Origin: Lachnospiraceae bacterium
GTDB lineage: Bacteria; Bacillota; Clostridia; Lachnospirales; Lachnospiraceae
Assembly (NCBI GenBank): GCA_024697595.1
Contig: JAILFK010000008.1
Location: 23,972-87,971 of the forward strand
Length of the DNA stretch: 64,000 nucleotides
Direction of reading: 5' to 3'
Shown here piece after piece: positions 1-64,000 of the stretch. A program made the translations under genes and the position numbers. Within the stretch, counting starts at the first letter, position 1; each line of letters opens with the position of its first letter. The notes below the pieces were generated by a model, which was given only the letters and a program-made list of their open reading frames with translations, ran no database searches and had not been told where the DNA came from.

Positions 1-734
1 TCAGCAGCATCAGCATCCCAATCGATGTGCTTAGACTCCTTCTCAATTGGCTGTCCATCCACATCAAAAAACTTGATTGCGTCCTCAGTAAGTTCAGCAA
101 TCTCATCATTTTCTATCAAGTACACATCACGAGTATACTTCAAAACTGCCGGTACATCAGATGCAATAAGACTACCTGTCTCGCTTTCACCAACGATAAG
201 TGGACTATTCTTTCTAACTGCATAAACCTTGTCTGGGCAATCTGCAAAGATTATTCCAAGTGCGTAAGACCCCTCCACACGATGAATAACTTTTGTGATA
301 GCCTCCAATGGATTTCCCTTGTAATAATAATCCAATAAATGTGCTACACACTCTGTATCTGTTTCTGATTGAAAATGGTATCCCTTAGCAGTAAGCTTCT
401 CGCGAATCTTCATATAGTTTTCAATGATACCATTATGAACTACTGCAATTGTCTCTTTCTCATTAAAATGAGGATGAGCGTTCACAACAGAAGGCTCACC
501 ATGTGTAGCCCAACGAGTATGACCAATTCCAACGGTTCCCGGCATGTTAGCGCCATCATGTGTCAACTCTGACAACACCTTTAGCTTACCCATCGCCTTC
601 TTACCAACAATTTTATCACCATCATAGACCGCTATTCCAGCTGAATCATATCCTCGATATTCCAATCGTGATAGTCCATCCAGCAAAATAGGAGCAGCCT
701 GTGACTTACCTATATATCCAACTATTCCACACAT
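1..734 (-). CDS. glmS: Glutamine--fructose-6-phosphate aminotransferase, N-terminal part (gene runs off the left window edge)
   Basis: Absent from the ORF track because no stop lies inside the window. Hand translation of the reverse strand from ATG at 734-732 gives MCGIVGYIGKSQAAPILLDGLSRLEYRGYDSAGIAVYDGDKIVGK..., the Cys2 Ntn-amidotransferase N-terminus of GlmS. AGGAGGA RBS at 741-747. The plus-strand ORFs at 25-572 are antisense artefacts. Confidence 0.92.
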   Translation of the reverse strand, partial: MCGIVGYIGKSQAAPILLDGLSRLEYRGYDSAGIAVYDGDKIVGKKAMGKLKVLSELTHDGANMPGTVGIGHTRWATHGEPSVVNAHPHFNEKETIAVVHNGIIENYMKIREKLTAKGYHFQSETDTECVAHLLDYYYKGNPLEAITKVIHRVEGSYALGIIFADCPDKVYAVRKNSPLIVGESETGSLIASDVPAVLKYTRDVYLIENDEIAELTEDAIKFFDVDGQPIEKESKHIDWDADAA

Positions 735-786
735 ATTTATTCCTCCTGTGAAATGTAATAAACATTGCTTTTTATTGTACTACATT

Positions 787-2127
787 TTAGTACCCATAAT
801 CTAGTGCATCTTCTTCATCTAGACCACTTATTTCCTCAATATCTTCAGAGGTACTTACCACTACATCCGACAGTTTTGCATCCGCATTACCATACATATA
901 CTGATGTAACTTCTTTACATTGGACTCCAAGCTACATGGTATAACCATAGAGCTTCCATCTACGACACTACTTGTCTTCTTGTCAAATGGGAATCCTGCA
1001 GTATCTGCAAGCTGATAATCTGAAACTCCTTTGGCAAGTCCTAATATCTGATTTAATGTCATATTCGTACCAATATCATCAAAAACAGCATCTGCCACCT
1101 TATTTAAGGTAAATATATTTGAATCCTTTGCTTTTTCAATAACTTTCTCAAGCACAATTCTCTGTCGTTCAGCTCTAGCAAAGTCTCCTCCTGATGTGGC
1201 ACGAATTCTAGCATATGCAACTGCCTGAATACCATTCACATGAACATTTTGTCCCGCAGGAACATCAGGTGGGACTTCCACACCAGCACTTGTAGCAGTC
1301 TCCCAGATATAACAATAGCTACCACCACTATTCATTGCAAATGCTTCTTGTTCTGTAATATCAAGCTCAATTCCGCCAAAGGCATCAACCATCTCAGCCA
1401 AAGCATAAAAATCTACTGCCACATATTTATCAATATCTAAATCCATATTGAGATTCAACATGTTAATAGCCTGCTCTGGACCACCATGATTATATGCATA
1501 ATTACATTTTTTATAAGTTCCTTCGCCATCAACATCAAGGCAGGTATCTCTGTAAACAGATACAACCTTTACTTCCTTGGAATCGTTATTTATACAGCAC
1601 AGCATAATACTATCGCTGTTTCCACTTTCATAATTTCCAGCAGATCTATTATCCACACCGAAGAAAGCTATTGTCGTATATCCGTCAAGCATAGCTTGCG
1701 TCTCTGCATCAAGATTATTTGTCTTTAAATTCTTCAAATCATCCCAACTTATAAGCCCTAGTTTCAACCATATAAACAAAAATACAAGTAATAATATCAG
1801 CGCCAAAGCTTCTATCACAAAAAGAATCTTTCTTCTCTTTTTTCTTTTTCGTTCTTTCTCTCTTTGCTTTCTCTCTTTTTTAGTCAGTGGCCTTCTCTGT
1901 TGTTCAGACGAACTTCTTGTACCAGCCGAACTTCTTGTTCCTGACGAACTTCTTGCACCTGACGAACTTCTCGCACCTGATGAGTTTCTCGCACCTGACG
2001 AACTTCTCGCACCTGATGAACTTCTCGCACCTGACGCATTGGCTCTCGTTCTCATACCACCACTGGTTGAATTTTTATTTCCTCTATCTGAAGGCAATTC
2101 GATATTATAAATCTCTTTCTTTGCCAT
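787..2127 (-). CDS. LytR-CpsA-Psr (LCP) family glycopolymer-to-peptidoglycan ligase with a Ser/Arg-rich cytoplasmic tail
   Basis: 446-aa ORF. It has a basic tail, one TM helix (ILFVIEALALILLLVFLFIWL), then LCP core motifs (FFGVDNRS, SDSIMLCCIN, VSVYRDT, ARIR...DFARAERQ). Good RBS (AAAGGAGA) upstream of ATG. Confidence 0.88.
   Translation of the reverse strand: MAKKEIYNIELPSDRGNKNSTSGGMRTRANASGARSSSGARSSSGARNSSGARSSSGARSSSGTRSSAGTRSSSEQQRRPLTKKERKQREKERKRKKRRKILFVIEALALILLLVFLFIWLKLGLISWDDLKNLKTNNLDAETQAMLDGYTTIAFFGVDNRSAGNYESGNSDSIMLCCINNDSKEVKVVSVYRDTCLDVDGEGTYKKCNYAYNHGGPEQAINMLNLNMDLDIDKYVAVDFYALAEMVDAFGGIELDITEQEAFAMNSGGSYCYIWETATSAGVEVPPDVPAGQNVHVNGIQAVAYARIRATSGGDFARAERQRIVLEKVIEKAKDSNIFTLNKVADAVFDDIGTNMTLNQILGLAKGVSDYQLADTAGFPFDKKTSSVVDGSSMVIPCSLESNVKKLHQYMYGNADAKLSDVVVSTSEDIEEISGLDEEDALDYGY
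1906..2037 (-). repeat. About seven tandem 18-nt units encoding (S-G-A/T-R-S-S)n in the LCP N-terminal tail
   Basis: Protein reads ASGARSSSGARSSSGARNSSGARSSSGARSSSGTRSSAGTRSSS. The DNA shows the matching ...cctgacgaacttct[ct]gca... periodicity. Confidence 0.85.
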
Positions 2128-2190
2128 TCTAATTTCTCCTTTATTTACGGCATAACCAAGTCAAAATTATACTCTCTGCCACAAATAGTG

Positions 2191-3594
2191 TCAAATATCT
2201 AATCTAAAATTCTCAAGCCCCATTGGCAAGTTTCTATTATAAAATGGATCCTCCGGAATCCACTTATCCTTCCACTTCTCGTTGAAACGATCACTAGATT
2301 CTTGTGTGCTCTCGAAATCTCTATCGCCACCACGAATGATAATGGCAGGGTCCACCACCACGCGATAACCTCTCTCGTTAGCTCTCATGCAATAATCAAG
2401 CATCAAATCTCTGCCGCTTAAGTTGGCATCTAAACCGCCAAGTTTTCTATATATCTTGGCGTCAAGCATACAATAATCAAAATCCACCGCGCTTACATCC
2501 CTTGGTATTGATGCAAGTTGCATATATGTCGGTCGATAAATTTTTTGGTTGTAAAATGCTGGAAATGCAATTCCATGCGAGTCATATATGTACCCACAAT
2601 TTTCAATAGCAAATCCACTTTTTATAAATCTGCCACCCACAACTGCCACATCAGGTTGTTTTATAAGACCATACATCCTCTTGACGTTTTTTGCTTCTTT
2701 GGTAAATGTTTTTATACCATCTTTTTTTAGGAAAATATAATCCCTACTGTGATGTTCATAATCATCACCATCATAATCAATAAGCCAGTATGACTCATCA
2801 GTACCTTCAACTACTTTTCCTTCAACGCCTTGTCTTCGAAGAGACGCCTCCGCCGCAACCATATATTCCCTTTTTATTGCAGCCTTAAATCCACGTTTTT
2901 CTTTATTTGTAAGCCTCTCATAATCCGCATCAAAAATTTGTCTTCTGTGATAAATCAGTGATGGCACATGAGCAAATGTCATCCTTCGCTCCATAGCTCG
3001 AAGAAGATAATCATAAGTTACCGCGTGAACTAATTTGGTCTGAAACTCTCCAATAGTTCTCACTGCAGGCACAGAAATAGCGAAGAAATCTCCAATGTAA
3101 TCTCTATGCAAAAGCAATTCCTTGTTGAAACCGGTTTTGAACTTCGGGTTAACCCTATCCACCCCAGCAATCTCATCCTCATCTGTGTAGATAACATCCG
3201 GCCACTGGCTTACATCTTCCACACCATCTACCATGTTTGCCATAATCTCGAGGGTATCTGGATTTAATCTATCGTGTTGGTTCAAGAGCAACATGTATTC
3301 ACTCTTTTCATCGGCTTTAGATACGCGCGCTAAATTTGTCAACACAAAATGGGCTCCCACATTCAATGCGTAAGCCTCGCCACCATTAGTTTTCAATTTT
3401 CTATAATGGGCTCTCAAATCCTCTGGGAAAAATTCTGACACTATTCTCGACACAAAGCTAGCAGAATTGTTATCAAGGACATACAACTCCCACTTGTCAT
3501 ATGTCTGTGATGACACCGCCTCTATGCAATCTCTAAGAAATGCCTCATTGCTGTCGTGCGCCCATATTATTATGGAAAATGTTGGTTTCGCCAA
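2191..3594 (-). CDS. Family 2 glycosyltransferase (GT-A) with an inserted middle region
   Basis: N-terminus FSIIIWAHDSNEAFLRDCIEAVSSQTYDKWELYVLDNNS plus a YTDEDE acidic motif. The C-terminal half carries the acceptor-side GT2 part (VAVVGGRF...LGGLD...DLMLDYCMRANERGYRVV). The start is TTG, with a stop two codons upstream and an AAGAGGA RBS 7 nt upstream. Confidence 0.8.
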   Translation of the reverse strand: MAKPTFSIIIWAHDSNEAFLRDCIEAVSSQTYDKWELYVLDNNSASFVSRIVSEFFPEDLRAHYRKLKTNGGEAYALNVGAHFVLTNLARVSKADEKSEYMLLLNQHDRLNPDTLEIMANMVDGVEDVSQWPDVIYTDEDEIAGVDRVNPKFKTGFNKELLLHRDYIGDFFAISVPAVRTIGEFQTKLVHAVTYDYLLRAMERRMTFAHVPSLIYHRRQIFDADYERLTNKEKRGFKAAIKREYMVAAEASLRRQGVEGKVVEGTDESYWLIDYDGDDYEHHSRDYIFLKKDGIKTFTKEAKNVKRMYGLIKQPDVAVVGGRFIKSGFAIENCGYIYDSHGIAFPAFYNQKIYRPTYMQLASIPRDVSAVDFDYCMLDAKIYRKLGGLDANLSGRDLMLDYCMRANERGYRVVVDPAIIIRGGDRDFESTQESSDRFNEKWKDKWIPEDPFYNRNLPMGLENFRLDI

Positions 3595-3620
3595 TTTTCA
3601 AATCCTCTTATACTGAAATT

Positions 3621-3645
3621 ACCCCGACTTTAATAAAGCCGGGGT
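3621..3645 (-). terminator. Possible weak intrinsic terminator after the pyrophosphorylase gene
   Basis: Hairpin ACCCCG-N13-CGGGGT lies 16 nt past the stop at 3661. The T-tail is poor (AATTTC). Confidence 0.3.
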
Positions 3646-3660
3646 GTAATATCTCAACTA

Positions 3661-4884
3661 TTATAATTCTACGCCATTTCCCTTGAGCAATTCTCTTGCT
3701 GAATCAAGGGAATCTACTCCATGTAAATTCTTAATTGGAGCAAATTCTTTTTCTCTTACCACCTCAAATGGCAAGTTGTTGTCCATAAGTCTAATCATAT
3801 CAACTGCAAGAGTTTCAAATTTATAACCATTTGGCTCTGTAGGTTTTACAAACTCACCTGCTGAAGTCATATATGGAATCTTCTTCTCCACAACATGAAC
3901 TGGCAAACTCTTACCTACAATCTCCTCAAGCTTATCTACTCTAAAGATGTAATTTAAGATAACACCATATGCGTAAGTATATTTACCATCTGGATTCTTG
4001 GCCTGTGCCATCTCATCGCTGAGCTCATAGTACTCAACAACAGAAGGTCTGCCATCCTCGAGACACATAACACCCATCTTCTCATATGGGTCAACCTTTC
4101 TTACAACCTTGCTACCGCTGACCATTCCACTGTCCAATGTAGCTCCGATAAATACTGGATCACAGATTCTTTGAAGTACATTATCAACCGCAAAAATATT
4201 GATCCACTCAACACCGCGCTTGTGTACATCCTCAAGCAAACCTGCCTTCTTAAGTGAAGAGAACCATCCACCATTTCCGTTTGGTGATGTAGCAAGACGT
4301 CCTGGCTCTTCTACTAGAAGCTTACCATCATAATCAACTGCAGCTGCCATCTCCTGAACGAAGAAAGCCACATCCTCCTTTGGATATCCAAAGTAGTTCT
4401 GCTCCTCAAAGAAACGAATTGTCTCATCATTATTCTTCTCACTTGTCATAATATAAAGTGGAATTGACTTTCCTGCTGCCTTGGTCACATCCATAAGGTT
4501 GTTGATCAAGCACTCAAAAATGTATAAAGTCTTATCGATTCCTACATTCAACTCACCCTTTGGCTTATCGAGACCAAGTCTTGTTCCCATTCCACCAGCA
4601 AGTAAAAGCGCAGCAACCTTGCCCTCTTTAATAGCATCTAAACCAAGTTTTTCAAACTCATCTTTCTTGGCATTAACCTCTTCAATATCCATTCCCTTAA
4701 TTGGAGTAATCTCACCAAGAGGAATCTCCTTCTGATTTCCAGCAAGTGCAATCTCTTCCCATTTTAAATCAGCTATCTGAGATAATAACATCTCCTGCTG
4801 AGCTGCACTTAGCTCATCAAAACCTTCCATAACATGCATTTGATCATGCTCTTTTAATACCTTTAACGCTTCATCTTTTGTCAT
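3661..4884 (-). CDS. UDPGP-family (UAP1-like, eukaryotic-type) UDP-N-acetylhexosamine/UDP-sugar pyrophosphorylase
   Basis: Motifs LLLAGGMGTRLGLDKPKG, SPNGNGG and VDNVL. I moved the start to ATG 4884 (MTKDEALKVL) because GGAGG lies 11 nt upstream. The track's 4905 start is a GTG. Confidence 0.82.
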   Translation of the reverse strand: MTKDEALKVLKEHDQMHVMEGFDELSAAQQEMLLSQIADLKWEEIALAGNQKEIPLGEITPIKGMDIEEVNAKKDEFEKLGLDAIKEGKVAALLLAGGMGTRLGLDKPKGELNVGIDKTLYIFECLINNLMDVTKAAGKSIPLYIMTSEKNNDETIRFFEEQNYFGYPKEDVAFFVQEMAAAVDYDGKLLVEEPGRLATSPNGNGGWFSSLKKAGLLEDVHKRGVEWINIFAVDNVLQRICDPVFIGATLDSGMVSGSKVVRKVDPYEKMGVMCLEDGRPSVVEYYELSDEMAQAKNPDGKYTYAYGVILNYIFRVDKLEEIVGKSLPVHVVEKKIPYMTSAGEFVKPTEPNGYKFETLAVDMIRLMDNNLPFEVVREKEFAPIKNLHGVDSLDSARELLKGNGVEL

Positions 4885-5024
4885 TTTAAAAAAACCTCCA
4901 CTCACGTTTATATCAAAATAAATTATATTTCATAACAATTTTTTAGCTATTACAATCTATATTTATTCTTTTATATACTTATATTCATCAGTAACTTGCT
5001 GCAATTCCTTTTCCAATTCTGCAT

Positions 5025-5963
5025 CTATTCATCTATTCTCTTATACTCATCAGACACTCGCTGCAATTCCATCTCGAAATCCTGCCGGTTCTTGTGAGCT
5101 ATAGTCTGCAAAATAGTCCCTGAGAAAAATGATATGATCGCTGTCATAAATACAAAACCGCATACAATCAAAGTTGGGAATCTATCCACCAAACCTGTAG
5201 TTGCATAATCCATCAGTACTGGCACGAGGAAGAATATTCCCAATATAACTAGCAACACTGACACAATACCAAAGAAAGCCATTGGCTTATAATTTCTAAA
5301 TAGCCCTGCTATGGTAAATAATACCTTCATACCATCTGAATATGTATCAAGCTTCGACTCAGATCCTTCGGGACGATCACGGTATTCAATGATTACATTT
5401 TCCATAAACATATTCTTGTCTGCCGCGTGAATAGTCATCTCTGTCTCAATCTCAAATCCCTTGGATAATACAGGAAATGTCTTCACGAACTGATATGAAA
5501 AAGCACGATAACCTGTCATGATATCTTTGATATCGTTTTTAAATAATTTATTGATAGCCCAACGAACTAGAGAATTTCCGAAGTTATGGAAAGGTCTCTT
5601 GTTTTCTTCAAAATATGTAGATGAAAGTCTATCTCCAACCACCATGTCTACATTTCTTTCCAATACTTTATCAGCCATCTCCTGTGCAAACTCTGCTGGA
5701 TAAGTGTCGTCACCATCCACCATGATATAACACTGAGCATCAATATCCCTAAACATTCTGCGGATTACATTACCCTTACCTTGTTGATACTCATATCTGA
5801 CTACAGCTCCTGCTGCCTTGGCAATTTCAGCTGTATCGTCTGTAGAATTGTTATCATACACGTAAATAACCGCCGATGGTAAAGCCTGCTTAAAATCTGT
5901 AACTACCTTTTCAATTGTCTTTGCCTCGTTATAACAAGGTATAAGCACTGCAATTTTATCCAT
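5025..5963 (-). CDS. Polyprenol-phosphate glycosyltransferase (GT2, GtrB/CsbB/DPM1-like) with two C-terminal TM helices
   Basis: MDKIAVLIPCYNEAKTIEKVV...YVYDNNSTDDT...MVDGDDTY, with C-terminal helices FFGIVSVLLVILGIFFLV and LIVCGFVFMTAIISFF. Start taken at ATG 5963 (GAGAGGAAATAAAATG), just downstream of the GtrA stop. Confidence 0.85.
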   Translation of the reverse strand: MDKIAVLIPCYNEAKTIEKVVTDFKQALPSAVIYVYDNNSTDDTAEIAKAAGAVVRYEYQQGKGNVIRRMFRDIDAQCYIMVDGDDTYPAEFAQEMADKVLERNVDMVVGDRLSSTYFEENKRPFHNFGNSLVRWAINKLFKNDIKDIMTGYRAFSYQFVKTFPVLSKGFEIETEMTIHAADKNMFMENVIIEYRDRPEGSESKLDTYSDGMKVLFTIAGLFRNYKPMAFFGIVSVLLVILGIFFLVPVLMDYATTGLVDRFPTLIVCGFVFMTAIISFFSGTILQTIAHKNRQDFEMELQRVSDEYKRIDE

Positions 5964-5979
5964 TTTATTTCCTCTCTTT

Positions 5980-6516
5980 TTACGACTCAAGTACATCATG
6001 ATCTACTTTTACCGATTTTTTCCTAAACACCAATAATTTACTAATCAAGTAATTTATAATAATCACCAATACCTGCGCCACATATTTGACAGGCATATTT
6101 GGAAAGCTCTTGACATCAACAAAATAGAGAAGCATCCACTCCTCAAAAATCAAGGTGATAAATCTACCACCACTGAAGCCTATCAACTGTGCAATAAATG
6201 CTCTCACTCCTTTGACATGATTGGTAAACACCCACGTCCTATTGGTTAAAAAAGCAAATATTGTTGCGCCAACCCAAGATATTGCATTGGCAATGAGAAT
6301 TGGCATCCCCATATTCTCTGTCATAATCCTATATGACAATATACTTATAATAATCGTTCCAAGTCCAAATAATGCATACAGCCAAAATTCTTTAGCTGCA
6401 TAATACATAGGCTTAAACCAAGCCAATGCTCTATATTTTGTAAACCAGTTTACAAACCTGTCAAACATATCTCTAGGTTTCGGATACATTCGGATCTTCA
6501 ACTCGTTATCACTCAT
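5980..6516 (-). CDS. GtrA-family small polytopic membrane protein
   Basis: 178 aa with four predicted helices and the typical GtrA layout (FTKYRA..., ...FLTNRTWVF..., ...LISKLLVFRK). It lies directly upstream of the GtrB-like GT2. Confidence 0.78.
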   Translation of the reverse strand: MSDNELKIRMYPKPRDMFDRFVNWFTKYRALAWFKPMYYAAKEFWLYALFGLGTIIISILSYRIMTENMGMPILIANAISWVGATIFAFLTNRTWVFTNHVKGVRAFIAQLIGFSGGRFITLIFEEWMLLYFVDVKSFPNMPVKYVAQVLVIIINYLISKLLVFRKKSVKVDHDVLES

Positions 6517-6576
6517 TTTTTATTCCTCAATAACACCAACTATCAAAGATATATCCCTACCATATATTCTTACACT

Positions 6577-7161
6577 TTATCGATGCTCTGCCAAATACTC
6601 CTTGTAGCTCCAATTAACTTTATCTTTATCAGACAAAATTAAATCCGCCTCTGTCATTCCCTCTGGAAGTGGCCACTCTACTCCAATATCAGGGTCGTTG
6701 TACATAAGACCGCCCTCATCATTTGGATGATAAAAATCTGTAACCTTGTAGCAGAACTCTGCATAATCAGATAACACTAAAAATCCGTGTGCAAAATTCT
6801 TAGGAATAAAGAACTGCTTCTTGTTGTCCTCCGATAACTTAATTCCAAACCATTTACCAAAAGTTTCAGAACCTTCACGAAGGTCAACTGCCACATCATA
6901 CACTTCACCCTTGATTACGCGCACAAGCTTATCCTGTGGATAATTAAGCTGAAAATGAAGTCCACGAAGGACACCTTTTTTTGAAGCGGACTGATTGTCC
7001 TGCACGAACTCACAATCAATACCTGCCGCCTTAAAATCATTATAATTATATGACTCCATAAAGTATCCGCGCTCATCTCCGAATACTGATGGTTCAATAA
7101 CCTTTAATCCTTTTATTCCGTTGCAATCTTCTGTAACTTCAAGTTTTCCGTATTTTGCCAT
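6577..7161 (-). CDS. rmlC: dTDP-4-dehydrorhamnose 3,5-epimerase
   Basis: FGDERGYFMESYN, RGLHFQ, KLVRVIKGEVYDVAVDLR and HGFLVLSD, the cupin RmlC signature. Confidence 0.92.
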   Translation of the reverse strand: MAKYGKLEVTEDCNGIKGLKVIEPSVFGDERGYFMESYNYNDFKAAGIDCEFVQDNQSASKKGVLRGLHFQLNYPQDKLVRVIKGEVYDVAVDLREGSETFGKWFGIKLSEDNKKQFFIPKNFAHGFLVLSDYAEFCYKVTDFYHPNDEGGLMYNDPDIGVEWPLPEGMTEADLILSDKDKVNWSYKEYLAEHR

Positions 7162-7211
7162 TTTCTAATTTCCTCCATTATCGCCATCGCAATATATCTA
7201 TAACCTTGTAC

Positions 7212-7240
7212 ATTTTAACAAAATTTACAATTTCTGTCGA
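7212..7240 (-). promoter_or_regulatory. Putative sigma-A promoter for the rmlC-downstream operon
   Basis: On the minus strand: TCGACA, 17 nt, TAAAAT, with TGT immediately upstream of the -10 (extended -10). Located 51 nt upstream of the rmlC ATG. Confidence 0.4.
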
Positions 7241-7275
7241 TTACACTTATCATTTGTTTTTTATCATAAATAAAA

Positions 7276-8130
7276 CTAATTTAAAATTTTTTCCATCGCC
7301 TGTTGTTTAACTGTCAAATCTTCTTTTGACCAATTAGATGCATTGAGATAATGAATCCAATTATCATCAATCACTTCATACATAGACATCTGAGGCGAAC
7401 CTGCCAAATCCTCAATCTGCACTCTCTCTGTTACAGCAAACGTATATCCCAAATATTCATCTGTAGATATAACTGGATAATATAAACTATAGTAATTACC
7501 CGCTCCTGTATCACCGCATTTCTTCATTGGCATAAAATCAACATTTTCAATGTTGTCCAAATACTCTCTTCTATAAAAGCACATTCCTGCCCATAAATAT
7601 ATACAACACATTTTACCATATTTCGTGGAAGGCATTGTTCTTTGCACTCCCCAAAACTTCTGCTTCTCTAATTTTTTCAAAACGCTATCAGGTTTCACAA
7701 GAAAAATATCGTGATCAATAAATCCAATAACCTGTGAGTTCCTTTTTGCAAAATAGTTATAATACACCCAATTCATAGCCGCTCCATTAGAATGGGATGG
7801 AATTGCATATGATCCATTATATGGGTTTGGAGGTAATTTAACATATATCACATCTTTCTTTACGCAGATTTCTTTGATCTTATCTGACGCTTCTTGGGTA
7901 TATGAATTGTCAAAGACAACATATTGATAATTATCCACCAAATTCTTGCGCAACTTATCAATTTGAATATCAATTACATCCGGATTTTCAAAAGCAATTG
8001 TAGCCAAATCAAGTTCTATATCGCTATTGTTGTTTACATAATCTGAAACATCACAAACAGCCGCCTCGCTCATATATTGTTTTTTATAAATAGCATCTTT
8101 TTTTCTATGCTCAACAAAGGATTTTATCAT
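7276..8130 (-). CDS. Hypothetical protein, possibly a GT-A-fold glycosyltransferase (DHD acidic motif)
   Basis: 284 aa. The pattern VVFDNSYTQEASDKIKEI...GFIDHDIFLVKP resembles a nucleotide-sugar-binding GT-A core, but I recognise no family. Confidence 0.35.
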   Translation of the reverse strand: MIKSFVEHRKKDAIYKKQYMSEAAVCDVSDYVNNNSDIELDLATIAFENPDVIDIQIDKLRKNLVDNYQYVVFDNSYTQEASDKIKEICVKKDVIYVKLPPNPYNGSYAIPSHSNGAAMNWVYYNYFAKRNSQVIGFIDHDIFLVKPDSVLKKLEKQKFWGVQRTMPSTKYGKMCCIYLWAGMCFYRREYLDNIENVDFMPMKKCGDTGAGNYYSLYYPVISTDEYLGYTFAVTERVQIEDLAGSPQMSMYEVIDDNWIHYLNASNWSKEDLTVKQQAMEKILN

Positions 8131-8143
8131 ATTAGTTTACCTT

Positions 8144-9670
8144 TTACTTTGCCAATTTATTTCTTAAAACATTAAATATGGTGCCAACCAATTTCTTAAA
8201 AGAAACATTTCTATACCATAACACCACTACTATAACATTAGCTAATACACATACTATAATCAATCTCACCACTATAGAAAGAACGCCTGTCAGATTCAGC
8301 ATATTAGACACGCCAAAGCAGGTCGCCCCCATAATCACAGTCGTGGCAAAAAACAGTATGTAATACAAATAATAGTTTCCTGTACCACTGTGAAATGCAT
8401 TCTTAAAAAATGTTCTTGGCTCAATCCAAAACGCAACTGCATAATTGCTGACAATTGTTCCTATAATTACACCCAATATACCAAATTTTTGAACTAATAT
8501 TACAGAAACCACCAAATTTAATATAGCCTCTATATATGCCCTATGCACATCCTGTATCAAAATCCCATATGCAACTTTAAATACATTGCATGTCTGTCTC
8601 ATTCCAGTAGCATAAAAATTAATACAGATGGCAATTAGAACTTCATCCGATAAAACAAATTGCTGCCCAAATGCCAACTCAATAAACGGATTCGATAGCA
8701 CTAGCAAAGCTGTCGTAGCAAAACTAAACAACCAAAAATTAGCAAAATAAACCATATTAAATGTTTCTCTTTGTTGTTTTTCATCTGTCTCAACAGCCAT
8801 ATTTCCAACGCTCGACATGATCGCCTGAAAAGCTTGATTCATAAACATATTAACTGTGGATGTAATCAATACGTAGTTGGAATAAAATCCAGCTTCGACC
8901 AATCCTACAAATTTTGATATAACTATATTATCTGTTGAATTAAGTACCACATTTCCCAGATTATGACCTATCGCAGCAAACACATTTACCTTGATAGTCT
9001 TTTTCGTCTCTGCTGGCAGATCATACTTCTCTCTAGACTTCAATATCGGGTAATGTTTATTAGCAATATGAGAAATTCTCAAGTTCTCTACCACAGTTGT
9101 TACAACTTGAATGGCATAAAACAAAATGAAATTTTTTGTGGTCAAAAGTACTCCCGCCTGTACTACATACATCGCAATATAACACAATGCATGATTGGCC
9201 GAATACATATAATAGTTTTGATTGGCACTTAAATATACGCATTTATATGAATAAAAATATGAAAACGCTGCATTGGCCACATACATGATAAATATAAAAT
9301 ATATATGATCCACATTGGCTGGCATTTCCTTGATTATCAAATGCAAAAATGGTGTGATTAGCAATCCCACCACCAGCATAAAACTTCCCACACCTATATA
9401 GAAGTTTCTATAAAGACGCATAAGTGCCTTGATCTGGCGCTCATCATTTTCTGCTATTGGTTTATATAAACTAAATGTAATAGCAGGGCCAACTCCTAAT
9501 TCTGCCAAGGATAGCACCGATATTACATTGCCAAATAATCCATTTAATCCCAAGTATTCTTCGGACAAGGTCCTCGCTAGAATGACTCGAATTACGAACC
9601 CACCCAAAGATACAAATATAAGTCCAAGCCATGTTACAAGGACATTTTTTATTGATTTTTCCGATCGCAT
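8144..9670 (-). CDS. wzx: Wzx-type (MOP superfamily) polysaccharide/lipid-linked sugar flippase
   Basis: 508 aa with about 12-14 TM helices and the N-terminus KNVLVTWLGLIFVSLGGFVIRVILARTLSEEYLGLNGLF, typical of Polysacc_synt flippases. Confidence 0.78.
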   Translation of the reverse strand: MRSEKSIKNVLVTWLGLIFVSLGGFVIRVILARTLSEEYLGLNGLFGNVISVLSLAELGVGPAITFSLYKPIAENDERQIKALMRLYRNFYIGVGSFMLVVGLLITPFLHLIIKEMPANVDHIYFIFIMYVANAAFSYFYSYKCVYLSANQNYYMYSANHALCYIAMYVVQAGVLLTTKNFILFYAIQVVTTVVENLRISHIANKHYPILKSREKYDLPAETKKTIKVNVFAAIGHNLGNVVLNSTDNIVISKFVGLVEAGFYSNYVLITSTVNMFMNQAFQAIMSSVGNMAVETDEKQQRETFNMVYFANFWLFSFATTALLVLSNPFIELAFGQQFVLSDEVLIAICINFYATGMRQTCNVFKVAYGILIQDVHRAYIEAILNLVVSVILVQKFGILGVIIGTIVSNYAVAFWIEPRTFFKNAFHSGTGNYYLYYILFFATTVIMGATCFGVSNMLNLTGVLSIVVRLIIVCVLANVIVVVLWYRNVSFKKLVGTIFNVLRNKLAK

Positions 9671-9672
9671 TA

Positions 9673-10533
9673 CTATCTTACCTTTTTAAATAAAATTAAA
9701 TCCTTTATATAAAAAATTATAGGTAGTACTCTACCACCAATTCCTCTTACAATAATGTATATTTCTTGCATCAAAGACGCATTATCATTTTCATACAACC
9801 CTTTAAATGTCTTAGCATCAAATTTCGCCTGTTTACTCACCGCAGATAGCTTCTTCTCATAATTCACTTCCATTCCACAGGGATAACAATATTCTGGTCC
9901 CAACACTCTAACATCGTCTCTACCAATAATATAATGATTCAACTGAGACTCATCATGCCATCTGGCAATTACATTCTTCTTCAAATCCTCTTTTATGGCA
10001 TAATCTAACTTACGGCTCATCTCTAAAAATGCTTTGGATGTTCCACCATTCATTGCGCCAATCACATATGTTTTCCCACAATTATATGGCACATAAGCAC
10101 TAGATTTTTTATTTCTGTCAAATGGTGCATATATTCCGCTTTTACCCGCATATCCAGGATGAACTGTCACAAAGAGCTGTTCTCCATTGTCCTCTCTAGG
10201 CAAAAACTCCTCTGGTGAAATCTCGTCATCACACACCATATTAGAATTGGAAAACATCAAGTAATCCATCTTAGATAACTCTTCTTCAATAGAAAGAAAA
10301 GTATCAAATCTAAACAATGTAATTAGAGGCCATGGTAAAGTCTTTAAAAAATATTTATGAATATTTACATTTTCACCCTCTGCATAAATCTCTGCAGCAT
10401 CAGTAAATACATAATAATGTCTTTCAAAATCCGTCAAAAATTTTGACTCGAAAGTCTTATAGAAATCTTCCCAAAATGCAATATATGGCCCTGTCGCAAT
10501 ATATAATATTCCAATTGTTTTCTTATCACTCAT
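9673..10533 (-). CDS. CAZy family 6 glycosyltransferase (histo-blood-group A/B transferase family), bacterial NxN type
   Basis: By-eye alignment to mammalian GT6. [11 protein letters not shown] matches DFLFCMDVDQV, with NSN replacing DVD. [22 protein letters not shown] matches [34 protein letters not shown] matches AQWHDESHLNKY. LGPEYCY matches LSPEYCW. Confidence 0.85.
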   Translation of the reverse strand: [286 protein letters not shown]

Positions 10534-10618
10534 TTTACAATCTCACCCTCATTGATATACCTTATTATACATTCTGCTATCTTATCCACATCGATATATC
10601 TTATTTATCACAGAAAAT

Positions 10619-11194
10619 CTACACTCGCACCCACTCATGCTTATCAAAATCATATGTCTTGATAACCTTTGCAGGACTTCCAACAGCGATACTATAATCA
10701 GGAATATCATGTGTAACCACACTGTTTGCACCGATTATACATTTCTTACCAATGGTAACTCCAGGCATCACTGTAACTTTCTCGCCCAACCAACAACCAG
10801 ACTTTATATGAACTGGCGCAGCTGTAAGTGGTTGATCCATATATGGAATATCGCTCTCTGGATCCATACCATGATTTTCAGTTGTAATAAGCACATTTGA
10901 TGCTATAAGCACTTCGTCCTCTATCACAACGTCTGCCGCCAACAATATAGTCAAATTGTAAGTCATATAACTGTGATTCCCTATCACAAGCTGCGGTGTA
11001 GGTTGGCCTTCAATACTATAAGACCATATCCTAGAATTTTGCAAAATCTGAGAGTTGTCACCCATAGATATATAATCTCTACTATCTGAAATACAAGGAT
11101 ACCATATTCTTGAATTGGCACCGATTTTATTAAATTTTTTTCGATAAAATCCAGTCCTTCCATAGACATGGTTTTTTAATAAATCTATTATCAT
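10619..11194 (-). CDS. Hexapeptide-repeat (left-handed beta-helix) O-acetyltransferase
   Basis: C-terminal GCWLGEKVTVMPGVTIGKKCIIGANSVVTHDIPDYSIAVGSPAKVIK, typical of the MAT/LacA-like family. Confidence 0.85.
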   Translation of the reverse strand: MIIDLLKNHVYGRTGFYRKKFNKIGANSRIWYPCISDSRDYISMGDNSQILQNSRIWSYSIEGQPTPQLVIGNHSYMTYNLTILLAADVVIEDEVLIASNVLITTENHGMDPESDIPYMDQPLTAAPVHIKSGCWLGEKVTVMPGVTIGKKCIIGANSVVTHDIPDYSIAVGSPAKVIKTYDFDKHEWVRV

Positions 11195-11243
11195 AGTTCC
11201 TTTTTATATCATCTAAACGATTTAACAATTACCTCAACTAACA

Positions 11244-12086
11244 TTAACTATTTTTACTATGTCTCTTGTCCATAATAACACTGATTTTAAAATCATTTCC
11301 CCATATCGCTTTAGAATCATATGGTCTATCTGGAAACTGTCCATATAACAATTTGATATTATATCCATTTTCCTCGATAAATTTTTCTACTCTCTGGGCA
11401 AGAGTCATAGGTCTTCCAGAACAGCAATTTATCACGCCAAGGACATCTTCTTGCTCCGCAACTGCAGCCACCTGCTCACAGAACAATTCATAATCTGTAA
11501 AATCAAATTGATTTAATCCCATTGTAAATGGAAACTCAGTCTTGCCATCCTTAGCAGCCTGGGCAATTTTGGCAAATATTGAACTACCATTTGTACTGGT
11601 TCCCACGATATAAAATCCTCTAATCCACTGGAACTTCACATCATTATCTTTGCACAACAACTCTGTCGCCTCGCGAAGAGCATTTTTGCTAATTCCATAC
11701 AAACTCTGAGGTTTACATGGAGTATCCTCATTGATTGAACCCTCATAAAAACCGATCTCATGCATGGAGCCCAAGGCACATATTCTATCAACACCAGCTG
11801 TTGCCATCTTGGTTAAAAACGAATAATGAGCCGGCAAATCATTGATATGGTTTAAAGATGCATGTTTGAATCCATCACGCCAAGCCATATGAAGCACCAC
11901 ATCTGGCTTTCCAAAATAATCATATGGATCATCCAATTCGAACAAATTAGCTTCCTTGATATCCGCTCTTGAATCAATAAAATTAGTTCTAATATCTGTG
12001 GCAACAACATCTACTCCATCATCAAGCAGTTGTTTAACCACACCCGTTCCTAAATATCCATTTGCTCCTGTAACTAATACTTTCAT
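11244..12086 (-). CDS. NAD-dependent sugar epimerase/reductase (extended SDR)
   Basis: MKVLVTGANGYLGTGVV Rossmann motif and YGISK (YxxxK). Confidence 0.8.
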   Translation of the reverse strand: MKVLVTGANGYLGTGVVKQLLDDGVDVVATDIRTNFIDSRADIKEANLFELDDPYDYFGKPDVVLHMAWRDGFKHASLNHINDLPAHYSFLTKMATAGVDRICALGSMHEIGFYEGSINEDTPCKPQSLYGISKNALREATELLCKDNDVKFQWIRGFYIVGTSTNGSSIFAKIAQAAKDGKTEFPFTMGLNQFDFTDYELFCEQVAAVAEQEDVLGVINCCSGRPMTLAQRVEKFIEENGYNIKLLYGQFPDRPYDSKAIWGNDFKISVIMDKRHSKNS

Positions 12087-12139
12087 GCTTTACCTCGTTT
12101 AATCACGCCAAAAACAACATTTGACTATTCATATGCAAA

Positions 12140-13060
12140 TCACGCCTCAATCGGCGTCCAATTATCCATATATAAATCGCATGGCACATCTATACCATAC
12201 CACTTAGATGGAGTTATAACTATTTTATCTTCATTCTCAGATAAATACTGCGCCCACCATCCAAATGAAGTATTTCCAATTATAAAATGCTTACATTGAG
12301 CCATAACTCCCAGTGATATCTGAACTGGAAAATCTCTGCTTTGCATCACGCATTCATATTTATCAGCGTCTATAAAATGTTCTAACACATAAGGCACATT
12401 ATCTGAACAAATAAAAAATACTGGATTTTCCACATTGTCTGTAATGTACTTGATTGCCTTTTCCCAATACTCTCTTGTACACACATCATACATCTCGCTT
12501 CCCACATTATGTTCCACTTTGATGCTTATGCATACCGAGTTACTATTTTGAATTTTTTCCAAACCAGGATATCCCGACTGATTCACCTTGTCTTTTATGG
12601 AAAATATTTCTCGAATCTCTTTTTGATTTTCTTCAAAATATTTTGGCGACTGAAAGAATCCACTCATATAGACATCTTTATCAACACTATCAGGCAATGG
12701 AATATATCCATTTTCACATCTTATCAATCCTTGCTCTAAAAACTTCTCTCTATGTCTCAATTCATAATCATATCTAGAACGAAAACTACTATATAACCTA
12801 GTGCCTATGTGTCTGTGATTAAATATTGCCATTTCAGCTTTACGCAAATTTGCTTTTTTCAACACACTTCTATCATCCACATAAGAACTAACTCCAGGAA
12901 GCTCATAATAAGGTAGTGAATCTTCCCAATTTAACTTTTTCACTCTACTATCATCAATAACTATCTCAGGATGATCCGGACTATTTAATTGTAAAGTTCT
13001 TGCAGCAGCGTACATGAAAATCTGATTTCCAATTCTGCCCTCTAACTCTAGATATATCAT
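12140..13060 (-). CDS. GT11-like glycosyltransferase (alpha-1,2-fucosyltransferase family) with a non-canonical motif I
   Basis: N-terminal EGRIGNQIFMYAAAR and C-terminal FIIGNTSFGWWAQYL match GT11 hallmarks. The expected HxRRGD motif is replaced by CISIKVEHNV. Confidence 0.65.
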   Translation of the reverse strand: MIYLELEGRIGNQIFMYAAARTLQLNSPDHPEIVIDDSRVKKLNWEDSLPYYELPGVSSYVDDRSVLKKANLRKAEMAIFNHRHIGTRLYSSFRSRYDYELRHREKFLEQGLIRCENGYIPLPDSVDKDVYMSGFFQSPKYFEENQKEIREIFSIKDKVNQSGYPGLEKIQNSNSVCISIKVEHNVGSEMYDVCTREYWEKAIKYITDNVENPVFFICSDNVPYVLEHFIDADKYECVMQSRDFPVQISLGVMAQCKHFIIGNTSFGWWAQYLSENEDKIVITPSKWYGIDVPCDLYMDNWTPIEA

Positions 13061-13133
13061 TATTGTATTTCTTCCTTATTTACTATTCTTTTCATTGAAC
13101 AAATATCTGCTATATTGTCGGATTTATTCTACT

Positions 13134-14102
13134 TCATTTTACTTCTTCTGTGTCGCTGAATATTCGTCTAGTGGCCATATTGTTTTTAAATGTATCTATA
13201 AACAACTTACGAAACATAGAACTAAAGAGAAATCCTGTAATCACAATTCCAATACATGAAACTAATTTATGCTCATATAAATTTCCAGCAAATTTATCCA
13301 ACTTTAACTTTGCCTTGTCAAACTTCTCCTTGATTGTTTCATTATCCTCATCAAACTTACTGTTTAAATCATCAATATCTATTTCCAATAAATCTCTTCC
13401 CGATTTATAACATTCTCTTAGCAAATCCGCTTTTTCAAATTGCTCATAGGCGTAGGACACAGATATACCTGAGGATCTAACCCTATACAATAATAGCACA
13501 TCTTCTAATCTGCCACAGTTAAACCCCGCTTGAATCGCTCTGAGCACAAAATCGTAGTCCTCGCAATATTTTACATCTCTGTATCCTTCTAATCTATCAT
13601 ACACCTCTTTTTTCAAAAGCCATGTTGGGTGTGTGGCAAAATTGCCATATTTCTCACACTCATTAAATCTCTCCCCAATCAATGTAGGTACTGATGGGCC
13701 ATTCTCTCTCTTTTCATCACGTATAAAATCTATACCACACATGACAAAATCCAAATTATATTTCTCAAGAAATTGCATCTCTTTAGCAATTCTATCTTTA
13801 TCACAGATATCGTCCGCATCCATTCGAGCCACATATTTTTCTTCAACCACAGAAATCAATTTGTTTAGAGCTCCAACAAGCCCCATATTCTGCTCATTTA
13901 TGATAAATGTAATTCGTAAATCCGCGGCGGCATATTCTTCTATTATTTTTTTCAACTGGTTATTTTCTGGATTGTCCAGCAAAATATATATATGCAAATT
14001 CTCATAGGTCTGCTGCAATACCGACTCTATACTTTTCCGAATCCATTCTTCTTTTTCATTGTAGGCAGTCATTATTACCGCCACTTTATTATTATCATTC
14101 AT
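13134..14102 (-). CDS. Family 2 glycosyltransferase
   Basis: VAVIMTAYNEKEEWIRKSIESVLQQTYENLHIYILLDNPEN and ARMDADD. Paralogous to 15229-16146. Confidence 0.88.
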   Translation of the reverse strand: MNDNNKVAVIMTAYNEKEEWIRKSIESVLQQTYENLHIYILLDNPENNQLKKIIEEYAAADLRITFIINEQNMGLVGALNKLISVVEEKYVARMDADDICDKDRIAKEMQFLEKYNLDFVMCGIDFIRDEKRENGPSVPTLIGERFNECEKYGNFATHPTWLLKKEVYDRLEGYRDVKYCEDYDFVLRAIQAGFNCGRLEDVLLLYRVRSSGISVSYAYEQFEKADLLRECYKSGRDLLEIDIDDLNSKFDEDNETIKEKFDKAKLKLDKFAGNLYEHKLVSCIGIVITGFLFSSMFRKLFIDTFKNNMATRRIFSDTEEVK

Positions 14103-14109
14103 AACCTTA

Positions 14110-15180
14110 TTATTTTTTTATCTCAATATATTTATCTAGGGTATCTCTGGCCACTTTATCCCAACGAAAGTTCTCATCCACATACTCCCTTGCATTATGA
14201 GATTTTGCCGCCAACATATCTTTTTGTTTATAAACTTGTAAAATGGTATCTGCTATCTCTGAAGCCTCACACTCGCACACCCATCCACAATCATTTTCCA
14301 AAACATCTCTATCAAAACTTGTACCAGGAGATACAATAACAGGTAAGCCAATAGCCATTGCATCCAAGATTCCCATAGGCATCCCCTCAGATCTAGATGG
14401 CTGTATAAAAGCATCTGCATCCAACATAACTTTCGCTTTGTCCTCACCAAATACTCCATCATGGATTTTCATCACATCATTTAAATTAGCTTCCGCCACC
14501 ATCTGCTCAAGCTTAGCTCTATCGTCGCCTTCTTTAGGTCCGTAAATTCCTACAGATATCTGCTTACTTCGCATTTCATCTGCGATGGATTTCGCCGCCT
14601 CAACCAAGGCATCTAATCCTTTGTAAAATAGATTTATTCTTCCGATAAAAATCAACCTCAAACCAGGTTCATCTGCATTGAAATTACACTTATATGTCTC
14701 CGGCACACTGACACCATTTGGTGAAATAAATGCATTGGCATTCCACTTTCTCGAAGTCGAGCGCTCTTTATCTGAGAGAAATTGAATTCCTGCCGCCTGT
14801 GAAATATATTTTTTCGCCCAGAGGAAATTCACCACGATCTTGGCATATTTCAACTGTGTCTGTGCCCCATCAGTAAGTCCACCATGAGGAATCACAACAT
14901 ACGGCACGCCGGCTTTGTAAGCTGCCTTGGCCATCTTAAAAAATGGCATATAATATATCTCATGAAACACTATCAAATCTGTCTTTTGCAAAACATTTTG
15001 AAAATCTGCAGCCTTCACAGGTTTCACTTTTTCATTCCAATCTAGGATTTCATCCTTAATATGAAGCACCAAAATATCTGCCATATCTGCCTTAGCCTGC
15101 TCATTTACATGATTTAGCACCGCCACAGTGGCACCATTGGACATCTTGTTTTCTACACCACATATGTGCAATATGGTCAT
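14110..15180 (-). CDS. GT4 (GT-B, glycosyl transferases group 1) glycosyltransferase
   Basis: SRSEGMPMGILDAMAIGLPVIVSP, the E-x7-E region of GT4. Confidence 0.88.
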   Translation of the reverse strand: MTILHICGVENKMSNGATVAVLNHVNEQAKADMADILVLHIKDEILDWNEKVKPVKAADFQNVLQKTDLIVFHEIYYMPFFKMAKAAYKAGVPYVVIPHGGLTDGAQTQLKYAKIVVNFLWAKKYISQAAGIQFLSDKERSTSRKWNANAFISPNGVSVPETYKCNFNADEPGLRLIFIGRINLFYKGLDALVEAAKSIADEMRSKQISVGIYGPKEGDDRAKLEQMVAEANLNDVMKIHDGVFGEDKAKVMLDADAFIQPSRSEGMPMGILDAMAIGLPVIVSPGTSFDRDVLENDCGWVCECEASEIADTILQVYKQKDMLAAKSHNAREYVDENFRWDKVARDTLDKYIEIKK

Positions 15181-15228
15181 CTCAAAATCTCCTACAACAT
15201 CTATTCTTCATTTTCGCAGAACTTGTAT

Positions 15229-16146
15229 CTACAACATCTGTTTTACATATTTAAACAACTTGTCTCTATAACATCTAGAACCAAAAAATGACTTCAACAG
15301 CAAAACTAATCCTGAAAATAGTTTTCCTGTCTTCACCGCAGCCAACCCTTCTGTGAAATTATTGGCAGCTGTGTTGTACTTCACTTCCTCTGTCTCGTCA
15401 AAATTTGCATCCATATATTTATCAAATTCCAACTCACGTCCTAAAACATATTTCTCCTGACAATATTTCATAGACAAATATTGTTTATATAAATTAGAAC
15501 GAGATATGCTTACTGTAGTCATTCTATAACTCAAAAGCATCTCGTCCAAATTTCCAAATTTCCAATCTCCAAGTCTGGCTTTTAAGAGCAACTCATAATC
15601 CTCACAATAAGGAGTACTCTCATAGCCTCCAAGTGCAATATACAAATCTCTCTTAACCATCCAACCTGGATGAGGCACGCAGTTATTGATACACATTTTT
15701 TTTCTAATAACCGCATCTGTAGCTGGAAGTTTTTCAAGTTTTTGAATAACATTATCCTGCTCATCAATTACATTTACCCCACAGGATGTGAGATCTATAT
15801 TATTTTCTTCCATAAAATGTAACTGTTTTTCTAAACGCGTTGGTTCAGATTTATCATCCGCATCCATTCGGGCGATATATCTACCCTTGGCAATATCAAT
15901 CAACTTATTTAAAGTCGCTGCCAATCCCATATTTTCTTCATTGATATAGATACTAATCCTATCGTCCTCATCGGCATAACTTCTCAGAATTTCTATCAAG
16001 CTAGCATTATTGGGATTATCCACTCCAATCAAGAACTCAAAGTCTCTGTAGGTCTGATTCAATATAGACTCTACAGCCACACGCAAGAAATCTTCCTCTT
16101 CATTGTATGTGGACATAATCACAGATATTATTGGCTGTTCACTCAT
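15229..16146 (-). CDS. Family 2 glycosyltransferase
   Basis: ISVIMSTYNEEEDFLRVAVESILNQTYRDFEFLIGVDNPNN and ARMDADD. Confidence 0.88.
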   Translation of the reverse strand: MSEQPIISVIMSTYNEEEDFLRVAVESILNQTYRDFEFLIGVDNPNNASLIEILRSYADEDDRISIYINEENMGLAATLNKLIDIAKGRYIARMDADDKSEPTRLEKQLHFMEENNIDLTSCGVNVIDEQDNVIQKLEKLPATDAVIRKKMCINNCVPHPGWMVKRDLYIALGGYESTPYCEDYELLLKARLGDWKFGNLDEMLLSYRMTTVSISRSNLYKQYLSMKYCQEKYVLGRELEFDKYMDANFDETEEVKYNTAANNFTEGLAAVKTGKLFSGLVLLLKSFFGSRCYRDKLFKYVKQML

Positions 16147-16517
16147 TAGATATCTTCCCCTTTATTATCATCTGACAATTTATCCTGACTCTCCTTGGTT
16201 CTAATTGCTGTCTCGCCAGCCATTGTCACCAACTTGTCCTCCAACAGAGAAACCTTCATAGACAAAGAAAAAATTCTAAGCAATAAAATTGCAATAAAAA
16301 TCAAGAACACCATATTGGCTGTTGATTCTATCCCCAATCCCCATGCTATAAACATTGGAATCTGCGGAAATACGCCAAAGATAGCTATCATTACAGCAAT
16401 TACAATCCAGGTAAATGCATCCTTCATCTGCACCTTGGATTTTCTGATTGATTTTATTATATAAACGAGCATTGCTAGTGCTCCTACCAAGAGCAACACC
16501 CTAAGCGCATTTGACAT
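16146..16517 (-). CDS. DUF2304-type small membrane protein (GacJ-like partner of a polyprenol-P GT2)
   Basis: 123 aa, three helices then a coiled tail (SLSMKVSLLEDKLVTMAGE). Its start and stop are coupled to the neighbouring genes. Confidence 0.72.
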   Translation of the reverse strand: MSNALRVLLLVGALAMLVYIIKSIRKSKVQMKDAFTWIVIAVMIAIFGVFPQIPMFIAWGLGIESTANMVFLIFIAILLLRIFSLSMKVSLLEDKLVTMAGETAIRTKESQDKLSDDNKGEDI

Positions 16518-17239
16518 TATAATTCCTCCTTCTTACGAACCCATTGTAAGAACAATGTATTAAACACAACAGTCATCATATACTTGGTAGAATTCCACAT
16601 ATTTAAATAACTAGTCCCAAACATTCTCTCATCCATCTCAACCTGAACTTCCTCAACTTTGGCACCACAACCAATCATATATGCCAGAGTATCTGGTTCT
16701 GGAGTATAAGCCATATCGTATCCCACAAGTTTTATCATACGTTTGTTGTACATTCTAAGCCCTGATGTAGGGTCTGTAATCGTTTTGCCGGTCTTTAACT
16801 TAATAACAGAAGTTATAAGACGACTTCCAATCATACGAGCACTGTGATCTTTTTTTTGTTCACAAAACCTTGAACCAATTACAATGTCAGCCGCTGTAGA
16901 TTTCATTTTTTCAAGCATTGGAGCAATCGATTCTGCTCTGTGCTGACCATCGCCATCAAACTGAACTACATAATCATACCCCTTGGCATTAGCATATCTG
17001 ACACCACAACGAAAGGCTCCCGCAAGACCTGTATTTATTGGCATATCCAGGTAATTATATCCTCGTCTTGCAGCGATTTTTCTAGTGTCATCACTACTTC
17101 CATCATTAATGATTACATAATCATACTCAGAATAATTTTCTATTAAATTATCAACTACTCTCTCAATATTTTCAGCTTCATTGTAAGCTGGAATTATAAG
17201 CAAAGTATCACTCATACATTTCTGCCTTTCATTTTTCAT
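16517..17239 (-). CDS. GT2 polyprenol-phosphate sugar synthase (GacI/DPM1-like, soluble type)
   Basis: LLIIPAYNEAENIERVVDNL...IINDGSSDDT...VQFDGDGQH. The true start may be ATG 17215 (MSDTLLII). Confidence 0.82.
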   Translation of the reverse strand: MKNERQKCMSDTLLIIPAYNEAENIERVVDNLIENYSEYDYVIINDGSSDDTRKIAARRGYNYLDMPINTGLAGAFRCGVRYANAKGYDYVVQFDGDGQHRAESIAPMLEKMKSTAADIVIGSRFCEQKKDHSARMIGSRLITSVIKLKTGKTITDPTSGLRMYNKRMIKLVGYDMAYTPEPDTLAYMIGCGAKVEEVQVEMDERMFGTSYLNMWNSTKYMMTVVFNTLFLQWVRKKEEL

Positions 17240-19067
17240 CTTCCGTTTTCAAAGCTTCGTTTTTTGTAAAACACAAAACTAAGAGCAACGGCAATATAAG
17301 TTGCTGTGCAAAGCCGTAACGTGGCCAATACCAAATAGGTGATGCTATTATCAATGTCATCATTAACCCAAGGGCTGGCGCAAGCATTATAAATCTCTTC
17401 CAATCACCTCGCAAAAGTGCAAAGATTGCCAAAGCAATAATCAACCAATGCATATAAGAAACCGGTATATCTCTCGCTGTGTGTGGAAACATTTTCGCTG
17501 CGGTAGAGTCATCTTCAACATTTTTTAATTCTATACCCTCTACTCCTAAAGGATAGGCTCTGTTTACACCAATATTTCTCGGAACTCCACCATCTATATT
17601 GGCTTCGAAGGTATTAACACACTTTTGATTAATTGCCCAAAAGCCAAAGGTTTGCAATTCCCACGCTTCTATACATATCTTAGGATTCTTTTTCGCAATA
17701 GAAATGTATTTATTAATAAAATTATCTTCTAATACAGCTTTATTAAACAGCGGATTCCATTTCAAATTATCTACACAACAAGGAGTATATGTTTCATCAT
17801 AATCATCTATAGGATAAATAGCATTCATATATGCAATTTCTTCATCACTTAAATCACCATTACAAACCACTACTCTTGCCATTTGATTTAAAAAAATGCC
17901 ATAACTCTCCACCTTGGTATCGCTTTTATCCACGCCCCAGCTATCATACACAGGTCCTGTGACATAATTTGAAATAATAACTATCGATGCACATACACAG
18001 ATGCATCTAGCTATATTCCACGCTTTTTCCTTTTTTAAGAAAAAATAAATAAACGCAATTATCATTATGATAATAACTGCAAGAACAATATAAATACCGT
18101 TATTCCTACTAAATATTACCAAAAAACTTGTCGCTATTAATTTCAAATATGACCATATTTTTTGTAGCACTGAATCGTATTTTCCATAAATAGCATCAAA
18201 AAAACAAATTGTAAACACAATAACCGAAACAGAAAAAATTGGATCCTTCCATATTGCTATTGAATATTGCGCCACATATGTTGATGCTCCAAAACAAAGT
18301 ACTGTAAGATAATATATCCATTTATTTATTGTAAATTTAAATCTAACCCAATTTAAGAAATAACTAACACCGATTGCCATAAAAACAGTTTGGCAAAAGC
18401 TAAAAATAGCTAATCCCTGTGTTATTCCGCCTATTTTAAAGCCTAAATTTAAGCAAATACGCAAAAACAATATATACATCACTGGATGATGATTTGTAAG
18501 CGTAGCTAAACCTAATGCTTCGATAACATTACTTGAAGTATCACCAAAATAAAATCCCGGATAATATACATATAAATATGGTAGCCACATCAACATCATA
18601 ATAATAGTAGCAATTACAACACTCTTAATGGATACTCTTTTCGAAATATCAAATTCAACAAGCTTCCCATTATATTTTTCTCGTAATAAAATAATACTTT
18701 TTACAATAGCACATATAAAATAAGCGATACCACAAATTGCAATAATATCCGCAAAACAATATGCACTTATGTAATTTGCAGTATGGGTTCCCGCATAAAT
18801 ATTACTTATATCTATCTGTATATGTTTTCCTGCAACGATAACAACCGACAATATTACTGAAAATACCACAGTCGCCACTAAATCATTCTTATTTTTTATC
18901 TCGTATGAATATGCATATAACTTAATTTGTAAAAAATCTATGAAAAATCCCAAGACAATTCCAACCAAAAGCCAACTGCTAATATTCATATAATATGTAA
19001 ACACTAACGTCGTTACATATATTAATACTCTTTTTAAAATCTCTATCGTTTTAGCCTTACTTGCCAT
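17229..19067 (-). CDS. Large polytopic membrane protein, possible GT-C-type glycosyltransferase (family unassigned)
   Basis: 612 aa with more than 12 TM helices and a C-terminal extracytoplasmic domain of about 150 aa. Located downstream of DUF2142 and upstream of the GT2/DUF2304 pair. Confidence 0.4.
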   Translation of the reverse strand: MASKAKTIEILKRVLIYVTTLVFTYYMNISSWLLVGIVLGFFIDFLQIKLYAYSYEIKNKNDLVATVVFSVILSVVIVAGKHIQIDISNIYAGTHTANYISAYCFADIIAICGIAYFICAIVKSIILLREKYNGKLVEFDISKRVSIKSVVIATIIMMLMWLPYLYVYYPGFYFGDTSSNVIEALGLATLTNHHPVMYILFLRICLNLGFKIGGITQGLAIFSFCQTVFMAIGVSYFLNWVRFKFTINKWIYYLTVLCFGASTYVAQYSIAIWKDPIFSVSVIVFTICFFDAIYGKYDSVLQKIWSYLKLIATSFLVIFSRNNGIYIVLAVIIIMIIAFIYFFLKKEKAWNIARCICVCASIVIISNYVTGPVYDSWGVDKSDTKVESYGIFLNQMARVVVCNGDLSDEEIAYMNAIYPIDDYDETYTPCCVDNLKWNPLFNKAVLEDNFINKYISIAKKNPKICIEAWELQTFGFWAINQKCVNTFEANIDGGVPRNIGVNRAYPLGVEGIELKNVEDDSTAAKMFPHTARDIPVSYMHWLIIALAIFALLRGDWKRFIMLAPALGLMMTLIIASPIWYWPRYGFAQQLILPLLLVLCFTKNEALKTEDEK

Positions 19068-19097
19068 AAATATAAACTTCCTTTTCGCAACATCCTA

Positions 19098-20663
19098 TCA
19101 TCTGCTAATAATTGTCACGTACACATGATATATGGATAAATACTGTAAAATATATAATCCAGCATATATATATTTTGTCACATTTTGTTTCATTACAATA
19201 AAATTATTCTTTAGCAAAATAACTAAAAACGGTAGCATAGGTAAAAAATATCTACCTTGTACACCGGCAACATAATACTGTCCAAGTGGAGTCCAATCGA
19301 TTAACAACGCATAAAAAATCATACATGTTATAACTCCAATAACACCTACAGCCCAGAATCTTTGGAATGGTGAAAGCACTTTGTCTTCTTCCTCATTTTT
19401 TATGACAGACAAAACTATCAACACTACAAATCCATATATTATATATCCTGGAACCATAATTTCAAGCCAGCCTAGATATTGCCCCAACATAGTTTCTATA
19501 TAATATGTGCCTTGTGAAATAATCGTTCCATAAACTACTTCAACTATCTGGTAAGGATTATGCAATAAATAACCCAAACTATATGTCGCCTGTTCCGTCA
19601 ACATACTACTTGACCCTGACCCAACAGACACAACAGTCTGAAACCTCGTCAATAAAATAATTGCCGCACCACCACTCAGGCTCAAAAACATTCCTAATAT
19701 TTTATGAAGTTTATTTTTAAACTTACTCGCTGGAATCATGAATAGCATCAGTGCCAAAACCAAATATACTATTTTCCCAGGCGCTATCAGTGCAAATAAC
19801 ACAAATAATATTAATATATGTTTCCAAGTGACTTCATTCGCATCAAATATCAAATACATTAATATTCCAAAATACAAAAATGCCAATGTCAATACATTCG
19901 AATCATATGACATGGAACACACTTGTTGTAATGTCATAGGTAGCAATGCAACAACCATCAATAATTCTTTTCCGATTGGTGCTAGTTTTATCGCCCAATA
20001 AACTAAAACAATAAAAAATGCTAAAGCAAACCATCTGCCCCATAATAACATTTGAATATTGCCTAAATTAAATAATCTTGCAAGTGTCACTCCTATTATC
20101 TGAGGTATATAAGCTAGAGCCGACACGTTCTGTGGTGCTCTGGACATTGAAACAACGCCCTCGCTGTGATCCATATTTCCAAAATTATGAAACATTAATG
20201 AATACGACCTTGCATTTGGTAAATGTTGGTCATTATGCTCGTAAAGTGAATCATCCTCTCTATACAGCACAGCGCCATTTTCATCCACGGTTTGTTCACC
20301 TAATAATTTACTGGAATAATTATATACTGTATCCACATGTACCGCTTCGTCCGGTGATGTAAATGGTGGCAATAACAAGGAATATATGATTCCAAAAAAT
20401 ATTCCTAAACACAAAAACACTTTTTCTGCCTTCCATTTGCTAATACCAAAATATAAACACAGAAAACCTATCAACAAAACTGCGAATAGAATCACTGTCA
20501 TTGGTTTCAAAAAATGTAATTCAGCATTTACCATTAACGGATTTACCGTATCATGAATAGTCCTAACTAAGGTCAACAATATAATCGCGCTAATTGAAGC
20601 AACTATTAGACATTTATATTTATTATTTTTTATATAATCATAAGCCTTATATATAATCGACAT
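19098..20663 (-). CDS. DUF2142-like polytopic membrane protein (putative GT-C glycosyltransferase, GacL-like role)
   Basis: 521 aa and multi-TM. The first outside loop carries SPDEAVHVD, the acidic PDE..H motif I associate with DUF2142. Confidence 0.55.
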   Translation of the reverse strand: MSIIYKAYDYIKNNKYKCLIVASISAIILLTLVRTIHDTVNPLMVNAELHFLKPMTVILFAVLLIGFLCLYFGISKWKAEKVFLCLGIFFGIIYSLLLPPFTSPDEAVHVDTVYNYSSKLLGEQTVDENGAVLYREDDSLYEHNDQHLPNARSYSLMFHNFGNMDHSEGVVSMSRAPQNVSALAYIPQIIGVTLARLFNLGNIQMLLWGRWFALAFFIVLVYWAIKLAPIGKELLMVVALLPMTLQQVCSMSYDSNVLTLAFLYFGILMYLIFDANEVTWKHILILFVLFALIAPGKIVYLVLALMLFMIPASKFKNKLHKILGMFLSLSGGAAIILLTRFQTVVSVGSGSSSMLTEQATYSLGYLLHNPYQIVEVVYGTIISQGTYYIETMLGQYLGWLEIMVPGYIIYGFVVLIVLSVIKNEEEDKVLSPFQRFWAVGVIGVITCMIFYALLIDWTPLGQYYVAGVQGRYFLPMLPFLVILLKNNFIVMKQNVTKYIYAGLYILQYLSIYHVYVTIISR

Positions 20664-20664
20664 T

Positions 20665-22767
20665 CTATTTTGCTACTCTTCCTTCACTCTTCCCATAATT
20701 TATATAATGCAAGTAATATTGTTTATTATTGTTTCCATATGCATTTCTTAAATCTCCATAATTATTTTTATAGGCATTCAAATTAAAGTCAGATTTAGCC
20801 TGACGGCCTTCATTCATTCCATAATTAACAAAGTGAGCTAGTGTAGCAGCATCATCTGTTCCAAATGCTCTATAAACATCTCTGTTATGCGCCACATAAT
20901 AATCATAATTGTATACCGCAGCATAATTTACGCCATTATATACTGTAGTCGCTCCTACAACCTTGTCTAAATTTTGTGTTGCTGTTCGACCTTCTTTCTT
21001 TCCATAATTAATATAGTGTAAATAATATGCTTTTTTATTATTTCCATATGCATTTCTCAAGTCACTATATGTATTTTTATATGCATTAACATTGAATTCC
21101 GCTTTTGCTTGGCGGCCTTCATTCATTCCATAGTTCACAAAATGCTCTAAAGCCTTTGTATCATTATCTCCAAAAGCCTTTTTTATATCGCTATTATGTG
21201 CAATATAATAATCATAATTATATACCGCACTGTAATTTACTCCATTATATGTTGTCACTCTTCCTTGTACGTTCTTTTCATATCCTATGGCTACTCGACC
21301 TTCTCTTCGTCCATAATTGATATAATGCAAATAATATGCTGGCAAATTATTCCCATAAGCACCACGTAAGTCAGGATATAAATTTTTATATGATATTACA
21401 TTGAAAGTACTAACTGCCTGACGCCCCTCTTTCATGCCATTATTGACAAAATGTCTCAATAGTGCGACGTCATCATCCCCATAAACATTTGCTACATCTT
21501 TATTATGGGCAAGATAATAATGCATATCATACACAGCCGAATAATCAATTCCATTGTATGTAGTTAAGCAGCCCAACATTTTGTTTTCACAACCTGTACC
21601 ATGACGCCCTTCTGCTTTTCCAAAAGTTTTATAATGATTATAATACGATCTCCAATCTTTACCATATTTATGTCGTAAATCTGCATATTCATTTCTATAT
21701 GAAATAGGATTAAATTCTGCGCATCCCTGTCTGCCTTCTGACATTCCGTGTATTCTAAAATGTTGTAGCAACGCTGCAGGCTCGTTTCCCATCGCTTGCA
21801 CTACATCTGGATTATGCTGAGCATAATATCCAGCATCAAATATAGCTGAATAATCTTGTCCGCATATAGTTCCATCATCATACCAATAATCTAAATCTAC
21901 ATATCCTGATATACCACTGATATATCCCTGACTAGAAAATTGCCAGAAATCATATGTTCCACCATAATTGGTATCTCGCCAAGGGTAATCATGATAATAC
22001 TCTCCATCCCCGCCACCTGGCAAATAATAATACTGTGCTACCCATATTTTAAAATGATTAGCCAACGCTGCACCATTAATAATACCATTCAACGTAGCCT
22101 TATTAGCATATACACATGGTGTATAACCATATTGTTGTACTCTCTGGCAAAATGCTGTACATACCGATGTTCTAGAATCCATACTCTGCCCACTATTTTT
22201 TAATCTGCAATTTGACCCAGAGCAAAATTCGTAGTCCAAAACAACTGGCATAGTTATATTGTAATTATAAATCCGACCACATATATAATCAGCTTCTTCA
22301 ATAGCCTCCGCCTCATTTACTGCCTCAGAATAAAAGTACACTCCTGTCTTCAATCCTGCCGCATTCGCGCCGGCTAAATTCTGTCTAAAAAGATCATCCT
22401 CGTATAAATAACCACTATTAGATCTACCACCAACTTTTACAAAAACAAATTCAACTCCTGAATTCTTAACAGCAGTCCAATTAATATCCCCCTGCCAATG
22501 AGATACATCTATGCCTTTTCGAACTGTATGATTCGAATTTCTTGCAGCATTCTTTACCACATTAAATGTAAAATCATCATCAACAGGATCTTCATGAACC
22601 TGCCCTTTGTCAGGTTCTCCCATTCCATAAGCTATCTGGCCTTCATAATTCTTGACCGCCTGAGCATCTGTACCTCTAAGCATAAATACCGTTAGCAGCA
22701 CTGCCATTAACGGCAATATAAATGTTATAACTTTTGTCACTTTCATTTCTTTTATTTTTTCTCGCAT
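20665..22767 (-). CDS. Secreted GH25 muramidase (lysozyme) with four C-terminal ~103-aa repeats
   Basis: Signal/anchor VITFILPLMAVLLTVFML. GH25 motifs GIDVSHWQGDINW, EFVFVKVG, VLDYE and FWQFS. Start set at ATG 22767 (MREKIKEM) because GAGGTGG lies 4 nt upstream and it clears the upstream stop. The track start at 22812 is TTG. Confidence 0.85.
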   Translation of the reverse strand: MREKIKEMKVTKVITFILPLMAVLLTVFMLRGTDAQAVKNYEGQIAYGMGEPDKGQVHEDPVDDDFTFNVVKNAARNSNHTVRKGIDVSHWQGDINWTAVKNSGVEFVFVKVGGRSNSGYLYEDDLFRQNLAGANAAGLKTGVYFYSEAVNEAEAIEEADYICGRIYNYNITMPVVLDYEFCSGSNCRLKNSGQSMDSRTSVCTAFCQRVQQYGYTPCVYANKATLNGIINGAALANHFKIWVAQYYYLPGGGDGEYYHDYPWRDTNYGGTYDFWQFSSQGYISGISGYVDLDYWYDDGTICGQDYSAIFDAGYYAQHNPDVVQAMGNEPAALLQHFRIHGMSEGRQGCAEFNPISYRNEYADLRHKYGKDWRSYYNHYKTFGKAEGRHGTGCENKMLGCLTTYNGIDYSAVYDMHYYLAHNKDVANVYGDDDVALLRHFVNNGMKEGRQAVSTFNVISYKNLYPDLRGAYGNNLPAYYLHYINYGRREGRVAIGYEKNVQGRVTTYNGVNYSAVYNYDYYIAHNSDIKKAFGDNDTKALEHFVNYGMNEGRQAKAEFNVNAYKNTYSDLRNAYGNNKKAYYLHYINYGKKEGRTATQNLDKVVGATTVYNGVNYAAVYNYDYYVAHNRDVYRAFGTDDAATLAHFVNYGMNEGRQAKSDFNLNAYKNNYGDLRNAYGNNNKQYYLHYINYGKSEGRVAK
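20668..21855 (-). repeat. Four tandem ~309-nt coding repeats (unassigned EGR-motif module)
   Basis: Protein units start DYSAIFDAGYY, DYSAVYDMHYY, NYSAVYNYDYY and NYAAVYNYDYY. Each unit ends ...LHYINYGxxEGR. Confidence 0.9.
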
Positions 22768-22780
22768 TATCCACCTCATA

Positions 22781-24472
22781 TTACTGACCGTTTCTTCCCT
22801 CATTTTTCCCAAAATTTATGTAATGTAAGTAATACAATTTTGTATTATCACCATATGCATTTCGCAGGTCTGCATATCTGTTCTTGTACGACTGCACATT
22901 AAACGAAGATTTTGCCTGACGTCCTTCATTCATTCCATAATTCACAAAATGACTTAACGTCGCTATGTCGTCCGTTCCATATGCATTATACACATCTCTA
23001 TTATTTTGCACATAATAATCGTAATCGTATACTGCAGAATAGTTTGCTCCATTATATACTGTTGTAGCACCTACAACCCTATCCTCATACCCAGTTGTTA
23101 TTCTCCCCTCATTTTTTCCATAATTTATGTAATGCAAGTAATACTCTTTCAGATTATTACCATATGCATTTCGCAGGTCTGCATATCTGTTCTTGTACGA
23201 CTGCACATTAAACGAAGATTTAGCTTGACGCCCTTCACTCATTCCATATTTGACAAAATGTTCTAACGCAGCTTGTTTATTTGTACCAAAAGCTTTTTGT
23301 AAATCACCATATTTTGAAATATAATAGTTATAATTATACACTGCTGAATAATCAACTCCACCATATATAGGTTTTACTTCTGGCGCGCTTCCATAATTAT
23401 AATTACATGGTGGTCTATTATATTGGCTCCATAAACTCTCAACTGCATGACTGTCCGCACCGGCAGTTTGTTCGCTAACATTAAAATACTCTTCCCTTTC
23501 ACCGCCTGTATCAGCAAAAGTAACATCTACAAGATACCAATAATCCCCAATTCTAACTTGATTCCACTCATGATTCGAACTTGTAACCACAATGCAGTCT
23601 ATTCCAGCATAGTTACAATATAATTCGAAAGCTTCCGAATAACCAGCACATACACTTACCTTATTTACAATAGCACTATAGCAAGATTGATCATAATCTG
23701 CTGAAGCATAATTTACAGTATCAATCAAATTATTATATGATATAGATTCATTTAAAATTGTCATTTCTTCATCCCATGAACTGGTCTTTTGCAATTCCGA
23801 TGTAACTTTTTCTATTTCATTTTTAAAAGTATTTGTACAGTCTCTTCTATACTCACCATTTGCGAAATCTGGATCTATACCAACAGCAACACTAGCGTCA
23901 CTATAAGCATATGAATCGTCCAAAAAATAAAATTGTGGATTTGCATTTTCAAATATATATGCAACCTCTATAGCCTCTGACGGAGTGATACCAGAAAAAG
24001 GAACTCCGTCACATATAACCCCTGTATCGCCGGTTTCTAGGAGTATATTCATACATTTTGAATACAAAGCATCATACACCGCTTTTTTACTTGCACTCAT
24101 TTGATTATAATAATATCTAGATCCAAATTGATCCCAATAAGAAGAAGTAGCATTATATCTTTTAGAATACGTTCTAAGTTTCCCCTGGTCAGGCTCATCA
24201 AGCACACGAATCTCTGCGCCATAAAATCTCTGTTCCAATTCGTTTGTATATCCTTCTTTTTCAGAATTGGACATAGATTTAAAATCTTCTGCCGTAACTT
24301 CATCTACATTAAATTCATCACCGCAATCAGCACACAATTCTCCTTGATTATATACAACCTCTAACTCGCTCTTTCCACCACCTTCAATTATATGGCCAAA
24401 TGGAAATGCCATCCCTACCATCAGGACAACCACAAAGAATGCACTTAAAATTCTCTTTTTGTTATTTTTCAT
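22781..24472 (-). CDS. Secreted transglutaminase-like (papain-fold Cys-His-Asp) protein with two C-terminal ~103-aa repeats
   Basis: Signal peptide ILSAFFVVVLMVGMAFP. Core is VCAGYSEAFELYCNYAGIDCIVVTSSNHEWNQVRIGDYWYLVDVT (C...H...D spacing of transglutaminase-like domains). The repeats are the same as in the GH25 neighbour. Confidence 0.65.
   Translation of the reverse strand: MKNNKKRILSAFFVVVLMVGMAFPFGHIIEGGGKSELEVVYNQGELCADCGDEFNVDEVTAEDFKSMSNSEKEGYTNELEQRFYGAEIRVLDEPDQGKLRTYSKRYNATSSYWDQFGSRYYYNQMSASKKAVYDALYSKCMNILLETGDTGVICDGVPFSGITPSEAIEVAYIFENANPQFYFLDDSYAYSDASVAVGIDPDFANGEYRRDCTNTFKNEIEKVTSELQKTSSWDEEMTILNESISYNNLIDTVNYASADYDQSCYSAIVNKVSVCAGYSEAFELYCNYAGIDCIVVTSSNHEWNQVRIGDYWYLVDVTFADTGGEREEYFNVSEQTAGADSHAVESLWSQYNRPPCNYNYGSAPEVKPIYGGVDYSAVYNYNYYISKYGDLQKAFGTNKQAALEHFVKYGMSEGRQAKSSFNVQSYKNRYADLRNAYGNNLKEYYLHYINYGKNEGRITTGYEDRVVGATTVYNGANYSAVYDYDYYVQNNRDVYNAYGTDDIATLSHFVNYGMNEGRQAKSSFNVQSYKNRYADLRNAYGDNTKLYYLHYINFGKNEGRNGQ
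22784..23353 (-). repeat. Two tandem ~309-nt coding repeats of the same EGR-motif module
   Basis: 63 nt are identical between the copies (22850-22912 = 23159-23221, offset 309 nt). Confidence 0.92.
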
Positions 24473-24492
24473 AATATTCCGCCTTTATAATA

Positions 24493-27054
24493 TTACTTTA
24501 ATTCAAAATGCGAGGAATCTAATGTAAGATTTGGATTATAATAAGGGTCTCCTTTTTCCATCTCTTCACTCCATTTGTTGACAAACTTCTCAATCTCTCC
24601 ATGAAACCTCTTTATTTTTTCTGGATTATCCTCAGCGCCTCGTGATTTTGATTCATAATGATAAAACTCAGCATAAGGATTATATACCACCAACTTATGA
24701 GCTTGATGCAATACTTTCATGCAATAATCTATGTCATTAAACGCAACTTCAAAGCTTTCATCTAAGCCACCTACTTCATCCCACACTTCTCTAGTAGTTA
24801 ATAGACACGCAGCAGTAACTGCTGATAAATCTTGCACTTCCCACGGCCTACATAAATAGCCATCCTCACTTTTATCCAATCCAATAAAAGCATGTCCTGC
24901 AATTCCACCAAAACCAATAATCACACCAGCATGCTGAATTGTGTCGTCAGGATAATACAATTTAGCGCCCACAATACCAACATCTTCACGAATCGCAATA
25001 TCCACCATTTCTTTTATTGCCTCCGGAGCAATTATCTCGGTATCGTTATTCAATAGCAGTATATACTCACCTGTAGCATACTCTACTCCAAAATTATTTA
25101 TTTTAGAGTAATTAAAATTACCATCATAATATACAACTCTAATACTTGGCGTATATTTACTATCAGTAAATTCATTCGCCTCTACGGTCTTTATATAATC
25201 TTCGCCAAGCTCTTTGTAATATTCAAACGTCTCCACTTCAGTACTATTATTTTCAATAATTATAAACTCTAAATTTCGATAAATAGATTTTTTAATTATT
25301 GAATCTATACACTTTTGAAGATCATCTATATGATCCTTATTTGGAATAATCACCGACACTAATGGCTCTTTATCCCAATGATAATACGTTCTATACACAC
25401 ATCTTTCTTGATTATATTCTACAGTAGCTGGAATCCCCACTCTCTTGTAATGAGCTTCAATAGCTTTACAACCACCTGTTATAGCATATGTCTTATTCCC
25501 AATATTTTGCGCCGTCGATTGATTATGCACTCTCCAGTGATACAATACCATCGGAACATGATATATTTCATTAGCAACCTCACACAATCTAAATATCATA
25601 TCGTGATCTTGGGCACCATCATAATCAGATTGAAACTCCCCCGCTTTTTCCAAAAGTGATTTTCGGAAACAAAGCATGTGGCATATATAATTAATAGATC
25701 TAAGTAAATCTATATTGTAATCAGGCTTAAAATGAGGCTCAAAATATTTTTTTGATGATTTGTCAATTTTATCTTCATCTGAATATAAAACATCAACACC
25801 GGGATGTTCATTTATAGCTTTTACAAATTCATACAACGCATTTGGAGAAACCAAATCATCATGATCACAAAGAGCTATAAAATCACCTTTTGCCATTTTT
25901 AGCGCAGCGTTAGTGTTGTCAGCAATCCCCAAATTGCAATCTAATAGTTGATATTTTAATCTATCGTCATCTATAGACTCAACAACCTCCTGAAGTGTAC
26001 AATCTTCACCACTCGTTTTCCCATTATCATCTATTAAAATGCTTCCGTCCGCTAGACATAGTTCCCAATTTGAATATGTCTGTTTTTGAAAGGATTCTAT
26101 TAATTCTTTAAAGAACTTCTCATTGGTTCTATAAAGAGGTATACATATAGAAATCAATGGTTCGTAATCGAAATGTATGCCCTTTTGCTCTTCAAGTTCT
26201 TTATCTGTCACACCATATTTCTTCCTAAAAGCATCATAATCATTTTGCAATCTCATACGCTTAATAGGAATAAACTTTTCTATACATCTTCTAACAGTCC
26301 TTTTAAATCCGTGCTTTTTGTAAAAACGCACTGCTTTATAAAAAATATTTGGTTGCTTCTCCTCAATATATTTGACGCCCTTATTTTTTGTTATTTCAAC
26401 CGATCCGCTCTGGTGCTGTCCTCTAGCTTCAAGTATCATCTTCCCAGCAGTTGCATTACTTATAGATATTATAAATCCACATTTAGAATCTTCGTCTAGT
26501 TCTTTATAAGTATTTACTATATCTCTTCTATACACCCACTTAATATCACAATCAACTCTATCTCCATTAGAGCTCAACGACAACTCAATGTGTTCTCTAG
26601 CTACGCACCATCCAACTATCTTGGTAACGCCTTCATCTTCCTCTATAGTATCAACAATTAGTTGCACTTTATCGCGCAAATCTTTCAACATATCAACAGG
26701 CATATATTTAACTGTATGACCATCTAGCTCGTCATTAGAATTCAATATCTCGTCAATATCTTCGCCTAAATCAACGCTAATAATTCTGACATCATTTATT
26801 CCTTCTAGCCGTTCATCTATAGAAACATAAAAATTATGTTCATCTCCAACATTCATATGTTGTTCCATATATTGCATTCTAATAGAAGGGCCATTAAGCA
26901 CATCATGTTCGCATTTCACATCTTTTCCATTTACTAATATATGAATCTCTTGCCCCTTTGGATCATCATCTGGATATACACCCGTTACAACCAAAGTATT
27001 CTTTTTAACTATATGAAAGTTAACCTTAATTAATTCAAATCTTATTTCTTGCAT
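24493..27054 (-). CDS. Multidomain glycosyltransferase: ~290-aa N-terminal non-GT region plus two GT2 modules
   Basis: GT2 module 1 is ISICIPLYRTNEKFFKELIESFQKQTYSNWELCLADGS...CDHDD. GT2 module 2 is VSVIIPNKDHIDDLQKCIDSIIKKSIYRNLEFIIIENNS...LLNNDTE. Confidence 0.85.
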   Translation of the reverse strand: MQEIRFELIKVNFHIVKKNTLVVTGVYPDDDPKGQEIHILVNGKDVKCEHDVLNGPSIRMQYMEQHMNVGDEHNFYVSIDERLEGINDVRIISVDLGEDIDEILNSNDELDGHTVKYMPVDMLKDLRDKVQLIVDTIEEDEGVTKIVGWCVAREHIELSLSSNGDRVDCDIKWVYRRDIVNTYKELDEDSKCGFIISISNATAGKMILEARGQHQSGSVEITKNKGVKYIEEKQPNIFYKAVRFYKKHGFKRTVRRCIEKFIPIKRMRLQNDYDAFRKKYGVTDKELEEQKGIHFDYEPLISICIPLYRTNEKFFKELIESFQKQTYSNWELCLADGSILIDDNGKTSGEDCTLQEVVESIDDDRLKYQLLDCNLGIADNTNAALKMAKGDFIALCDHDDLVSPNALYEFVKAINEHPGVDVLYSDEDKIDKSSKKYFEPHFKPDYNIDLLRSINYICHMLCFRKSLLEKAGEFQSDYDGAQDHDMIFRLCEVANEIYHVPMVLYHWRVHNQSTAQNIGNKTYAITGGCKAIEAHYKRVGIPATVEYNQERCVYRTYYHWDKEPLVSVIIPNKDHIDDLQKCIDSIIKKSIYRNLEFIIIENNSTEVETFEYYKELGEDYIKTVEANEFTDSKYTPSIRVVYYDGNFNYSKINNFGVEYATGEYILLLNNDTEIIAPEAIKEMVDIAIREDVGIVGAKLYYPDDTIQHAGVIIGFGGIAGHAFIGLDKSEDGYLCRPWEVQDLSAVTAACLLTTREVWDEVGGLDESFEVAFNDIDYCMKVLHQAHKLVVYNPYAEFYHYESKSRGAEDNPEKIKRFHGEIEKFVNKWSEEMEKGDPYYNPNLTLDSSHFELK

Positions 27055-27074
27055 TATTCCTTATCACACCATCT

Positions 27075-28400
27075 TCAACATTTTTCAATTGAAGTTTTTG
27101 AAAACATATCATAAAATCCCACAGTATTTTTATCTGAAATAACCGTTATATTCAATAAATCATATAGGCGATTATATGCTTGAAAATCGCCATCTGAATA
27201 TCCTGTACAGCTAATGGAGAGAAGGTATTCGCCGCCTTGCAGATTCATCACCTGCTCAAAAGTAGCAACATATATATCCCCCTCTTTCACACCACCTGTA
27301 CTGACATCTTCATACATTGTATTAGTTCCAGTAATTGCTGTCCCCTGAATATTTTTAAAAGTGTACGTAAATATAGGATCCTCTAAGTCCTTATTAAATT
27401 TCACCTTTGACTTAATTTTGAACTTTTTACCTTTTTCGAGAGATGTTGTAAAGTTTCCTTTTTCATCTATTACTGCAAAGTCTATAATTTCGGCAGAACC
27501 GTCTCCATAAGGATTTACATTCGGATTTATTTCAAAAGAATCTCTCCACAATCCATTGCCACTATTATCCAAACCAAAAGTGCTTTCAAGACTATTAATA
27601 TCTGAAGTTTCGTCAAACAAATTTTCAGACATAGCTGACAATTCATTTCCTTCATCATCTACTTGATTGACTAATAATTTCTTATATAAATCAATCATGT
27701 CGCTAGGCTTGCCTTCATCCATCTTGCGCCCCTTATTTAGAAGCACCGCTCTATCGCAATACTTTGCAATACTTCCCAAGTCATGACTCACAAACAAAAT
27801 AGTTTTTCCCTGTTCCTTGAACTCTTCAAACTTCTTATAGCACTTATTCTGAAAGAAAACATCTCCTACAGAAAGAGCTTCATCTACAATCAATATTTCC
27901 GGATCAATATTTATAGCCACAGCAAATGCAAGACGCACAAACATTCCGGAAGAATATGTTTTTACTGGTTGATGCACAAAATCGCCAATATCTGCAAATT
28001 TTAAAATGTCATCTAGCTTTGCATCTATTTCAGATTTTGTAAATCCAATCATAGAACCATTCAAATATATATTTTCTATTCCAGTATATTCTTGATTAAA
28101 TCCAGCACCCAATTCAAGTAAAGCAGAAATTCGCCCCTCTATATCAACAGTACCGGATGTTGGATTCAACACACCAGTAATAATCTTTAATATAGTAGAC
28201 TTCCCCGCACCATTAGTTCCTATAATACCAACGCACTCGCCTTTTTTTATGTTAAATGACAACTCGCTCAACGCGTAATGTTCCTTATATAACTTCTTGC
28301 CCTTGCTAAGCCCTAAAGCTTCCTTAAATCTGTCCGAAGGTTTATCATATAATTTATATAACTTCGATACATTATCTACCTTTATTGCATATTCACTCAT
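27075..28400 (-). CDS. wzt: ABC transporter ATP-binding protein Wzt/TagH type with a C-terminal glycan-binding (Wzt_C-like) domain
   Basis: Walker A GTNGAGKST, signature YSSGMFVRLAFA, Walker B ILIVDE. A further ~170-aa beta-rich C-terminal domain follows (AEIIDFAVIDEKGN...KFKIKSKVKF...LLSISCTGY). Confidence 0.9.
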   Translation of the reverse strand: MSEYAIKVDNVSKLYKLYDKPSDRFKEALGLSKGKKLYKEHYALSELSFNIKKGECVGIIGTNGAGKSTILKIITGVLNPTSGTVDIEGRISALLELGAGFNQEYTGIENIYLNGSMIGFTKSEIDAKLDDILKFADIGDFVHQPVKTYSSGMFVRLAFAVAINIDPEILIVDEALSVGDVFFQNKCYKKFEEFKEQGKTILFVSHDLGSIAKYCDRAVLLNKGRKMDEGKPSDMIDLYKKLLVNQVDDEGNELSAMSENLFDETSDINSLESTFGLDNSGNGLWRDSFEINPNVNPYGDGSAEIIDFAVIDEKGNFTTSLEKGKKFKIKSKVKFNKDLEDPIFTYTFKNIQGTAITGTNTMYEDVSTGGVKEGDIYVATFEQVMNLQGGEYLLSISCTGYSDGDFQAYNRLYDLLNITVISDKNTVGFYDMFSKTSIEKC

Positions 28401-28418
28401 ATCTATTATCCATCTTTC

Positions 28419-29849
28419 TTACAATACATCTGCAAAATGTATCTTTAATTTTCTAAACACTGTTGTTCCAATTATATATATAACAATTGTCACAATCCAA
28501 AAATATAAAGTCAATTCCGGCTTTTCCCAAAACCATATTTCATTTAGTAATGCATCCCTATATCCCGATACAATATAAAACATCGGATTCAATTTCAATA
28601 TCTTCAATACAATTGGTGAAATATTCGTCATAGTATTAATGTTCCACATTATTGGAGTTGCCCAAATACCAATCTGTAACAATATATTCACAATCTGTCC
28701 TAAGTCTCTAAAAAATACCATCATTGCACTTGTTGCATAAACCAATCCCACGCACAAAATCATCATCGCGAGCGAATAATATACTATCTGTAACATATAT
28801 GGATTTAACTCATATCCATAAACAGCATAGAAAACCAACATAAATGCAATAAAAAATATATGTACAAACAAGCTAGAAATAAGCTTTACAACTGGTAAAA
28901 TCGAAATATTGAAAACCACTTTTTTAACGAGATAACTATACTCGATCAACGTATTGGTAGCCATGTTGATTGCTTCCGAAAAATAAAACCATGGAACAAG
29001 TCCAGCTATCAACCAAATTACATATGGCGCATTAATTCCAGATTTTGTTGCTTGCGCTCCTGCACTTAACGCCTTTTCGAAAACGAACCAATATACTATA
29101 ACTGTAACAATTGGCTGCACAAAAGCCCACACTATGCCTAAATACGATCCAGCAAATCTACTTTTAAAATCATTTTTTGCAAGACTTAATGTAAGTTTCT
29201 TATTATGTAATATCTCTAGAGGAATCTCCATAAATGACTGACGCTTAATATAGATAAGTAGTAATAACGTAACAACAACTGCAATGCACGCTATCTTTTT
29301 TATCGCATTAGACTTATAATCTGCATCTCTCACAGCTTGTATGCATTTATCTGCATTACAATTCCATACCAAATACGAATCATCTCCTGTAAGAACTGAT
29401 ATAACGCCATTTTTTTCATTTATTTTCTTTACATCATTTGTAGAAACAATATCGTCTAATTTAAAATTGCTTTCAACGACCTTGCCTTTGTACTCAAGAT
29501 AAATATTAGAAATCTCTATATTTTTCCCCGGTTCACCTGATGGGTCAATTCTAAGCGCCCTTGTAGTGGCCGGAATTTCTACAATAAGCTCCTTTTCTTT
29601 ATCTATATCATTTTTACTATATTCAATTGACACAGATCTATCTACGCTAAAGCCTTGCTTCTCATCAAAAACACCTTCATCATCTTGCTGCATAAAAAAA
29701 GTTTCTACAACAGTTGTATCTTCCGTCTCAACAGTCAAATGCAATGAAACATATAAGTCACCATCACTTTTCTGATAAGTCCAAATACCATATATTGCTA
29801 GTATTATTAATATAAGTGTGCACACAAGTGCAATAACTCTTTTCTTCAT
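28419..29849 (-). CDS. wzm: ABC-2 (Wzm/TagG) permease fused to a ~200-aa N-terminal TM-ectodomain-TM extension
   Basis: Residues ~215-476 are a canonical ABC-2 permease (LAKNDFKSRFAGSYLGIVWAFVQP...). Residues 1-200 consist of a TM helix, a ~160-aa soluble segment and a second TM helix. Confidence 0.85.
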   Translation of the reverse strand: MKKRVIALVCTLILIILAIYGIWTYQKSDGDLYVSLHLTVETEDTTVVETFFMQQDDEGVFDEKQGFSVDRSVSIEYSKNDIDKEKELIVEIPATTRALRIDPSGEPGKNIEISNIYLEYKGKVVESNFKLDDIVSTNDVKKINEKNGVISVLTGDDSYLVWNCNADKCIQAVRDADYKSNAIKKIACIAVVVTLLLLIYIKRQSFMEIPLEILHNKKLTLSLAKNDFKSRFAGSYLGIVWAFVQPIVTVIVYWFVFEKALSAGAQATKSGINAPYVIWLIAGLVPWFYFSEAINMATNTLIEYSYLVKKVVFNISILPVVKLISSLFVHIFFIAFMLVFYAVYGYELNPYMLQIVYYSLAMMILCVGLVYATSAMMVFFRDLGQIVNILLQIGIWATPIMWNINTMTNISPIVLKILKLNPMFYIVSGYRDALLNEIWFWEKPELTLYFWIVTIVIYIIGTTVFRKLKIHFADVL

Positions 29850-29901
29850 CTATATTTCGCTCCTATTTTAGGGCAATATTAAAAAGCCCATTATCTGATA
29901 A

Positions 29902-29930
29902 ATTATATCACACAATGAGCTTTATGTTAA
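29902..29930 (-). promoter_or_regulatory. Putative sigma-A promoter for the wzm-wzt operon
   Basis: On the minus strand: TTAACA, 17 nt, TATAAT, with TGA immediately upstream (extended -10). About 50 nt upstream of the wzm ATG, with an AGGAG RBS. Confidence 0.5.
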
Positions 29931-29981
29931 CCTGCACATAATATTATTAAGAAAGAAAAACGTACCTTTTTTCTTCACAAA

Positions 29982-31916
29982 TCAATCTTTTTTTATAAAC
30001 TTTCTATATATATTTCGTATTTTAGATATTATTTTCCATGATTTACTGCCATATATTGTCTGAATTTCATTCTCTAACAAATATATTCTAGTCTCTTTCT
30101 CTGCTAAAACATTATCAACCCCTCTATTCTTATCAAGGTAATAATTCTCTAAAATACCATCTCTATCATATTTAGTATCTTTTATACGAAAACGAATTGT
30201 AACTTCATCCACATCACTCTCAGGAATAACGCTATAAGCTGCAGGGCCTTTAACAAACATTGTATACACACCACAGCCACAATTTTCATACATTGGAGTC
30301 ATCCTTTTCACTCCTTTTGTAGCTACAATTTCAATTGCATCATATATATCTTGTAGCAAATCAACTCTTATCACATCATCTTTAATATCAATTATTCTAA
30401 AAGTTATCTCATATAACTCATCGCCTAATAACGTTGCCTCTTTATACATTCTCTTGTTTTCGTCAAAAGACTCCGCTTCACTCTTTTTCCAATATATCTT
30501 TGAAATAATTCTTTTTCCAGGGCCTTTTAACCATCTCAAATCATTTAATGACAAAATGTCCTTGGCATAAATCACATCTGTCGTTTCACCCGCACCCACG
30601 TATTTTTTTGTAAAATATGCATTCCACTCTTCATATACCTGGACATCACTTGCACTTATTTTATATTTATCTAATAAATATTCTTCTTTCAAAAAATTCT
30701 GCATAGCATGATATCTATTATACAATTCATTTATTGCTCGCCAAAAGACAAAATCTACAGGAACAGCAAAATCAAAGATCCATTCGCCGTCTATTATCAA
30801 TACATTGTCGCGAAAACACTTCTTTTTGTCATCCTTGACAAATATATTATCAAATATCATATCAATATTGGGCATTTCTAAACATCTCATGTTTTCTCTA
30901 TTTAAAACCGCATCCCCAAAAACTCTTTTAAACTCATCTATATAATAATCACTTTTAACACTTTGTTCCATTAAATATGTATAAAATCCATCAATAATAT
31001 TAATAAATTCATCTTTATCTTTTTCAATATAATATCTATACAACATTCCATTAATATTATTATTATATAAATATTGATACTCTATTTTCATTTCAGAAAG
31101 CTCTTTTCCAACCAGCAGATCATTGCTTTGCATTTTTGAAAATCCAACCATCTTAGTAATATGATCAACCGCTTTATCGGACTCAGCCTCCTTTATAACA
31201 GTTCTTTTTTCGCCATCGTTAATTATACTCGTAGAAATTTTATACTCATCTTTACGGTCAACAGAATATTTAGTATATTCTTTATATATTTTTTTAGGAT
31301 TTATTTCTATTAGAAATGAATTAGCAAAATATTGCAGCACCTCATTATTCGCAAGTTCTTGAAACACCTTTTCTTCATTAAACAATTCATATCTTCTTGA
31401 GACTTTATTGCACACTTCTTTTCCATAACAAGAATTATTTACATTAACGTCCGAGAATATCTCTATTGGATTTACGTGTTCAGGATATGGATAATAAAAC
31501 CTATACTCAACGTCCAATACATTAAGCATTTCTATCCATTCTCTTCTAGAAAAGGTATACTTGTTTGCAACATCAGGATAATCTTGAACACCCTCGAAAT
31601 ATATATTAGACTCTTCCTCTGGAGCACCTGCAAAAAAGCGCAATCCTAGTCTGTTGTAGCAATTTATCAAAACATGTCCATCTTGTTTTAGTAGCGATAA
31701 ACACTCTTTCAATACCGCAATCGGTTCTTCAACAAATTTATAATCCATCATAACAATTACATCGTAAGAACCACTTTCATATGTTTTCAAATCTTTATCA
31801 TCAAATAAATATATATAATCTCCTGTAAGATCATACCATTTCTCAACCCATCGTCTTCTATTCTTTTGCATATTCATATTATCACCTATTTTTTCACTCT
31901 GCGGATTCACCTTCAT
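29982..31916 (-). CDS. WbdD-like chain-terminator candidate: vestigial class-I methyltransferase, kinase-like domain and C-terminal coiled coil
   Basis: YDVIVMMDY...PIAVLKECLSLLKQDGHVLI (methyltransferase motifs II/post-II, with no glycine-rich motif I). Kinase-like elements are RTVIKEA, IFDNIFV and LIIDGEWIFDF. The C-terminus is LAEKETRIYLLENEIQTIYGSKSWKI. The start overlaps the upstream stop (TAATG). Confidence 0.5.
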   Translation of the reverse strand: MKVNPQSEKIGDNMNMQKNRRRWVEKWYDLTGDYIYLFDDKDLKTYESGSYDVIVMMDYKFVEEPIAVLKECLSLLKQDGHVLINCYNRLGLRFFAGAPEEESNIYFEGVQDYPDVANKYTFSRREWIEMLNVLDVEYRFYYPYPEHVNPIEIFSDVNVNNSCYGKEVCNKVSRRYELFNEEKVFQELANNEVLQYFANSFLIEINPKKIYKEYTKYSVDRKDEYKISTSIINDGEKRTVIKEAESDKAVDHITKMVGFSKMQSNDLLVGKELSEMKIEYQYLYNNNINGMLYRYYIEKDKDEFINIIDGFYTYLMEQSVKSDYYIDEFKRVFGDAVLNRENMRCLEMPNIDMIFDNIFVKDDKKKCFRDNVLIIDGEWIFDFAVPVDFVFWRAINELYNRYHAMQNFLKEEYLLDKYKISASDVQVYEEWNAYFTKKYVGAGETTDVIYAKDILSLNDLRWLKGPGKRIISKIYWKKSEAESFDENKRMYKEATLLGDELYEITFRIIDIKDDVIRVDLLQDIYDAIEIVATKGVKRMTPMYENCGCGVYTMFVKGPAAYSVIPESDVDEVTIRFRIKDTKYDRDGILENYYLDKNRGVDNVLAEKETRIYLLENEIQTIYGSKSWKIISKIRNIYRKFIKKD

Positions 31917-34465
31917 TAATCTAAAGAATTTTTACATAAATAATATTCTATCCGGTCATCCAAATTTAACTTTTCAAAACAAATATTATCTGATTTTAAA
32001 TAAGCGCGAAAAACATTCTCATAATTACAACCATTTATTTTTTTATTGATTTTACCATACTCAGCATATATTTCTCGTTTATAAGCCAAAATCATTTCAT
32101 CAACACTAATCAAGTTCATATTGTGCACTTTGTTTTTTTCTTCTATGATAATTTTTTCATTTTTTAACAATAAATTAATCAACTCGGTTATATTTTCTAC
32201 AAGATTTTCATTTTCAACAACCCATCCACATTTTGCCTTCTTAATACGTTCACCTACAGCCCCCAAATCATTGCCAATCACAGGAATCCCAGCAAGCCAT
32301 ATTTCTGATAAAGTATAGCAAAATGTCTCCGGCCACTTTGGCAAAACCATTACCGCGTCTATTTCATCCGCCGTCAACATATCCACTATTGAATCTCGCG
32401 AATATGCACCTTTCTTATGAAGATTATTTTGACTCATCTCTATTAACGCTTTATCACCTATCAAACCGTATATATACCATTCTATTTCCTTACATGGATA
32501 TTTTTCAATAATCTCCTTAACATATTCACTTCCTTTTTCAACATTCAACCCGCCAACAAATGCCAATTTGAGTTTCGCTTCGCTAGCATTTCTTTTTGCA
32601 AAATCAATAACATGAACATCTTGTTTTCTGTAACAAAAGCCATCACATTCTAATATTACTGTACACTCAATTTTCTGATTTTCATAATCATGGCACGGAA
32701 TTATTGCTCTAAAACCAGCGTATAAATATTGTTCTTTATCATCTTTATGAGCCTCAGCAACATCTCTCCTCAAAACTTTATCTGTTTTATAATATGATAC
32801 GATACCATGTTCATCAGTAATCTCAATATAGCATGTTGCATTCTTCAGATTCACATTTTCCCTATATACCCATCCAGCCACTAAACTGTTAGTTTCATCA
32901 TCTAATAACACATCATAATGAACTTGAAAATCAGAATTCGCAATTTTTTCGAATTTAAACACTTCTTTTTTTATGGACAGCCCGTGATTAATTACCCATG
33001 ATTTTTTCTTAACTCTTGGATAATACTCCAAAAAAATATCTCTAGCCGCATCTGTTGGGAACACAATCTTATCGCACATCTCTAGCACCTCTGCATGCTT
33101 GTCACGCCAGTTTTTTATATAATCTACAGTTTCAGCAACCACCTTGCGCCTAAAAACACATTCATCACAACGTTCAATATCTTGACACGCTCCACAAAAC
33201 TCTTTCTTTTCATTGATTAGTTTTATATGTGGGCATGCCATATAATAATCATGAATTGTCAGCAATAACGGAATATCTCTTTTTTTAGTCTCGTAAAAAA
33301 TATCTAACGATAAACCATTCGTATGATGCACATGTACAATGTCAACCTCAAAGCAATCTATAATATTTCCGAATATCTCTGCTAGTCTTGAGTTATTATA
33401 ATATGTATATGGTTCTATTGTTCCAATATAAAAGCGAAATCTATATTCTTCCGCTTCTATATAAATAGTAACATTTAAATACTTTCCATCTCTTGCCGCA
33501 ACAATAATATTATCATCGTCACACAAGCCATCCTTTAAATCCTTTATATGCAGTTGAGTTCCACCCACATGATTCTCAGCCTCTAGTCTAAAATCCAAAT
33601 GACTCACATACAAAATATTTCTTCTTCCATTATCCAGTCTGTGATATATCTCTATATTGTCACGTATATATTGTTCTGGATTTGCCATGCAATACCTAGT
33701 ATTTCTCTTCATCTGTACAGGGTATCGATTTTCTAGTATTTGATTGTGTTCTGAAATCAATCGTAATTTTTCTTCCGTATCAAAAGACCCCGTGCCTTTA
33801 TGATATACAAATGTATCATCACACATTACATCTATATATCCCATCTGCTGTAGCCTATTACAAAAGTCATTTTCCTCTCCATATCCTCTCTGAAAAGTTT
33901 CAGCATCAAATAACCCCACCTTATTTATAACTTCTCGCTTTATAAACATGCAAAATCCAACTGCAACCGTAACTTGCGGATAATGATGAAAGCTACATTT
34001 TTCAACAACTGCCGCTAGTTTTTCAATAGTTGTATCCAAAGGTATTCTATTATCCTGGCAAAATACAGGATAAGAACATAGTGTTGCAGCATTAGACAAC
34101 GGGGTGACTGACCCTATTTCCGGCTTACTATATGCGCATCGTATTATTTTATCTAACCATTTATCAGTCACAATAGTATCTGAGTTTAGTAGCAAAACAT
34201 CTCGCTCTTTAGATAAACTCATCCCTTTATTAACGCTCGCAGAAAACCCCTCATTTTTTTCACTATCAATTAAAATAATAGAGTCATTAACATAAGATTG
34301 TAACAAAGGTACTATTCTCGCATCAGGACTACAATCATTAACAAGTATTATTCTATGTTTTGTCAAATCCGTATGTTTATGTATACTTTCCATACATAGA
34401 ATAATATCATCATATCCATTATATATAGGTATAATTATATCTACCCCTAAATTATTGTCACTCAT
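31916..34465 (-). CDS. Bifunctional glycosyltransferase: N-terminal GT2 plus C-terminal GT-B (GT4-like) split by an inserted module
   Basis: GT2 part is VDIIIPIYNGYDDIILCMESI...ILVNDCSPD...LLNSDT. GT-B N-half is ILYVSHL...VHVHHTNG with a Cys cluster CPH...CGAC...CDEC. GT-B C-half is LAFVGG...PETFCYTLSEIWLAGIPVIG. Confidence 0.8.
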   Translation of the reverse strand: MSDNNLGVDIIIPIYNGYDDIILCMESIHKHTDLTKHRIILVNDCSPDARIVPLLQSYVNDSIILIDSEKNEGFSASVNKGMSLSKERDVLLLNSDTIVTDKWLDKIIRCAYSKPEIGSVTPLSNAATLCSYPVFCQDNRIPLDTTIEKLAAVVEKCSFHHYPQVTVAVGFCMFIKREVINKVGLFDAETFQRGYGEENDFCNRLQQMGYIDVMCDDTFVYHKGTGSFDTEEKLRLISEHNQILENRYPVQMKRNTRYCMANPEQYIRDNIEIYHRLDNGRRNILYVSHLDFRLEAENHVGGTQLHIKDLKDGLCDDDNIIVAARDGKYLNVTIYIEAEEYRFRFYIGTIEPYTYYNNSRLAEIFGNIIDCFEVDIVHVHHTNGLSLDIFYETKKRDIPLLLTIHDYYMACPHIKLINEKKEFCGACQDIERCDECVFRRKVVAETVDYIKNWRDKHAEVLEMCDKIVFPTDAARDIFLEYYPRVKKKSWVINHGLSIKKEVFKFEKIANSDFQVHYDVLLDDETNSLVAGWVYRENVNLKNATCYIEITDEHGIVSYYKTDKVLRRDVAEAHKDDKEQYLYAGFRAIIPCHDYENQKIECTVILECDGFCYRKQDVHVIDFAKRNASEAKLKLAFVGGLNVEKGSEYVKEIIEKYPCKEIEWYIYGLIGDKALIEMSQNNLHKKGAYSRDSIVDMLTADEIDAVMVLPKWPETFCYTLSEIWLAGIPVIGNDLGAVGERIKKAKCGWVVENENLVENITELINLLLKNEKIIIEEKNKVHNMNLISVDEMILAYKREIYAEYGKINKKINGCNYENVFRAYLKSDNICFEKLNLDDRIEYYLCKNSLD

Positions 34466-34540
34466 ACGAAACCTCCAACAAGGACATTTATTTTCTTAAA
34501 GTATTTTCATTCTTCATAAAAAATACTAACTTATATAATA

Positions 34541-34583
34541 ACAAAATAAACGGTGTGTGTCGAATGACCCACACCGTTTTATC
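34541..34583 (-). terminator. Rho-independent terminator, potentially bidirectional
   Basis: Perfect 10-bp stem AAACGGTGTG/CACACCGTTT (34548-34557 / 34570-34579) with a 12-nt loop, an A-run on one side and a T-run on the other. Lies 50 nt past the stop at 34633. Confidence 0.8.
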
Positions 34584-34632
34584 TATCATTAGTTTTTTTA
34601 ATTAACCCGTTGACTCACTCTATCCTCTGGGT

Positions 34633-35256
34633 TTATGTTGTCACCTTCTCAAAATCACTGGCAGGATGCTTGCAAATAGGACAGATGAAATCATCTGGCA
34701 ATTCTTCACCCACATACTCATACCCGCATATCTTGCAGCGCCATACAGTCTGCCCCTGTGGTGTTTTGCCCACAGCCTCTGGCTTCGGCTTGATATTATT
34801 CTGATAATAAGTATATGTAGCTGAAGCCACCTCTGAAAGCACATCCATATCAGTCACCTCTGCAATAAACAAAGTATGACTTCCTAGATCAATCATCTGT
34901 TCTACTTTTGCAGATATAAAAGCATTAGTTCCACGAGTTATGATCATAGTACCATTAGTTGCTTTCTTACAATCTGTAAAATCAGCAAACTTATCTACAT
35001 TCCGTCCTGATTGAAAACCAAAATGTTTAAACAAATCAAAATCTGCCGCTTCACTAAGCACGGACACTGTAAAAACCCCTGTATCCACAATCATGTCGTG
35101 TGTGAAATTCGCCTTGTTAATCGCCACTGAAATGCGATTAGGTTCTGATGTAACTTGAATAGCAGTATTGGTTATACAACCATTATCCCTACCATCTCGA
35201 TTTGCTGTAATCACAAACAAACCATAACTTAAATTGTACATTGCTTTTGACCCCAT
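34633..35256 (-). CDS. Flavin reductase-like domain fused to rubredoxin (high-molecular-weight rubredoxin, Hrb type)
   Basis: N-terminal YGLFVITANRDGRDNGCITNTAIQVTSEPNRISVAI (flavin reductase fold). C-terminal WRCKICGYEYVGEELPDDFICPICKHPASDF (CxxC...CxxC rubredoxin). Confidence 0.88.
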   Translation of the reverse strand: MGSKAMYNLSYGLFVITANRDGRDNGCITNTAIQVTSEPNRISVAINKANFTHDMIVDTGVFTVSVLSEAADFDLFKHFGFQSGRNVDKFADFTDCKKATNGTMIITRGTNAFISAKVEQMIDLGSHTLFIAEVTDMDVLSEVASATYTYYQNNIKPKPEAVGKTPQGQTVWRCKICGYEYVGEELPDDFICPICKHPASDFEKVTT

Positions 35257-35274
35257 AAGCGTGCCCTCCTTCTC

Positions 35275-35318
35275 CTAAAAAATGGATATCAAATAAACCT
35301 TCTTACTTGATATCCATT
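35275..35318 (-). terminator. Rho-independent terminator of tspO
   Basis: Perfect 12-bp stem AATGGATATCAA/TTGATATCCATT (35281-35292 / 35307-35318), followed on the minus strand by TTTTT. Confidence 0.8.
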
Positions 35319-35325
35319 GTAACAT

Positions 35326-35802
35326 TTAATTCAATGAAGCAACACCTATATTTAAATACATTGCAAAGGTGCACCAGATTACATATGGCACAAAACAGAT
35401 ACATGCAATTCTATCAACTTTTCTGCTGATAAATGTAAACATAAATACCAATATCCACATAACAAGAAGCCATGCCGCCGCGAGCCAATAATTGGATAAA
35501 TTGAAAAAGAATATACACCAGAAGAAATTGAAGATCAGTTGTAACACATAGATTACCAGTAATTTCTTCGAATCATCTCCTTTTATCAATACAACTCTTG
35601 CGCTGGCTATACCCATCAATACATATAGTACGGTCCACGCCACCGGAAATAACCAGGCAGGCGGAGACATTGGCGGCTTATTTAGCTCTGCAAATATCAT
35701 CATATTACCACTTGTCAAAGCTGATGATACCAAGCCCACAACCACTGGAATAATAATCCCCACAACATAAGTTACAATTGTTCTTGTTTTACTCTCTCCC
35801 AT
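35326..35802 (-). CDS. tspO: TspO/MBR family tryptophan-rich sensory protein
   Basis: 158 aa with five TM helices and PPAWLFPVAWTVLYVLMG plus Trp-rich helices. GGAGG RBS. Confidence 0.9.
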   Translation of the reverse strand: MGESKTRTIVTYVVGIIIPVVVGLVSSALTSGNMMIFAELNKPPMSPPAWLFPVAWTVLYVLMGIASARVVLIKGDDSKKLLVIYVLQLIFNFFWCIFFFNLSNYWLAAAWLLVMWILVFMFTFISRKVDRIACICFVPYVIWCTFAMYLNIGVASLN

Positions 35803-35822
35803 AGACTTTCCTCCAATAAAAA

Positions 35823-35863
35823 TAACATGTTAAATGTGATTTAATGCACATTCTAACATGTTA
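35823..35863 (-). terminator. AT-rich hairpin containing two copies of TAACATGTTA; a terminator or operator immediately upstream of the tspO RBS
   Basis: TAACATGTTA occurs at 35823-35832 and 35854-35863. The arms AACATGTTAAATGTG and CACATTCTAACATGTT form a near-perfect inverted repeat. A T-run (ATTTTTATT) follows on the minus strand. Confidence 0.5.
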
Positions 35864-35901
35864 TAATCTTTAAAACTATAGGATTTATGCGATTTTACAT
35901 A

Positions 35902-35938
35902 AATTTTACTTTGTAAAATTCTTGTTAATTCTCATCCA
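35902..35938 (-). repeat. Copy 1 of a ~36-nt direct repeat (partner at 37463-37497)
   Basis: aattttactttgtaaaattcttgttaattctcatcca versus aattttattttgtaaaattctgattaatccatcca. Confidence 0.7.
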
Positions 35939-35941
35939 ACA

Positions 35942-37411
35942 CTATTGCCACATATAATTAAGGCTTTCATCTACTTCTATCACCACTTCAACCGGACTAT
36001 CTATCACTCCATATTCATATAACGCTTCTGAAATTCGATGAAAACCATAATCTGTCAAAGGCCAATTATCTACATTATAAAAACAAGGCACGCTTATAAT
36101 AATATTACTTTCGTTCGAATTATCCGCCTCTATTATTTGATCAATTATATAATCATTAATCTCTTCCACTCTGTCACTACCAAAATCACCATCTCTATGT
36201 TCTAGTGCAATAATATTGGAATCCTTGTATGTTTTACCACTCGAGTTTATTCCCAATAACAAACTTAGCAAAACAATTATTAACAATATACCTCTATTCC
36301 GAGATGTCATCTGCGTATTAATATAGCCCAATGCATATACAACACTAAATAACAAAATTCCAATAAACTCTATTTGGACATCTGCTCTTGAAATGTACCA
36401 TGTATTTACTTTCGCCGAAAGCAAAAGACAATATATAAACACAAGCAAAGCCATTAGATTAATTTTTATAAGCAAAGAATTTTGTTCTTTCTTGTAAATA
36501 ACTAATGAAACAACAATTACACTTATTGAAAATATTGCAACCAATATCATATTAATATCTGATGCCATATATGTATATAATGTTGTTTTCAACCTACTTA
36601 TAAACGGCTCTTGCGTTGACAACTGACCTGCTCTAGCGCCATTCAACTCAAAACACATACTTATGGCCCATTCCACACATATTACGAAACTAATAATTCC
36701 ATTTCGTACCATTTGCTGAAAAGAATAGCTTTTTTTAACAAATCTTATGTTTTTAAATACTAAATTCAGCACTAAATAAATTGGCAAAATTTCATTTGAA
36801 AACAAATTAGAAAAAATCGCAAAGTATCCTAACACTAAAAAAATAATATTTTTTAAAATACTATTTTTACTCAAAATAACCACATTATCATCTGCTATAA
36901 CCCACAATAGCAATATCAAATTAAGTAATGTTGGTATTAAATAATTAAAGTAATTATTAACTGTTATAGAATAAAATCCATATTGATTCAACACATCGCC
37001 GCATCTATATATAACAAAGTGTAATACAAAAAAAATAAAAGTAAGTATTATCCCCAGAAATTTATTTTTGTTTTTTGAAATAAATTTATAGAACACTCCA
37101 ACATAAACTGACACTATTACAGAAATCACAATATTATATCCCGTAGAAAGACTTCTTGTAAATCCAAGCTGGGAATTATAAAACATCCTATATGAAATTT
37201 TACTAACAAATGAAAAAAAATTCTCTGGGAACACCTTAATAGGATTAAACTCATTAACATCGGGAACCAGCGCCCTAGAATAATTAATATATTTCCAATC
37301 ATCTGTATCTAATATTGATAATGAATGATATCTTGAAAAGAAAAGATAACACATAATAAATATAGACACAAAAATAAATATACTTGTTAAATCTATTTTT
37401 TTATGCTTCAT
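35942..37411 (-). CDS. Polytopic membrane protein of unknown function (possible GT-C-like)
   Basis: 489 aa, very AT-rich, about 12 TM helices. DTDDW sits after TM1, and the C-terminal domain of about 110 aa is soluble. Confidence 0.4.
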   Translation of the reverse strand: MKHKKIDLTSIFIFVSIFIMCYLFFSRYHSLSILDTDDWKYINYSRALVPDVNEFNPIKVFPENFFSFVSKISYRMFYNSQLGFTRSLSTGYNIVISVIVSVYVGVFYKFISKNKNKFLGIILTFIFFVLHFVIYRCGDVLNQYGFYSITVNNYFNYLIPTLLNLILLLWVIADDNVVILSKNSILKNIIFLVLGYFAIFSNLFSNEILPIYLVLNLVFKNIRFVKKSYSFQQMVRNGIISFVICVEWAISMCFELNGARAGQLSTQEPFISRLKTTLYTYMASDINMILVAIFSISVIVVSLVIYKKEQNSLLIKINLMALLVFIYCLLLSAKVNTWYISRADVQIEFIGILLFSVVYALGYINTQMTSRNRGILLIIVLLSLLLGINSSGKTYKDSNIIALEHRDGDFGSDRVEEINDYIIDQIIEADNSNESNIIISVPCFYNVDNWPLTDYGFHRISEALYEYGVIDSPVEVVIEVDESLNYMWQ

Positions 37412-37462
37412 ACTGATTTATCGCCCCTCTTTTTTCTAAACAAATATATATTTCCTCCCCAC

Positions 37463-37497
37463 AATTTTATTTTGTAAAATTCTGATTAATCCATCCA
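37463..37497 (-). repeat. Copy 2 of the ~36-nt direct repeat, overlapping the last codons of the hydrolase gene
   Basis: See 35902-35938. Confidence 0.7.
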
Positions 37498-38475
37498 TCT
37501 AATCTGTTGCTCTGTTATAAGTTCATATGTTATAACTTCTTCGCCTTCCAAATCAACACGGTGCATATCTACTGCAGTAATTTGACTATTACCATAAGTA
37601 GTATAGTAATAAATCCCCTTATCTGTATTGCAGCAACTACTATAGATTGTATATTCACAAACTTTCGTTCCATCTTCTGATTCACCAAGTCTACAACAAC
37701 CTCGCTGTTGTTCCACTGAACCAAGTATCTTGAAGAATTGTGATACACTAGAGGCCTCATCATCATTAGCAATTGAATTCATTTTAGTAAAGGTTGCTTT
37801 TACAAATCTCGATGCGCTAGATAAGTCTCCCGGAATACCAAATCCTCCCATTCCACGACTATATGGTTCTATCTCAACTTCCGTCATCAATTTATTCTTA
37901 GGAACTTCCGCCGAACAATTCATATAATCCATTAGATGCGTCATATGATAATCAAAGGTAGGGTTGTTGGTCATTACTCCAACTGGATTATCATAAATAT
38001 GGGCTCCATTAACAGTCTGTTCAAATACAATACATCGATTCGCATCAGCAATCATCCAATGTAAACTAGATGCCGGTAACTGTTCACTAAAAGAATCATT
38101 GGTAATATTTATATTTTCTAATAATTCTCTAGCCTCAACCACAGTCTTGCACTTTGATAACAACCAAGGTGTCAATTCAAATGACGCAATATTATACTTT
38201 CCTTCTACAAAATCAGTATAATATGCATTCCCCTGAAAATTCAATCCCGCAGCACTTAAACCATACTCGTTAGTAGCCTCATAATACAGCGGATATCCGT
38301 TCTGAACATAAGCCATACCAATTATAGCAGAATATGTCGATGTACTTTCTACATGCCTAAAATCAAACTTTTTATTCCTAGGTGTTATAGTAACCGTCTC
38401 ATGATATGAATATTCTAAATCTAAATTTCGACCGAAATAATGATCCTTTGTCTTATAAGAAATTGATGTGCACAT
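37486..38475 (-). CDS. Choloylglycine hydrolase family Ntn-hydrolase (bile salt hydrolase / penicillin V acylase type)
   Basis: MCTSISYKTKDHYFGRNLD (Cys2, Arg, Asp), MTNNP (Asn) and SSASRF (Arg). All five catalytic positions of the family are present. Confidence 0.88.
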   Translation of the reverse strand: MCTSISYKTKDHYFGRNLDLEYSYHETVTITPRNKKFDFRHVESTSTYSAIIGMAYVQNGYPLYYEATNEYGLSAAGLNFQGNAYYTDFVEGKYNIASFELTPWLLSKCKTVVEARELLENINITNDSFSEQLPASSLHWMIADANRCIVFEQTVNGAHIYDNPVGVMTNNPTFDYHMTHLMDYMNCSAEVPKNKLMTEVEIEPYSRGMGGFGIPGDLSSASRFVKATFTKMNSIANDDEASSVSQFFKILGSVEQQRGCCRLGESEDGTKVCEYTIYSSCCNTDKGIYYYTTYGNSQITAVDMHRVDLEGEEVITYELITEQQIRWMD

Positions 38476-38497
38476 GATTCTATCACCTCTTTATATA

Positions 38498-39568
38498 TCA
38501 GAGCCTTTGTAGCAACTCCGCCACTATATATATTCCAAACAAAACTACCGCTGGCCAACAGGTTATAAATACTGATATACCCTTTTTTATATCTTTTTCC
38601 TTCAACCAATATGACACCGCATAACCAAATACAAAAATTGGTATAATAATATCTACCATAGCTGTAGTAAGTGCACCACCTAATACTGTGATAAGAATTG
38701 TAAACTTAAGTTCTCTAGTTAACCCACCATCCATAATTTCAAGCATATACTTCCATATCAGCGGCAATATAAACGACAATACCATCGCTTTTCCTTGCCA
38801 GCTTCGAAGCAATAACATAGAACCTAAACTTCTTGTAGAATAACCACCAAACAGCAATATTACTAAGATAAAAAATAGAAAAAGTTCTATTTTCTTCTTA
38901 CTATCCTTTTCTTTAAATAATGTCTGTCCTAACAATGTATAAACCATAAAACAAATTGGAATTATACATACTGGAAAAATTGAATGAGCAAATACAGCCG
39001 GATGAACCCCCGCAAAGACCGAATACGTTGCCATTATCATAGGAAATGGCGCAACAAGCCTTTTTATAGAAAATGATGTCACCTCCAATGCCGTCACAGG
39101 ATCATATCGCATAAGAGAGTCTGTCTGAACTGCTGATACACTCATTGTAACAAATTCGTAGTCATCATCATTTGGCGATTGTAGCACAAACTGTCCTAAC
39201 ATAATCACTATCAATCCTATAATTATAATTATCGTCAATACATCTATTTCATGAAAAAACGCCTTTAAATCCGCAATCCAGTCTGTAATAATATTTACTT
39301 TATAACGGTAAATCCCTATCACGCTTATAATCACACAGAATGTAACCATCAAAGTATTTTGTAAAGCTAATGGCGCTTTCAACAATATAAGTGGAATGCA
39401 ACTAAGCAGATACACAGCCCATATAATACATGTACCCATTACAATATCGCTCAATATAGTACCATTACTCTTAAATATTGTTTTTTCACGAAATGTATAT
39501 CCAATTATTGCTGGAACTAAAAACATTGTCACAAAAACCATACATATGGTTCTAACATCTGATAACAT
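38498..39568 (-). CDS. Polytopic membrane protein, unknown function
   Basis: 356 aa with about 10 TM helices and an acidic loop SPNDDDYEF. Confidence 0.4.
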   Translation of the reverse strand: MLSDVRTICMVFVTMFLVPAIIGYTFREKTIFKSNGTILSDIVMGTCIIWAVYLLSCIPLILLKAPLALQNTLMVTFCVIISVIGIYRYKVNIITDWIADLKAFFHEIDVLTIIIIIGLIVIMLGQFVLQSPNDDDYEFVTMSVSAVQTDSLMRYDPVTALEVTSFSIKRLVAPFPMIMATYSVFAGVHPAVFAHSIFPVCIIPICFMVYTLLGQTLFKEKDSKKKIELFLFFILVILLFGGYSTRSLGSMLLLRSWQGKAMVLSFILPLIWKYMLEIMDGGLTRELKFTILITVLGGALTTAMVDIIIPIFVFGYAVSYWLKEKDIKKGISVFITCWPAVVLFGIYIVAELLQRL

Positions 39569-39576
39569 ATCTACTC

Positions 39577-39993
39577 CTATCTAAACCTAAAGTTATGCAT
39601 CCCTGTTCTATAATCTACTGTTTCAACTCCACGTGAATGTAAATTCTCAGCCAATTCTGCGGCATTATACTGTTCACCTTCCATCTCCCATGCAGGTGTA
39701 TCAAATATTGCAACTCGAGGCTTTACAACATCATAAAAATCTATAGCAAATGAATTATGCCCGTGATGCCCAACCTGTACATACTCTGATTCTATCTCTT
39801 TGCCATACAGGCCAACAATCTCTGGTCCTAAATCATGGCAATCTCCACAGAATAATATACTGTCCTCCTGTCCTGAAACCTTGAACACCAAAGAAGCATT
39901 AATAATCTTTCTAACCTGATCTTAATTTTGCTTCCATCCTGAATCTACCGCTATCAAATTTCCAGAAGTATGATTATACATGGTATAAAACAT
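39577..39993 (-). pseudogene. MBL-fold metallo-hydrolase remnant (internal deletion, stop and frameshift)
   Basis: Hand translation gives MFYTMYNHTSGNLIAVDSGWKQN* (39993-39922). In another frame it gives ...DQVRKIINASLVFKVSGQEDSILFCGD...VQVGHHGHNS... The HxHxDH metal motif that should lie between them is missing. Confidence 0.7.
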
Positions 39994-40005
39994 TCCCTGA
40001 TTACC

Positions 40006-40782
40006 TTACTCATCGACATAATTGGACATAATCCAAGAGCCACCAGCATAAGAATATATATCATAATTATTAACTTCATCGCTTACATACCAACCACAGG
40101 CATTCATCTGATACTTATAATCATCTTTTCCTTCTAGGACTATTCGAGAAACACCCTCTTGTTGTGCAATATTAAGATATTCTTGCAACCCATCTAAATC
40201 GCTATTATCTAGATAGTTCTCAATAAATAAAGGTGTATCCCACCTACCATAATACATTGGTATAGTAGCATCATATTGATGAAGTTCACTCACTATGTTT
40301 TTACTACATATAATTTTTTCCCTACTATAATTATTCGACAAATGCTCAGCCACCCAAATTGTCTCCGCTTTTAGATTATATCTATTAATGGGTTTCGAAA
40401 AATTATCTGTATTAATAATAAACTTTCCTGACAATATCAATGCACACACAAAAATAATCCCAACTATTTTTTTCTTCGTAACATCAACTGAAGACAAAAT
40501 ATCAACAGAAACACACGCAACAAAGAAACCACCTAACAAACACCACAATAGTCTTGAAGCTTCACCTGCAGACGCAATCTTTGAAATCAACATAACCGTT
40601 ATCGGATTTGCCGCAACAATAAAACTCACTAAAAATGGTATAACAAACTTTTCCTTGTTACCCTTTTTCCTTATGAATAAATACAATAAAGCTAGAATCC
40701 ATAGCACCCCATATGCCCCTGTTCCAATAACTCTATCATATATTCCTCTATATGAATCTAAAATATTATTTATTACTTCCAT
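40006..40782 (-). CDS. Membrane protein (4 TM helices plus a soluble C-terminal domain), unknown function
   Basis: 258-aa ORF. Its TAA stop is in frame with the first fragment of the MBL remnant, so it could be the N-terminal part of a disrupted fusion. Confidence 0.4.
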   Translation of the reverse strand: MEVINNILDSYRGIYDRVIGTGAYGVLWILALLYLFIRKKGNKEKFVIPFLVSFIVAANPITVMLISKIASAGEASRLLWCLLGGFFVACVSVDILSSVDVTKKKIVGIIFVCALILSGKFIINTDNFSKPINRYNLKAETIWVAEHLSNNYSREKIICSKNIVSELHQYDATIPMYYGRWDTPLFIENYLDNSDLDGLQEYLNIAQQEGVSRIVLEGKDDYKYQMNACGWYVSDEVNNYDIYSYAGGSWIMSNYVDE

Positions 40783-40883
40783 ATATATTCCCTTAAATAT
40801 TTATTTCTCCAGCACTAACAATTTCTTTACAACTAGTTATAATAAAATCTGAATAGCATTATTCACCACATACTATTTGAACA

Positions 40884-41051
40884 AAACCTCTCACTTGATA
40901 TCCATTGTAGCATTTAATTCAATAAAGCAACACATATATTTAAATACATAACAAAGGTGCACTAAAAAAAGTTAAAGATCAGCTACAACACATAACTCAC
41001 CAATAACTTCTTCGAATCATCACCTTTAATCAATACAATTCTCGCATTAAC
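40884..41051 (-). pseudogene. tspO relic (3' part only, with a 145-nt internal deletion)
   Basis: 40884-40963 aligns to 35295-35375 with about 9 differences. 40965-41051 aligns to 35521-35607 with 20 mismatches in 87. tspO codons 1-65 and nt 35376-35520 have no counterpart. Confidence 0.8.
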
Positions 41052-41065
41052 TTCTCTTAGTTACC

Positions 41066-41407
41066 TCATCCAAAATCATTTGAATCCAACAATTCATATT
41101 TGCATTTCAACTTATGCTTCCATTCCATAGCCTCATTGCTTGTTTTTTTATTATACACAAATACACGAATAAACCTTTTATCATTCAATTTATTTATAAT
41201 CATATCATCTCCACAAGGAAACATTCCAAAAATATCTATTTCGTCTACGAATTCCAGCCCTTCATATAAAAATCTATGCTCAAAAGGAAACATATCTTTT
41301 GCCGGAAATAACTCGGCCGATAGATAAAAGCCATCCACAGATAATAATTCATCTTTTCTAATGCCACTTGGAGTTAGCACTTTATTATCTACGTTGATTT
41401 CTACCAC
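41066..41407 (-). CDS. Hypothetical protein, possibly a 5'-truncated fragment
   Basis: 113-aa ORF that starts at GTG. The frame is open a further 20 codons upstream (to a TAA) without an ATG. No motif recognised. Confidence 0.3.
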   Translation of the reverse strand: MVEINVDNKVLTPSGIRKDELLSVDGFYLSAELFPAKDMFPFEHRFLYEGLEFVDEIDIFGMFPCGDDMIINKLNDKRFIRVFVYNKKTSNEAMEWKHKLKCKYELLDSNDFG

Positions 41408-41527
41408 TTTATGCTTCTTTCTAATATCCTCGATAGCGTAAAATATTTTGTGTAATAAAAATTAGTCATAGAAAAAGGAACGAAATTCTTTTATGATTTT
41501 AATTGACCAAAGCTAAAATTAAAAGGA

Positions 41528-42005
41528 GTGAAATTCGTTCCCATGACCAATGTTTGCACATATTTAATGTCTGCTCTACTTAATAATGAATCTATTGATG
41601 AAGTTTTTCATTCTGAATTTGTAAATGCTGTAAATAAAGTACCATCAACTGAGCATACCGCTTTTCGTGATTACGAGAAATATGATTATTTCGGTAGGAA
41701 CTCTAGGGATTCTCGTAATGGTTTCTATAACAGAACGTAGCCGTTACGTTTGTAACTCTCAATTTATAGATTCTAAAACGTGAAATCAAACATAAGCAGC
41801 AATTTTCGAATGAAGATTCTCTTGAAAAATATGTTTGTAGCTTTTATTGCAACTATAACCAGACAATAGACCGTCGCGTACATAAAGGCTTCAAAGAATG
41901 TCGCTCCGAGCCAGAAGCGATGTTCATATAACTCGCACCAATGTCACTTAGAAGAAGTATTTACACAATAACCTGCTAAACTAATATTGTAACAGCATTG
42001 CATAT
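41528..42005 (+). mobile_element. Decayed IS256-family (Mutator-like) transposase gene remnant
   Basis: The plus-strand ORF ends ...FRDYEKYDYFGRNSRDSRNGFYNRT*, matching the IS256 transposase N-terminal region (...EYERTENRQSQRNGYYERS...). Downstream, the fragment RRSIYT...TNIVTALH resembles the C-terminal IRRxIYTTNxIExLN motif. The catalytic DDE core is absent. Confidence 0.55.
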
Positions 42006-42035
42006 AGTTTGCGAAAAACTTAACTACGCCATCTA

Positions 42036-43103
42036 TTAATTATCACAAAACTCTTTTATTTGTGCTTGCATTACATCAACATAATTTCCACCATGAAGAT
42101 AAGCATCAGACCACTCTACAATCTTTTTCATTGTAGCCTCCACATTCCATCTCGGTTCCCAACCAAACTTATTCTTCAATTTAGAACAATCCAGCTTCAA
42201 AAAATTAGCTTCATGTGGCCCACCATCATATTTATTAATCCACTTTATATTATCACCAGTCACGTCATTCCATGTATTACAGAATAATGTAACTAAATCT
42301 CCTGTAGTCCAACAATCTGTATCATTTGGTCCAACATTATAACTACCTGCATATTGTTCCTTGTTCTCATATTGAGCAGCTGCAATCATTAAATACGCAA
42401 CTACAGGTTCAAGCACATGCTCATATGGGCGTGTAGAAAATGGATTTCTAACAATAATATCATCGCCCGCTTCAGCTGCTCTAATACAATCTGGTATAAT
42501 TCTATCAGTAGCAAAATCTCCTCCTCCAATAACATTACCTGCTCTAGCTGTAGAAACTGCAACAGGTAAATCATTAAAAAATGAATTAATATAACTACTT
42601 GTCACTAATTCAGAGCACGATTTAGAATTTGAATATGGGTCATATCCATTAAGTTCTTCATTCTCTCTATATCCCCATACCCACTCTTTATTTAAATATA
42701 CCTTATCAGTCGTAACATTAACAAATGATTTTACACATGAATTCTGTCTAACAGCTTCACATATATTCACTGTTCCCATTACATTTGTCTCATATGTACC
42801 TACAGGATCCTTATAAGACTCTCTTACCAAAGGCTGAGCCGCCATATGTATTACAATATCAGGTTGTGTTTCATTAAACACTTTCAAAAGATGTTTAAGA
42901 TCACGAACATCTCCAACTATACTATTCATTTTGTTTTCTAATCCACACATTTCAAAAAGAGATGGTTTCGTAGGTGGTTCAAGAGCATAGCCTATAACAT
43001 CTGCTCCAGCCATGATAAGAAGTTGGCACATCCACGAGCCTTTAAATCCTGTATGACCTGTAACTAAAACTTTTTTGTTTTTATAAAATGATAAATCTAA
43101 CAT
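42036..43103 (-). CDS. rfbG: CDP-glucose 4,6-dehydratase
   Basis: FYKNKKVLVTGHTGFKGSWM..., YSNSKSC (YxxxK), and a length and C-terminus typical of RfbG/DdhB. Confidence 0.88.
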   Translation of the reverse strand: MLDLSFYKNKKVLVTGHTGFKGSWMCQLLIMAGADVIGYALEPPTKPSLFEMCGLENKMNSIVGDVRDLKHLLKVFNETQPDIVIHMAAQPLVRESYKDPVGTYETNVMGTVNICEAVRQNSCVKSFVNVTTDKVYLNKEWVWGYRENEELNGYDPYSNSKSCSELVTSSYINSFFNDLPVAVSTARAGNVIGGGDFATDRIIPDCIRAAEAGDDIIVRNPFSTRPYEHVLEPVVAYLMIAAAQYENKEQYAGSYNVGPNDTDCWTTGDLVTLFCNTWNDVTGDNIKWINKYDGGPHEANFLKLDCSKLKNKFGWEPRWNVEATMKKIVEWSDAYLHGGNYVDVMQAQIKEFCDN

Positions 43104-43125
43104 TTATTACCTTCTTTCTAAATAG

Positions 43126-45102
43126 CTAATTATTAAACCATATTTTTAATGAATGCGGCACTATTTTTTTTATAGCATCACGCCTTACGCTATTATATGG
43201 AAAAAGTTTGTTAATAATTCTTTTAAATATTTTTTCTCTATAATTAGCTTTCGAAGCTAAAATCAACTGGTATTTTCGAAGCAAGAACTTAAATGGCGTC
43301 TTTTCAATTGTGTTCATCCAACGAACAGTATATATATTATTTACAATAAAAATATGGTCTTTATTATTAATATTTATTCCCTTAGGTTCTTTTATATCAT
43401 TGTACTCTGTTGTCAGTTCACTAGGCGCTGTGTCGAAATATCCAGTTAATCCATCACTAAAATTGGGCTCATTATATTGTAAATAATTCCACTCCAATCC
43501 GATTTCAGAAATATACCTCCAATATAACTCGTTAAACAACTCATTATCTTCCATTTTTTCAATATTTAAAAGTAAATATTTCTCAACATCTTGCTTAACG
43601 ACTCTTTGTCTAAGGTTATTCAAATTAAACAATATCAAACTTGTATCTTTAAATTTACAAACATGTTCCGCATCTACTTTTGTATCTAACTTTTCATGAA
43701 TATAGTTCCTATGTTTTCCAATCCATTTTATGTCAAATGCAGCTTTTATGTAATCGCCTTCACCTTCTATCATATTTACAAGTTCAGCCACATCTGAATC
43801 AAAAAACATTACATCTTCAACATAAATAACTTTTTCATAATTTTTTAAAATCCATGGCAAAAATAGTTTGTAGTATAAATTTTCCTCATTTCGTTTATTG
43901 TTAAAATAATAGTCTAACTTACCTATATCATGTGCCGGATCATAAAATCTCAATGAAAAATTATCTTTATCGTCAATTATCATTCTTAATAAGTCATTTT
44001 CTTGCTTAATTAAATACATATCCCATTTGCAAGAATTATATGTTTGCTGTAAACAAATTATATCATAGTAATAATTATCATTACTATGATCAATAATACT
44101 TTGTAAAACTGTTGCATAAAAAAATCTATTAGTATCACTTAATGCAAACACAATCGGAACAGTTTTTTCATATTTTTCTGAGCGATTAATTGGTTCTAAT
44201 ATTTTTCTTTTTGATGTATCGTTAAATACTGCTAGCTGTTTCTCCGTCCACTTAATCTGTTTATTTTTTGTCGTATGATAAATCCATATATCATACAACC
44301 ATTCGCTCATATATGCAACATTTCTATGCTGCGTAGTACTATAGCCTTCTGTCTTAGAACGTCTTTCAAATTCCCCTAACAAAGGATATTCAAATTCACA
44401 AAAAGAAAAAAACAATTCTTTTTTCATTATATAGCAATCAAATCCTCTAGAATTTTTTTTCCTATGCATATAGTACTCTGCATCCTTATAGTAATCTGGT
44501 GCTAATTCTTTTATTATATTTAACATAACATCAAAGCTTTTGGGTTCCAAAAAATTGGGACAATTTTTTTCCCAAAGTTCTCTTGCATTTCTACCAGGAA
44601 ATTTGGCTATTGTATCTTTTCCCATTTCATACATAGGTGTTACTATTAAATCCCATTTTTTTATTTCTTCAATAACTTTTTCTTTATCATCTATTCCTAT
44701 TTTTTTTATATTCTCTTCCGTTAATGCATCTAATACCCCTTGTTTAAGTCCTATATTTGGCAATTTTTCTCCAAAATTAAAATATCTTCTGTAATGACAT
44801 AAACCATAATAATCTGCATCAATATTTTTCCAAGCCCAATATTGCACTGTTAATTCACAATAAATCATACGCTTTTCAGATATATTATCACCAGTATCAT
44901 CACCTAACATTTCTACATTTTTTCTTTTATCATATACTGCACCACATCTGACAGGTATATATAATGGATTATCTACAATTTCTGAATCTAAATCAATCCT
45001 ATTTGAAACGAATATTTTTATATCAGGATTATCATTCGTTCCTTTATATTTTAATCGCTCATCATCCGGAATCGCTCTATTATTCTCCATCATTGCCTCC
45101 AT
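43126..45102 (-). CDS. WbbM-like bifunctional transferase: N-terminal DUF4422 (putative galactofuranosyltransferase) plus C-terminal GT8-like domain
   Basis: DUF4422 part is IFVSNRIDLDS...YIPVRCGAV...GDDTGDNISEKR...YCELTVQYWAWKN...YYGLCHYRRYF. C-terminal part is PIVFALSDTNRFFYATVLQSIIDHS...KVIYVEDVMFFDSDV. Confidence 0.6.
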   Translation of the reverse strand: MEAMMENNRAIPDDERLKYKGTNDNPDIKIFVSNRIDLDSEIVDNPLYIPVRCGAVYDKRKNVEMLGDDTGDNISEKRMIYCELTVQYWAWKNIDADYYGLCHYRRYFNFGEKLPNIGLKQGVLDALTEENIKKIGIDDKEKVIEEIKKWDLIVTPMYEMGKDTIAKFPGRNARELWEKNCPNFLEPKSFDVMLNIIKELAPDYYKDAEYYMHRKKNSRGFDCYIMKKELFFSFCEFEYPLLGEFERRSKTEGYSTTQHRNVAYMSEWLYDIWIYHTTKNKQIKWTEKQLAVFNDTSKRKILEPINRSEKYEKTVPIVFALSDTNRFFYATVLQSIIDHSNDNYYYDIICLQQTYNSCKWDMYLIKQENDLLRMIIDDKDNFSLRFYDPAHDIGKLDYYFNNKRNEENLYYKLFLPWILKNYEKVIYVEDVMFFDSDVAELVNMIEGEGDYIKAAFDIKWIGKHRNYIHEKLDTKVDAEHVCKFKDTSLILFNLNNLRQRVVKQDVEKYLLLNIEKMEDNELFNELYWRYISEIGLEWNYLQYNEPNFSDGLTGYFDTAPSELTTEYNDIKEPKGININNKDHIFIVNNIYTVRWMNTIEKTPFKFLLRKYQLILASKANYREKIFKRIINKLFPYNSVRRDAIKKIVPHSLKIWFNN

Positions 45103-46255
45103 TTAGATTTTTAATTATATACAAAGCTCGTTCCAACGCTTGGTCCATATTATAATATTTAAAATCTGCTAATCTTCCCGCCAAATACAATTTTGTGTAT
45201 TTTTCAGCCTCTTGCTTATATCGGGCATATATTTTTTGTGATTCTTCAGTTAAAACAGGATAATACGGCTCTTTATTCTCACCTTCTTTATATGGTAAGG
45301 AATATTCTATTGCATATGTTGTCTTTTCTCCCACGCACTGATATGGTAGTTTTGTATATTCAGTTATGCGTGTATACCCCTTAGCTTGTGGATAAGCAAC
45401 AACTGGTGCATCTTGGTAACTTTTTATATTATCATTTTTCCATTCAAACCTTAACGATCTATACGGTAATTTACCATATTTAAATCCAAATAGTTCATCT
45501 ATAGGACCTGTATATATTAGCCTTCCCTTAAATTCTTCTCCACCAATCTGGATTATATTTTTTTCTAATTTAATTAAACTTAAGGCATCTGTATTCAATT
45601 CTATTTCTATATTCTCATGCTTTAATAATTTGTCAAAAAAATCTGAATATTTTGTAGCTGGCATATATTGATATTTATCATCAAAATATCCTATATCATA
45701 ATTAAGACGAATTGGTACCCTTTTAAGCACACTCGGATCTATTTCTTCTGGACTCACCCCCCACTGCTTAGCAGTATAAAGGCTATAATCATTTTCGAAT
45801 AAAAAATTTGCATATTCTCGAATCACATCACTTTCATGATTTAACAATTCAAGTACCGTTACAAACTCTTCACTTGGGTAATATCGCTTTAATTCATTCT
45901 TTATTTCATTTGCATTTTTTTCATCATAAAAATCATCTATCGTTTGAAAATTAAAAGGCGTAGGTGTATATTTGCCATTTATAACAGCTCCGCACGTAAG
46001 TTTATACTCATCCCATTCTGCGTATTTTTTCATACACTCAAATAATTCTTTTTTCTTTGTATGAAAAGTATGAGGACCATACTTGTGCACTAAAATCCCT
46101 TCCTCGTTTACATAATCATACATATTTCCACCAATATGGTTTCTTTTTTCAATAATTAAAACACGCTCATTACATTCTTCAGCTAAATGTCTAGCAATAA
46201 CACTTCCTGATAATCCCGCCCCTACTACAATTGCATCATAATGATTATAATTCAT
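45080..46255 (-). CDS. glf: UDP-galactopyranose mutase (copy 1)
   Basis: YDAIVVGAGLSGSVIARHLAEE, GGNMYD, KYGPHTFHT and ...LAGRLADFKYYNMDQA. Confidence 0.88.
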   Translation of the reverse strand: MNYNHYDAIVVGAGLSGSVIARHLAEECNERVLIIEKRNHIGGNMYDYVNEEGILVHKYGPHTFHTKKKELFECMKKYAEWDEYKLTCGAVINGKYTPTPFNFQTIDDFYDEKNANEIKNELKRYYPSEEFVTVLELLNHESDVIREYANFLFENDYSLYTAKQWGVSPEEIDPSVLKRVPIRLNYDIGYFDDKYQYMPATKYSDFFDKLLKHENIEIELNTDALSLIKLEKNIIQIGGEEFKGRLIYTGPIDELFGFKYGKLPYRSLRFEWKNDNIKSYQDAPVVAYPQAKGYTRITEYTKLPYQCVGEKTTYAIEYSLPYKEGENKEPYYPVLTEESQKIYARYKQEAEKYTKLYLAGRLADFKYYNMDQALERALYIIKNLNGGNDGE

Positions 46256-46830
46256 TAAAAGCCTCCATATGTTTCCATAAATTCACTAAAAGTTTGCAAA
46301 TTCTTATCCTTATCAGCAAGTATAACTTTATCTAGTCCACCTACTAAATCCACTGGCCAATCAACGTTTATGTCTCTGTCATTCCACATAATTCCATCGT
46401 CATATTCACCATAGAACTTTTCACCACATTTATAACTTACAATTGATTCCTCTAACACAAGATAACCATGTGCACATCCAGCAGGAACCAATATTTCATT
46501 ATGTTTTTCACCTATCAAATCGAACCCTAACCATTTTTTAAAAGTAGGACTATCTTTTCTCAAATCAACTACGACATCATATACATGTCCGTGTATGCAT
46601 CTTACTAATTTAGGCTGTTGTTTTTCCCGTTGAAAATGGAGCGCTCTAATCACACCTTTATATGATGTTGTATAAAATACCTCCGCTAAATCATGATGTA
46701 TCCCATTCTGTTCAAAGACTTCCTTAGAATAGTCCTTTGTAAAGCATCCCCTTACGTCATCGGCATTAAAAGGTGTCACCTCAATCAATCCAGGGATTTC
46801 TGTATTCTTAAATTCGAACTTTTGTATCAT
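46255..46830 (-). CDS. RmlC-like cupin sugar-nucleotide 3,5- (or 3- / 5-) epimerase
   Basis: RALHFQREKQQPKLVRCIHGHVYDVVVDLRKDSPTFKKW and AHGYLVLE. Confidence 0.8.
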   Translation of the reverse strand: MIQKFEFKNTEIPGLIEVTPFNADDVRGCFTKDYSKEVFEQNGIHHDLAEVFYTTSYKGVIRALHFQREKQQPKLVRCIHGHVYDVVVDLRKDSPTFKKWLGFDLIGEKHNEILVPAGCAHGYLVLEESIVSYKCGEKFYGEYDDGIMWNDRDINVDWPVDLVGGLDKVILADKDKNLQTFSEFMETYGGF

Positions 46831-47754
46831 TTATTTATCTCCTTCTATTGTTATAAGCCAATCACGTGTCTTCTTGCACCCTTCCGCAAATGTTATCTTT
46901 GCTTTAAAACCAGTATCTTCAAATGTCTTTGTACAATCGAATTCACTTAATGGCATATTAACCCCCGTAAACGGAATATCGCCAAAAATAAATTCAAGTT
47001 CAGGCGCAATTGCCTCTTTCATTTCTAACAAAAACTCTTTTAATGGCTTTGCGCAGGAAGATCCAATCATATATTCATTAAACGGTTTTCCTTTTTCGCC
47101 TATTAAATAAAACGCTCTAGCTACATCCTCAATGTAAACAAAATCATAGTTTTGTGTTCCTGCAGTAAACTGCGGATTTTCGCCCTTAATACATTTTCTA
47201 ATTGTTGTATTCACCATTCTAGGGCTCACTTCTCCCACGCCGTACGCATTAGTAATCATCCCCCATATAAGATCAATATCTAAATCTGCTGCAATAGATT
47301 TAGCCATAGTATGCGCTACAAGTTTACCACTACCATACACATACCCTAACCCAGGTTTATTTCCAGGATTAAACGTTGCTTTATAGGTTTCTATTTCCAT
47401 AACACTTCCAGCTTCAACAAATCTAGTACATCCAATACTTTTTGCTAGTCTAATACAATCAATTGTCCATTGTGCATTAGCTAATTGAAGTTCCGTATTA
47501 GCGCGTTCTGCACCTGCTGATCCTTTCCATGCAAAATGGTAAAATATGTCAGCACCTTCTTTTTTTAAATCGTCATATAATTCAGCGACTTTATCTAATT
47601 CCAAATTTTTAATTTGAATCAAATCATTTTTAGGGATATTATCTGCATGCCCTTGATGAACTAATGCTATAACCTCTATTTTATTTTTTACCAATTCTTT
47701 TACAAGAGCACTTCCTACAAATCCATTTGCCCCTGTAACTATTGCCTTTTTCAT
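46831..47754 (-). CDS. NAD(P)-dependent sugar 4-reductase/epimerase (extended SDR)
   Basis: MKKAIVTGANGFVGSALV and YGSGK. Located between rfbF and the RmlC-like gene. Confidence 0.8.
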   Translation of the reverse strand: MKKAIVTGANGFVGSALVKELVKNKIEVIALVHQGHADNIPKNDLIQIKNLELDKVAELYDDLKKEGADIFYHFAWKGSAGAERANTELQLANAQWTIDCIRLAKSIGCTRFVEAGSVMEIETYKATFNPGNKPGLGYVYGSGKLVAHTMAKSIAADLDIDLIWGMITNAYGVGEVSPRMVNTTIRKCIKGENPQFTAGTQNYDFVYIEDVARAFYLIGEKGKPFNEYMIGSSCAKPLKEFLLEMKEAIAPELEFIFGDIPFTGVNMPLSEFDCTKTFEDTGFKAKITFAEGCKKTRDWLITIEGDK

Positions 47755-47773
47755 ATTTCCTCCTAAATTGTTC

Positions 47774-48556
47774 TTAATCTTCCCACACCTTCCATGGAGC
47801 CTTGCCTTCTGAAAGCAATTTTTCTAAGTCCATCTTTTCTTTCATTGTGTCCATACATTGCCAATATCCACGATGCTTATACGCAACCAACTGATTTTCT
47901 TGTGACAATCTTTCAAGCGGCTCTTTTTCAAATGTTGTAGAATCTCCATCTATATAATCAAACACTTCTGGTTGTAAGACCATATATCCGCCGTTGATCC
48001 AACCACCATCTTCTTTCTTTTTTTCAGCAAATTTTTCAATTACTCCGGTTTCTTTTTCTATATCTAATGTCCCAAATCTACCACCAGGTTGCACAGCTGT
48101 CATAGTCGCAAGTTTTCCATGTCCCTTATGAAAATCATAAAGTTCTTTTATATTGACATCGCAGACTCCATCTCCATATGTAAGCATAAACGTTTCATCG
48201 CTGACATATTCCTTGATACGTTTAATTCGTCCACCAGTCATAGTATTTAATCCAGTATCAACTATTGTCACCTTCCATGGTTCTGCCTCATTATTATGTA
48301 TAATCATTTTATTTTCTTTTGTGAAATCAAAAGTAACATCTGATCGATGAAGATAATAATCTGCAAAATATTCTTTTATTACATGTTGCTTATATCCAGC
48401 GCATATTATAAATTCATTAAATCCATAATACGAATATTCCTTCATTATATGCCATAATATTGGTTTACCATTAATTTCAATCATCGGTTTTGGCTTCACC
48501 ATACTTTCTTCAGAAATTCTAGTACCGAATCCACCAGCTAATAATACAACTTTCAT
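47774..48556 (-). CDS. rfbF: Glucose-1-phosphate cytidylyltransferase
   Basis: MKVVLLAGGFGTRISEESMVKPKPMIEINGKPILWHIMKEYSYYGFNEFIICAGYK, the RfbF/DdhA signature. Confidence 0.9.
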   Translation of the reverse strand: MKVVLLAGGFGTRISEESMVKPKPMIEINGKPILWHIMKEYSYYGFNEFIICAGYKQHVIKEYFADYYLHRSDVTFDFTKENKMIIHNNEAEPWKVTIVDTGLNTMTGGRIKRIKEYVSDETFMLTYGDGVCDVNIKELYDFHKGHGKLATMTAVQPGGRFGTLDIEKETGVIEKFAEKKKEDGGWINGGYMVLQPEVFDYIDGDSTTFEKEPLERLSQENQLVAYKHRGYWQCMDTMKEKMDLEKLLSEGKAPWKVWED

Positions 48557-49548
48557 TTTTTCTCTCCTTTTATCTTTATATATATTTTTTTTATTAAATT
48601 TCTTCTTTTGGTTCCAAACGGAATTATTATATTACATATTCTTTTTAATATAATCCAACAATCACTTTTTAAAATTTCAAATTTAATATTATTATTCTCT
48701 TCAAAATCATTTTGAGTATTCACCATTAGTATCAGCGGAACTTCCTTTATCTTATAATTATTATTTAATATTTCATAATGCATATAAATCCCATATAACA
48801 ATTCACCAATATATGCCAAACATCTTGGTTGTTCCTCTATATATTCTGTATTCAAAATTTCCTTCTCAATATCACCCAAGATATTAAATTGAAATTCATT
48901 TAATTTTGCAAATATATCTCTACGCATGATAAAACAATTATATCCTCTATGCTTATCGCCATTTAAATATAACTTTGCAGAATTATATACATCCGGTCTT
49001 TTTTCCTTTATAAGCTCTAGGACTCTATCAAGTAAAAATGTTGGAATAAATCGTGATTCTTTTTCCCACAATTCTCTTACGCTCCTAGCACCAATGCCAT
49101 TTTGTGTGGCTATTCGTTCTGTTTTATATGATTCGTTTATAATCAAATCATATTCCATTATTTCTTCTTGCAACGTTTTTGGATCGTCAAGCCCAAGCAA
49201 CTTAACTGTATGTTCGTTCAAATATGGTAATTGGCGTAATCCATATTCATTAACTAATACATTGCTTTTACAAAAAATATCAAGAAATCTCCTATAATGA
49301 CACAAGCCTACATATTGAGCATCAGAATTCTTCCATGCCCAATATTGAACTGACAATTCACTATAGTATTTAGCTTTATTTGATATATTGTCTCCTGTAT
49401 CGTCCCCCGCAATATTTTCAAAATTATCTGCATCATCTACCGCCCCGCACCTGATAGGGATATATATTTTATTTTTTAAGTGATATCTGTTCTTTAGATC
49501 GACACGATTTGAAACATATATTTCAACAGTACTATTCATTGTTTTCAC
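48553..49548 (-). CDS. DUF4422-domain protein (putative galactofuranosyltransferase)
   Basis: IYVSNRVDLKN...YIPIRCGAV...GDDTGDNISNKA...YSELSVQYWAWKN...YVGLCHYRRF. Paralogous to the N-terminal half of 43126-45102. Confidence 0.7.
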   Translation of the reverse strand: MKTMNSTVEIYVSNRVDLKNRYHLKNKIYIPIRCGAVDDADNFENIAGDDTGDNISNKAKYYSELSVQYWAWKNSDAQYVGLCHYRRFLDIFCKSNVLVNEYGLRQLPYLNEHTVKLLGLDDPKTLQEEIMEYDLIINESYKTERIATQNGIGARSVRELWEKESRFIPTFLLDRVLELIKEKRPDVYNSAKLYLNGDKHRGYNCFIMRRDIFAKLNEFQFNILGDIEKEILNTEYIEEQPRCLAYIGELLYGIYMHYEILNNNYKIKEVPLILMVNTQNDFEENNNIKFEILKSDCWIILKRICNIIIPFGTKRRNLIKKIYIKIKGEKK

Positions 49549-50305
49549 CTAATTCTGGCATATAATTATTACAAACCTCTTCTACTAATCCAGACATCAC
49601 AATATTTCCTTTATCTATCCAGCATGCATGATCACACATCCTTTTAATATCATCAAGATTATGTGAAACAAGTAATAATGTAGTACCTTCAGCCAACATT
49701 GCTTTCATTCTCTCTTGACACTTCGCTTGAAATTTATAATCACCAACTGCCAAAACCTCATCAACAATTAAAATATCCGGTTTAACCATAGTAGCAATTG
49801 CAAATGCTATTCTAGCTTGCATACCAGAGGAATAGTTTTTAATAGGCACATCTAAAAAATCCCATAGTTCTGCAAATTCCACAATTTCATCAAAATGTTC
49901 ACTCATAAATTTTTTTGAGTGTCCTAATAATATTCCATTTAAATAAATATTCTCTCTAGCAGTCAAATCCATATCGAATCCTGCACCCAACTCGATGAGC
50001 GGCGCAATTGTGCCATTCACAACAACTTTACCTTTATATGGCTCTAGTATCCCAGATATTAATTTTAATAATGTAGATTTTCCCGCACCGTTAGTCCCTA
50101 CAAAACCCCATGCTTCCCCTGGCTTTATTTTTAAACTAAAATCTTTAATTGCGAAAAATTCTTTGAACATTAATTGACGTTTTACTAACTTAACAAAATA
50201 CTCCTTAATGTTATCAACAGACTCAGTTGCCATATTAAATCTAACAGTCGCATTCTCTATATCAATAATGTATTCTTCCCCATTATATTTACTAAATTCA
50301 ATCAT
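49532..50305 (-). CDS. wzt: ABC transporter ATP-binding protein (Wzt/TagH type, no C-terminal glycan-binding domain)
   Basis: GTNGAGKSTLLKLISG, YSSGMQARIAFA and ILIVDE. Only 257 aa. Confidence 0.9.
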   Translation of the reverse strand: MIEFSKYNGEEYIIDIENATVRFNMATESVDNIKEYFVKLVKRQLMFKEFFAIKDFSLKIKPGEAWGFVGTNGAGKSTLLKLISGILEPYKGKVVVNGTIAPLIELGAGFDMDLTARENIYLNGILLGHSKKFMSEHFDEIVEFAELWDFLDVPIKNYSSGMQARIAFAIATMVKPDILIVDEVLAVGDYKFQAKCQERMKAMLAEGTTLLLVSHNLDDIKRMCDHACWIDKGNIVMSGLVEEVCNNYMPELGENNE

Positions 50306-50314
50306 ATTAACACC

Positions 50315-51115
50315 TTAAATATATAAAATAAATTTACTCTGATTTTTCTTAAATAATAAACCACCAATTCCGATAGCTAAAATATCAAACAATAATCCCA
50401 CCAACATTAACTTAAAATCAGGATGAGTTTGTTCTATTACGCATTGTCGCATAGACTTAATATACATAAACATCGGGTTAAATCTCACAACCCAAAAGTG
50501 GAGCCATTCTGGTAAAATTTTATCTGGATAAAAAATCGGCGTCAAATATGTCCATGCTGTAATTATTACAGAATAAATATATTGTATATCTCTAAAAAAA
50601 ACCGATGCTTGCGCAAGTAACAGCCCCAAACCTATACAAAAAATATATAATTCTAATGACACTATCGGGACCCATAATAAATTCCACGAAAACGGCACTT
50701 TTGTAATAATCATCACTAAGACTATAGCTGACATAGATAATAAATAGTCAACAAGATCACTTGTTACTTTCGAAAAAGTAAATATGTACTTAGGAACAAA
50801 TATTTTCTTAATCAAAGGCCCATTTTCTATGACTGAATACATCGAGTGTGACGTGGCAACACTCATATAATTAAACATCGTTTGTCCAATTATAAGATAT
50901 ACCGGATAATATTCAATATCGAACCTAAATATATTCGAAAAAACAATCACCATTACAAGCATTATGCCCAGCGGATTTAACAAACTCCATAAATATCCTA
51001 ATACACTTCTTCTATATTTTAGTTTCAAATTTTTTGATATAAGTTCTTTTATTAAATCTCTATAATTATAGATTTCTTTTATGATTCCAACCATGTATTC
51101 CTTCCTTCTATTCAC
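50315..51115 (-). CDS. wzm: ABC-2 (Wzm/TagG) permease
   Basis: 266 aa with six TM helices and LISKNLKLKYRRSVLGYLWSLLNP. Confidence 0.88.
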   Translation of the reverse strand: MNRRKEYMVGIIKEIYNYRDLIKELISKNLKLKYRRSVLGYLWSLLNPLGIMLVMVIVFSNIFRFDIEYYPVYLIIGQTMFNYMSVATSHSMYSVIENGPLIKKIFVPKYIFTFSKVTSDLVDYLLSMSAIVLVMIITKVPFSWNLLWVPIVSLELYIFCIGLGLLLAQASVFFRDIQYIYSVIITAWTYLTPIFYPDKILPEWLHFWVVRFNPMFMYIKSMRQCVIEQTHPDFKLMLVGLLFDILAIGIGGLLFKKNQSKFILYI

Positions 51116-52109
51116 CTTTTATTAATCTATGAGCCAATTTACCCACCGGCAATATAGCATAATTAGTAAATCTAATTAAATATATACTTTTTTTACTTAT
51201 AGAATTATATAAATCTGGATGAGTTCTTTTCATATTTTTATCCCAATGCCGCAATTCATCTTGCATATTTTTATCATCGCCTAAAACTATATATATCTGA
51301 AATTGATTATCAATCATATCTCCAATACATCGTTTCAAATATTCAAGCTTATGCCCTGATATTTGTTCAGATACTTCATCATAAAACTTCACTAATTGTG
51401 TGAGAACACGCAAATGCATATCTTTATTTCTAGCCATACTGTCCCATGTCACGCTCTGCCCAGTTCTTCCCAGTCTATATATATACACATCTCTCTTATC
51501 ATAATACACTGTATTGATATAAGGCACTGGATACGTAATATATTCAGCATCAACATAAAAACAATGTTCATCAATTGGTCTATAATGTTCTTTTAAAATA
51601 GACGTCTTAATTGTCATATTATGCATCTTGACTACTCTATCAAGTTTAATATCCGACAAATTACATTCTTTGCCATATCTGTCTTCAATTTCCGTAGCCA
51701 AAACCCTTTTTATAACATCGTATGTCTCATCTTCGATACACATGAAATCTGATGATATCACATCACTTTCAGATGTTTTAAGCATCTCTACAAAACCGCC
51801 AAATTCTGATGTGTTAACCCAATCATCTGCATCTACCACCTTAAAATATTTACCTGTAGCATTTTGCACACCTGTATTTATCCCTGAGCCATGTCCACCA
51901 TTTTCCTTGTTTATCAATTTAAAACTGTCTGGAAATCTATCTACGTAAGTCTGTGCAATCTGTGCAGTATCATCAGTCGAACCATCATTTACTATCAATA
52001 TCTCTATATATTTTAAAACATCAGTTACAATAAAACTATCTAAACATTTGTTTAAATATTTTTGTGCATTATAAGAAGGTATTGTAACAGTCAATATTTT
52101 CTCATCCAT
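51108..52109 (-). CDS. Family 2 glycosyltransferase
   Basis: LTVTIPSYNAQKYLNKCLDSF...ILIVNDGSTDDT...VVDADDW. Confidence 0.88.
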   Translation of the reverse strand: MDEKILTVTIPSYNAQKYLNKCLDSFIVTDVLKYIEILIVNDGSTDDTAQIAQTYVDRFPDSFKLINKENGGHGSGINTGVQNATGKYFKVVDADDWVNTSEFGGFVEMLKTSESDVISSDFMCIEDETYDVIKRVLATEIEDRYGKECNLSDIKLDRVVKMHNMTIKTSILKEHYRPIDEHCFYVDAEYITYPVPYINTVYYDKRDVYIYRLGRTGQSVTWDSMARNKDMHLRVLTQLVKFYDEVSEQISGHKLEYLKRCIGDMIDNQFQIYIVLGDDKNMQDELRHWDKNMKRTHPDLYNSISKKSIYLIRFTNYAILPVGKLAHRLIKGE

Positions 52110-52110
52110 A

Positions 52111-52941
52111 TCATCTCAACACTTTTCTATACAATATTTTTCTCATCAAAGAACCACTCATTGTCATACCACAAGTTAAAATTATAGAACATATATATTG
52201 CAATCCTGTAAGTAATCCAAGTTTTCTTTGTATCTTTCTCAGTTCTAAATACCTCAAAGTATATTTTCTGCCGCCTCGTCTATCATATACTTTCATTCCT
52301 GATCTCATTTTCACAAGAGTTTGCGGTATATTATAAAGCTCACTACCTGCAGCCAGCATTCTCATCCATAAGTAATAATCCTCTAAAAATGGATAATGCT
52401 GATAATTCCCCGCTTCTAAAACCGCAGTTTTTCTAAACATAACAGTCATATGATTCATTGGATTTCTATATTTCGCATACCTTCGAATCTCTTCTGGCTT
52501 CTCTGGCATCTGCTTTAATTGTTTGAATGCGCTATCCTCATCATCAAATTCTTCTATCCACCCACCACATGCTGCAATATCTATATTTTTAATCATAAAT
52601 TCTTCTTGATTCTTCAAACGATCCGGCAGGGCAATGTCGTCCGCATCCATCCTTGCAATTAGCTCATTTTCACATAGCTCAACACCTTTTTGAAGCGCTC
52701 TCCCTAATTGCACATTTTCATCAAACTGATAGATTTTCAACTCGTCGCATTCCAACGCAAAATGTTCTATCACCTCATATAACTCATCTGTCAACAATCC
52801 ATCTTCTATTAACACGACTTCATCTGGTTTTCTGGTTTGCTCTAAATAGATACTTTCCAAAGCCTTTTTTAAATGCTGTGGCTTTTCCTTGCAATACACA
52901 GAAAGCAATACTGATATTCCCATATCACTCCTTTTCACCAT
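52111..52941 (-). CDS. Family 2 glycosyltransferase
   Basis: ISVLLSVYCKEKPQHLKKALESIYLEQTRKPDEVVLIEDG...ARMDADD. Confidence 0.85.
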   Translation of the reverse strand: MVKRSDMGISVLLSVYCKEKPQHLKKALESIYLEQTRKPDEVVLIEDGLLTDELYEVIEHFALECDELKIYQFDENVQLGRALQKGVELCENELIARMDADDIALPDRLKNQEEFMIKNIDIAACGGWIEEFDDEDSAFKQLKQMPEKPEEIRRYAKYRNPMNHMTVMFRKTAVLEAGNYQHYPFLEDYYLWMRMLAAGSELYNIPQTLVKMRSGMKVYDRRGGRKYTLRYLELRKIQRKLGLLTGLQYICSIILTCGMTMSGSLMRKILYRKVLR

Positions 52942-54325
52942 TTCCCGTCAAAGCCTTTTCTTCTCCGTCTTCTAGTCCCTCTGTGCTGTCTTTAATAAAA
53001 ATAACTTTGATAGTTAATAGAATCAATTTGATATCTAATAAAATCGACCCTCTCTCAACATATATCATATCAAGTTTTAACTTGTCGAGATTGGTAGTAT
53101 TGTATTTACCATACACCTGAGCATAACCGGTAAGTCCAGCCTTGACCCTAGTTCTATATGCAAACTCTGGCACTTCTTTTACGTACTCAGCTATAATCTC
53201 CGGCCTTTCTGGTCTCGGTCCAACTATAGACATGTCCCCTTTTAACACATTAAAAAACTGTGGGAGTTCATCTATTCTCGTTGCCCTAATAACTTTTCCG
53301 ACCGAAGTTATACGATCATCATTTTCTCCTGCCAGACGAGCCTTACCATCACTTTCAGCATTCACCACCATACTTCTAAACTTCATGATATAAAACTCTC
53401 TATCATCAATGGTAGCTCGTTTTTGCTTGTATATAACAGGTCCGCCATCATTTGCTTTTATAGCTACAGTCGCAACTAGCATAATCGGACTAGAAATAAT
53501 AATTCCCACCAATGATATCACTATATCCATGGTTCTCTTTACAAACCTCTGACTACTTGTAAGTCCTAGATTCCTGCACAGATAAAGCGGCGTATCAAAC
53601 AGATGCAATTCATCGGCATTTTTTACCAATATGTCTGATATTTTCGGAGTAAAATACACTCTCTTCCTTTGATTGTATGCCTCTTTTAAAATGTGATTTT
53701 TATTATCAGTTTCAATATCATTTAACACTATCGCATCATAATTTCTCATTGTTTCGGCAATCACTTCTATAGAGTTATCTTCCGAAATCCTATCCGCAAT
53801 AATATATTTATCCTTGCGGCCATTCATTTTCTTAGCCAAATTATTAGTATATTTCCCATATATCATGAGCATCTTGAGCGGTGGAAATATACTTCTATAT
53901 AATTTGGTCAGAATATATGTCACAAAAAATATCGTAACAGATTGTATGATTATCAGCGCTATGAATGCAGGAATGATATATATCAACTTATCAATGTATC
54001 CCACCATTAAGAAATTTACCAAAAATATAATCCCATTGACTATCACCATGGATACCCACTGAGAAATTATAATGTGGGATATTCGATTCACTCCCATTTT
54101 AAAGCCATCAAAGGTCTTGATAACCATTATGCACAAAATAATGTAAATTACGTACACAAGAAGATTACCTTTGTTTTCAAAAGGTCTAAGCAACAAGATA
54201 TTAATCTTGTCACGCCACATATACGAATATTCAATTGTCAATAGCAATACAATCGCTACATTGCTAAAGCCTCTATACCAATACTTCGCATTATTTTTAT
54301 TCATCGATTTCTTATAACCCTTCAC
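52925..54325 (-). CDS. Polyprenyl-phosphate hexose-1-phosphate transferase (WbaP/CpsE-type initiating enzyme)
   Basis: C-terminal [22 protein letters not shown]...[10 protein letters not shown]...FYIMKFRSM...[41 protein letters not shown]. Four N-terminal TM helices. The start may be ATG 54304. Confidence 0.92.
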
Positions 54326-55190
54326 TTACATCAATCAAGTACTGACCATATGCAGTCTTCAAAAGTGGCTGAGCAAGTTTCACAAGTTGTTCCTTGTCAA
54401 TGAAACCACGTCTGAATGCAATTTCCTCAATACATGATACATACATACCCTGTCTCTTCTGGTATGTCTCTACGAAATTTGCAGCATTGAGAAGCATATC
54501 ATGGTTTCCTGTATCAAGCCATGCAAATCCTCGACCTAGAGTCTCCACATGTAGATTTCCTCTATTCAAATATTCATTATTAACCGCTGTAATCTCAAGC
54601 TCACCTCTAGCACTTGGCTTGATAGTCTTAGCGATTTGTACTACGTCATTATCATAGAAGTATAATCCTGGAACCGCATAATTACTCTTTGGATTCTCTG
54701 GTTTCTCTTCTATTGATATAGCGATACCATTTTCATCGAATTCAACAACGCCATACTCTCTAGGGTCTTTTACATAATATCCGAAAATTGTAGCTCCCGG
54801 CTCATTTTCTGTTCTAGTAGCCGCTTCCTTTAATATCTTAGAGAAAGTCATACCATAGAAGATATTATCTCCAAGTACAAGCGCAACAGAATCATCTCCT
54901 ATGAATTCCTCTCCTATGATAAACGCCTCAGCAAGTCCATTTGGCGCTTCTTGAACAGCATACTGTATATCCATGCCAAGCTGGCTTCCATCACCAAGCA
55001 GCTCCTCAAATACCGACAAGTCTCTAGGTGTAGAGATAATAAGCACCTCTCTAATACCTGCAAGCATAAGAGTAGACAATGGATAGTAAATCATCGGTTT
55101 ATCATACACCGGCATAATCTGCTTGCTAATCGCCTTAGTTAATGGATAAAGTCTAGTACCGGAACCTCCGGCTAATATAATTCCCTTCAT
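54312..55190 (-). CDS. rmlA: Glucose-1-phosphate thymidylyltransferase
   Basis: [55 protein letters not shown]... Confidence 0.95.
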
Positions 55191-55275
55191 ATTTACTTAC
55201 TCCTTCAAAAATCTTAAAAATCTATATATTTCAACCGCACATATGCATTTATGTCTGTAAAATCACAACATTGTT

Positions 55276-55284
55276 ATTATAACA
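55276..55284 (-). promoter_or_regulatory. Possible extended -10 promoter element upstream of rmlA
   Basis: On the minus strand: TGTTATAAT (perfect TGnTATAAT), about 85 nt upstream of the rmlA ATG. No convincing -35. Confidence 0.3.
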
Positions 55285-55303
55285 CCCTTTTATCAGCAAT
55301 TTC

Positions 55304-64000: not shown

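Follow-up and report, generated by a model that had tools for sequence, protein, structure and literature searches.

The stretch that we analysed, hereafter the window, comprises 64,000 nt from a gut or rumen Lachnospiraceae bacterium. It contains a cassette of four genes, all on the minus strand and in the order GT11-like gene, SDR, acetyltransferase and GT6, which we propose on sequence grounds to be a side-chain module within a large cell-wall polysaccharide region, with a predicted product and predicted export. The relevant features are:

6577..7161, minus strand: RmlC, dTDP-4-dehydrorhamnose 3,5-epimerase (PF00908, E=1.6e-71)
7276..8130, minus strand: 284-aa protein, no Pfam or NCBIfam match
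8144..9670, minus strand: Wzx-like flippase of the MOP family (PF01943, E=3.7e-8; NF041503)
9673..10533, minus strand: GT6, predicted metal-independent alpha-1,3-glycosyltransferase of the NxN type, 286 aa (PF03414, E=7e-29; BoGT6a, E=1e-45)
10619..11194, minus strand: predicted hexapeptide-repeat O-acetyltransferase resembling WbbJ, LacA and Maa (PF00132, E=5.5e-16)
11244..12086, minus strand: extended SDR, 280 aa, with GANGYLG and YGISK (PF01370, E=4.5e-22)
12140..13060, minus strand: GT11-like glycosyltransferase of the SxKxEHN clade, 306 aa (PF01531, E=6.5e-23)
13134-14102, minus strand: GT2, by Pfam match
14110-15180, minus strand: GT4, by Pfam match
15229-16146, minus strand: GT2, by Pfam match
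54312..55190, minus strand: RmlA, glucose-1-phosphate thymidylyltransferase, first step to dTDP-sugars (TIGR01207, 491 bits; PF00483)

The GT2-GT4-GT2 trio upstream of the GT11-like gene (13134..16146), which presumably builds the acceptor oligosaccharide, recurs in identical order in two close relatives (L045 and L046), and both also carry the Wzx-like flippase at the same place. This flippase is likely to export the lipid-linked oligosaccharide built by the cassette. The 284-aa protein is possibly a further transferase; homologues with 53-54% identity lie downstream of GT6 in two other loci (L060 and L066). RmlC is encoded about 4 kb downstream of the SDR, and L045, L046 and L054 likewise have RmlC in their flanks. 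The RmlB and RmlD genes of the window's genome are found on another contig (C47). A first-pass annotation of the window had described an NxN-type GT6 at 9673-10533 and, two genes away, a GT11-like gene at 12140-13060. Both assignments hold: the first protein matches PF03414 (Glyco_transf_6) with 101 bits (cut-off 25) and the second PF01531 (Glyco_transf_11) with 81.8 bits (cut-off 23.9), each above the curated Pfam threshold. Since a profile search finds one match per family in this genome and none in any of 14 control genomes, the pairing is not a chance match. The SDR and acetyltransferase genes that lie between the two had been left unused in that annotation and are key to the cassette.

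Judged by its alignments, the GT6 protein is a true member of its family and of the metal-independent NxN type. The closest solved relative is BoGT6a of Bacteroides ovatus (4ayj, E=1.2e-45), followed by human GTA and GTB (about 1e-24), and the score for NCBIfam NF041524 (248.1 bits) falls just under the cut-off of 250. The segment FSNSNMV aligns to FFNANLL of BoGT6a and thereby sets NSN on N95-A-N97, i.e. Asn-x-Asn replacing Asp-x-Asp; RWHDESQLN aligns to IWHDESLIN, and the catalytic Glu (E192 in BoGT6a, E303 in GTA) is kept in W-H-D-E-S. The equivalents of His122, Gly124, Trp189 and Glu192 are all retained (for the roles of active-site residues in the family see PMC3516806 and PMC3961637). 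The protein keeps the residues by which BoGT6a and human GTA/GTB handle Gal acceptors substituted at the 2' position, namely the counterparts of His122 and Gly124; in alpha3GT, which acts on unfucosylated acceptors, these His and Gly positions are Gln and Trp. A Pro replaces Thr134 of BoGT6a in all GT6 proteins from Firmicutes, and the acceptor may therefore be recognised differently. Towards the C-terminus, where BoGT6a-type enzymes bind the diphosphate through the cationic residues Lys231 and Arg243 (PMC3961637), the HMMER alignment stops at residue 227; an ungapped extension sets K234 at the position of Lys231 and the conserved FKG Lys (K244) near that of Arg243.

With respect to the donor, the earlier view that specificity could not be called can be narrowed. 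VIGAMNGG is present in the protein, as is the 16-letter stretch that had been cited for the alignment with mammalian GT6 enzymes, and the positions equivalent to 266-268 read I/G/A, compared with M/G/A in human GTB. Because Ile/Ala at 266/268 resembles the B transferase (Met/Ala) and not GTA (Leu/Gly) or BoGT6a (Ala/Gly), the residues favour UDP-Gal, and we predict a retaining alpha-1,3 transfer of Gal to 2'-substituted Gal. In L096, from the genome of another member of the Lachnospiraceae, a GT6 relative (50% identity) adjoins a near-canonical GT11 with the motif HIRLGDY, so this type of GT6 does partner 2'-O-deoxyhexosylating enzymes.

The GT11-like protein departs from its family at one site. 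Motif I, HxRRGD(Y), which binds the diphosphate of GDP-fucose, is common to GT11, GT23 and NodZ. Aligned to canonical GT11 sequences of related genomes, CISIKVEHN falls exactly on C-x-H-x-R-R-G-D-Y, as had been noticed before; motif I is absent at the aligned position, SIKVEHN stands there instead, and the His, both arginines and the Asp are all replaced. Other GT11 motifs are retained (GxxGNQ, FQS, CKHFIIGN(T/S)xFxWW and KIVxxPxxW). The AF2 model is confident (pLDDT 90.8) and has a GT-B fold; of the Foldseek neighbours NodZ, POFUT1, AtFUT1, FUT8 and WaaC (TM 0.4-0.5), the nearest are NodZ, POFUT1 and WaaC. The protein belongs to an SxKxEHN clade that is monophyletic with 100/100 support and counts about 500 relatives in databases, and the replaced motif is conserved in the members examined; C177, S179, K181, H184 and N185 are invariant in an alignment of 20 clade sequences of 47-88% identity. 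Sister lineages carry intermediate motifs: one gene with SIRMGDY (L132) adjoins an acetyltransferase and the same SDR, another with DFRMEDY (L067) adjoins RmlC-like and SDR-like genes.

The pairing of GT6 with GT11 is the classical architecture of a true histo-blood-group antigen, as in E. coli O86, in which the GT11-like enzyme would use GDP-L-fucose to make Fuc-alpha1,2-Gal and GT6 would complete A or B; the retained GT6 residues for fucosylated acceptors fit this as well. The supply of GDP-fucose does not. No gmd or fcl gene lies in the window, as had been noted, and a genome-wide search, which the first-pass annotation had called for, finds Gmd (contig C40, 515 bits) but no Fcl, the GDP-fucose synthase (best match 67 bits, cut-off 500). 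Fucose salvage is likewise absent genome-wide (fucokinase/pyrophosphorylase, Fkp; no PF07959 match). With a genome that marker genes put at 100% completeness, a genuinely fucosylated H, A or B antigen is unlikely. With Gmd present, it is conceivable that the SDR acts as a GDP-fucose synthase that has escaped recognition; against this, its relatives are embedded in rml (dTDP) operons and not beside gmd. Among 23 genomes with a clade member, 11 have no Gmd and 15 no Fcl (Fcl in 8/23, compared with 17/23 genomes with a canonical GT11), and the loss of the GDP-fucose motif is itself conserved. Taken together, we regard a fucose-containing epitope as very improbable, and the fallback that had been offered alongside it, a different donor for the GT11-like enzyme, is the reading that the data support.

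To see with what the clade travels, we compared 23 SxKxEHN-clade loci from other genomes (Lachnospiraceae, Treponema, Bacteroidota and others). A WbbJ-like O-acetyltransferase is linked in 22 of them, the SDR in 18 and a GT6 in 13, and while gene order differs among the loci, the linkage persists. By comparison, the SDR is linked in none of about 55 canonical GT11 loci. At the level of genomes the SDR occurs in 21/23 with a clade member and in 1/23 with a canonical GT11 (Fisher p=1.5e-9, although related genomes are not independent); two Bacteroidota genomes with a clade member gave no SDR in a genome search. What this linkage shows is a dependence of the GT11-like enzyme on the SDR; it does not tell which stereoisomer forms. 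GT6 directly abuts the GT11-like gene (gap of 7-46 bp) in nine other loci, and the two enzymes probably act in sequence.

One could also suppose that the GT11-like protein no longer transfers sugar but serves as a scaffold, catalyses something else or is a pseudo-enzyme, and that GT6 alone acts on unsubstituted Gal to give the alpha-Gal epitope (Gal-alpha1,3-Gal). Each donor-motif residue is after all replaced, in one clade member (L058, CISIMVENG) the Lys and the His are gone too, and the 10/23 clade loci that have no GT6 indicate that the genes are not obligate partners. Yet conservation is strong in all other GT11 motifs, the donor site has acquired an invariant K/H/N set, the GT-B model is confident and GT6 differs from alpha3GT at the His and Gly positions, which leads us to consider a loss of transfer improbable.

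The identity of the sugar turns on the SDR. Its motifs GANGYLG (GxxGxxG type) and YGISK (YxxxK pair) are invariant in 20 homologues, and a relative with 65% identity carries the JGI label dTDP-6-deoxy-L-talose 4-dehydrogenase (NAD+), i.e. Tll, a label assigned automatically. In a sample of 34 flanks of Lachnospiraceae SDR homologues, not selected by their neighbours, 15 contain rml genes, among them two (L134 and L135) from close relatives of the window that have RmlC only. In about 8 of the 15 the SDR is embedded among the rml genes or immediately adjoins them, e.g. RmlA-SDR-RmlC or RmlA-SDR-RmlB, and in Fusicatenibacter saccharivorans (L130) the order is SDR-RmlA-RmlB-RmlC. Among the nearest relatives of the SDR (60-88% identity) most have no rml genes next to them, embedding being commonest at 46-55% identity. 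Three operons (L130, L146 and L148) combine RmlA, RmlB, RmlC and the SDR without RmlD, which places the SDR after RmlC and not after RmlB. The mere presence of rml genes (RmlC in 22/23 clade genomes, canonical RmlD in 23/23) is weak evidence, because they are nearly universal in these taxa.

We also weighed the same architecture with another sugar: L-rhamnose, D-fucose or D-quinovose donated as a dTDP-sugar, or a UDP-sugar that a 4-epimerase produces. The sequence and predicted fold of the SDR group among UDP-sugar 4-epimerases (RmlD ranks 27, Rmd 33) and do not discriminate among 4-epimerase and 4-reductase specificities, many of which match equally well; the SDR could alternatively reduce the RmlB product to dTDP-D-fucose or dTDP-D-quinovose, and the linkage binds the GT11-like enzyme to the SDR and not to one stereoisomer. 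However, with RmlD in every clade genome a second rhamnose-making enzyme would be redundant, the operons lacking RmlD speak for a step after RmlC, and the 65%-identical relative is labelled as Tll. Moreover, 6-deoxy-L-talose is the dTDP-sugar nearest L-fucose in shape. It is usually O-acetylated (PMC5033381), which fits the linkage of the acetyltransferase: a homologue (46-65% identity) in nearly all clade loci usually abuts the GT11-like gene, and the best NCBIfam match of the enzyme in the window is WbbJ (115 bits, under the cut-off). Another sugar is thus rather unlikely, though by no means negligible. We propose that the SDR forms dTDP-6-deoxy-L-talose, as a Tll-type 4-reductase or a Tle-type 4-epimerase (both routes are described in PMC11549994), and that the WbbJ-like enzyme O-acetylates the 6-deoxyhexose.

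The GT11-like enzyme would then most likely add 6-deoxy-L-talose and not fucose, and we propose it to be an alpha-1,2-(6-deoxy-L-talosyl)transferase on a Gal acceptor. We know of no GT11 enzyme with a demonstrated use of any donor other than a GDP-sugar, which counts against a donor switch, and none of the known 6-deoxytalosyltransferases found in a literature search belongs to GT11 (e.g. mycobacterial Gtf1). We put the probability at roughly 55% that the product of the cassette is Gal-alpha1,3-[O-acetyl-6-deoxy-L-talose-alpha1,2]-Gal, which would be a pseudo-B epitope with the C2 epimer of fucose. In the order of steps that we infer, RmlA, RmlB and RmlC would provide dTDP-4-keto-6-deoxy-L-mannose, and the 280-aa SDR would turn this pool into dTDP-6-deoxy-L-talose, the C2 epimer of L-fucose, either by 4-reduction with a stereochemistry opposite to that of RmlD or by 4-epimerisation of dTDP-L-rhamnose. 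The GT11-like enzyme, a putative fucosyltransferase descendant with HxRRGDY rebuilt as SxKxEHN, would transfer 6-deoxy-L-talose to O2 of Gal on a lipid-linked oligosaccharide, the WbbJ-like enzyme would O-acetylate it, and the metal-independent GT6 would place alpha-1,3-Gal on the same Gal. The predicted result is a blood-group-B-like trisaccharide with 6-deoxy-L-talose instead of fucose, and Wzx would finally flip the unit for attachment to a wall polymer.

More tentatively, and at somewhat less than even odds, the whole clade (about 500 sequences from gut and rumen Lachnospiraceae, Treponema and some Bacteroidota) may have switched from GDP-L-fucose to dTDP-(O-acetyl)-6-deoxy-L-talose through the change of HxRRGD to SxKxEHN and, together with NxN GT6 enzymes, may display mimics of human H and B antigens that contain no fucose. 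If so, such look-alikes on commensals could influence the natural antibodies against glycans, or allow escape from lectins, fucosidases and phages that are specific for fucose.

Among known systems, BoGT6a (PDB 4AYJ/4AYL), which makes the A antigen, matches over residues 7-227 and has in common with our GT6 the NxN in place of DxD, the Glu of WHDES, and His122, Gly124 and Trp189. The NxN clade has been described from Gram-negative bacteria (PMC3961637), whereas the host here is a Gram-positive Lachnospiraceae. Further differences are Ile/Ala instead of Ala/Gly at the equivalents of 155/157, which predicts Gal and not GalNAc, Pro for Thr134, a C-terminus extended by about 40 aa and the absence of a canonical fucosyltransferase as neighbour. 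In E. coli O86, wbnI (GT6) and wbnK (GT11) make a blood-group-B-like O antigen; both systems combine genes of the GT6 and GT11 families within a single polysaccharide locus and have a predicted branched trisaccharide on Gal, but here the GDP-fucose pathway is missing, the GT11 member has no HxRRGD, and the SDR and acetyltransferase are co-inherited. Canonical bacterial GT11 alpha-1,2-fucosyltransferases include FutC, WbsJ and WbgL. This group, represented in our comparison by the HxRRGD proteins of loci L072-L124, has the Pfam family, the GT-B fold and N- and C-terminal motifs in common with the clade (25-34% identity); the clade differs in its SxKxEHN motif I and in its linkage to a Tll-like SDR and an O-acetyltransferase instead of gmd/fcl. 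The SDR itself is likened, by JGI label and gene context, to Tll of Aggregatibacter actinomycetemcomitans serotype c (EC 1.1.1.339) and to WbiB/Tle, as an extended SDR in or next to rmlA/B/C with an association to O-acetylation.

Both transferase genes proposed in the first-pass annotation, their families and the sequence strings quoted for them were borne out in every detail by Pfam matches and alignments; the key to the cassette, however, are the SDR and the acetyltransferase encoded between them. All long ORFs between 787 and 27054 of the window lie on the minus strand, and the cassette comprises:

12140-13060, minus strand: GT11-like protein, 306 aa (Pfam Glyco_transf_11, E=6.5e-23)
11244-12086, minus strand: extended-type SDR, 280 aa
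10619-11194, minus strand: hexapeptide acetyltransferase, WbbJ-like
9673-10533, minus strand: GT6 enzyme, NxN-type, 286 aa (Pfam Glyco_transf_6, E=7e-29; NCBIfam NF041524, 248 bits at a cut-off of 250)

The GT6 and GT11 families have exactly one match each in the genome, and neither was matched in any of 14 control genomes. We surveyed relatives of the GT11-like protein, one genome per species, which yielded 23 loci of its own clade (SxKxEHN, after the SIKVEHN at the canonical HxRRGDY position) and ~55 loci of canonical GT11 alpha-1,2-fucosyltransferases, and compared their 10-kb flanks with the window proteins. The clade loci derive from Lachnospiraceae, Treponema, Bacteroidota, Pseudobutyrivibrio and Clostridium sp. 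CAG:253. The acetyltransferase is found in the flanks of 22 of the 23 clade loci (46-65% identity), compared to 5 weak matches (24-36%) among the ~55 canonical loci; the SDR in 18 (45-88% identity), compared to none of the canonical loci (locus L067 has one marginal 22% match); and GT6 in 13 (48-62% identity), compared to three. Gene order varies (SDR-acetyltransferase-GT11-like-GT6; GT11-like-SDR-acetyltransferase-GT6; or acetyltransferase-GT11-like with the SDR kilobases off), but the linkage is retained throughout, and in nine loci GT6 directly adjoins the GT11-like gene with a gap of 7-46 bp. An exact-protein look-up added the same trio in three more loci. Among cultured carriers, Candidatus Merdisoma sp. 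HCP28S3_D10 (L051) encodes all four cassette genes, while the compared flank of Pseudobutyrivibrio sp. 49 (L061) contains no GT6. Genome-wide, the SDR is present in 21/23 clade genomes but in only 1/23 canonical-GT11 genomes (Fisher p=1.5e-9, related genomes being non-independent). This linkage establishes that the four cassette genes work together and depend on a dTDP-6-deoxyhexose pathway, not on GDP-fucose. The SDR-acetyltransferase pair also occurs without any GT11 (L131, L138-L142 and L145).

The source genome (2.33 Mb, 73 contigs) is 100% complete by marker genes. The first-pass annotation had seen neither gmd nor fcl in the window; at genome scale this holds for the GDP-fucose synthase Fcl (best score 67 bits, cut-off 500) but not for Gmd, which is encoded on contig C40 (515 bits). 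A fucokinase/pyrophosphorylase domain was not found in the genome either, which leaves it with no recognisable route to GDP-fucose. Fcl is encoded in 8/23 clade genomes compared to 17/23 canonical-GT11 genomes, a clear contrast despite the softness of absences in sets with many metagenome-assembled genomes; Gmd, searched on the clade side only, is present in 12/23 genomes, many of them metagenome-assembled. A joint action of Gmd and the SDR, leading to GDP-6-deoxy-D-talose or GDP-fucose, is disfavoured, as 11 of the 23 clade genomes lack Gmd and SDR relatives reside in rml operons. The genome's sole Gmd lies outside the window (C40:59776-64853; locus L008, 5747-10884), with no Fcl partner and in the vicinity of a 325-aa SDR, a GtrB-like polyprenyl-phosphate GT2 and large membrane proteins, which suggests a separate non-fucose GDP-6-deoxyhexose decoration, e.g. 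D-rhamnose or 6-deoxy-D-talose.

The cassette SDR carries GANGYLG and YGISK, both invariant among its relatives. It resembles UDP-sugar 4-epimerases, RmlD and Rmd alike, at ~20% identity, and a PDB sequence search, an AF2 model and Foldseek discriminated neither 4-epimerase from 4-reductase nor nucleotide specificity. This ambiguity in sequence and fold leaves room for the main rival to our reading, a cassette of identical build whose SDR makes another product, which we consider less likely in view of the genomic context, the more informative guide to SDR specificity. A 65%-identical relative is named dTDP-6-deoxy-L-talose 4-dehydrogenase (NAD+) by JGI, and in Fusicatenibacter saccharivorans a 68%-identical SDR heads an SDR-RmlA-RmlB-RmlC operon, in the usual RmlD slot. 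The SDR is present in 31 of 300 sampled Lachnospiraceae genera. Among 34 flanks fetched from SDR-carrying Lachnospiraceae, 15 contain rml genes (L134 and L135, close relatives of the window, with RmlC only), and in ~8 the SDR lies inside or directly adjoins them, in the orders RmlA-SDR-RmlC, RmlA-SDR-RmlB, RmlB-SDR-RmlD and SDR-RmlC-RmlA-RmlB. The rml genes of the source genome are located as follows:

6577-7161: RmlC, just downstream of the cassette, the sole rmlC-like match seen in the genome
54312-55190: RmlA, in the window
contig C47: RmlB (476 bits) and RmlD

A window ORF at 42036-43103 was considered as RmlB and rejected, as it scores only 119 bits and the real RmlB is on C47. We also looked for an absence of RmlD, which would force the SDR into the reductase role; canonical RmlD is retained in 23/23 clade genomes, which is uninformative in this respect but means that the SDR comes on top of the standard dTDP-L-rhamnose pathway enzymes. 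Two such extra enzymes are known, the Tll-type 4-reductase and the WbiB/Tle-type 4-epimerase, and both yield dTDP-6-deoxy-L-talose (PMC11549994); 6-deoxy-L-talose is reported to be O-acetylated in most polysaccharides (PMC5033381), matching the tight linkage to the WbbJ-like O-acetyltransferase. We rejected a GalE-type role for the SDR, in which it would provide GT6 with UDP-Gal or UDP-GalNAc, because it accompanies the GT11-like gene in loci devoid of GT6 (L046, L049, L052, L059, L062 and L076). In the literature we found no report of 6-deoxytalose in Lachnospiraceae; if the SDR assignment is right, this sugar may be common in their wall polymers.

The GT11-like protein matched no NCBIfam model and no PDB sequence. 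Aligned with canonical GT11 proteins of related genomes, its SVCISIKVEHN superimposes exactly on SxCxHxRRGDY (H to S, R to K, R to V, G to E, D to H and Y to N), and the remaining GT11 motifs are intact (GxxGNQxFxYA, G[YF]FQS, CKHFIIGN(T/S)xFxWW and KIVxxPxxW). About 500 database proteins group with it, and C177, S179, K181, H184 and N185 are invariant across 20 clade proteins of 47-88% identity: SxKxEHN is a conserved replacement of the fucosyltransferase motif. A maximum-likelihood tree built from 80 GT11 sequences recovers the group as a single clade (support 100/100), whose successive sisters have intermediate motifs (DFRMEDY in L067, SIRMGDY in L132); in the group branching beyond these, 4/5 members have [ST]xRRGDF. 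The half-converted L132 gene (483-1514) adjoins a Tll-like SDR and an acetyltransferase, and its L067 counterpart (~9989-10900) adjoins RmlC-like and SDR-like genes; together they look as if the donor had been switched in several steps. A clade member from a Bacteroides MAG (L058, ~10001-10882) reads CISIMVENG; it lacks the Lys and His that are invariant elsewhere, its genome is without the SDR, and it may be a decaying copy. The AlphaFold model (pLDDT 90.8) is confident and has a GT-B fold, with the rebuilt motif located where strand 174-180 ends and in the following loop, a position occupied by the donor diphosphate site in the wider fucosyltransferase superfamily. The nearest solved structures found by Foldseek are distant (WaaC, NodZ, POFUT1, AtFUT1 and FUT8; TM 0.4-0.5), so that structure does not reveal the donor, in agreement with the statement that no GT11 structure exists (PMC12595478). 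Our literature search found no GT11 enzyme using 6-deoxytalose.

For GT6, the closest solved relative in a PDB sequence search is the metal-independent Bacteroides ovatus enzyme BoGT6a (4ayj, E=1.2e-45), with the human A and B transferases ranking behind (~1e-24). NSN aligns to N95-A-N97 of BoGT6a and WHDES to the catalytic Glu192 segment. When positions named in the BoGT6a papers were transferred onto the alignments, the equivalents of His122 and Gly124 were found to be kept in the window enzyme, whereas alpha3GT, which uses unfucosylated acceptors, has Gln and Trp there; those of Lys128, Trp189 and Glu192 are also kept. Placement of the C-terminal A7, Lys231 and Arg243 equivalents, by ungapped extension alone, is tentative. 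A GT6 of 50% identity in a Lachnospiraceae MAG (L096, genome G438) adjoins a GT11 with HIRLGDY, in which the second Arg alone is lost; this contig also has a Tll-like SDR ~5 kb beyond the fetched flank, and fucose-type and talose-type systems may coexist or interconvert. The Thr134 equivalent is Pro in all Firmicute GT6 proteins including the window's; since this extends to L096, beside a near-canonical GT11, the change is not tied to the new partner. Across the two positions that chiefly distinguish the human A and B transferases, the window enzyme has Ile-Gly-Ala (GTB Met-Gly-Ala, GTA Leu-Gly-Gly, BoGT6a Ala-Gly-Gly); by analogy with the human enzymes, the Ala at the second such position argues for UDP-Gal as donor. 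The C-terminal ~45 residues (window 9673-9815) form a hydrophobic, basic tail that extends ~40 residues past the crystallised BoGT6a catalytic domain (residues 1-246, from alignment and paper); it is found in Firmicute relatives but poorly conserved and may serve in membrane association.

The large wall-polysaccharide region around the cassette encodes an ABC transporter with a Wzt C-terminal domain, a multidomain polymerising transferase, Glf, GT-C-like membrane proteins and an LCP ligase. Three upstream transferases (GT2, GT4, GT2), which the closest relatives share in unchanged order, presumably make the stem, and a Wzx-type flippase gene comes after the cassette, which would most likely build a lipid-linked side-chain oligosaccharide ending in Gal-alpha1,3-[6-deoxy-L-Tal(OAc)-alpha1,2]-Gal. 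We put the probability of this full model, in which we infer the sugar identity, the linkage and acetylation positions and the GT6 donor, at about 0.55. A 284-aa protein (7276-8130, minus strand) with no Pfam or NCBIfam match, whose homologues (53-54% identity) are found some kilobases downstream of GT6 in the cassettes of L060 and L066, may be an unclassified transferase of the same side chain. Midway through the wall-polysaccharide region lies a gene for a choloylglycine (bile-salt) hydrolase (37486-38475, minus strand; PF02275, E=1e-90), in keeping with a gut habitat.

Gut bacteria with ABO-like glycans are the presumed stimulus of natural anti-A/anti-B antibodies, and the bacterial examples known to us are Gram-negative and contain fucose. 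From the cassette we predict a variant, widespread among Gram-positive commensals, with the fucose arm swapped for 6-deoxy-L-talose, the C2 epimer of L-fucose; if this holds, recognition by antibodies, lectins and fucosidases would change. For enzymology it would be a natural experiment on how the motif with which a GT-B fucosyltransferase binds diphosphate can be adapted to another nucleotide sugar. We know of no non-fucose activity in CAZy GT11, so confirmation would provide the first, and a catalyst for 2'-(6-deoxytalosyl) glycans. The product proposed for the cassette is a hypothesis open to test, of moderate-to-high interest for glycobiology and host-commensal immunology.

Compared with known systems, the GT11-like clade differs from GT11 fucosyltransferases in one of their defining features, motif I; because this motif is absent and the host has no donor pathway, we do not file the clade as fucosyltransferases, and the window protein is a GT11-fold enzyme that probably works like them with another nucleotide sugar. 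The GT6 enzyme is a new member of the BoGT6a-type NxN clade, known from Gram-negative bacteria (PMC3961637), but in Gram-positive hosts.

Follow-up and report, generated by a model that had tools for sequence, protein, structure and literature searches.

The repeat analysed here was found in two adjoining open reading frames (ORFs) on the minus strand of a Lachnospiraceae bacterium from gut or rumen, and within the window, i.e. the entire 64-kb stretch of DNA under analysis, it was confined to these two ORFs. The genes, their N-terminal segments and their catalytic domains are as follows:

20665–22767, minus strand: GH25 muramidase gene (ORF; Glyco_hydro_25; public annotation; ribosome-binding site)
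22657–22767, minus strand: predicted signal peptide of the GH25 protein, MREKIKEMKVTKVITFILPLMAVLLTVFMLRGTDAQA (hydropathy scan; n-h-c layout by eye)
21910–22512, minus strand: GH25 catalytic domain, residues 101–301 (Pfam; PHROG endolysin families)
22781–24472, minus strand: gene of a transglutaminase-like (TglA-like), putatively secreted protein of 563 aa, K6B67_00870 (ORF; Pfam; NCBIfam)
24395–24472, minus strand: predicted N-terminal signal or anchor segment of the transglutaminase-like protein, MKNNKKRILSAFFVVVLMVGMAFPFG (hydropathy scan; model)
23507–24130, minus strand: TglA-like papain/transglutaminase-fold domain, residues ~115–322, with Cys275, His301 and Asp316 (Foldseek; phmmer; homolog conservation)

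The mechanical GH25 ORF (20665–22812) reaches back to a TTG at 22812. The true start is likely M16 at 22767, which has a GAGGTGG ribosome-binding site in front of it, 13 nt past the upstream stop, and the resulting 700-aa product has the same length as the public annotation K6B67_00865 on the same contig (P0304). The Pfam profile PF01183 (Glyco_hydro_25) matched residues 101–301 over its full length (profile positions 1–180) with an E-value of 7e-36 and 124.6 bits against a gathering cut-off of 27, placing the catalytic part in family GH25; PHROG endolysin families matched the same domain with an E-value of 2e-43.

The second protein, identical (100%) to the public protein P0271, gave a sub-threshold match to Transglut_core (PF01841; E 3e-4, 21.3 bits, cut-off 23) and a partial, far sub-threshold one to an NCBIfam model of a transglutaminase-related lipoprotein (2.6e-16). 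Its Cys275, His301 and Asp316 were invariant in 43 homologs. A Foldseek search revealed similarity of the N-terminal domain to Streptococcus pyogenes TglA (9crn; E 3e-10 over 277 columns), and the 9crn sequence was also matched by phmmer (E 6.6e-7). The two proteins share the Cys/His/Asp motif context in addition to fold and sequence similarity, but identity is only 22% and the 9crn chain aligns to the catalytic part alone, with the repeat region unmatched. The literature search yielded no functional study of TglA.

A hydropathy scan located hydrophobic segments at residues 22–40 of the GH25 protein, where an n-h-c layout with AQA was read from the sequence, and at residues 5–23 of the transglutaminase-like protein, for which the full-length model predicts a helix at 4–20 and disorder after it. 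On visual inspection and on the scan, these segments are consistent with export of both proteins, in agreement with the export signals assigned to them in the preliminary description.

In both proteins, 103-aa units are repeated in register at the C-terminus, four times in the GH25 protein and twice in the transglutaminase-like protein:

21604–21912, minus strand: unit G1, residues 301–403, the most divergent (alignment, profile)
21295–21603, minus strand: unit G2, residues 404–506 (alignment, profile)
20986–21294, minus strand: unit G3, residues 507–609, the modelled unit (alignment, profile, AlphaFold)
20677–20985, minus strand: unit G4, residues 610–712, with 75% aa identity to T2 (alignment, profile)
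23102–23410, minus strand: unit T1, residues 355–457 (alignment, profile, full-length model)
22793–23101, minus strand: unit T2, residues 458–560 (alignment, profile, full-length model)
22850–22912, no strand assigned: 63-nt tract identical to 23159–23221, in half-motif 2 of units T2 and T1 (exact identity; 90% vs 61%)

Pairwise identity among the six units was 40–75%. Each unit is composed of a lead of ~19 aa, with a short beta-hairpin, and two related halves of 42 aa; the 12 halves were aligned gap-free with eight invariant columns (Y, D, G, H, G, E, G and R). The initial account of tandem ~103-aa units, four and two in number, each with two related half-motifs, thus proved correct in every detail. 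The family consensus reads ..YnGvdYs.VYdy.YY...y.D...afG.dd...l.HFv..GM.EGRqa...F.v..Y...Y.DLr.afG.dl..YY.HYi..G..EGR. The structure prediction of a single unit that had been proposed was run with AlphaFold on G3 and yielded a confident, compact model (pLDDT 91.4, pTM 0.82), in which a three-helix arrangement (H-H-H) occurs twice, once per half; in the full-length model of the transglutaminase-like protein, T1 and T2 had pLDDT values of at least 92. The repeat regions had a pI of 8.1–8.8 and were rich in Tyr (13–16%) and Asn (11–12%), the pI of the catalytic parts being 4.3–5.4. Since the repeats are only mildly basic, nothing in their charge points to electrostatic attachment to an anionic polymer. 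Among 1,600 unique units, 22 of 94 positions were conserved to at least 90%, many of them Tyr, His, Asp, Glu or Arg.

The 63-nt tract at 22850–22912 recurs exactly at 23159–23221, which had been taken to reflect recent duplication or gene conversion. Nucleotide identity between T1 and T2 was 90% in the tract holding this run and 61% over the remainder of the unit, and a comparison of the six units revealed no exact run longer than 20 nt in any other pair, supporting gene conversion.

The earlier statement that the repeat fits no known wall-binding module was borne out. No Pfam match was obtained over the repeat in whole proteins at E ≤ 1 or in isolated units at E ≤ 10, the repeat part was left uncovered by any match to NCBIfam and PHROGs, and PDB sequences gave no repeat match below an E-value of 0.5. 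Foldseek against the PDB gave no match below an E-value of 5 for the unit model and none over the repeat part for the full-length model. SLH (PF00395) and CWB2 (PF04122) profiles matched neither whole proteins (E ≤ 1) nor isolated units (E ≤ 10), and the predicted fold is also different from theirs. The choline-binding repeat CW_binding_1 (PF01473), an aromatic repeat of ~20 aa, likewise gave no profile match, the period here being 103/42 aa and the structure helical. LysM, SH3b, PG_binding_1, CW_7, GW, SPOR, ChW and Bsp-like modules gave no Pfam, PDB-sequence or PDB-fold match. For more than 100 homologs, precomputed Pfam lists gave catalytic domains only, and no paper on the repeat was found in a literature search.

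A profile HMM was built from the six units, as had been suggested, and run exhaustively against cluster representatives. It returned 13,638 representatives at E ≤ 1e-3 (1,355 at E ≤ 1e-30), so that a chance pattern can be dismissed and the family is very large.

In 50 sampled members, the partner domains were Amidase_3 (9), Glucosaminidase (9), GH25 (7), NlpC/P60 (3), Transglut_core (3), M23 (2) and YkuD (1), besides GH5, rhamnosidase, subtilase, CAP or DUF5722; the same pattern, with peptidoglycan hydrolases prevailing, was seen in more than 100 homologs, and GH9 and C1-lectin proteins also occur in the locus arrays. The repeats were C-terminal in 112 of 158 repeat ORFs, mostly in 3–4 copies. 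Two or more repeat genes were present in 42 of 75 loci, and one genome encoded at least 11 distinct repeat proteins. One module is therefore common to many different exoenzymes, with paralogs in the same genome, as in known anchor classes, and by analogy the partner profile is what one sees with generic modules for surface display, for example CWB2, SLH and choline-binding repeats.

On one side the gene pair adjoins Wzm/Wzt and glycosyltransferase (GT) genes, and on the opposite side it is bordered by DUF2142, DUF6020 and further GT genes, so that its placement between glycopolymer loci, noted at the outset, was recovered:

24493–31916, minus strand: ABC-exporter glycopolymer block, candidate ligand source (profiles; homologs recur beside repeat-gene arrays)
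24493–27054, within this block: double GT2
27075–28400, within this block: Wzt with Wzt_C
28419–29849, within this block: Wzm
29982–31916, within this block: soluble 644-aa methyltransferase-like protein
17229–20663, minus strand: downstream polytopic membrane proteins DUF2142 (19098–20663) and DUF6020 (17229–19067) (domain search)

The window also holds an LCP ligase, rml genes, Glf and two Wzm/Wzt sets, which makes a wall-linked Rha/Galf polysaccharide plausible.

Synteny was analysed in 75 loci from species-representative genomes, with Wzm/Wzt, rml (RmlA/C), Bac_transf or DUF2142 within 8 kb as strict markers. A strict marker was present in 37 loci and about half had none; this genetic linkage to polymer biosynthesis, a further trait of anchor classes, is to be compared with a chance background of a few percent, which is an estimate and not a count. 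Any glycopolymer-type gene was present in 51 of the 75 loci, DUF2142 adjoined the repeat genes in six, and repeat-gene arrays recurrently came after a co-directional RmlC-Wzm-Wzt-unk644-GT2x2 series. Many of the loci are from related Lachnospiraceae, and part of the synteny may therefore be inherited rather than independently maintained. A glycopolymer gene was nearby in all six non-Lachnospiraceae loci (three Saccharibacteria, Eggerthellaceae, Collinsella and Ruminococcaceae).

CWB2 with PSII in Clostridioides difficile, SLH with pyruvylated SCWP and choline-binding repeats with teichoic acid are systems in which multi-copy repeats display a wide range of exoenzymes non-covalently on a secondary wall polymer, with many paralogs per genome. 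Their partner-domain and paralog pattern is that seen here, but their Pfam profiles gave no match and their fold differs from the predicted one. CW_7 (PF08230, Cpl-7 lysin) and PG_binding_1 (PF01471) are small three-helix modules, the former occurring as tandem repeats of ~42–48 aa after GH25. The half-motif is likewise a 42-aa three-helix element after GH25; it differs in its conserved motif, in giving no hmmscan match at E ≤ 10 and in giving no Foldseek PDB match at E ≤ 5. The best functional analogue is AtlA of Streptococcus mutans, whose Bsp repeats were shown experimentally to bind the polyrhamnose backbone (10.1101/2020.06.26.173716). As here, AtlA and related streptococcal autolysins combine GH25 with a tandem-repeat domain (PF08481, wall-binding in their case), encoded by a gene adjoining the rhamnose-polysaccharide locus. 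However, no PF08481 match was found on the window proteins, the AtlA repeats are N-terminal instead of C-terminal, and for the present repeat the all-helical fold is a prediction and binding only inferred. In Enterococcus faecalis, the C-terminal repeats of EpaU (AtlE) bind the product of their own locus, EPA, in a strain-specific manner (PMC13343894). EpaU is similarly a GH25 autolysin with a C-terminal repeat domain for cell wall binding, encoded inside a wall-polysaccharide biosynthesis locus, but its repeats were described as OB-like, whereas the present repeat is predicted to be helical and has no PDB fold neighbour.

From partner domains, C-terminal copies, paralogs and synteny, we consider it fairly probable that the 103-aa unit represents a very large, unnamed family of non-covalent wall anchors, used by the exported enzymes of Lachnospiraceae and of certain other Gram-positives from gut and rumen. 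Of the original proposal of a candidate new wall-glycopolymer anchoring module, the new module and its anchor role are supported; the anchoring concept itself is already known. Both proteins would leave the cell by Sec, and the Tyr/Asn-rich, mildly basic arrays (2–7 units) would bind a wall component multivalently, holding the acidic catalytic domains of the GH25 muramidase and the putative TglA-like Cys-His-Asp enzyme on the producer's own wall. From synteny and the AtlA/Bsp and EpaU precedents we infer that the repeat may bind the polymer made next door, the ligand most likely being a rhamnose-type, Wzm/Wzt-exported, LCP-attached polysaccharide of the flanking genes.

It is conceivable, though we regard it as unlikely, that the repeat binds peptidoglycan itself, as do LysM, SH3b, CW_7 and PG_binding_1, and that the synteny reflects a general clustering of envelope genes. 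Peptidoglycan hydrolases are the main partners, the half-motif is close to CW_7 and PG_binding_1 in size, and carriers are spread across phyla that all possess peptidoglycan and probably differ in their secondary polymers. Against this stand a sequence and fold unlike any known peptidoglycan-binding module and a synteny with rml/Wzm/Wzt that is strong across phyla. Some fragments join the repeat with LysM or PG_binding_1, which may be counted in favour of peptidoglycan, but their presence in the same protein also hints at a non-redundant ligand. The non-autolysin cargo (GH9, GH5, rhamnosidase, subtilase, C1-lectin) indicates a generic anchor and fits either ligand equally.

Evidence from outside Gram-positive exoenzymes bears on the anchor role. 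The ~40-aa half-motif was also found in proteobacterial RTX exoproteins (P0253 has 19 tandem half-motifs after its RTX repeats), in methyltransferase proteins including those of giant viruses, and inside giant polysaccharide GTs of proteobacteria and giant viruses, the GTs and methyltransferases having no export context. In E. coli pKTa005_1, the half-motif comes after a sulfotransferase and a coiled coil, with WbsX/GT2/GT1 domains behind it, and the gene itself is preceded by rfbA-rfbC-GT2-ABC permease-ATPase; in an Acuticoccus GT the half-motif is N-terminal. These carriers contain unnamed FDxxxYLxxNPDVxxAGxDPxxHYxxxGxxEGR repeats (also cyanobacterial), to which the half-motif is homologous (tblastn E 1e-4 to 1e-19; HMM matches; Foldseek/BFVD 27–46% identity); they are single motifs of ~35–40 aa, in contrast to the 103-aa unit of hairpin and double motif. 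The half-motif is thus not intrinsically a Gram-positive wall anchor, a breadth missed when wall anchoring was first proposed. A spacer or a broader glycan-binding role is possible.

It is improbable that the repeat is mainly a rigid helical element without a specific ligand, serving as a spacer or stalk or for oligomerisation. Such an element might extend catalytic domains across the wall, or fix a distance as beside the coiled-coil rulers of ABC-pathway GTs. It would be in line with the half-motifs of the E. coli plasmid GT, placed directly after the coiled coil between terminating sulfotransferase and polymerising GT domains, with the long array of P0253, and with copy numbers that differ between orthologs (2 + 4 units here, 3 + 3 in locus L048). 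Yet, for a spacer, polar and aromatic residues are very highly conserved among the 1,600 unique units, the partner-domain profile is that of known anchors, and the C-terminal end after a catalytic domain is the wrong place unless another anchor exists, no sortase, lipobox or other anchor signal having been seen. An adhesin-like or carbohydrate-binding function directed at plant fibre, host mucin or other exogenous glycans, which the gut and rumen habitat and occasional GH9, GH5, alpha-L-rhamnosidase or lectin domains might suggest, is highly improbable, given that most cargo targets the bacterium's own peptidoglycan and that the repeat genes are located at sites of cell-envelope biosynthesis rather than in polysaccharide-utilisation loci.

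Beyond wall anchoring in Lachnospiraceae, we tentatively raise a wider reading, of low probability, in which the ~40-aa half-motif stands for a new superfamily of ancient origin that binds glycan chains, has a novel fold and is linked to ABC-transporter-dependent (Wzm/Wzt, rml-type) polysaccharides, holding chains on GTs inside the cell and tethering proteins outside. If so, the intracellular half-motif would keep the nascent chain in place on giant terminator-ruler-polymerase GTs of proteobacteria and giant viruses, and in RTX exoproteins it would provide a tether to Gram-negative surface polysaccharide. In Lachnospiraceae, Saccharibacteria and Coriobacteriia, the duplicated 103-aa unit would then attach wall hydrolases and other exoenzymes to the completed polymer.

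Both minus-strand open reading frames (ORFs) named in the preliminary description were present:

20665-22812, minus strand: gene 1, GH25 muramidase (mechanical ORF)
22781-24472, minus strand: gene 2, transglutaminase-like protein of 563 aa (ORF)

The likely start of gene 1 is M16 at 22767, which is preceded by a GAGGTGG ribosome-binding site 13 nt past the upstream stop. Translation from M16 yields 700 aa, in agreement with a public annotation of 700 aa (K6B67_00865). The window matches a Lachnospiraceae MAG, in which K6B67_00865 shares its contig with K6B67_00870, a 100% match to gene 2. Pfam analysis revealed a full-length GH25 domain at residues 101-301 of gene 1 (E 7e-36). For gene 2, the Pfam match to Transglut_core was sub-threshold, and that to the NCBIfam transglutaminase-related lipoprotein model was partial and far below threshold. 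Its N-terminal domain matched S. pyogenes TglA (PDB 9crn) in fold (Foldseek, E 3e-10) and in sequence (E 6.6e-7), with Cys275, His301 and Asp316 being invariant among 43 homologs. A literature search for S. pyogenes TglA retrieved no paper; the 9crn structure is solved and apparently unpublished. The substrate of the transglutaminase-like domain is possibly peptidoglycan stem peptides. Transglutaminase-like proteins with these repeats are a common architecture, represented by more than 40 homologs that often close arrays of repeat genes.

The tandem C-terminal arrays of the preliminary description were recovered in register, with four 103-aa units in the GH25 protein (G1-G4) and two in the transglutaminase-like protein (T1, T2), at pairwise identities of 40-75%. 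The two related half-motifs per unit were likewise found, each unit consisting of a lead of about 19 aa and two 42-aa halves. The 12 half-motifs align gap-free with invariant Y, D, G, H, G, E, G and R, and within the window the repeat is confined to these two ORFs. An AlphaFold2 model of unit G3, built on a 125-sequence alignment (pLDDT 91.4, pTM 0.82), showed a short hairpin followed by helix-helix-long helix, twice over; T1 and T2 keep a pLDDT of at least 92 in the full-length gene 2 model. Foldseek revealed no fold neighbour of the unit in the PDB (best E 5.7), and the full-length gene 2 model gave PDB matches to the N-terminal domain only, none on the repeats.

That the repeat is unassigned was confirmed, since searches of Pfam, NCBIfam, PHROGs, the PDB and the literature ended without a match on it. 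Pfam returned nothing on the repeat, either for whole proteins at E<=1 or for isolated units and halves at E<=10, and nothing significant was obtained in the NCBIfam and PHROGs scans. Precomputed Pfam lists of more than 100 full-length homologs show catalytic domains only. A recurrent weak match to DUF1217 (E 0.0021-0.024) was below the gathering score and was treated as noise; PDB sequence matches of unit and half profiles to TraO, a phage lysin CBD and GnT-IV, all at E>=0.5, were attributed to chance. No account of the repeat was retrieved from the literature, even with literal motif strings as queries; a goat-gut paper on a 'cell wall-modifying enzyme' (PMC5146660) concerns PG_binding_1, not the repeat.

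The 63-nt identity between the two units of gene 2 (22850-22912 and 23159-23221) is exact. The T1 and T2 DNA sequences are 90% identical in the tract holding it and 61% identical over the remaining unit, whereas in all other unit pairs third-position identity is near 0.5 and no exact run exceeds 20 nt. Of the two explanations offered earlier, recent duplication or gene conversion, this contrast argues for localised gene conversion upon an otherwise old duplication. In a water-deer rumen MAG locus that is collinear with the window (L048; 70-75% nucleotide identity), the orthologous gene pair carries 3+3 units instead of 2+4, and copy number is therefore evolutionarily labile; the difference suggests gain and loss of units. 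The closest unit to G4 is T2 of the neighbouring gene (75% aa identity). Judging from the sequences, units were possibly exchanged between the two neighbouring genes.

An exhaustive HMM search over 1.84 billion cluster representatives revealed 13,638 representatives with the repeat at E<=1e-3, 7,038 at E<=1e-10 and 1,355 at E<=1e-30. In fifty sampled top matches, the most frequent partner domains were Amidase_3 (9), Glucosaminidase (9), GH25 (7) and DUF5722 (5), followed by NlpC/P60 and Transglut_core (3 each) and M23, C1 peptidase and lectin-like domains (2 each); YkuD, CAP, GH5, alpha-L-rhamnosidase and subtilase occurred once. Arrays at related loci further hold a GH9 cellulase and amidase-glucosaminidase fusions. 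Local HMM searches in 75 loci from species-representative genomes yielded 158 repeat ORFs, with the repeats being C-terminal in 112, mostly in 3-4 copies. Two or more repeat genes were present in 42 of the 75 loci, and lower-bound counts of distinct repeat proteins per genome reached at least 11. This combination of architecture, C-terminal position and paralog number is characteristic of a module that serves as a general anchor for surface display.

Carriers are mostly Lachnospiraceae (Roseburia, Lachnobacterium, Butyrivibrio, Pseudobutyrivibrio, Eubacterium, Wujia), and others are three Saccharibacteria MAGs, Eggerthellaceae, Collinsella and one Ruminococcaceae isolate. Cultured carriers include Roseburia lenta NSJ-9, R. 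amylophila, Lachnobacterium bovis DSM 14045 and Lachnospiraceae bacterium YSB2008. An apparent planctomycete carrier, 'Thermoguttaceae bacterium LCP21S3_D1' (JBQKHF01; loci L009, L024 and L038), is a probable mislabel or contamination; L009 is 92-98% identical to the Roseburia amylophila locus L007, and the GC content of the three loci is 35-42%. The phage collection (blastn, tblastn) held the repeat on one unannotated faecal 'Bacteriophage sp.' contig and no other, and gave no evidence for the repeat as a typical phage endolysin CBD. At the Candidatus Saccharibacteria loci (L033, L057, L058), proteins of about 620-650 aa with three C-terminal units adjoin rml and Wzm/Wzt genes; their N-terminal 330 aa or so are without any Pfam match. 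This suggests that repeat and polymer locus were transferred across phyla or retained together in these episymbiotic CPR bacteria.

The window is almost wholly occupied by glycopolymer genes:

Window: LCP ligase, UDP-glucose pyrophosphorylase, Wzx-type flippase, GT2, GT4, GT6, GT11 and acetyltransferase
Directly downstream of the gene pair: DUF6020 and DUF2142 membrane proteins
Directly upstream of the gene pair: double GT2, Wzt with Wzt_C domain, Wzm and GT2-GT4 fusion
Window, second Wzm/Wzt set: RmlA, two RmlC, RmlB-like dehydratase, Glf, DUF4422, Bac_transf and second DUF2142
37486-38475, minus strand: choloylglycine (bile-salt) hydrolase
35326-35802, minus strand: TspO/MBR
34633-35256, minus strand: flavin reductase-rubredoxin fusion

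The last three genes interrupt the two glycopolymer blocks, and a gut habitat would fit the presence of a bile-salt hydrolase. Window proteins were searched against the ORFs of the 75 loci. A Wzm, RmlA/C, Bac_transf or DUF2142 homolog was found within 8 kb of the repeat gene in 37 of the 75 loci; some glycopolymer-type gene was present in 51 of the 75. Against an estimated few percent of a genome for glycopolymer loci, the proximity of about 50% of the loci to glycopolymer markers would be a strong enrichment, although shared ancestry among Lachnospiraceae inflates the count. Glycopolymer genes also lie beside the repeat gene in all six non-Lachnospiraceae loci. A recurrent co-directional order was RmlC-Wzm-Wzt, a homolog of the 29982-31916 product and GT2x2, then repeat-gene arrays.

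Several other features of these blocks were recorded. The soluble 644-aa protein encoded at 29982-31916 (minus strand) has no Pfam match and, by eye, a SAM-methyltransferase-like N-terminus; in 10 of the 75 loci its homologs directly follow Wzt and lie just upstream of arrays of repeat genes. With the Wzt_C domain of the adjoining Wzt taken into account, the protein resembles a WbdD-type chain terminator for an ABC-dependent polysaccharide. The Wzm permease (28419-29849, minus strand) is unusually long at 476 aa, with an N-terminal TM segment and an extra soluble region of about 160 aa before ABC2_membrane (residues 221-434). In the Wzx-flippase block, a GT6 gene (blood-group A/B-transferase-like) lies near a GT11 gene (alpha-1,2-fucosyltransferase-like) at 9673-10533 and 12140-13060 (minus strand), a pair that could give this gut bacterium a glycan epitope resembling host blood groups. 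The two DUF2142 and one DUF6020 polytopic membrane proteins within the loci (17229-20663 and 55304-57142, minus strand) may be enzymes that modify glycopolymers outside the cytoplasm; DUF2142 adjoins repeat genes in 6 loci.

The earlier proposal of a wall anchor is well supported by architecture and synteny. Both proteins have signal-like N-terminal segments and would be exported; their Tyr/Asn-rich, mildly basic repeat arrays (pI 8.1-8.8, Tyr 13-16%) would bind a wall component multivalently, and the acidic catalytic domains would thereby be held on the wall. The repeat may, alternatively, act as a helical spacer. Two observations speak against a pure spacer: polar and aromatic positions are highly conserved in 1,600 unique units, and the repeats are terminal, with no anchor signal besides them. 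For the wall anchor, a rhamnose-type wall polysaccharide is the ligand suggested by the linkage to rml/Wzm/Wzt loci and an LCP ligase, and binding of the neighbouring polymer is plausible but unproven. Precedents are S. mutans AtlA (Bsp repeats and GH25), which binds the polyrhamnose backbone and belongs to the Bsp autolysins encoded just downstream of Rha-polysaccharide loci (10.1101/2020.06.26.173716), and E. faecalis EpaU (GH25 and OB-like repeats), which is encoded in the epa locus and binds its teichoic-acid-like decorations (PMC13343894). The genetic logic is the same as in the present genes, whereas the repeats are unrelated and binding is experimentally established for AtlA and EpaU. 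Given these precedents, the anchoring concept is already known and the module is new; the repeat is a new domain family with a known kind of job.

The half-motif extends beyond Gram-positive exoenzymes. Foldseek matches in BFVD comprised giant-virus GT2/GT1, FkbM methyltransferase and sugar-nucleotide reductase proteins at 27-46% identity. When the two units from the window itself were compared with plasmids by tblastn, the matches, at E values between 1e-4 and 1e-19, were RTX 'calcium-binding' proteins and M10 metallopeptidases of Azospirillum, Sphingobium and Trichormus, and 'glycosyltransferase' genes of E. coli, Acuticoccus, Roseovarius and Allorhizobium. In the homologous protein P0253, RTX repeats are followed by 19 tandem half-motifs, which as a query also matched a class I SAM-dependent methyltransferase of Azospirillum argentinense. 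The E. coli carrier is located as follows:

L076 4910-10273 (NZ_CP147085, WP_341857793): repeat-carrying protein of plasmid pKTa005_1

This 1,787-aa protein, whose gene comes right after rfbA-rfbC-GT2-ABC permease-ATPase, consists of Sulfotransfer_2, a coiled coil, half-motifs (residues 564-779), WbsX, GT2 and GT1, a layout that resembles a terminator-ruler-polymerase from an ABC-dependent pathway. The plasmid is an IncF conjugative E. coli plasmid with an rfbA-rfbC-GT2-Wzm-Wzt cluster; because of the nearby cysD, the product is possibly a plasmid-borne sulfated polysaccharide. The half-motif may be a general glycan-chain-binding element, and its link to giant polysaccharide glycosyltransferases of Gram-negatives and giant viruses suggests that a broader glycan-handling motif has gone unrecognised.

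Few bacteria of the gut and rumen are as abundant as Lachnospiraceae such as Roseburia, Butyrivibrio and Eubacterium. The family of repeats merits, at least, a Pfam/InterPro entry. If this unnamed module, which comprises more than 13,000 sequence clusters, is the main non-covalent wall anchor of Lachnospiraceae, it would close a large gap in annotation, would provide a tag for surface display and a repeat-GFP probe for mapping wall polysaccharide, much as AtlA-GFP has been used on streptococci, and would account for autolysin targeting in these bacteria.
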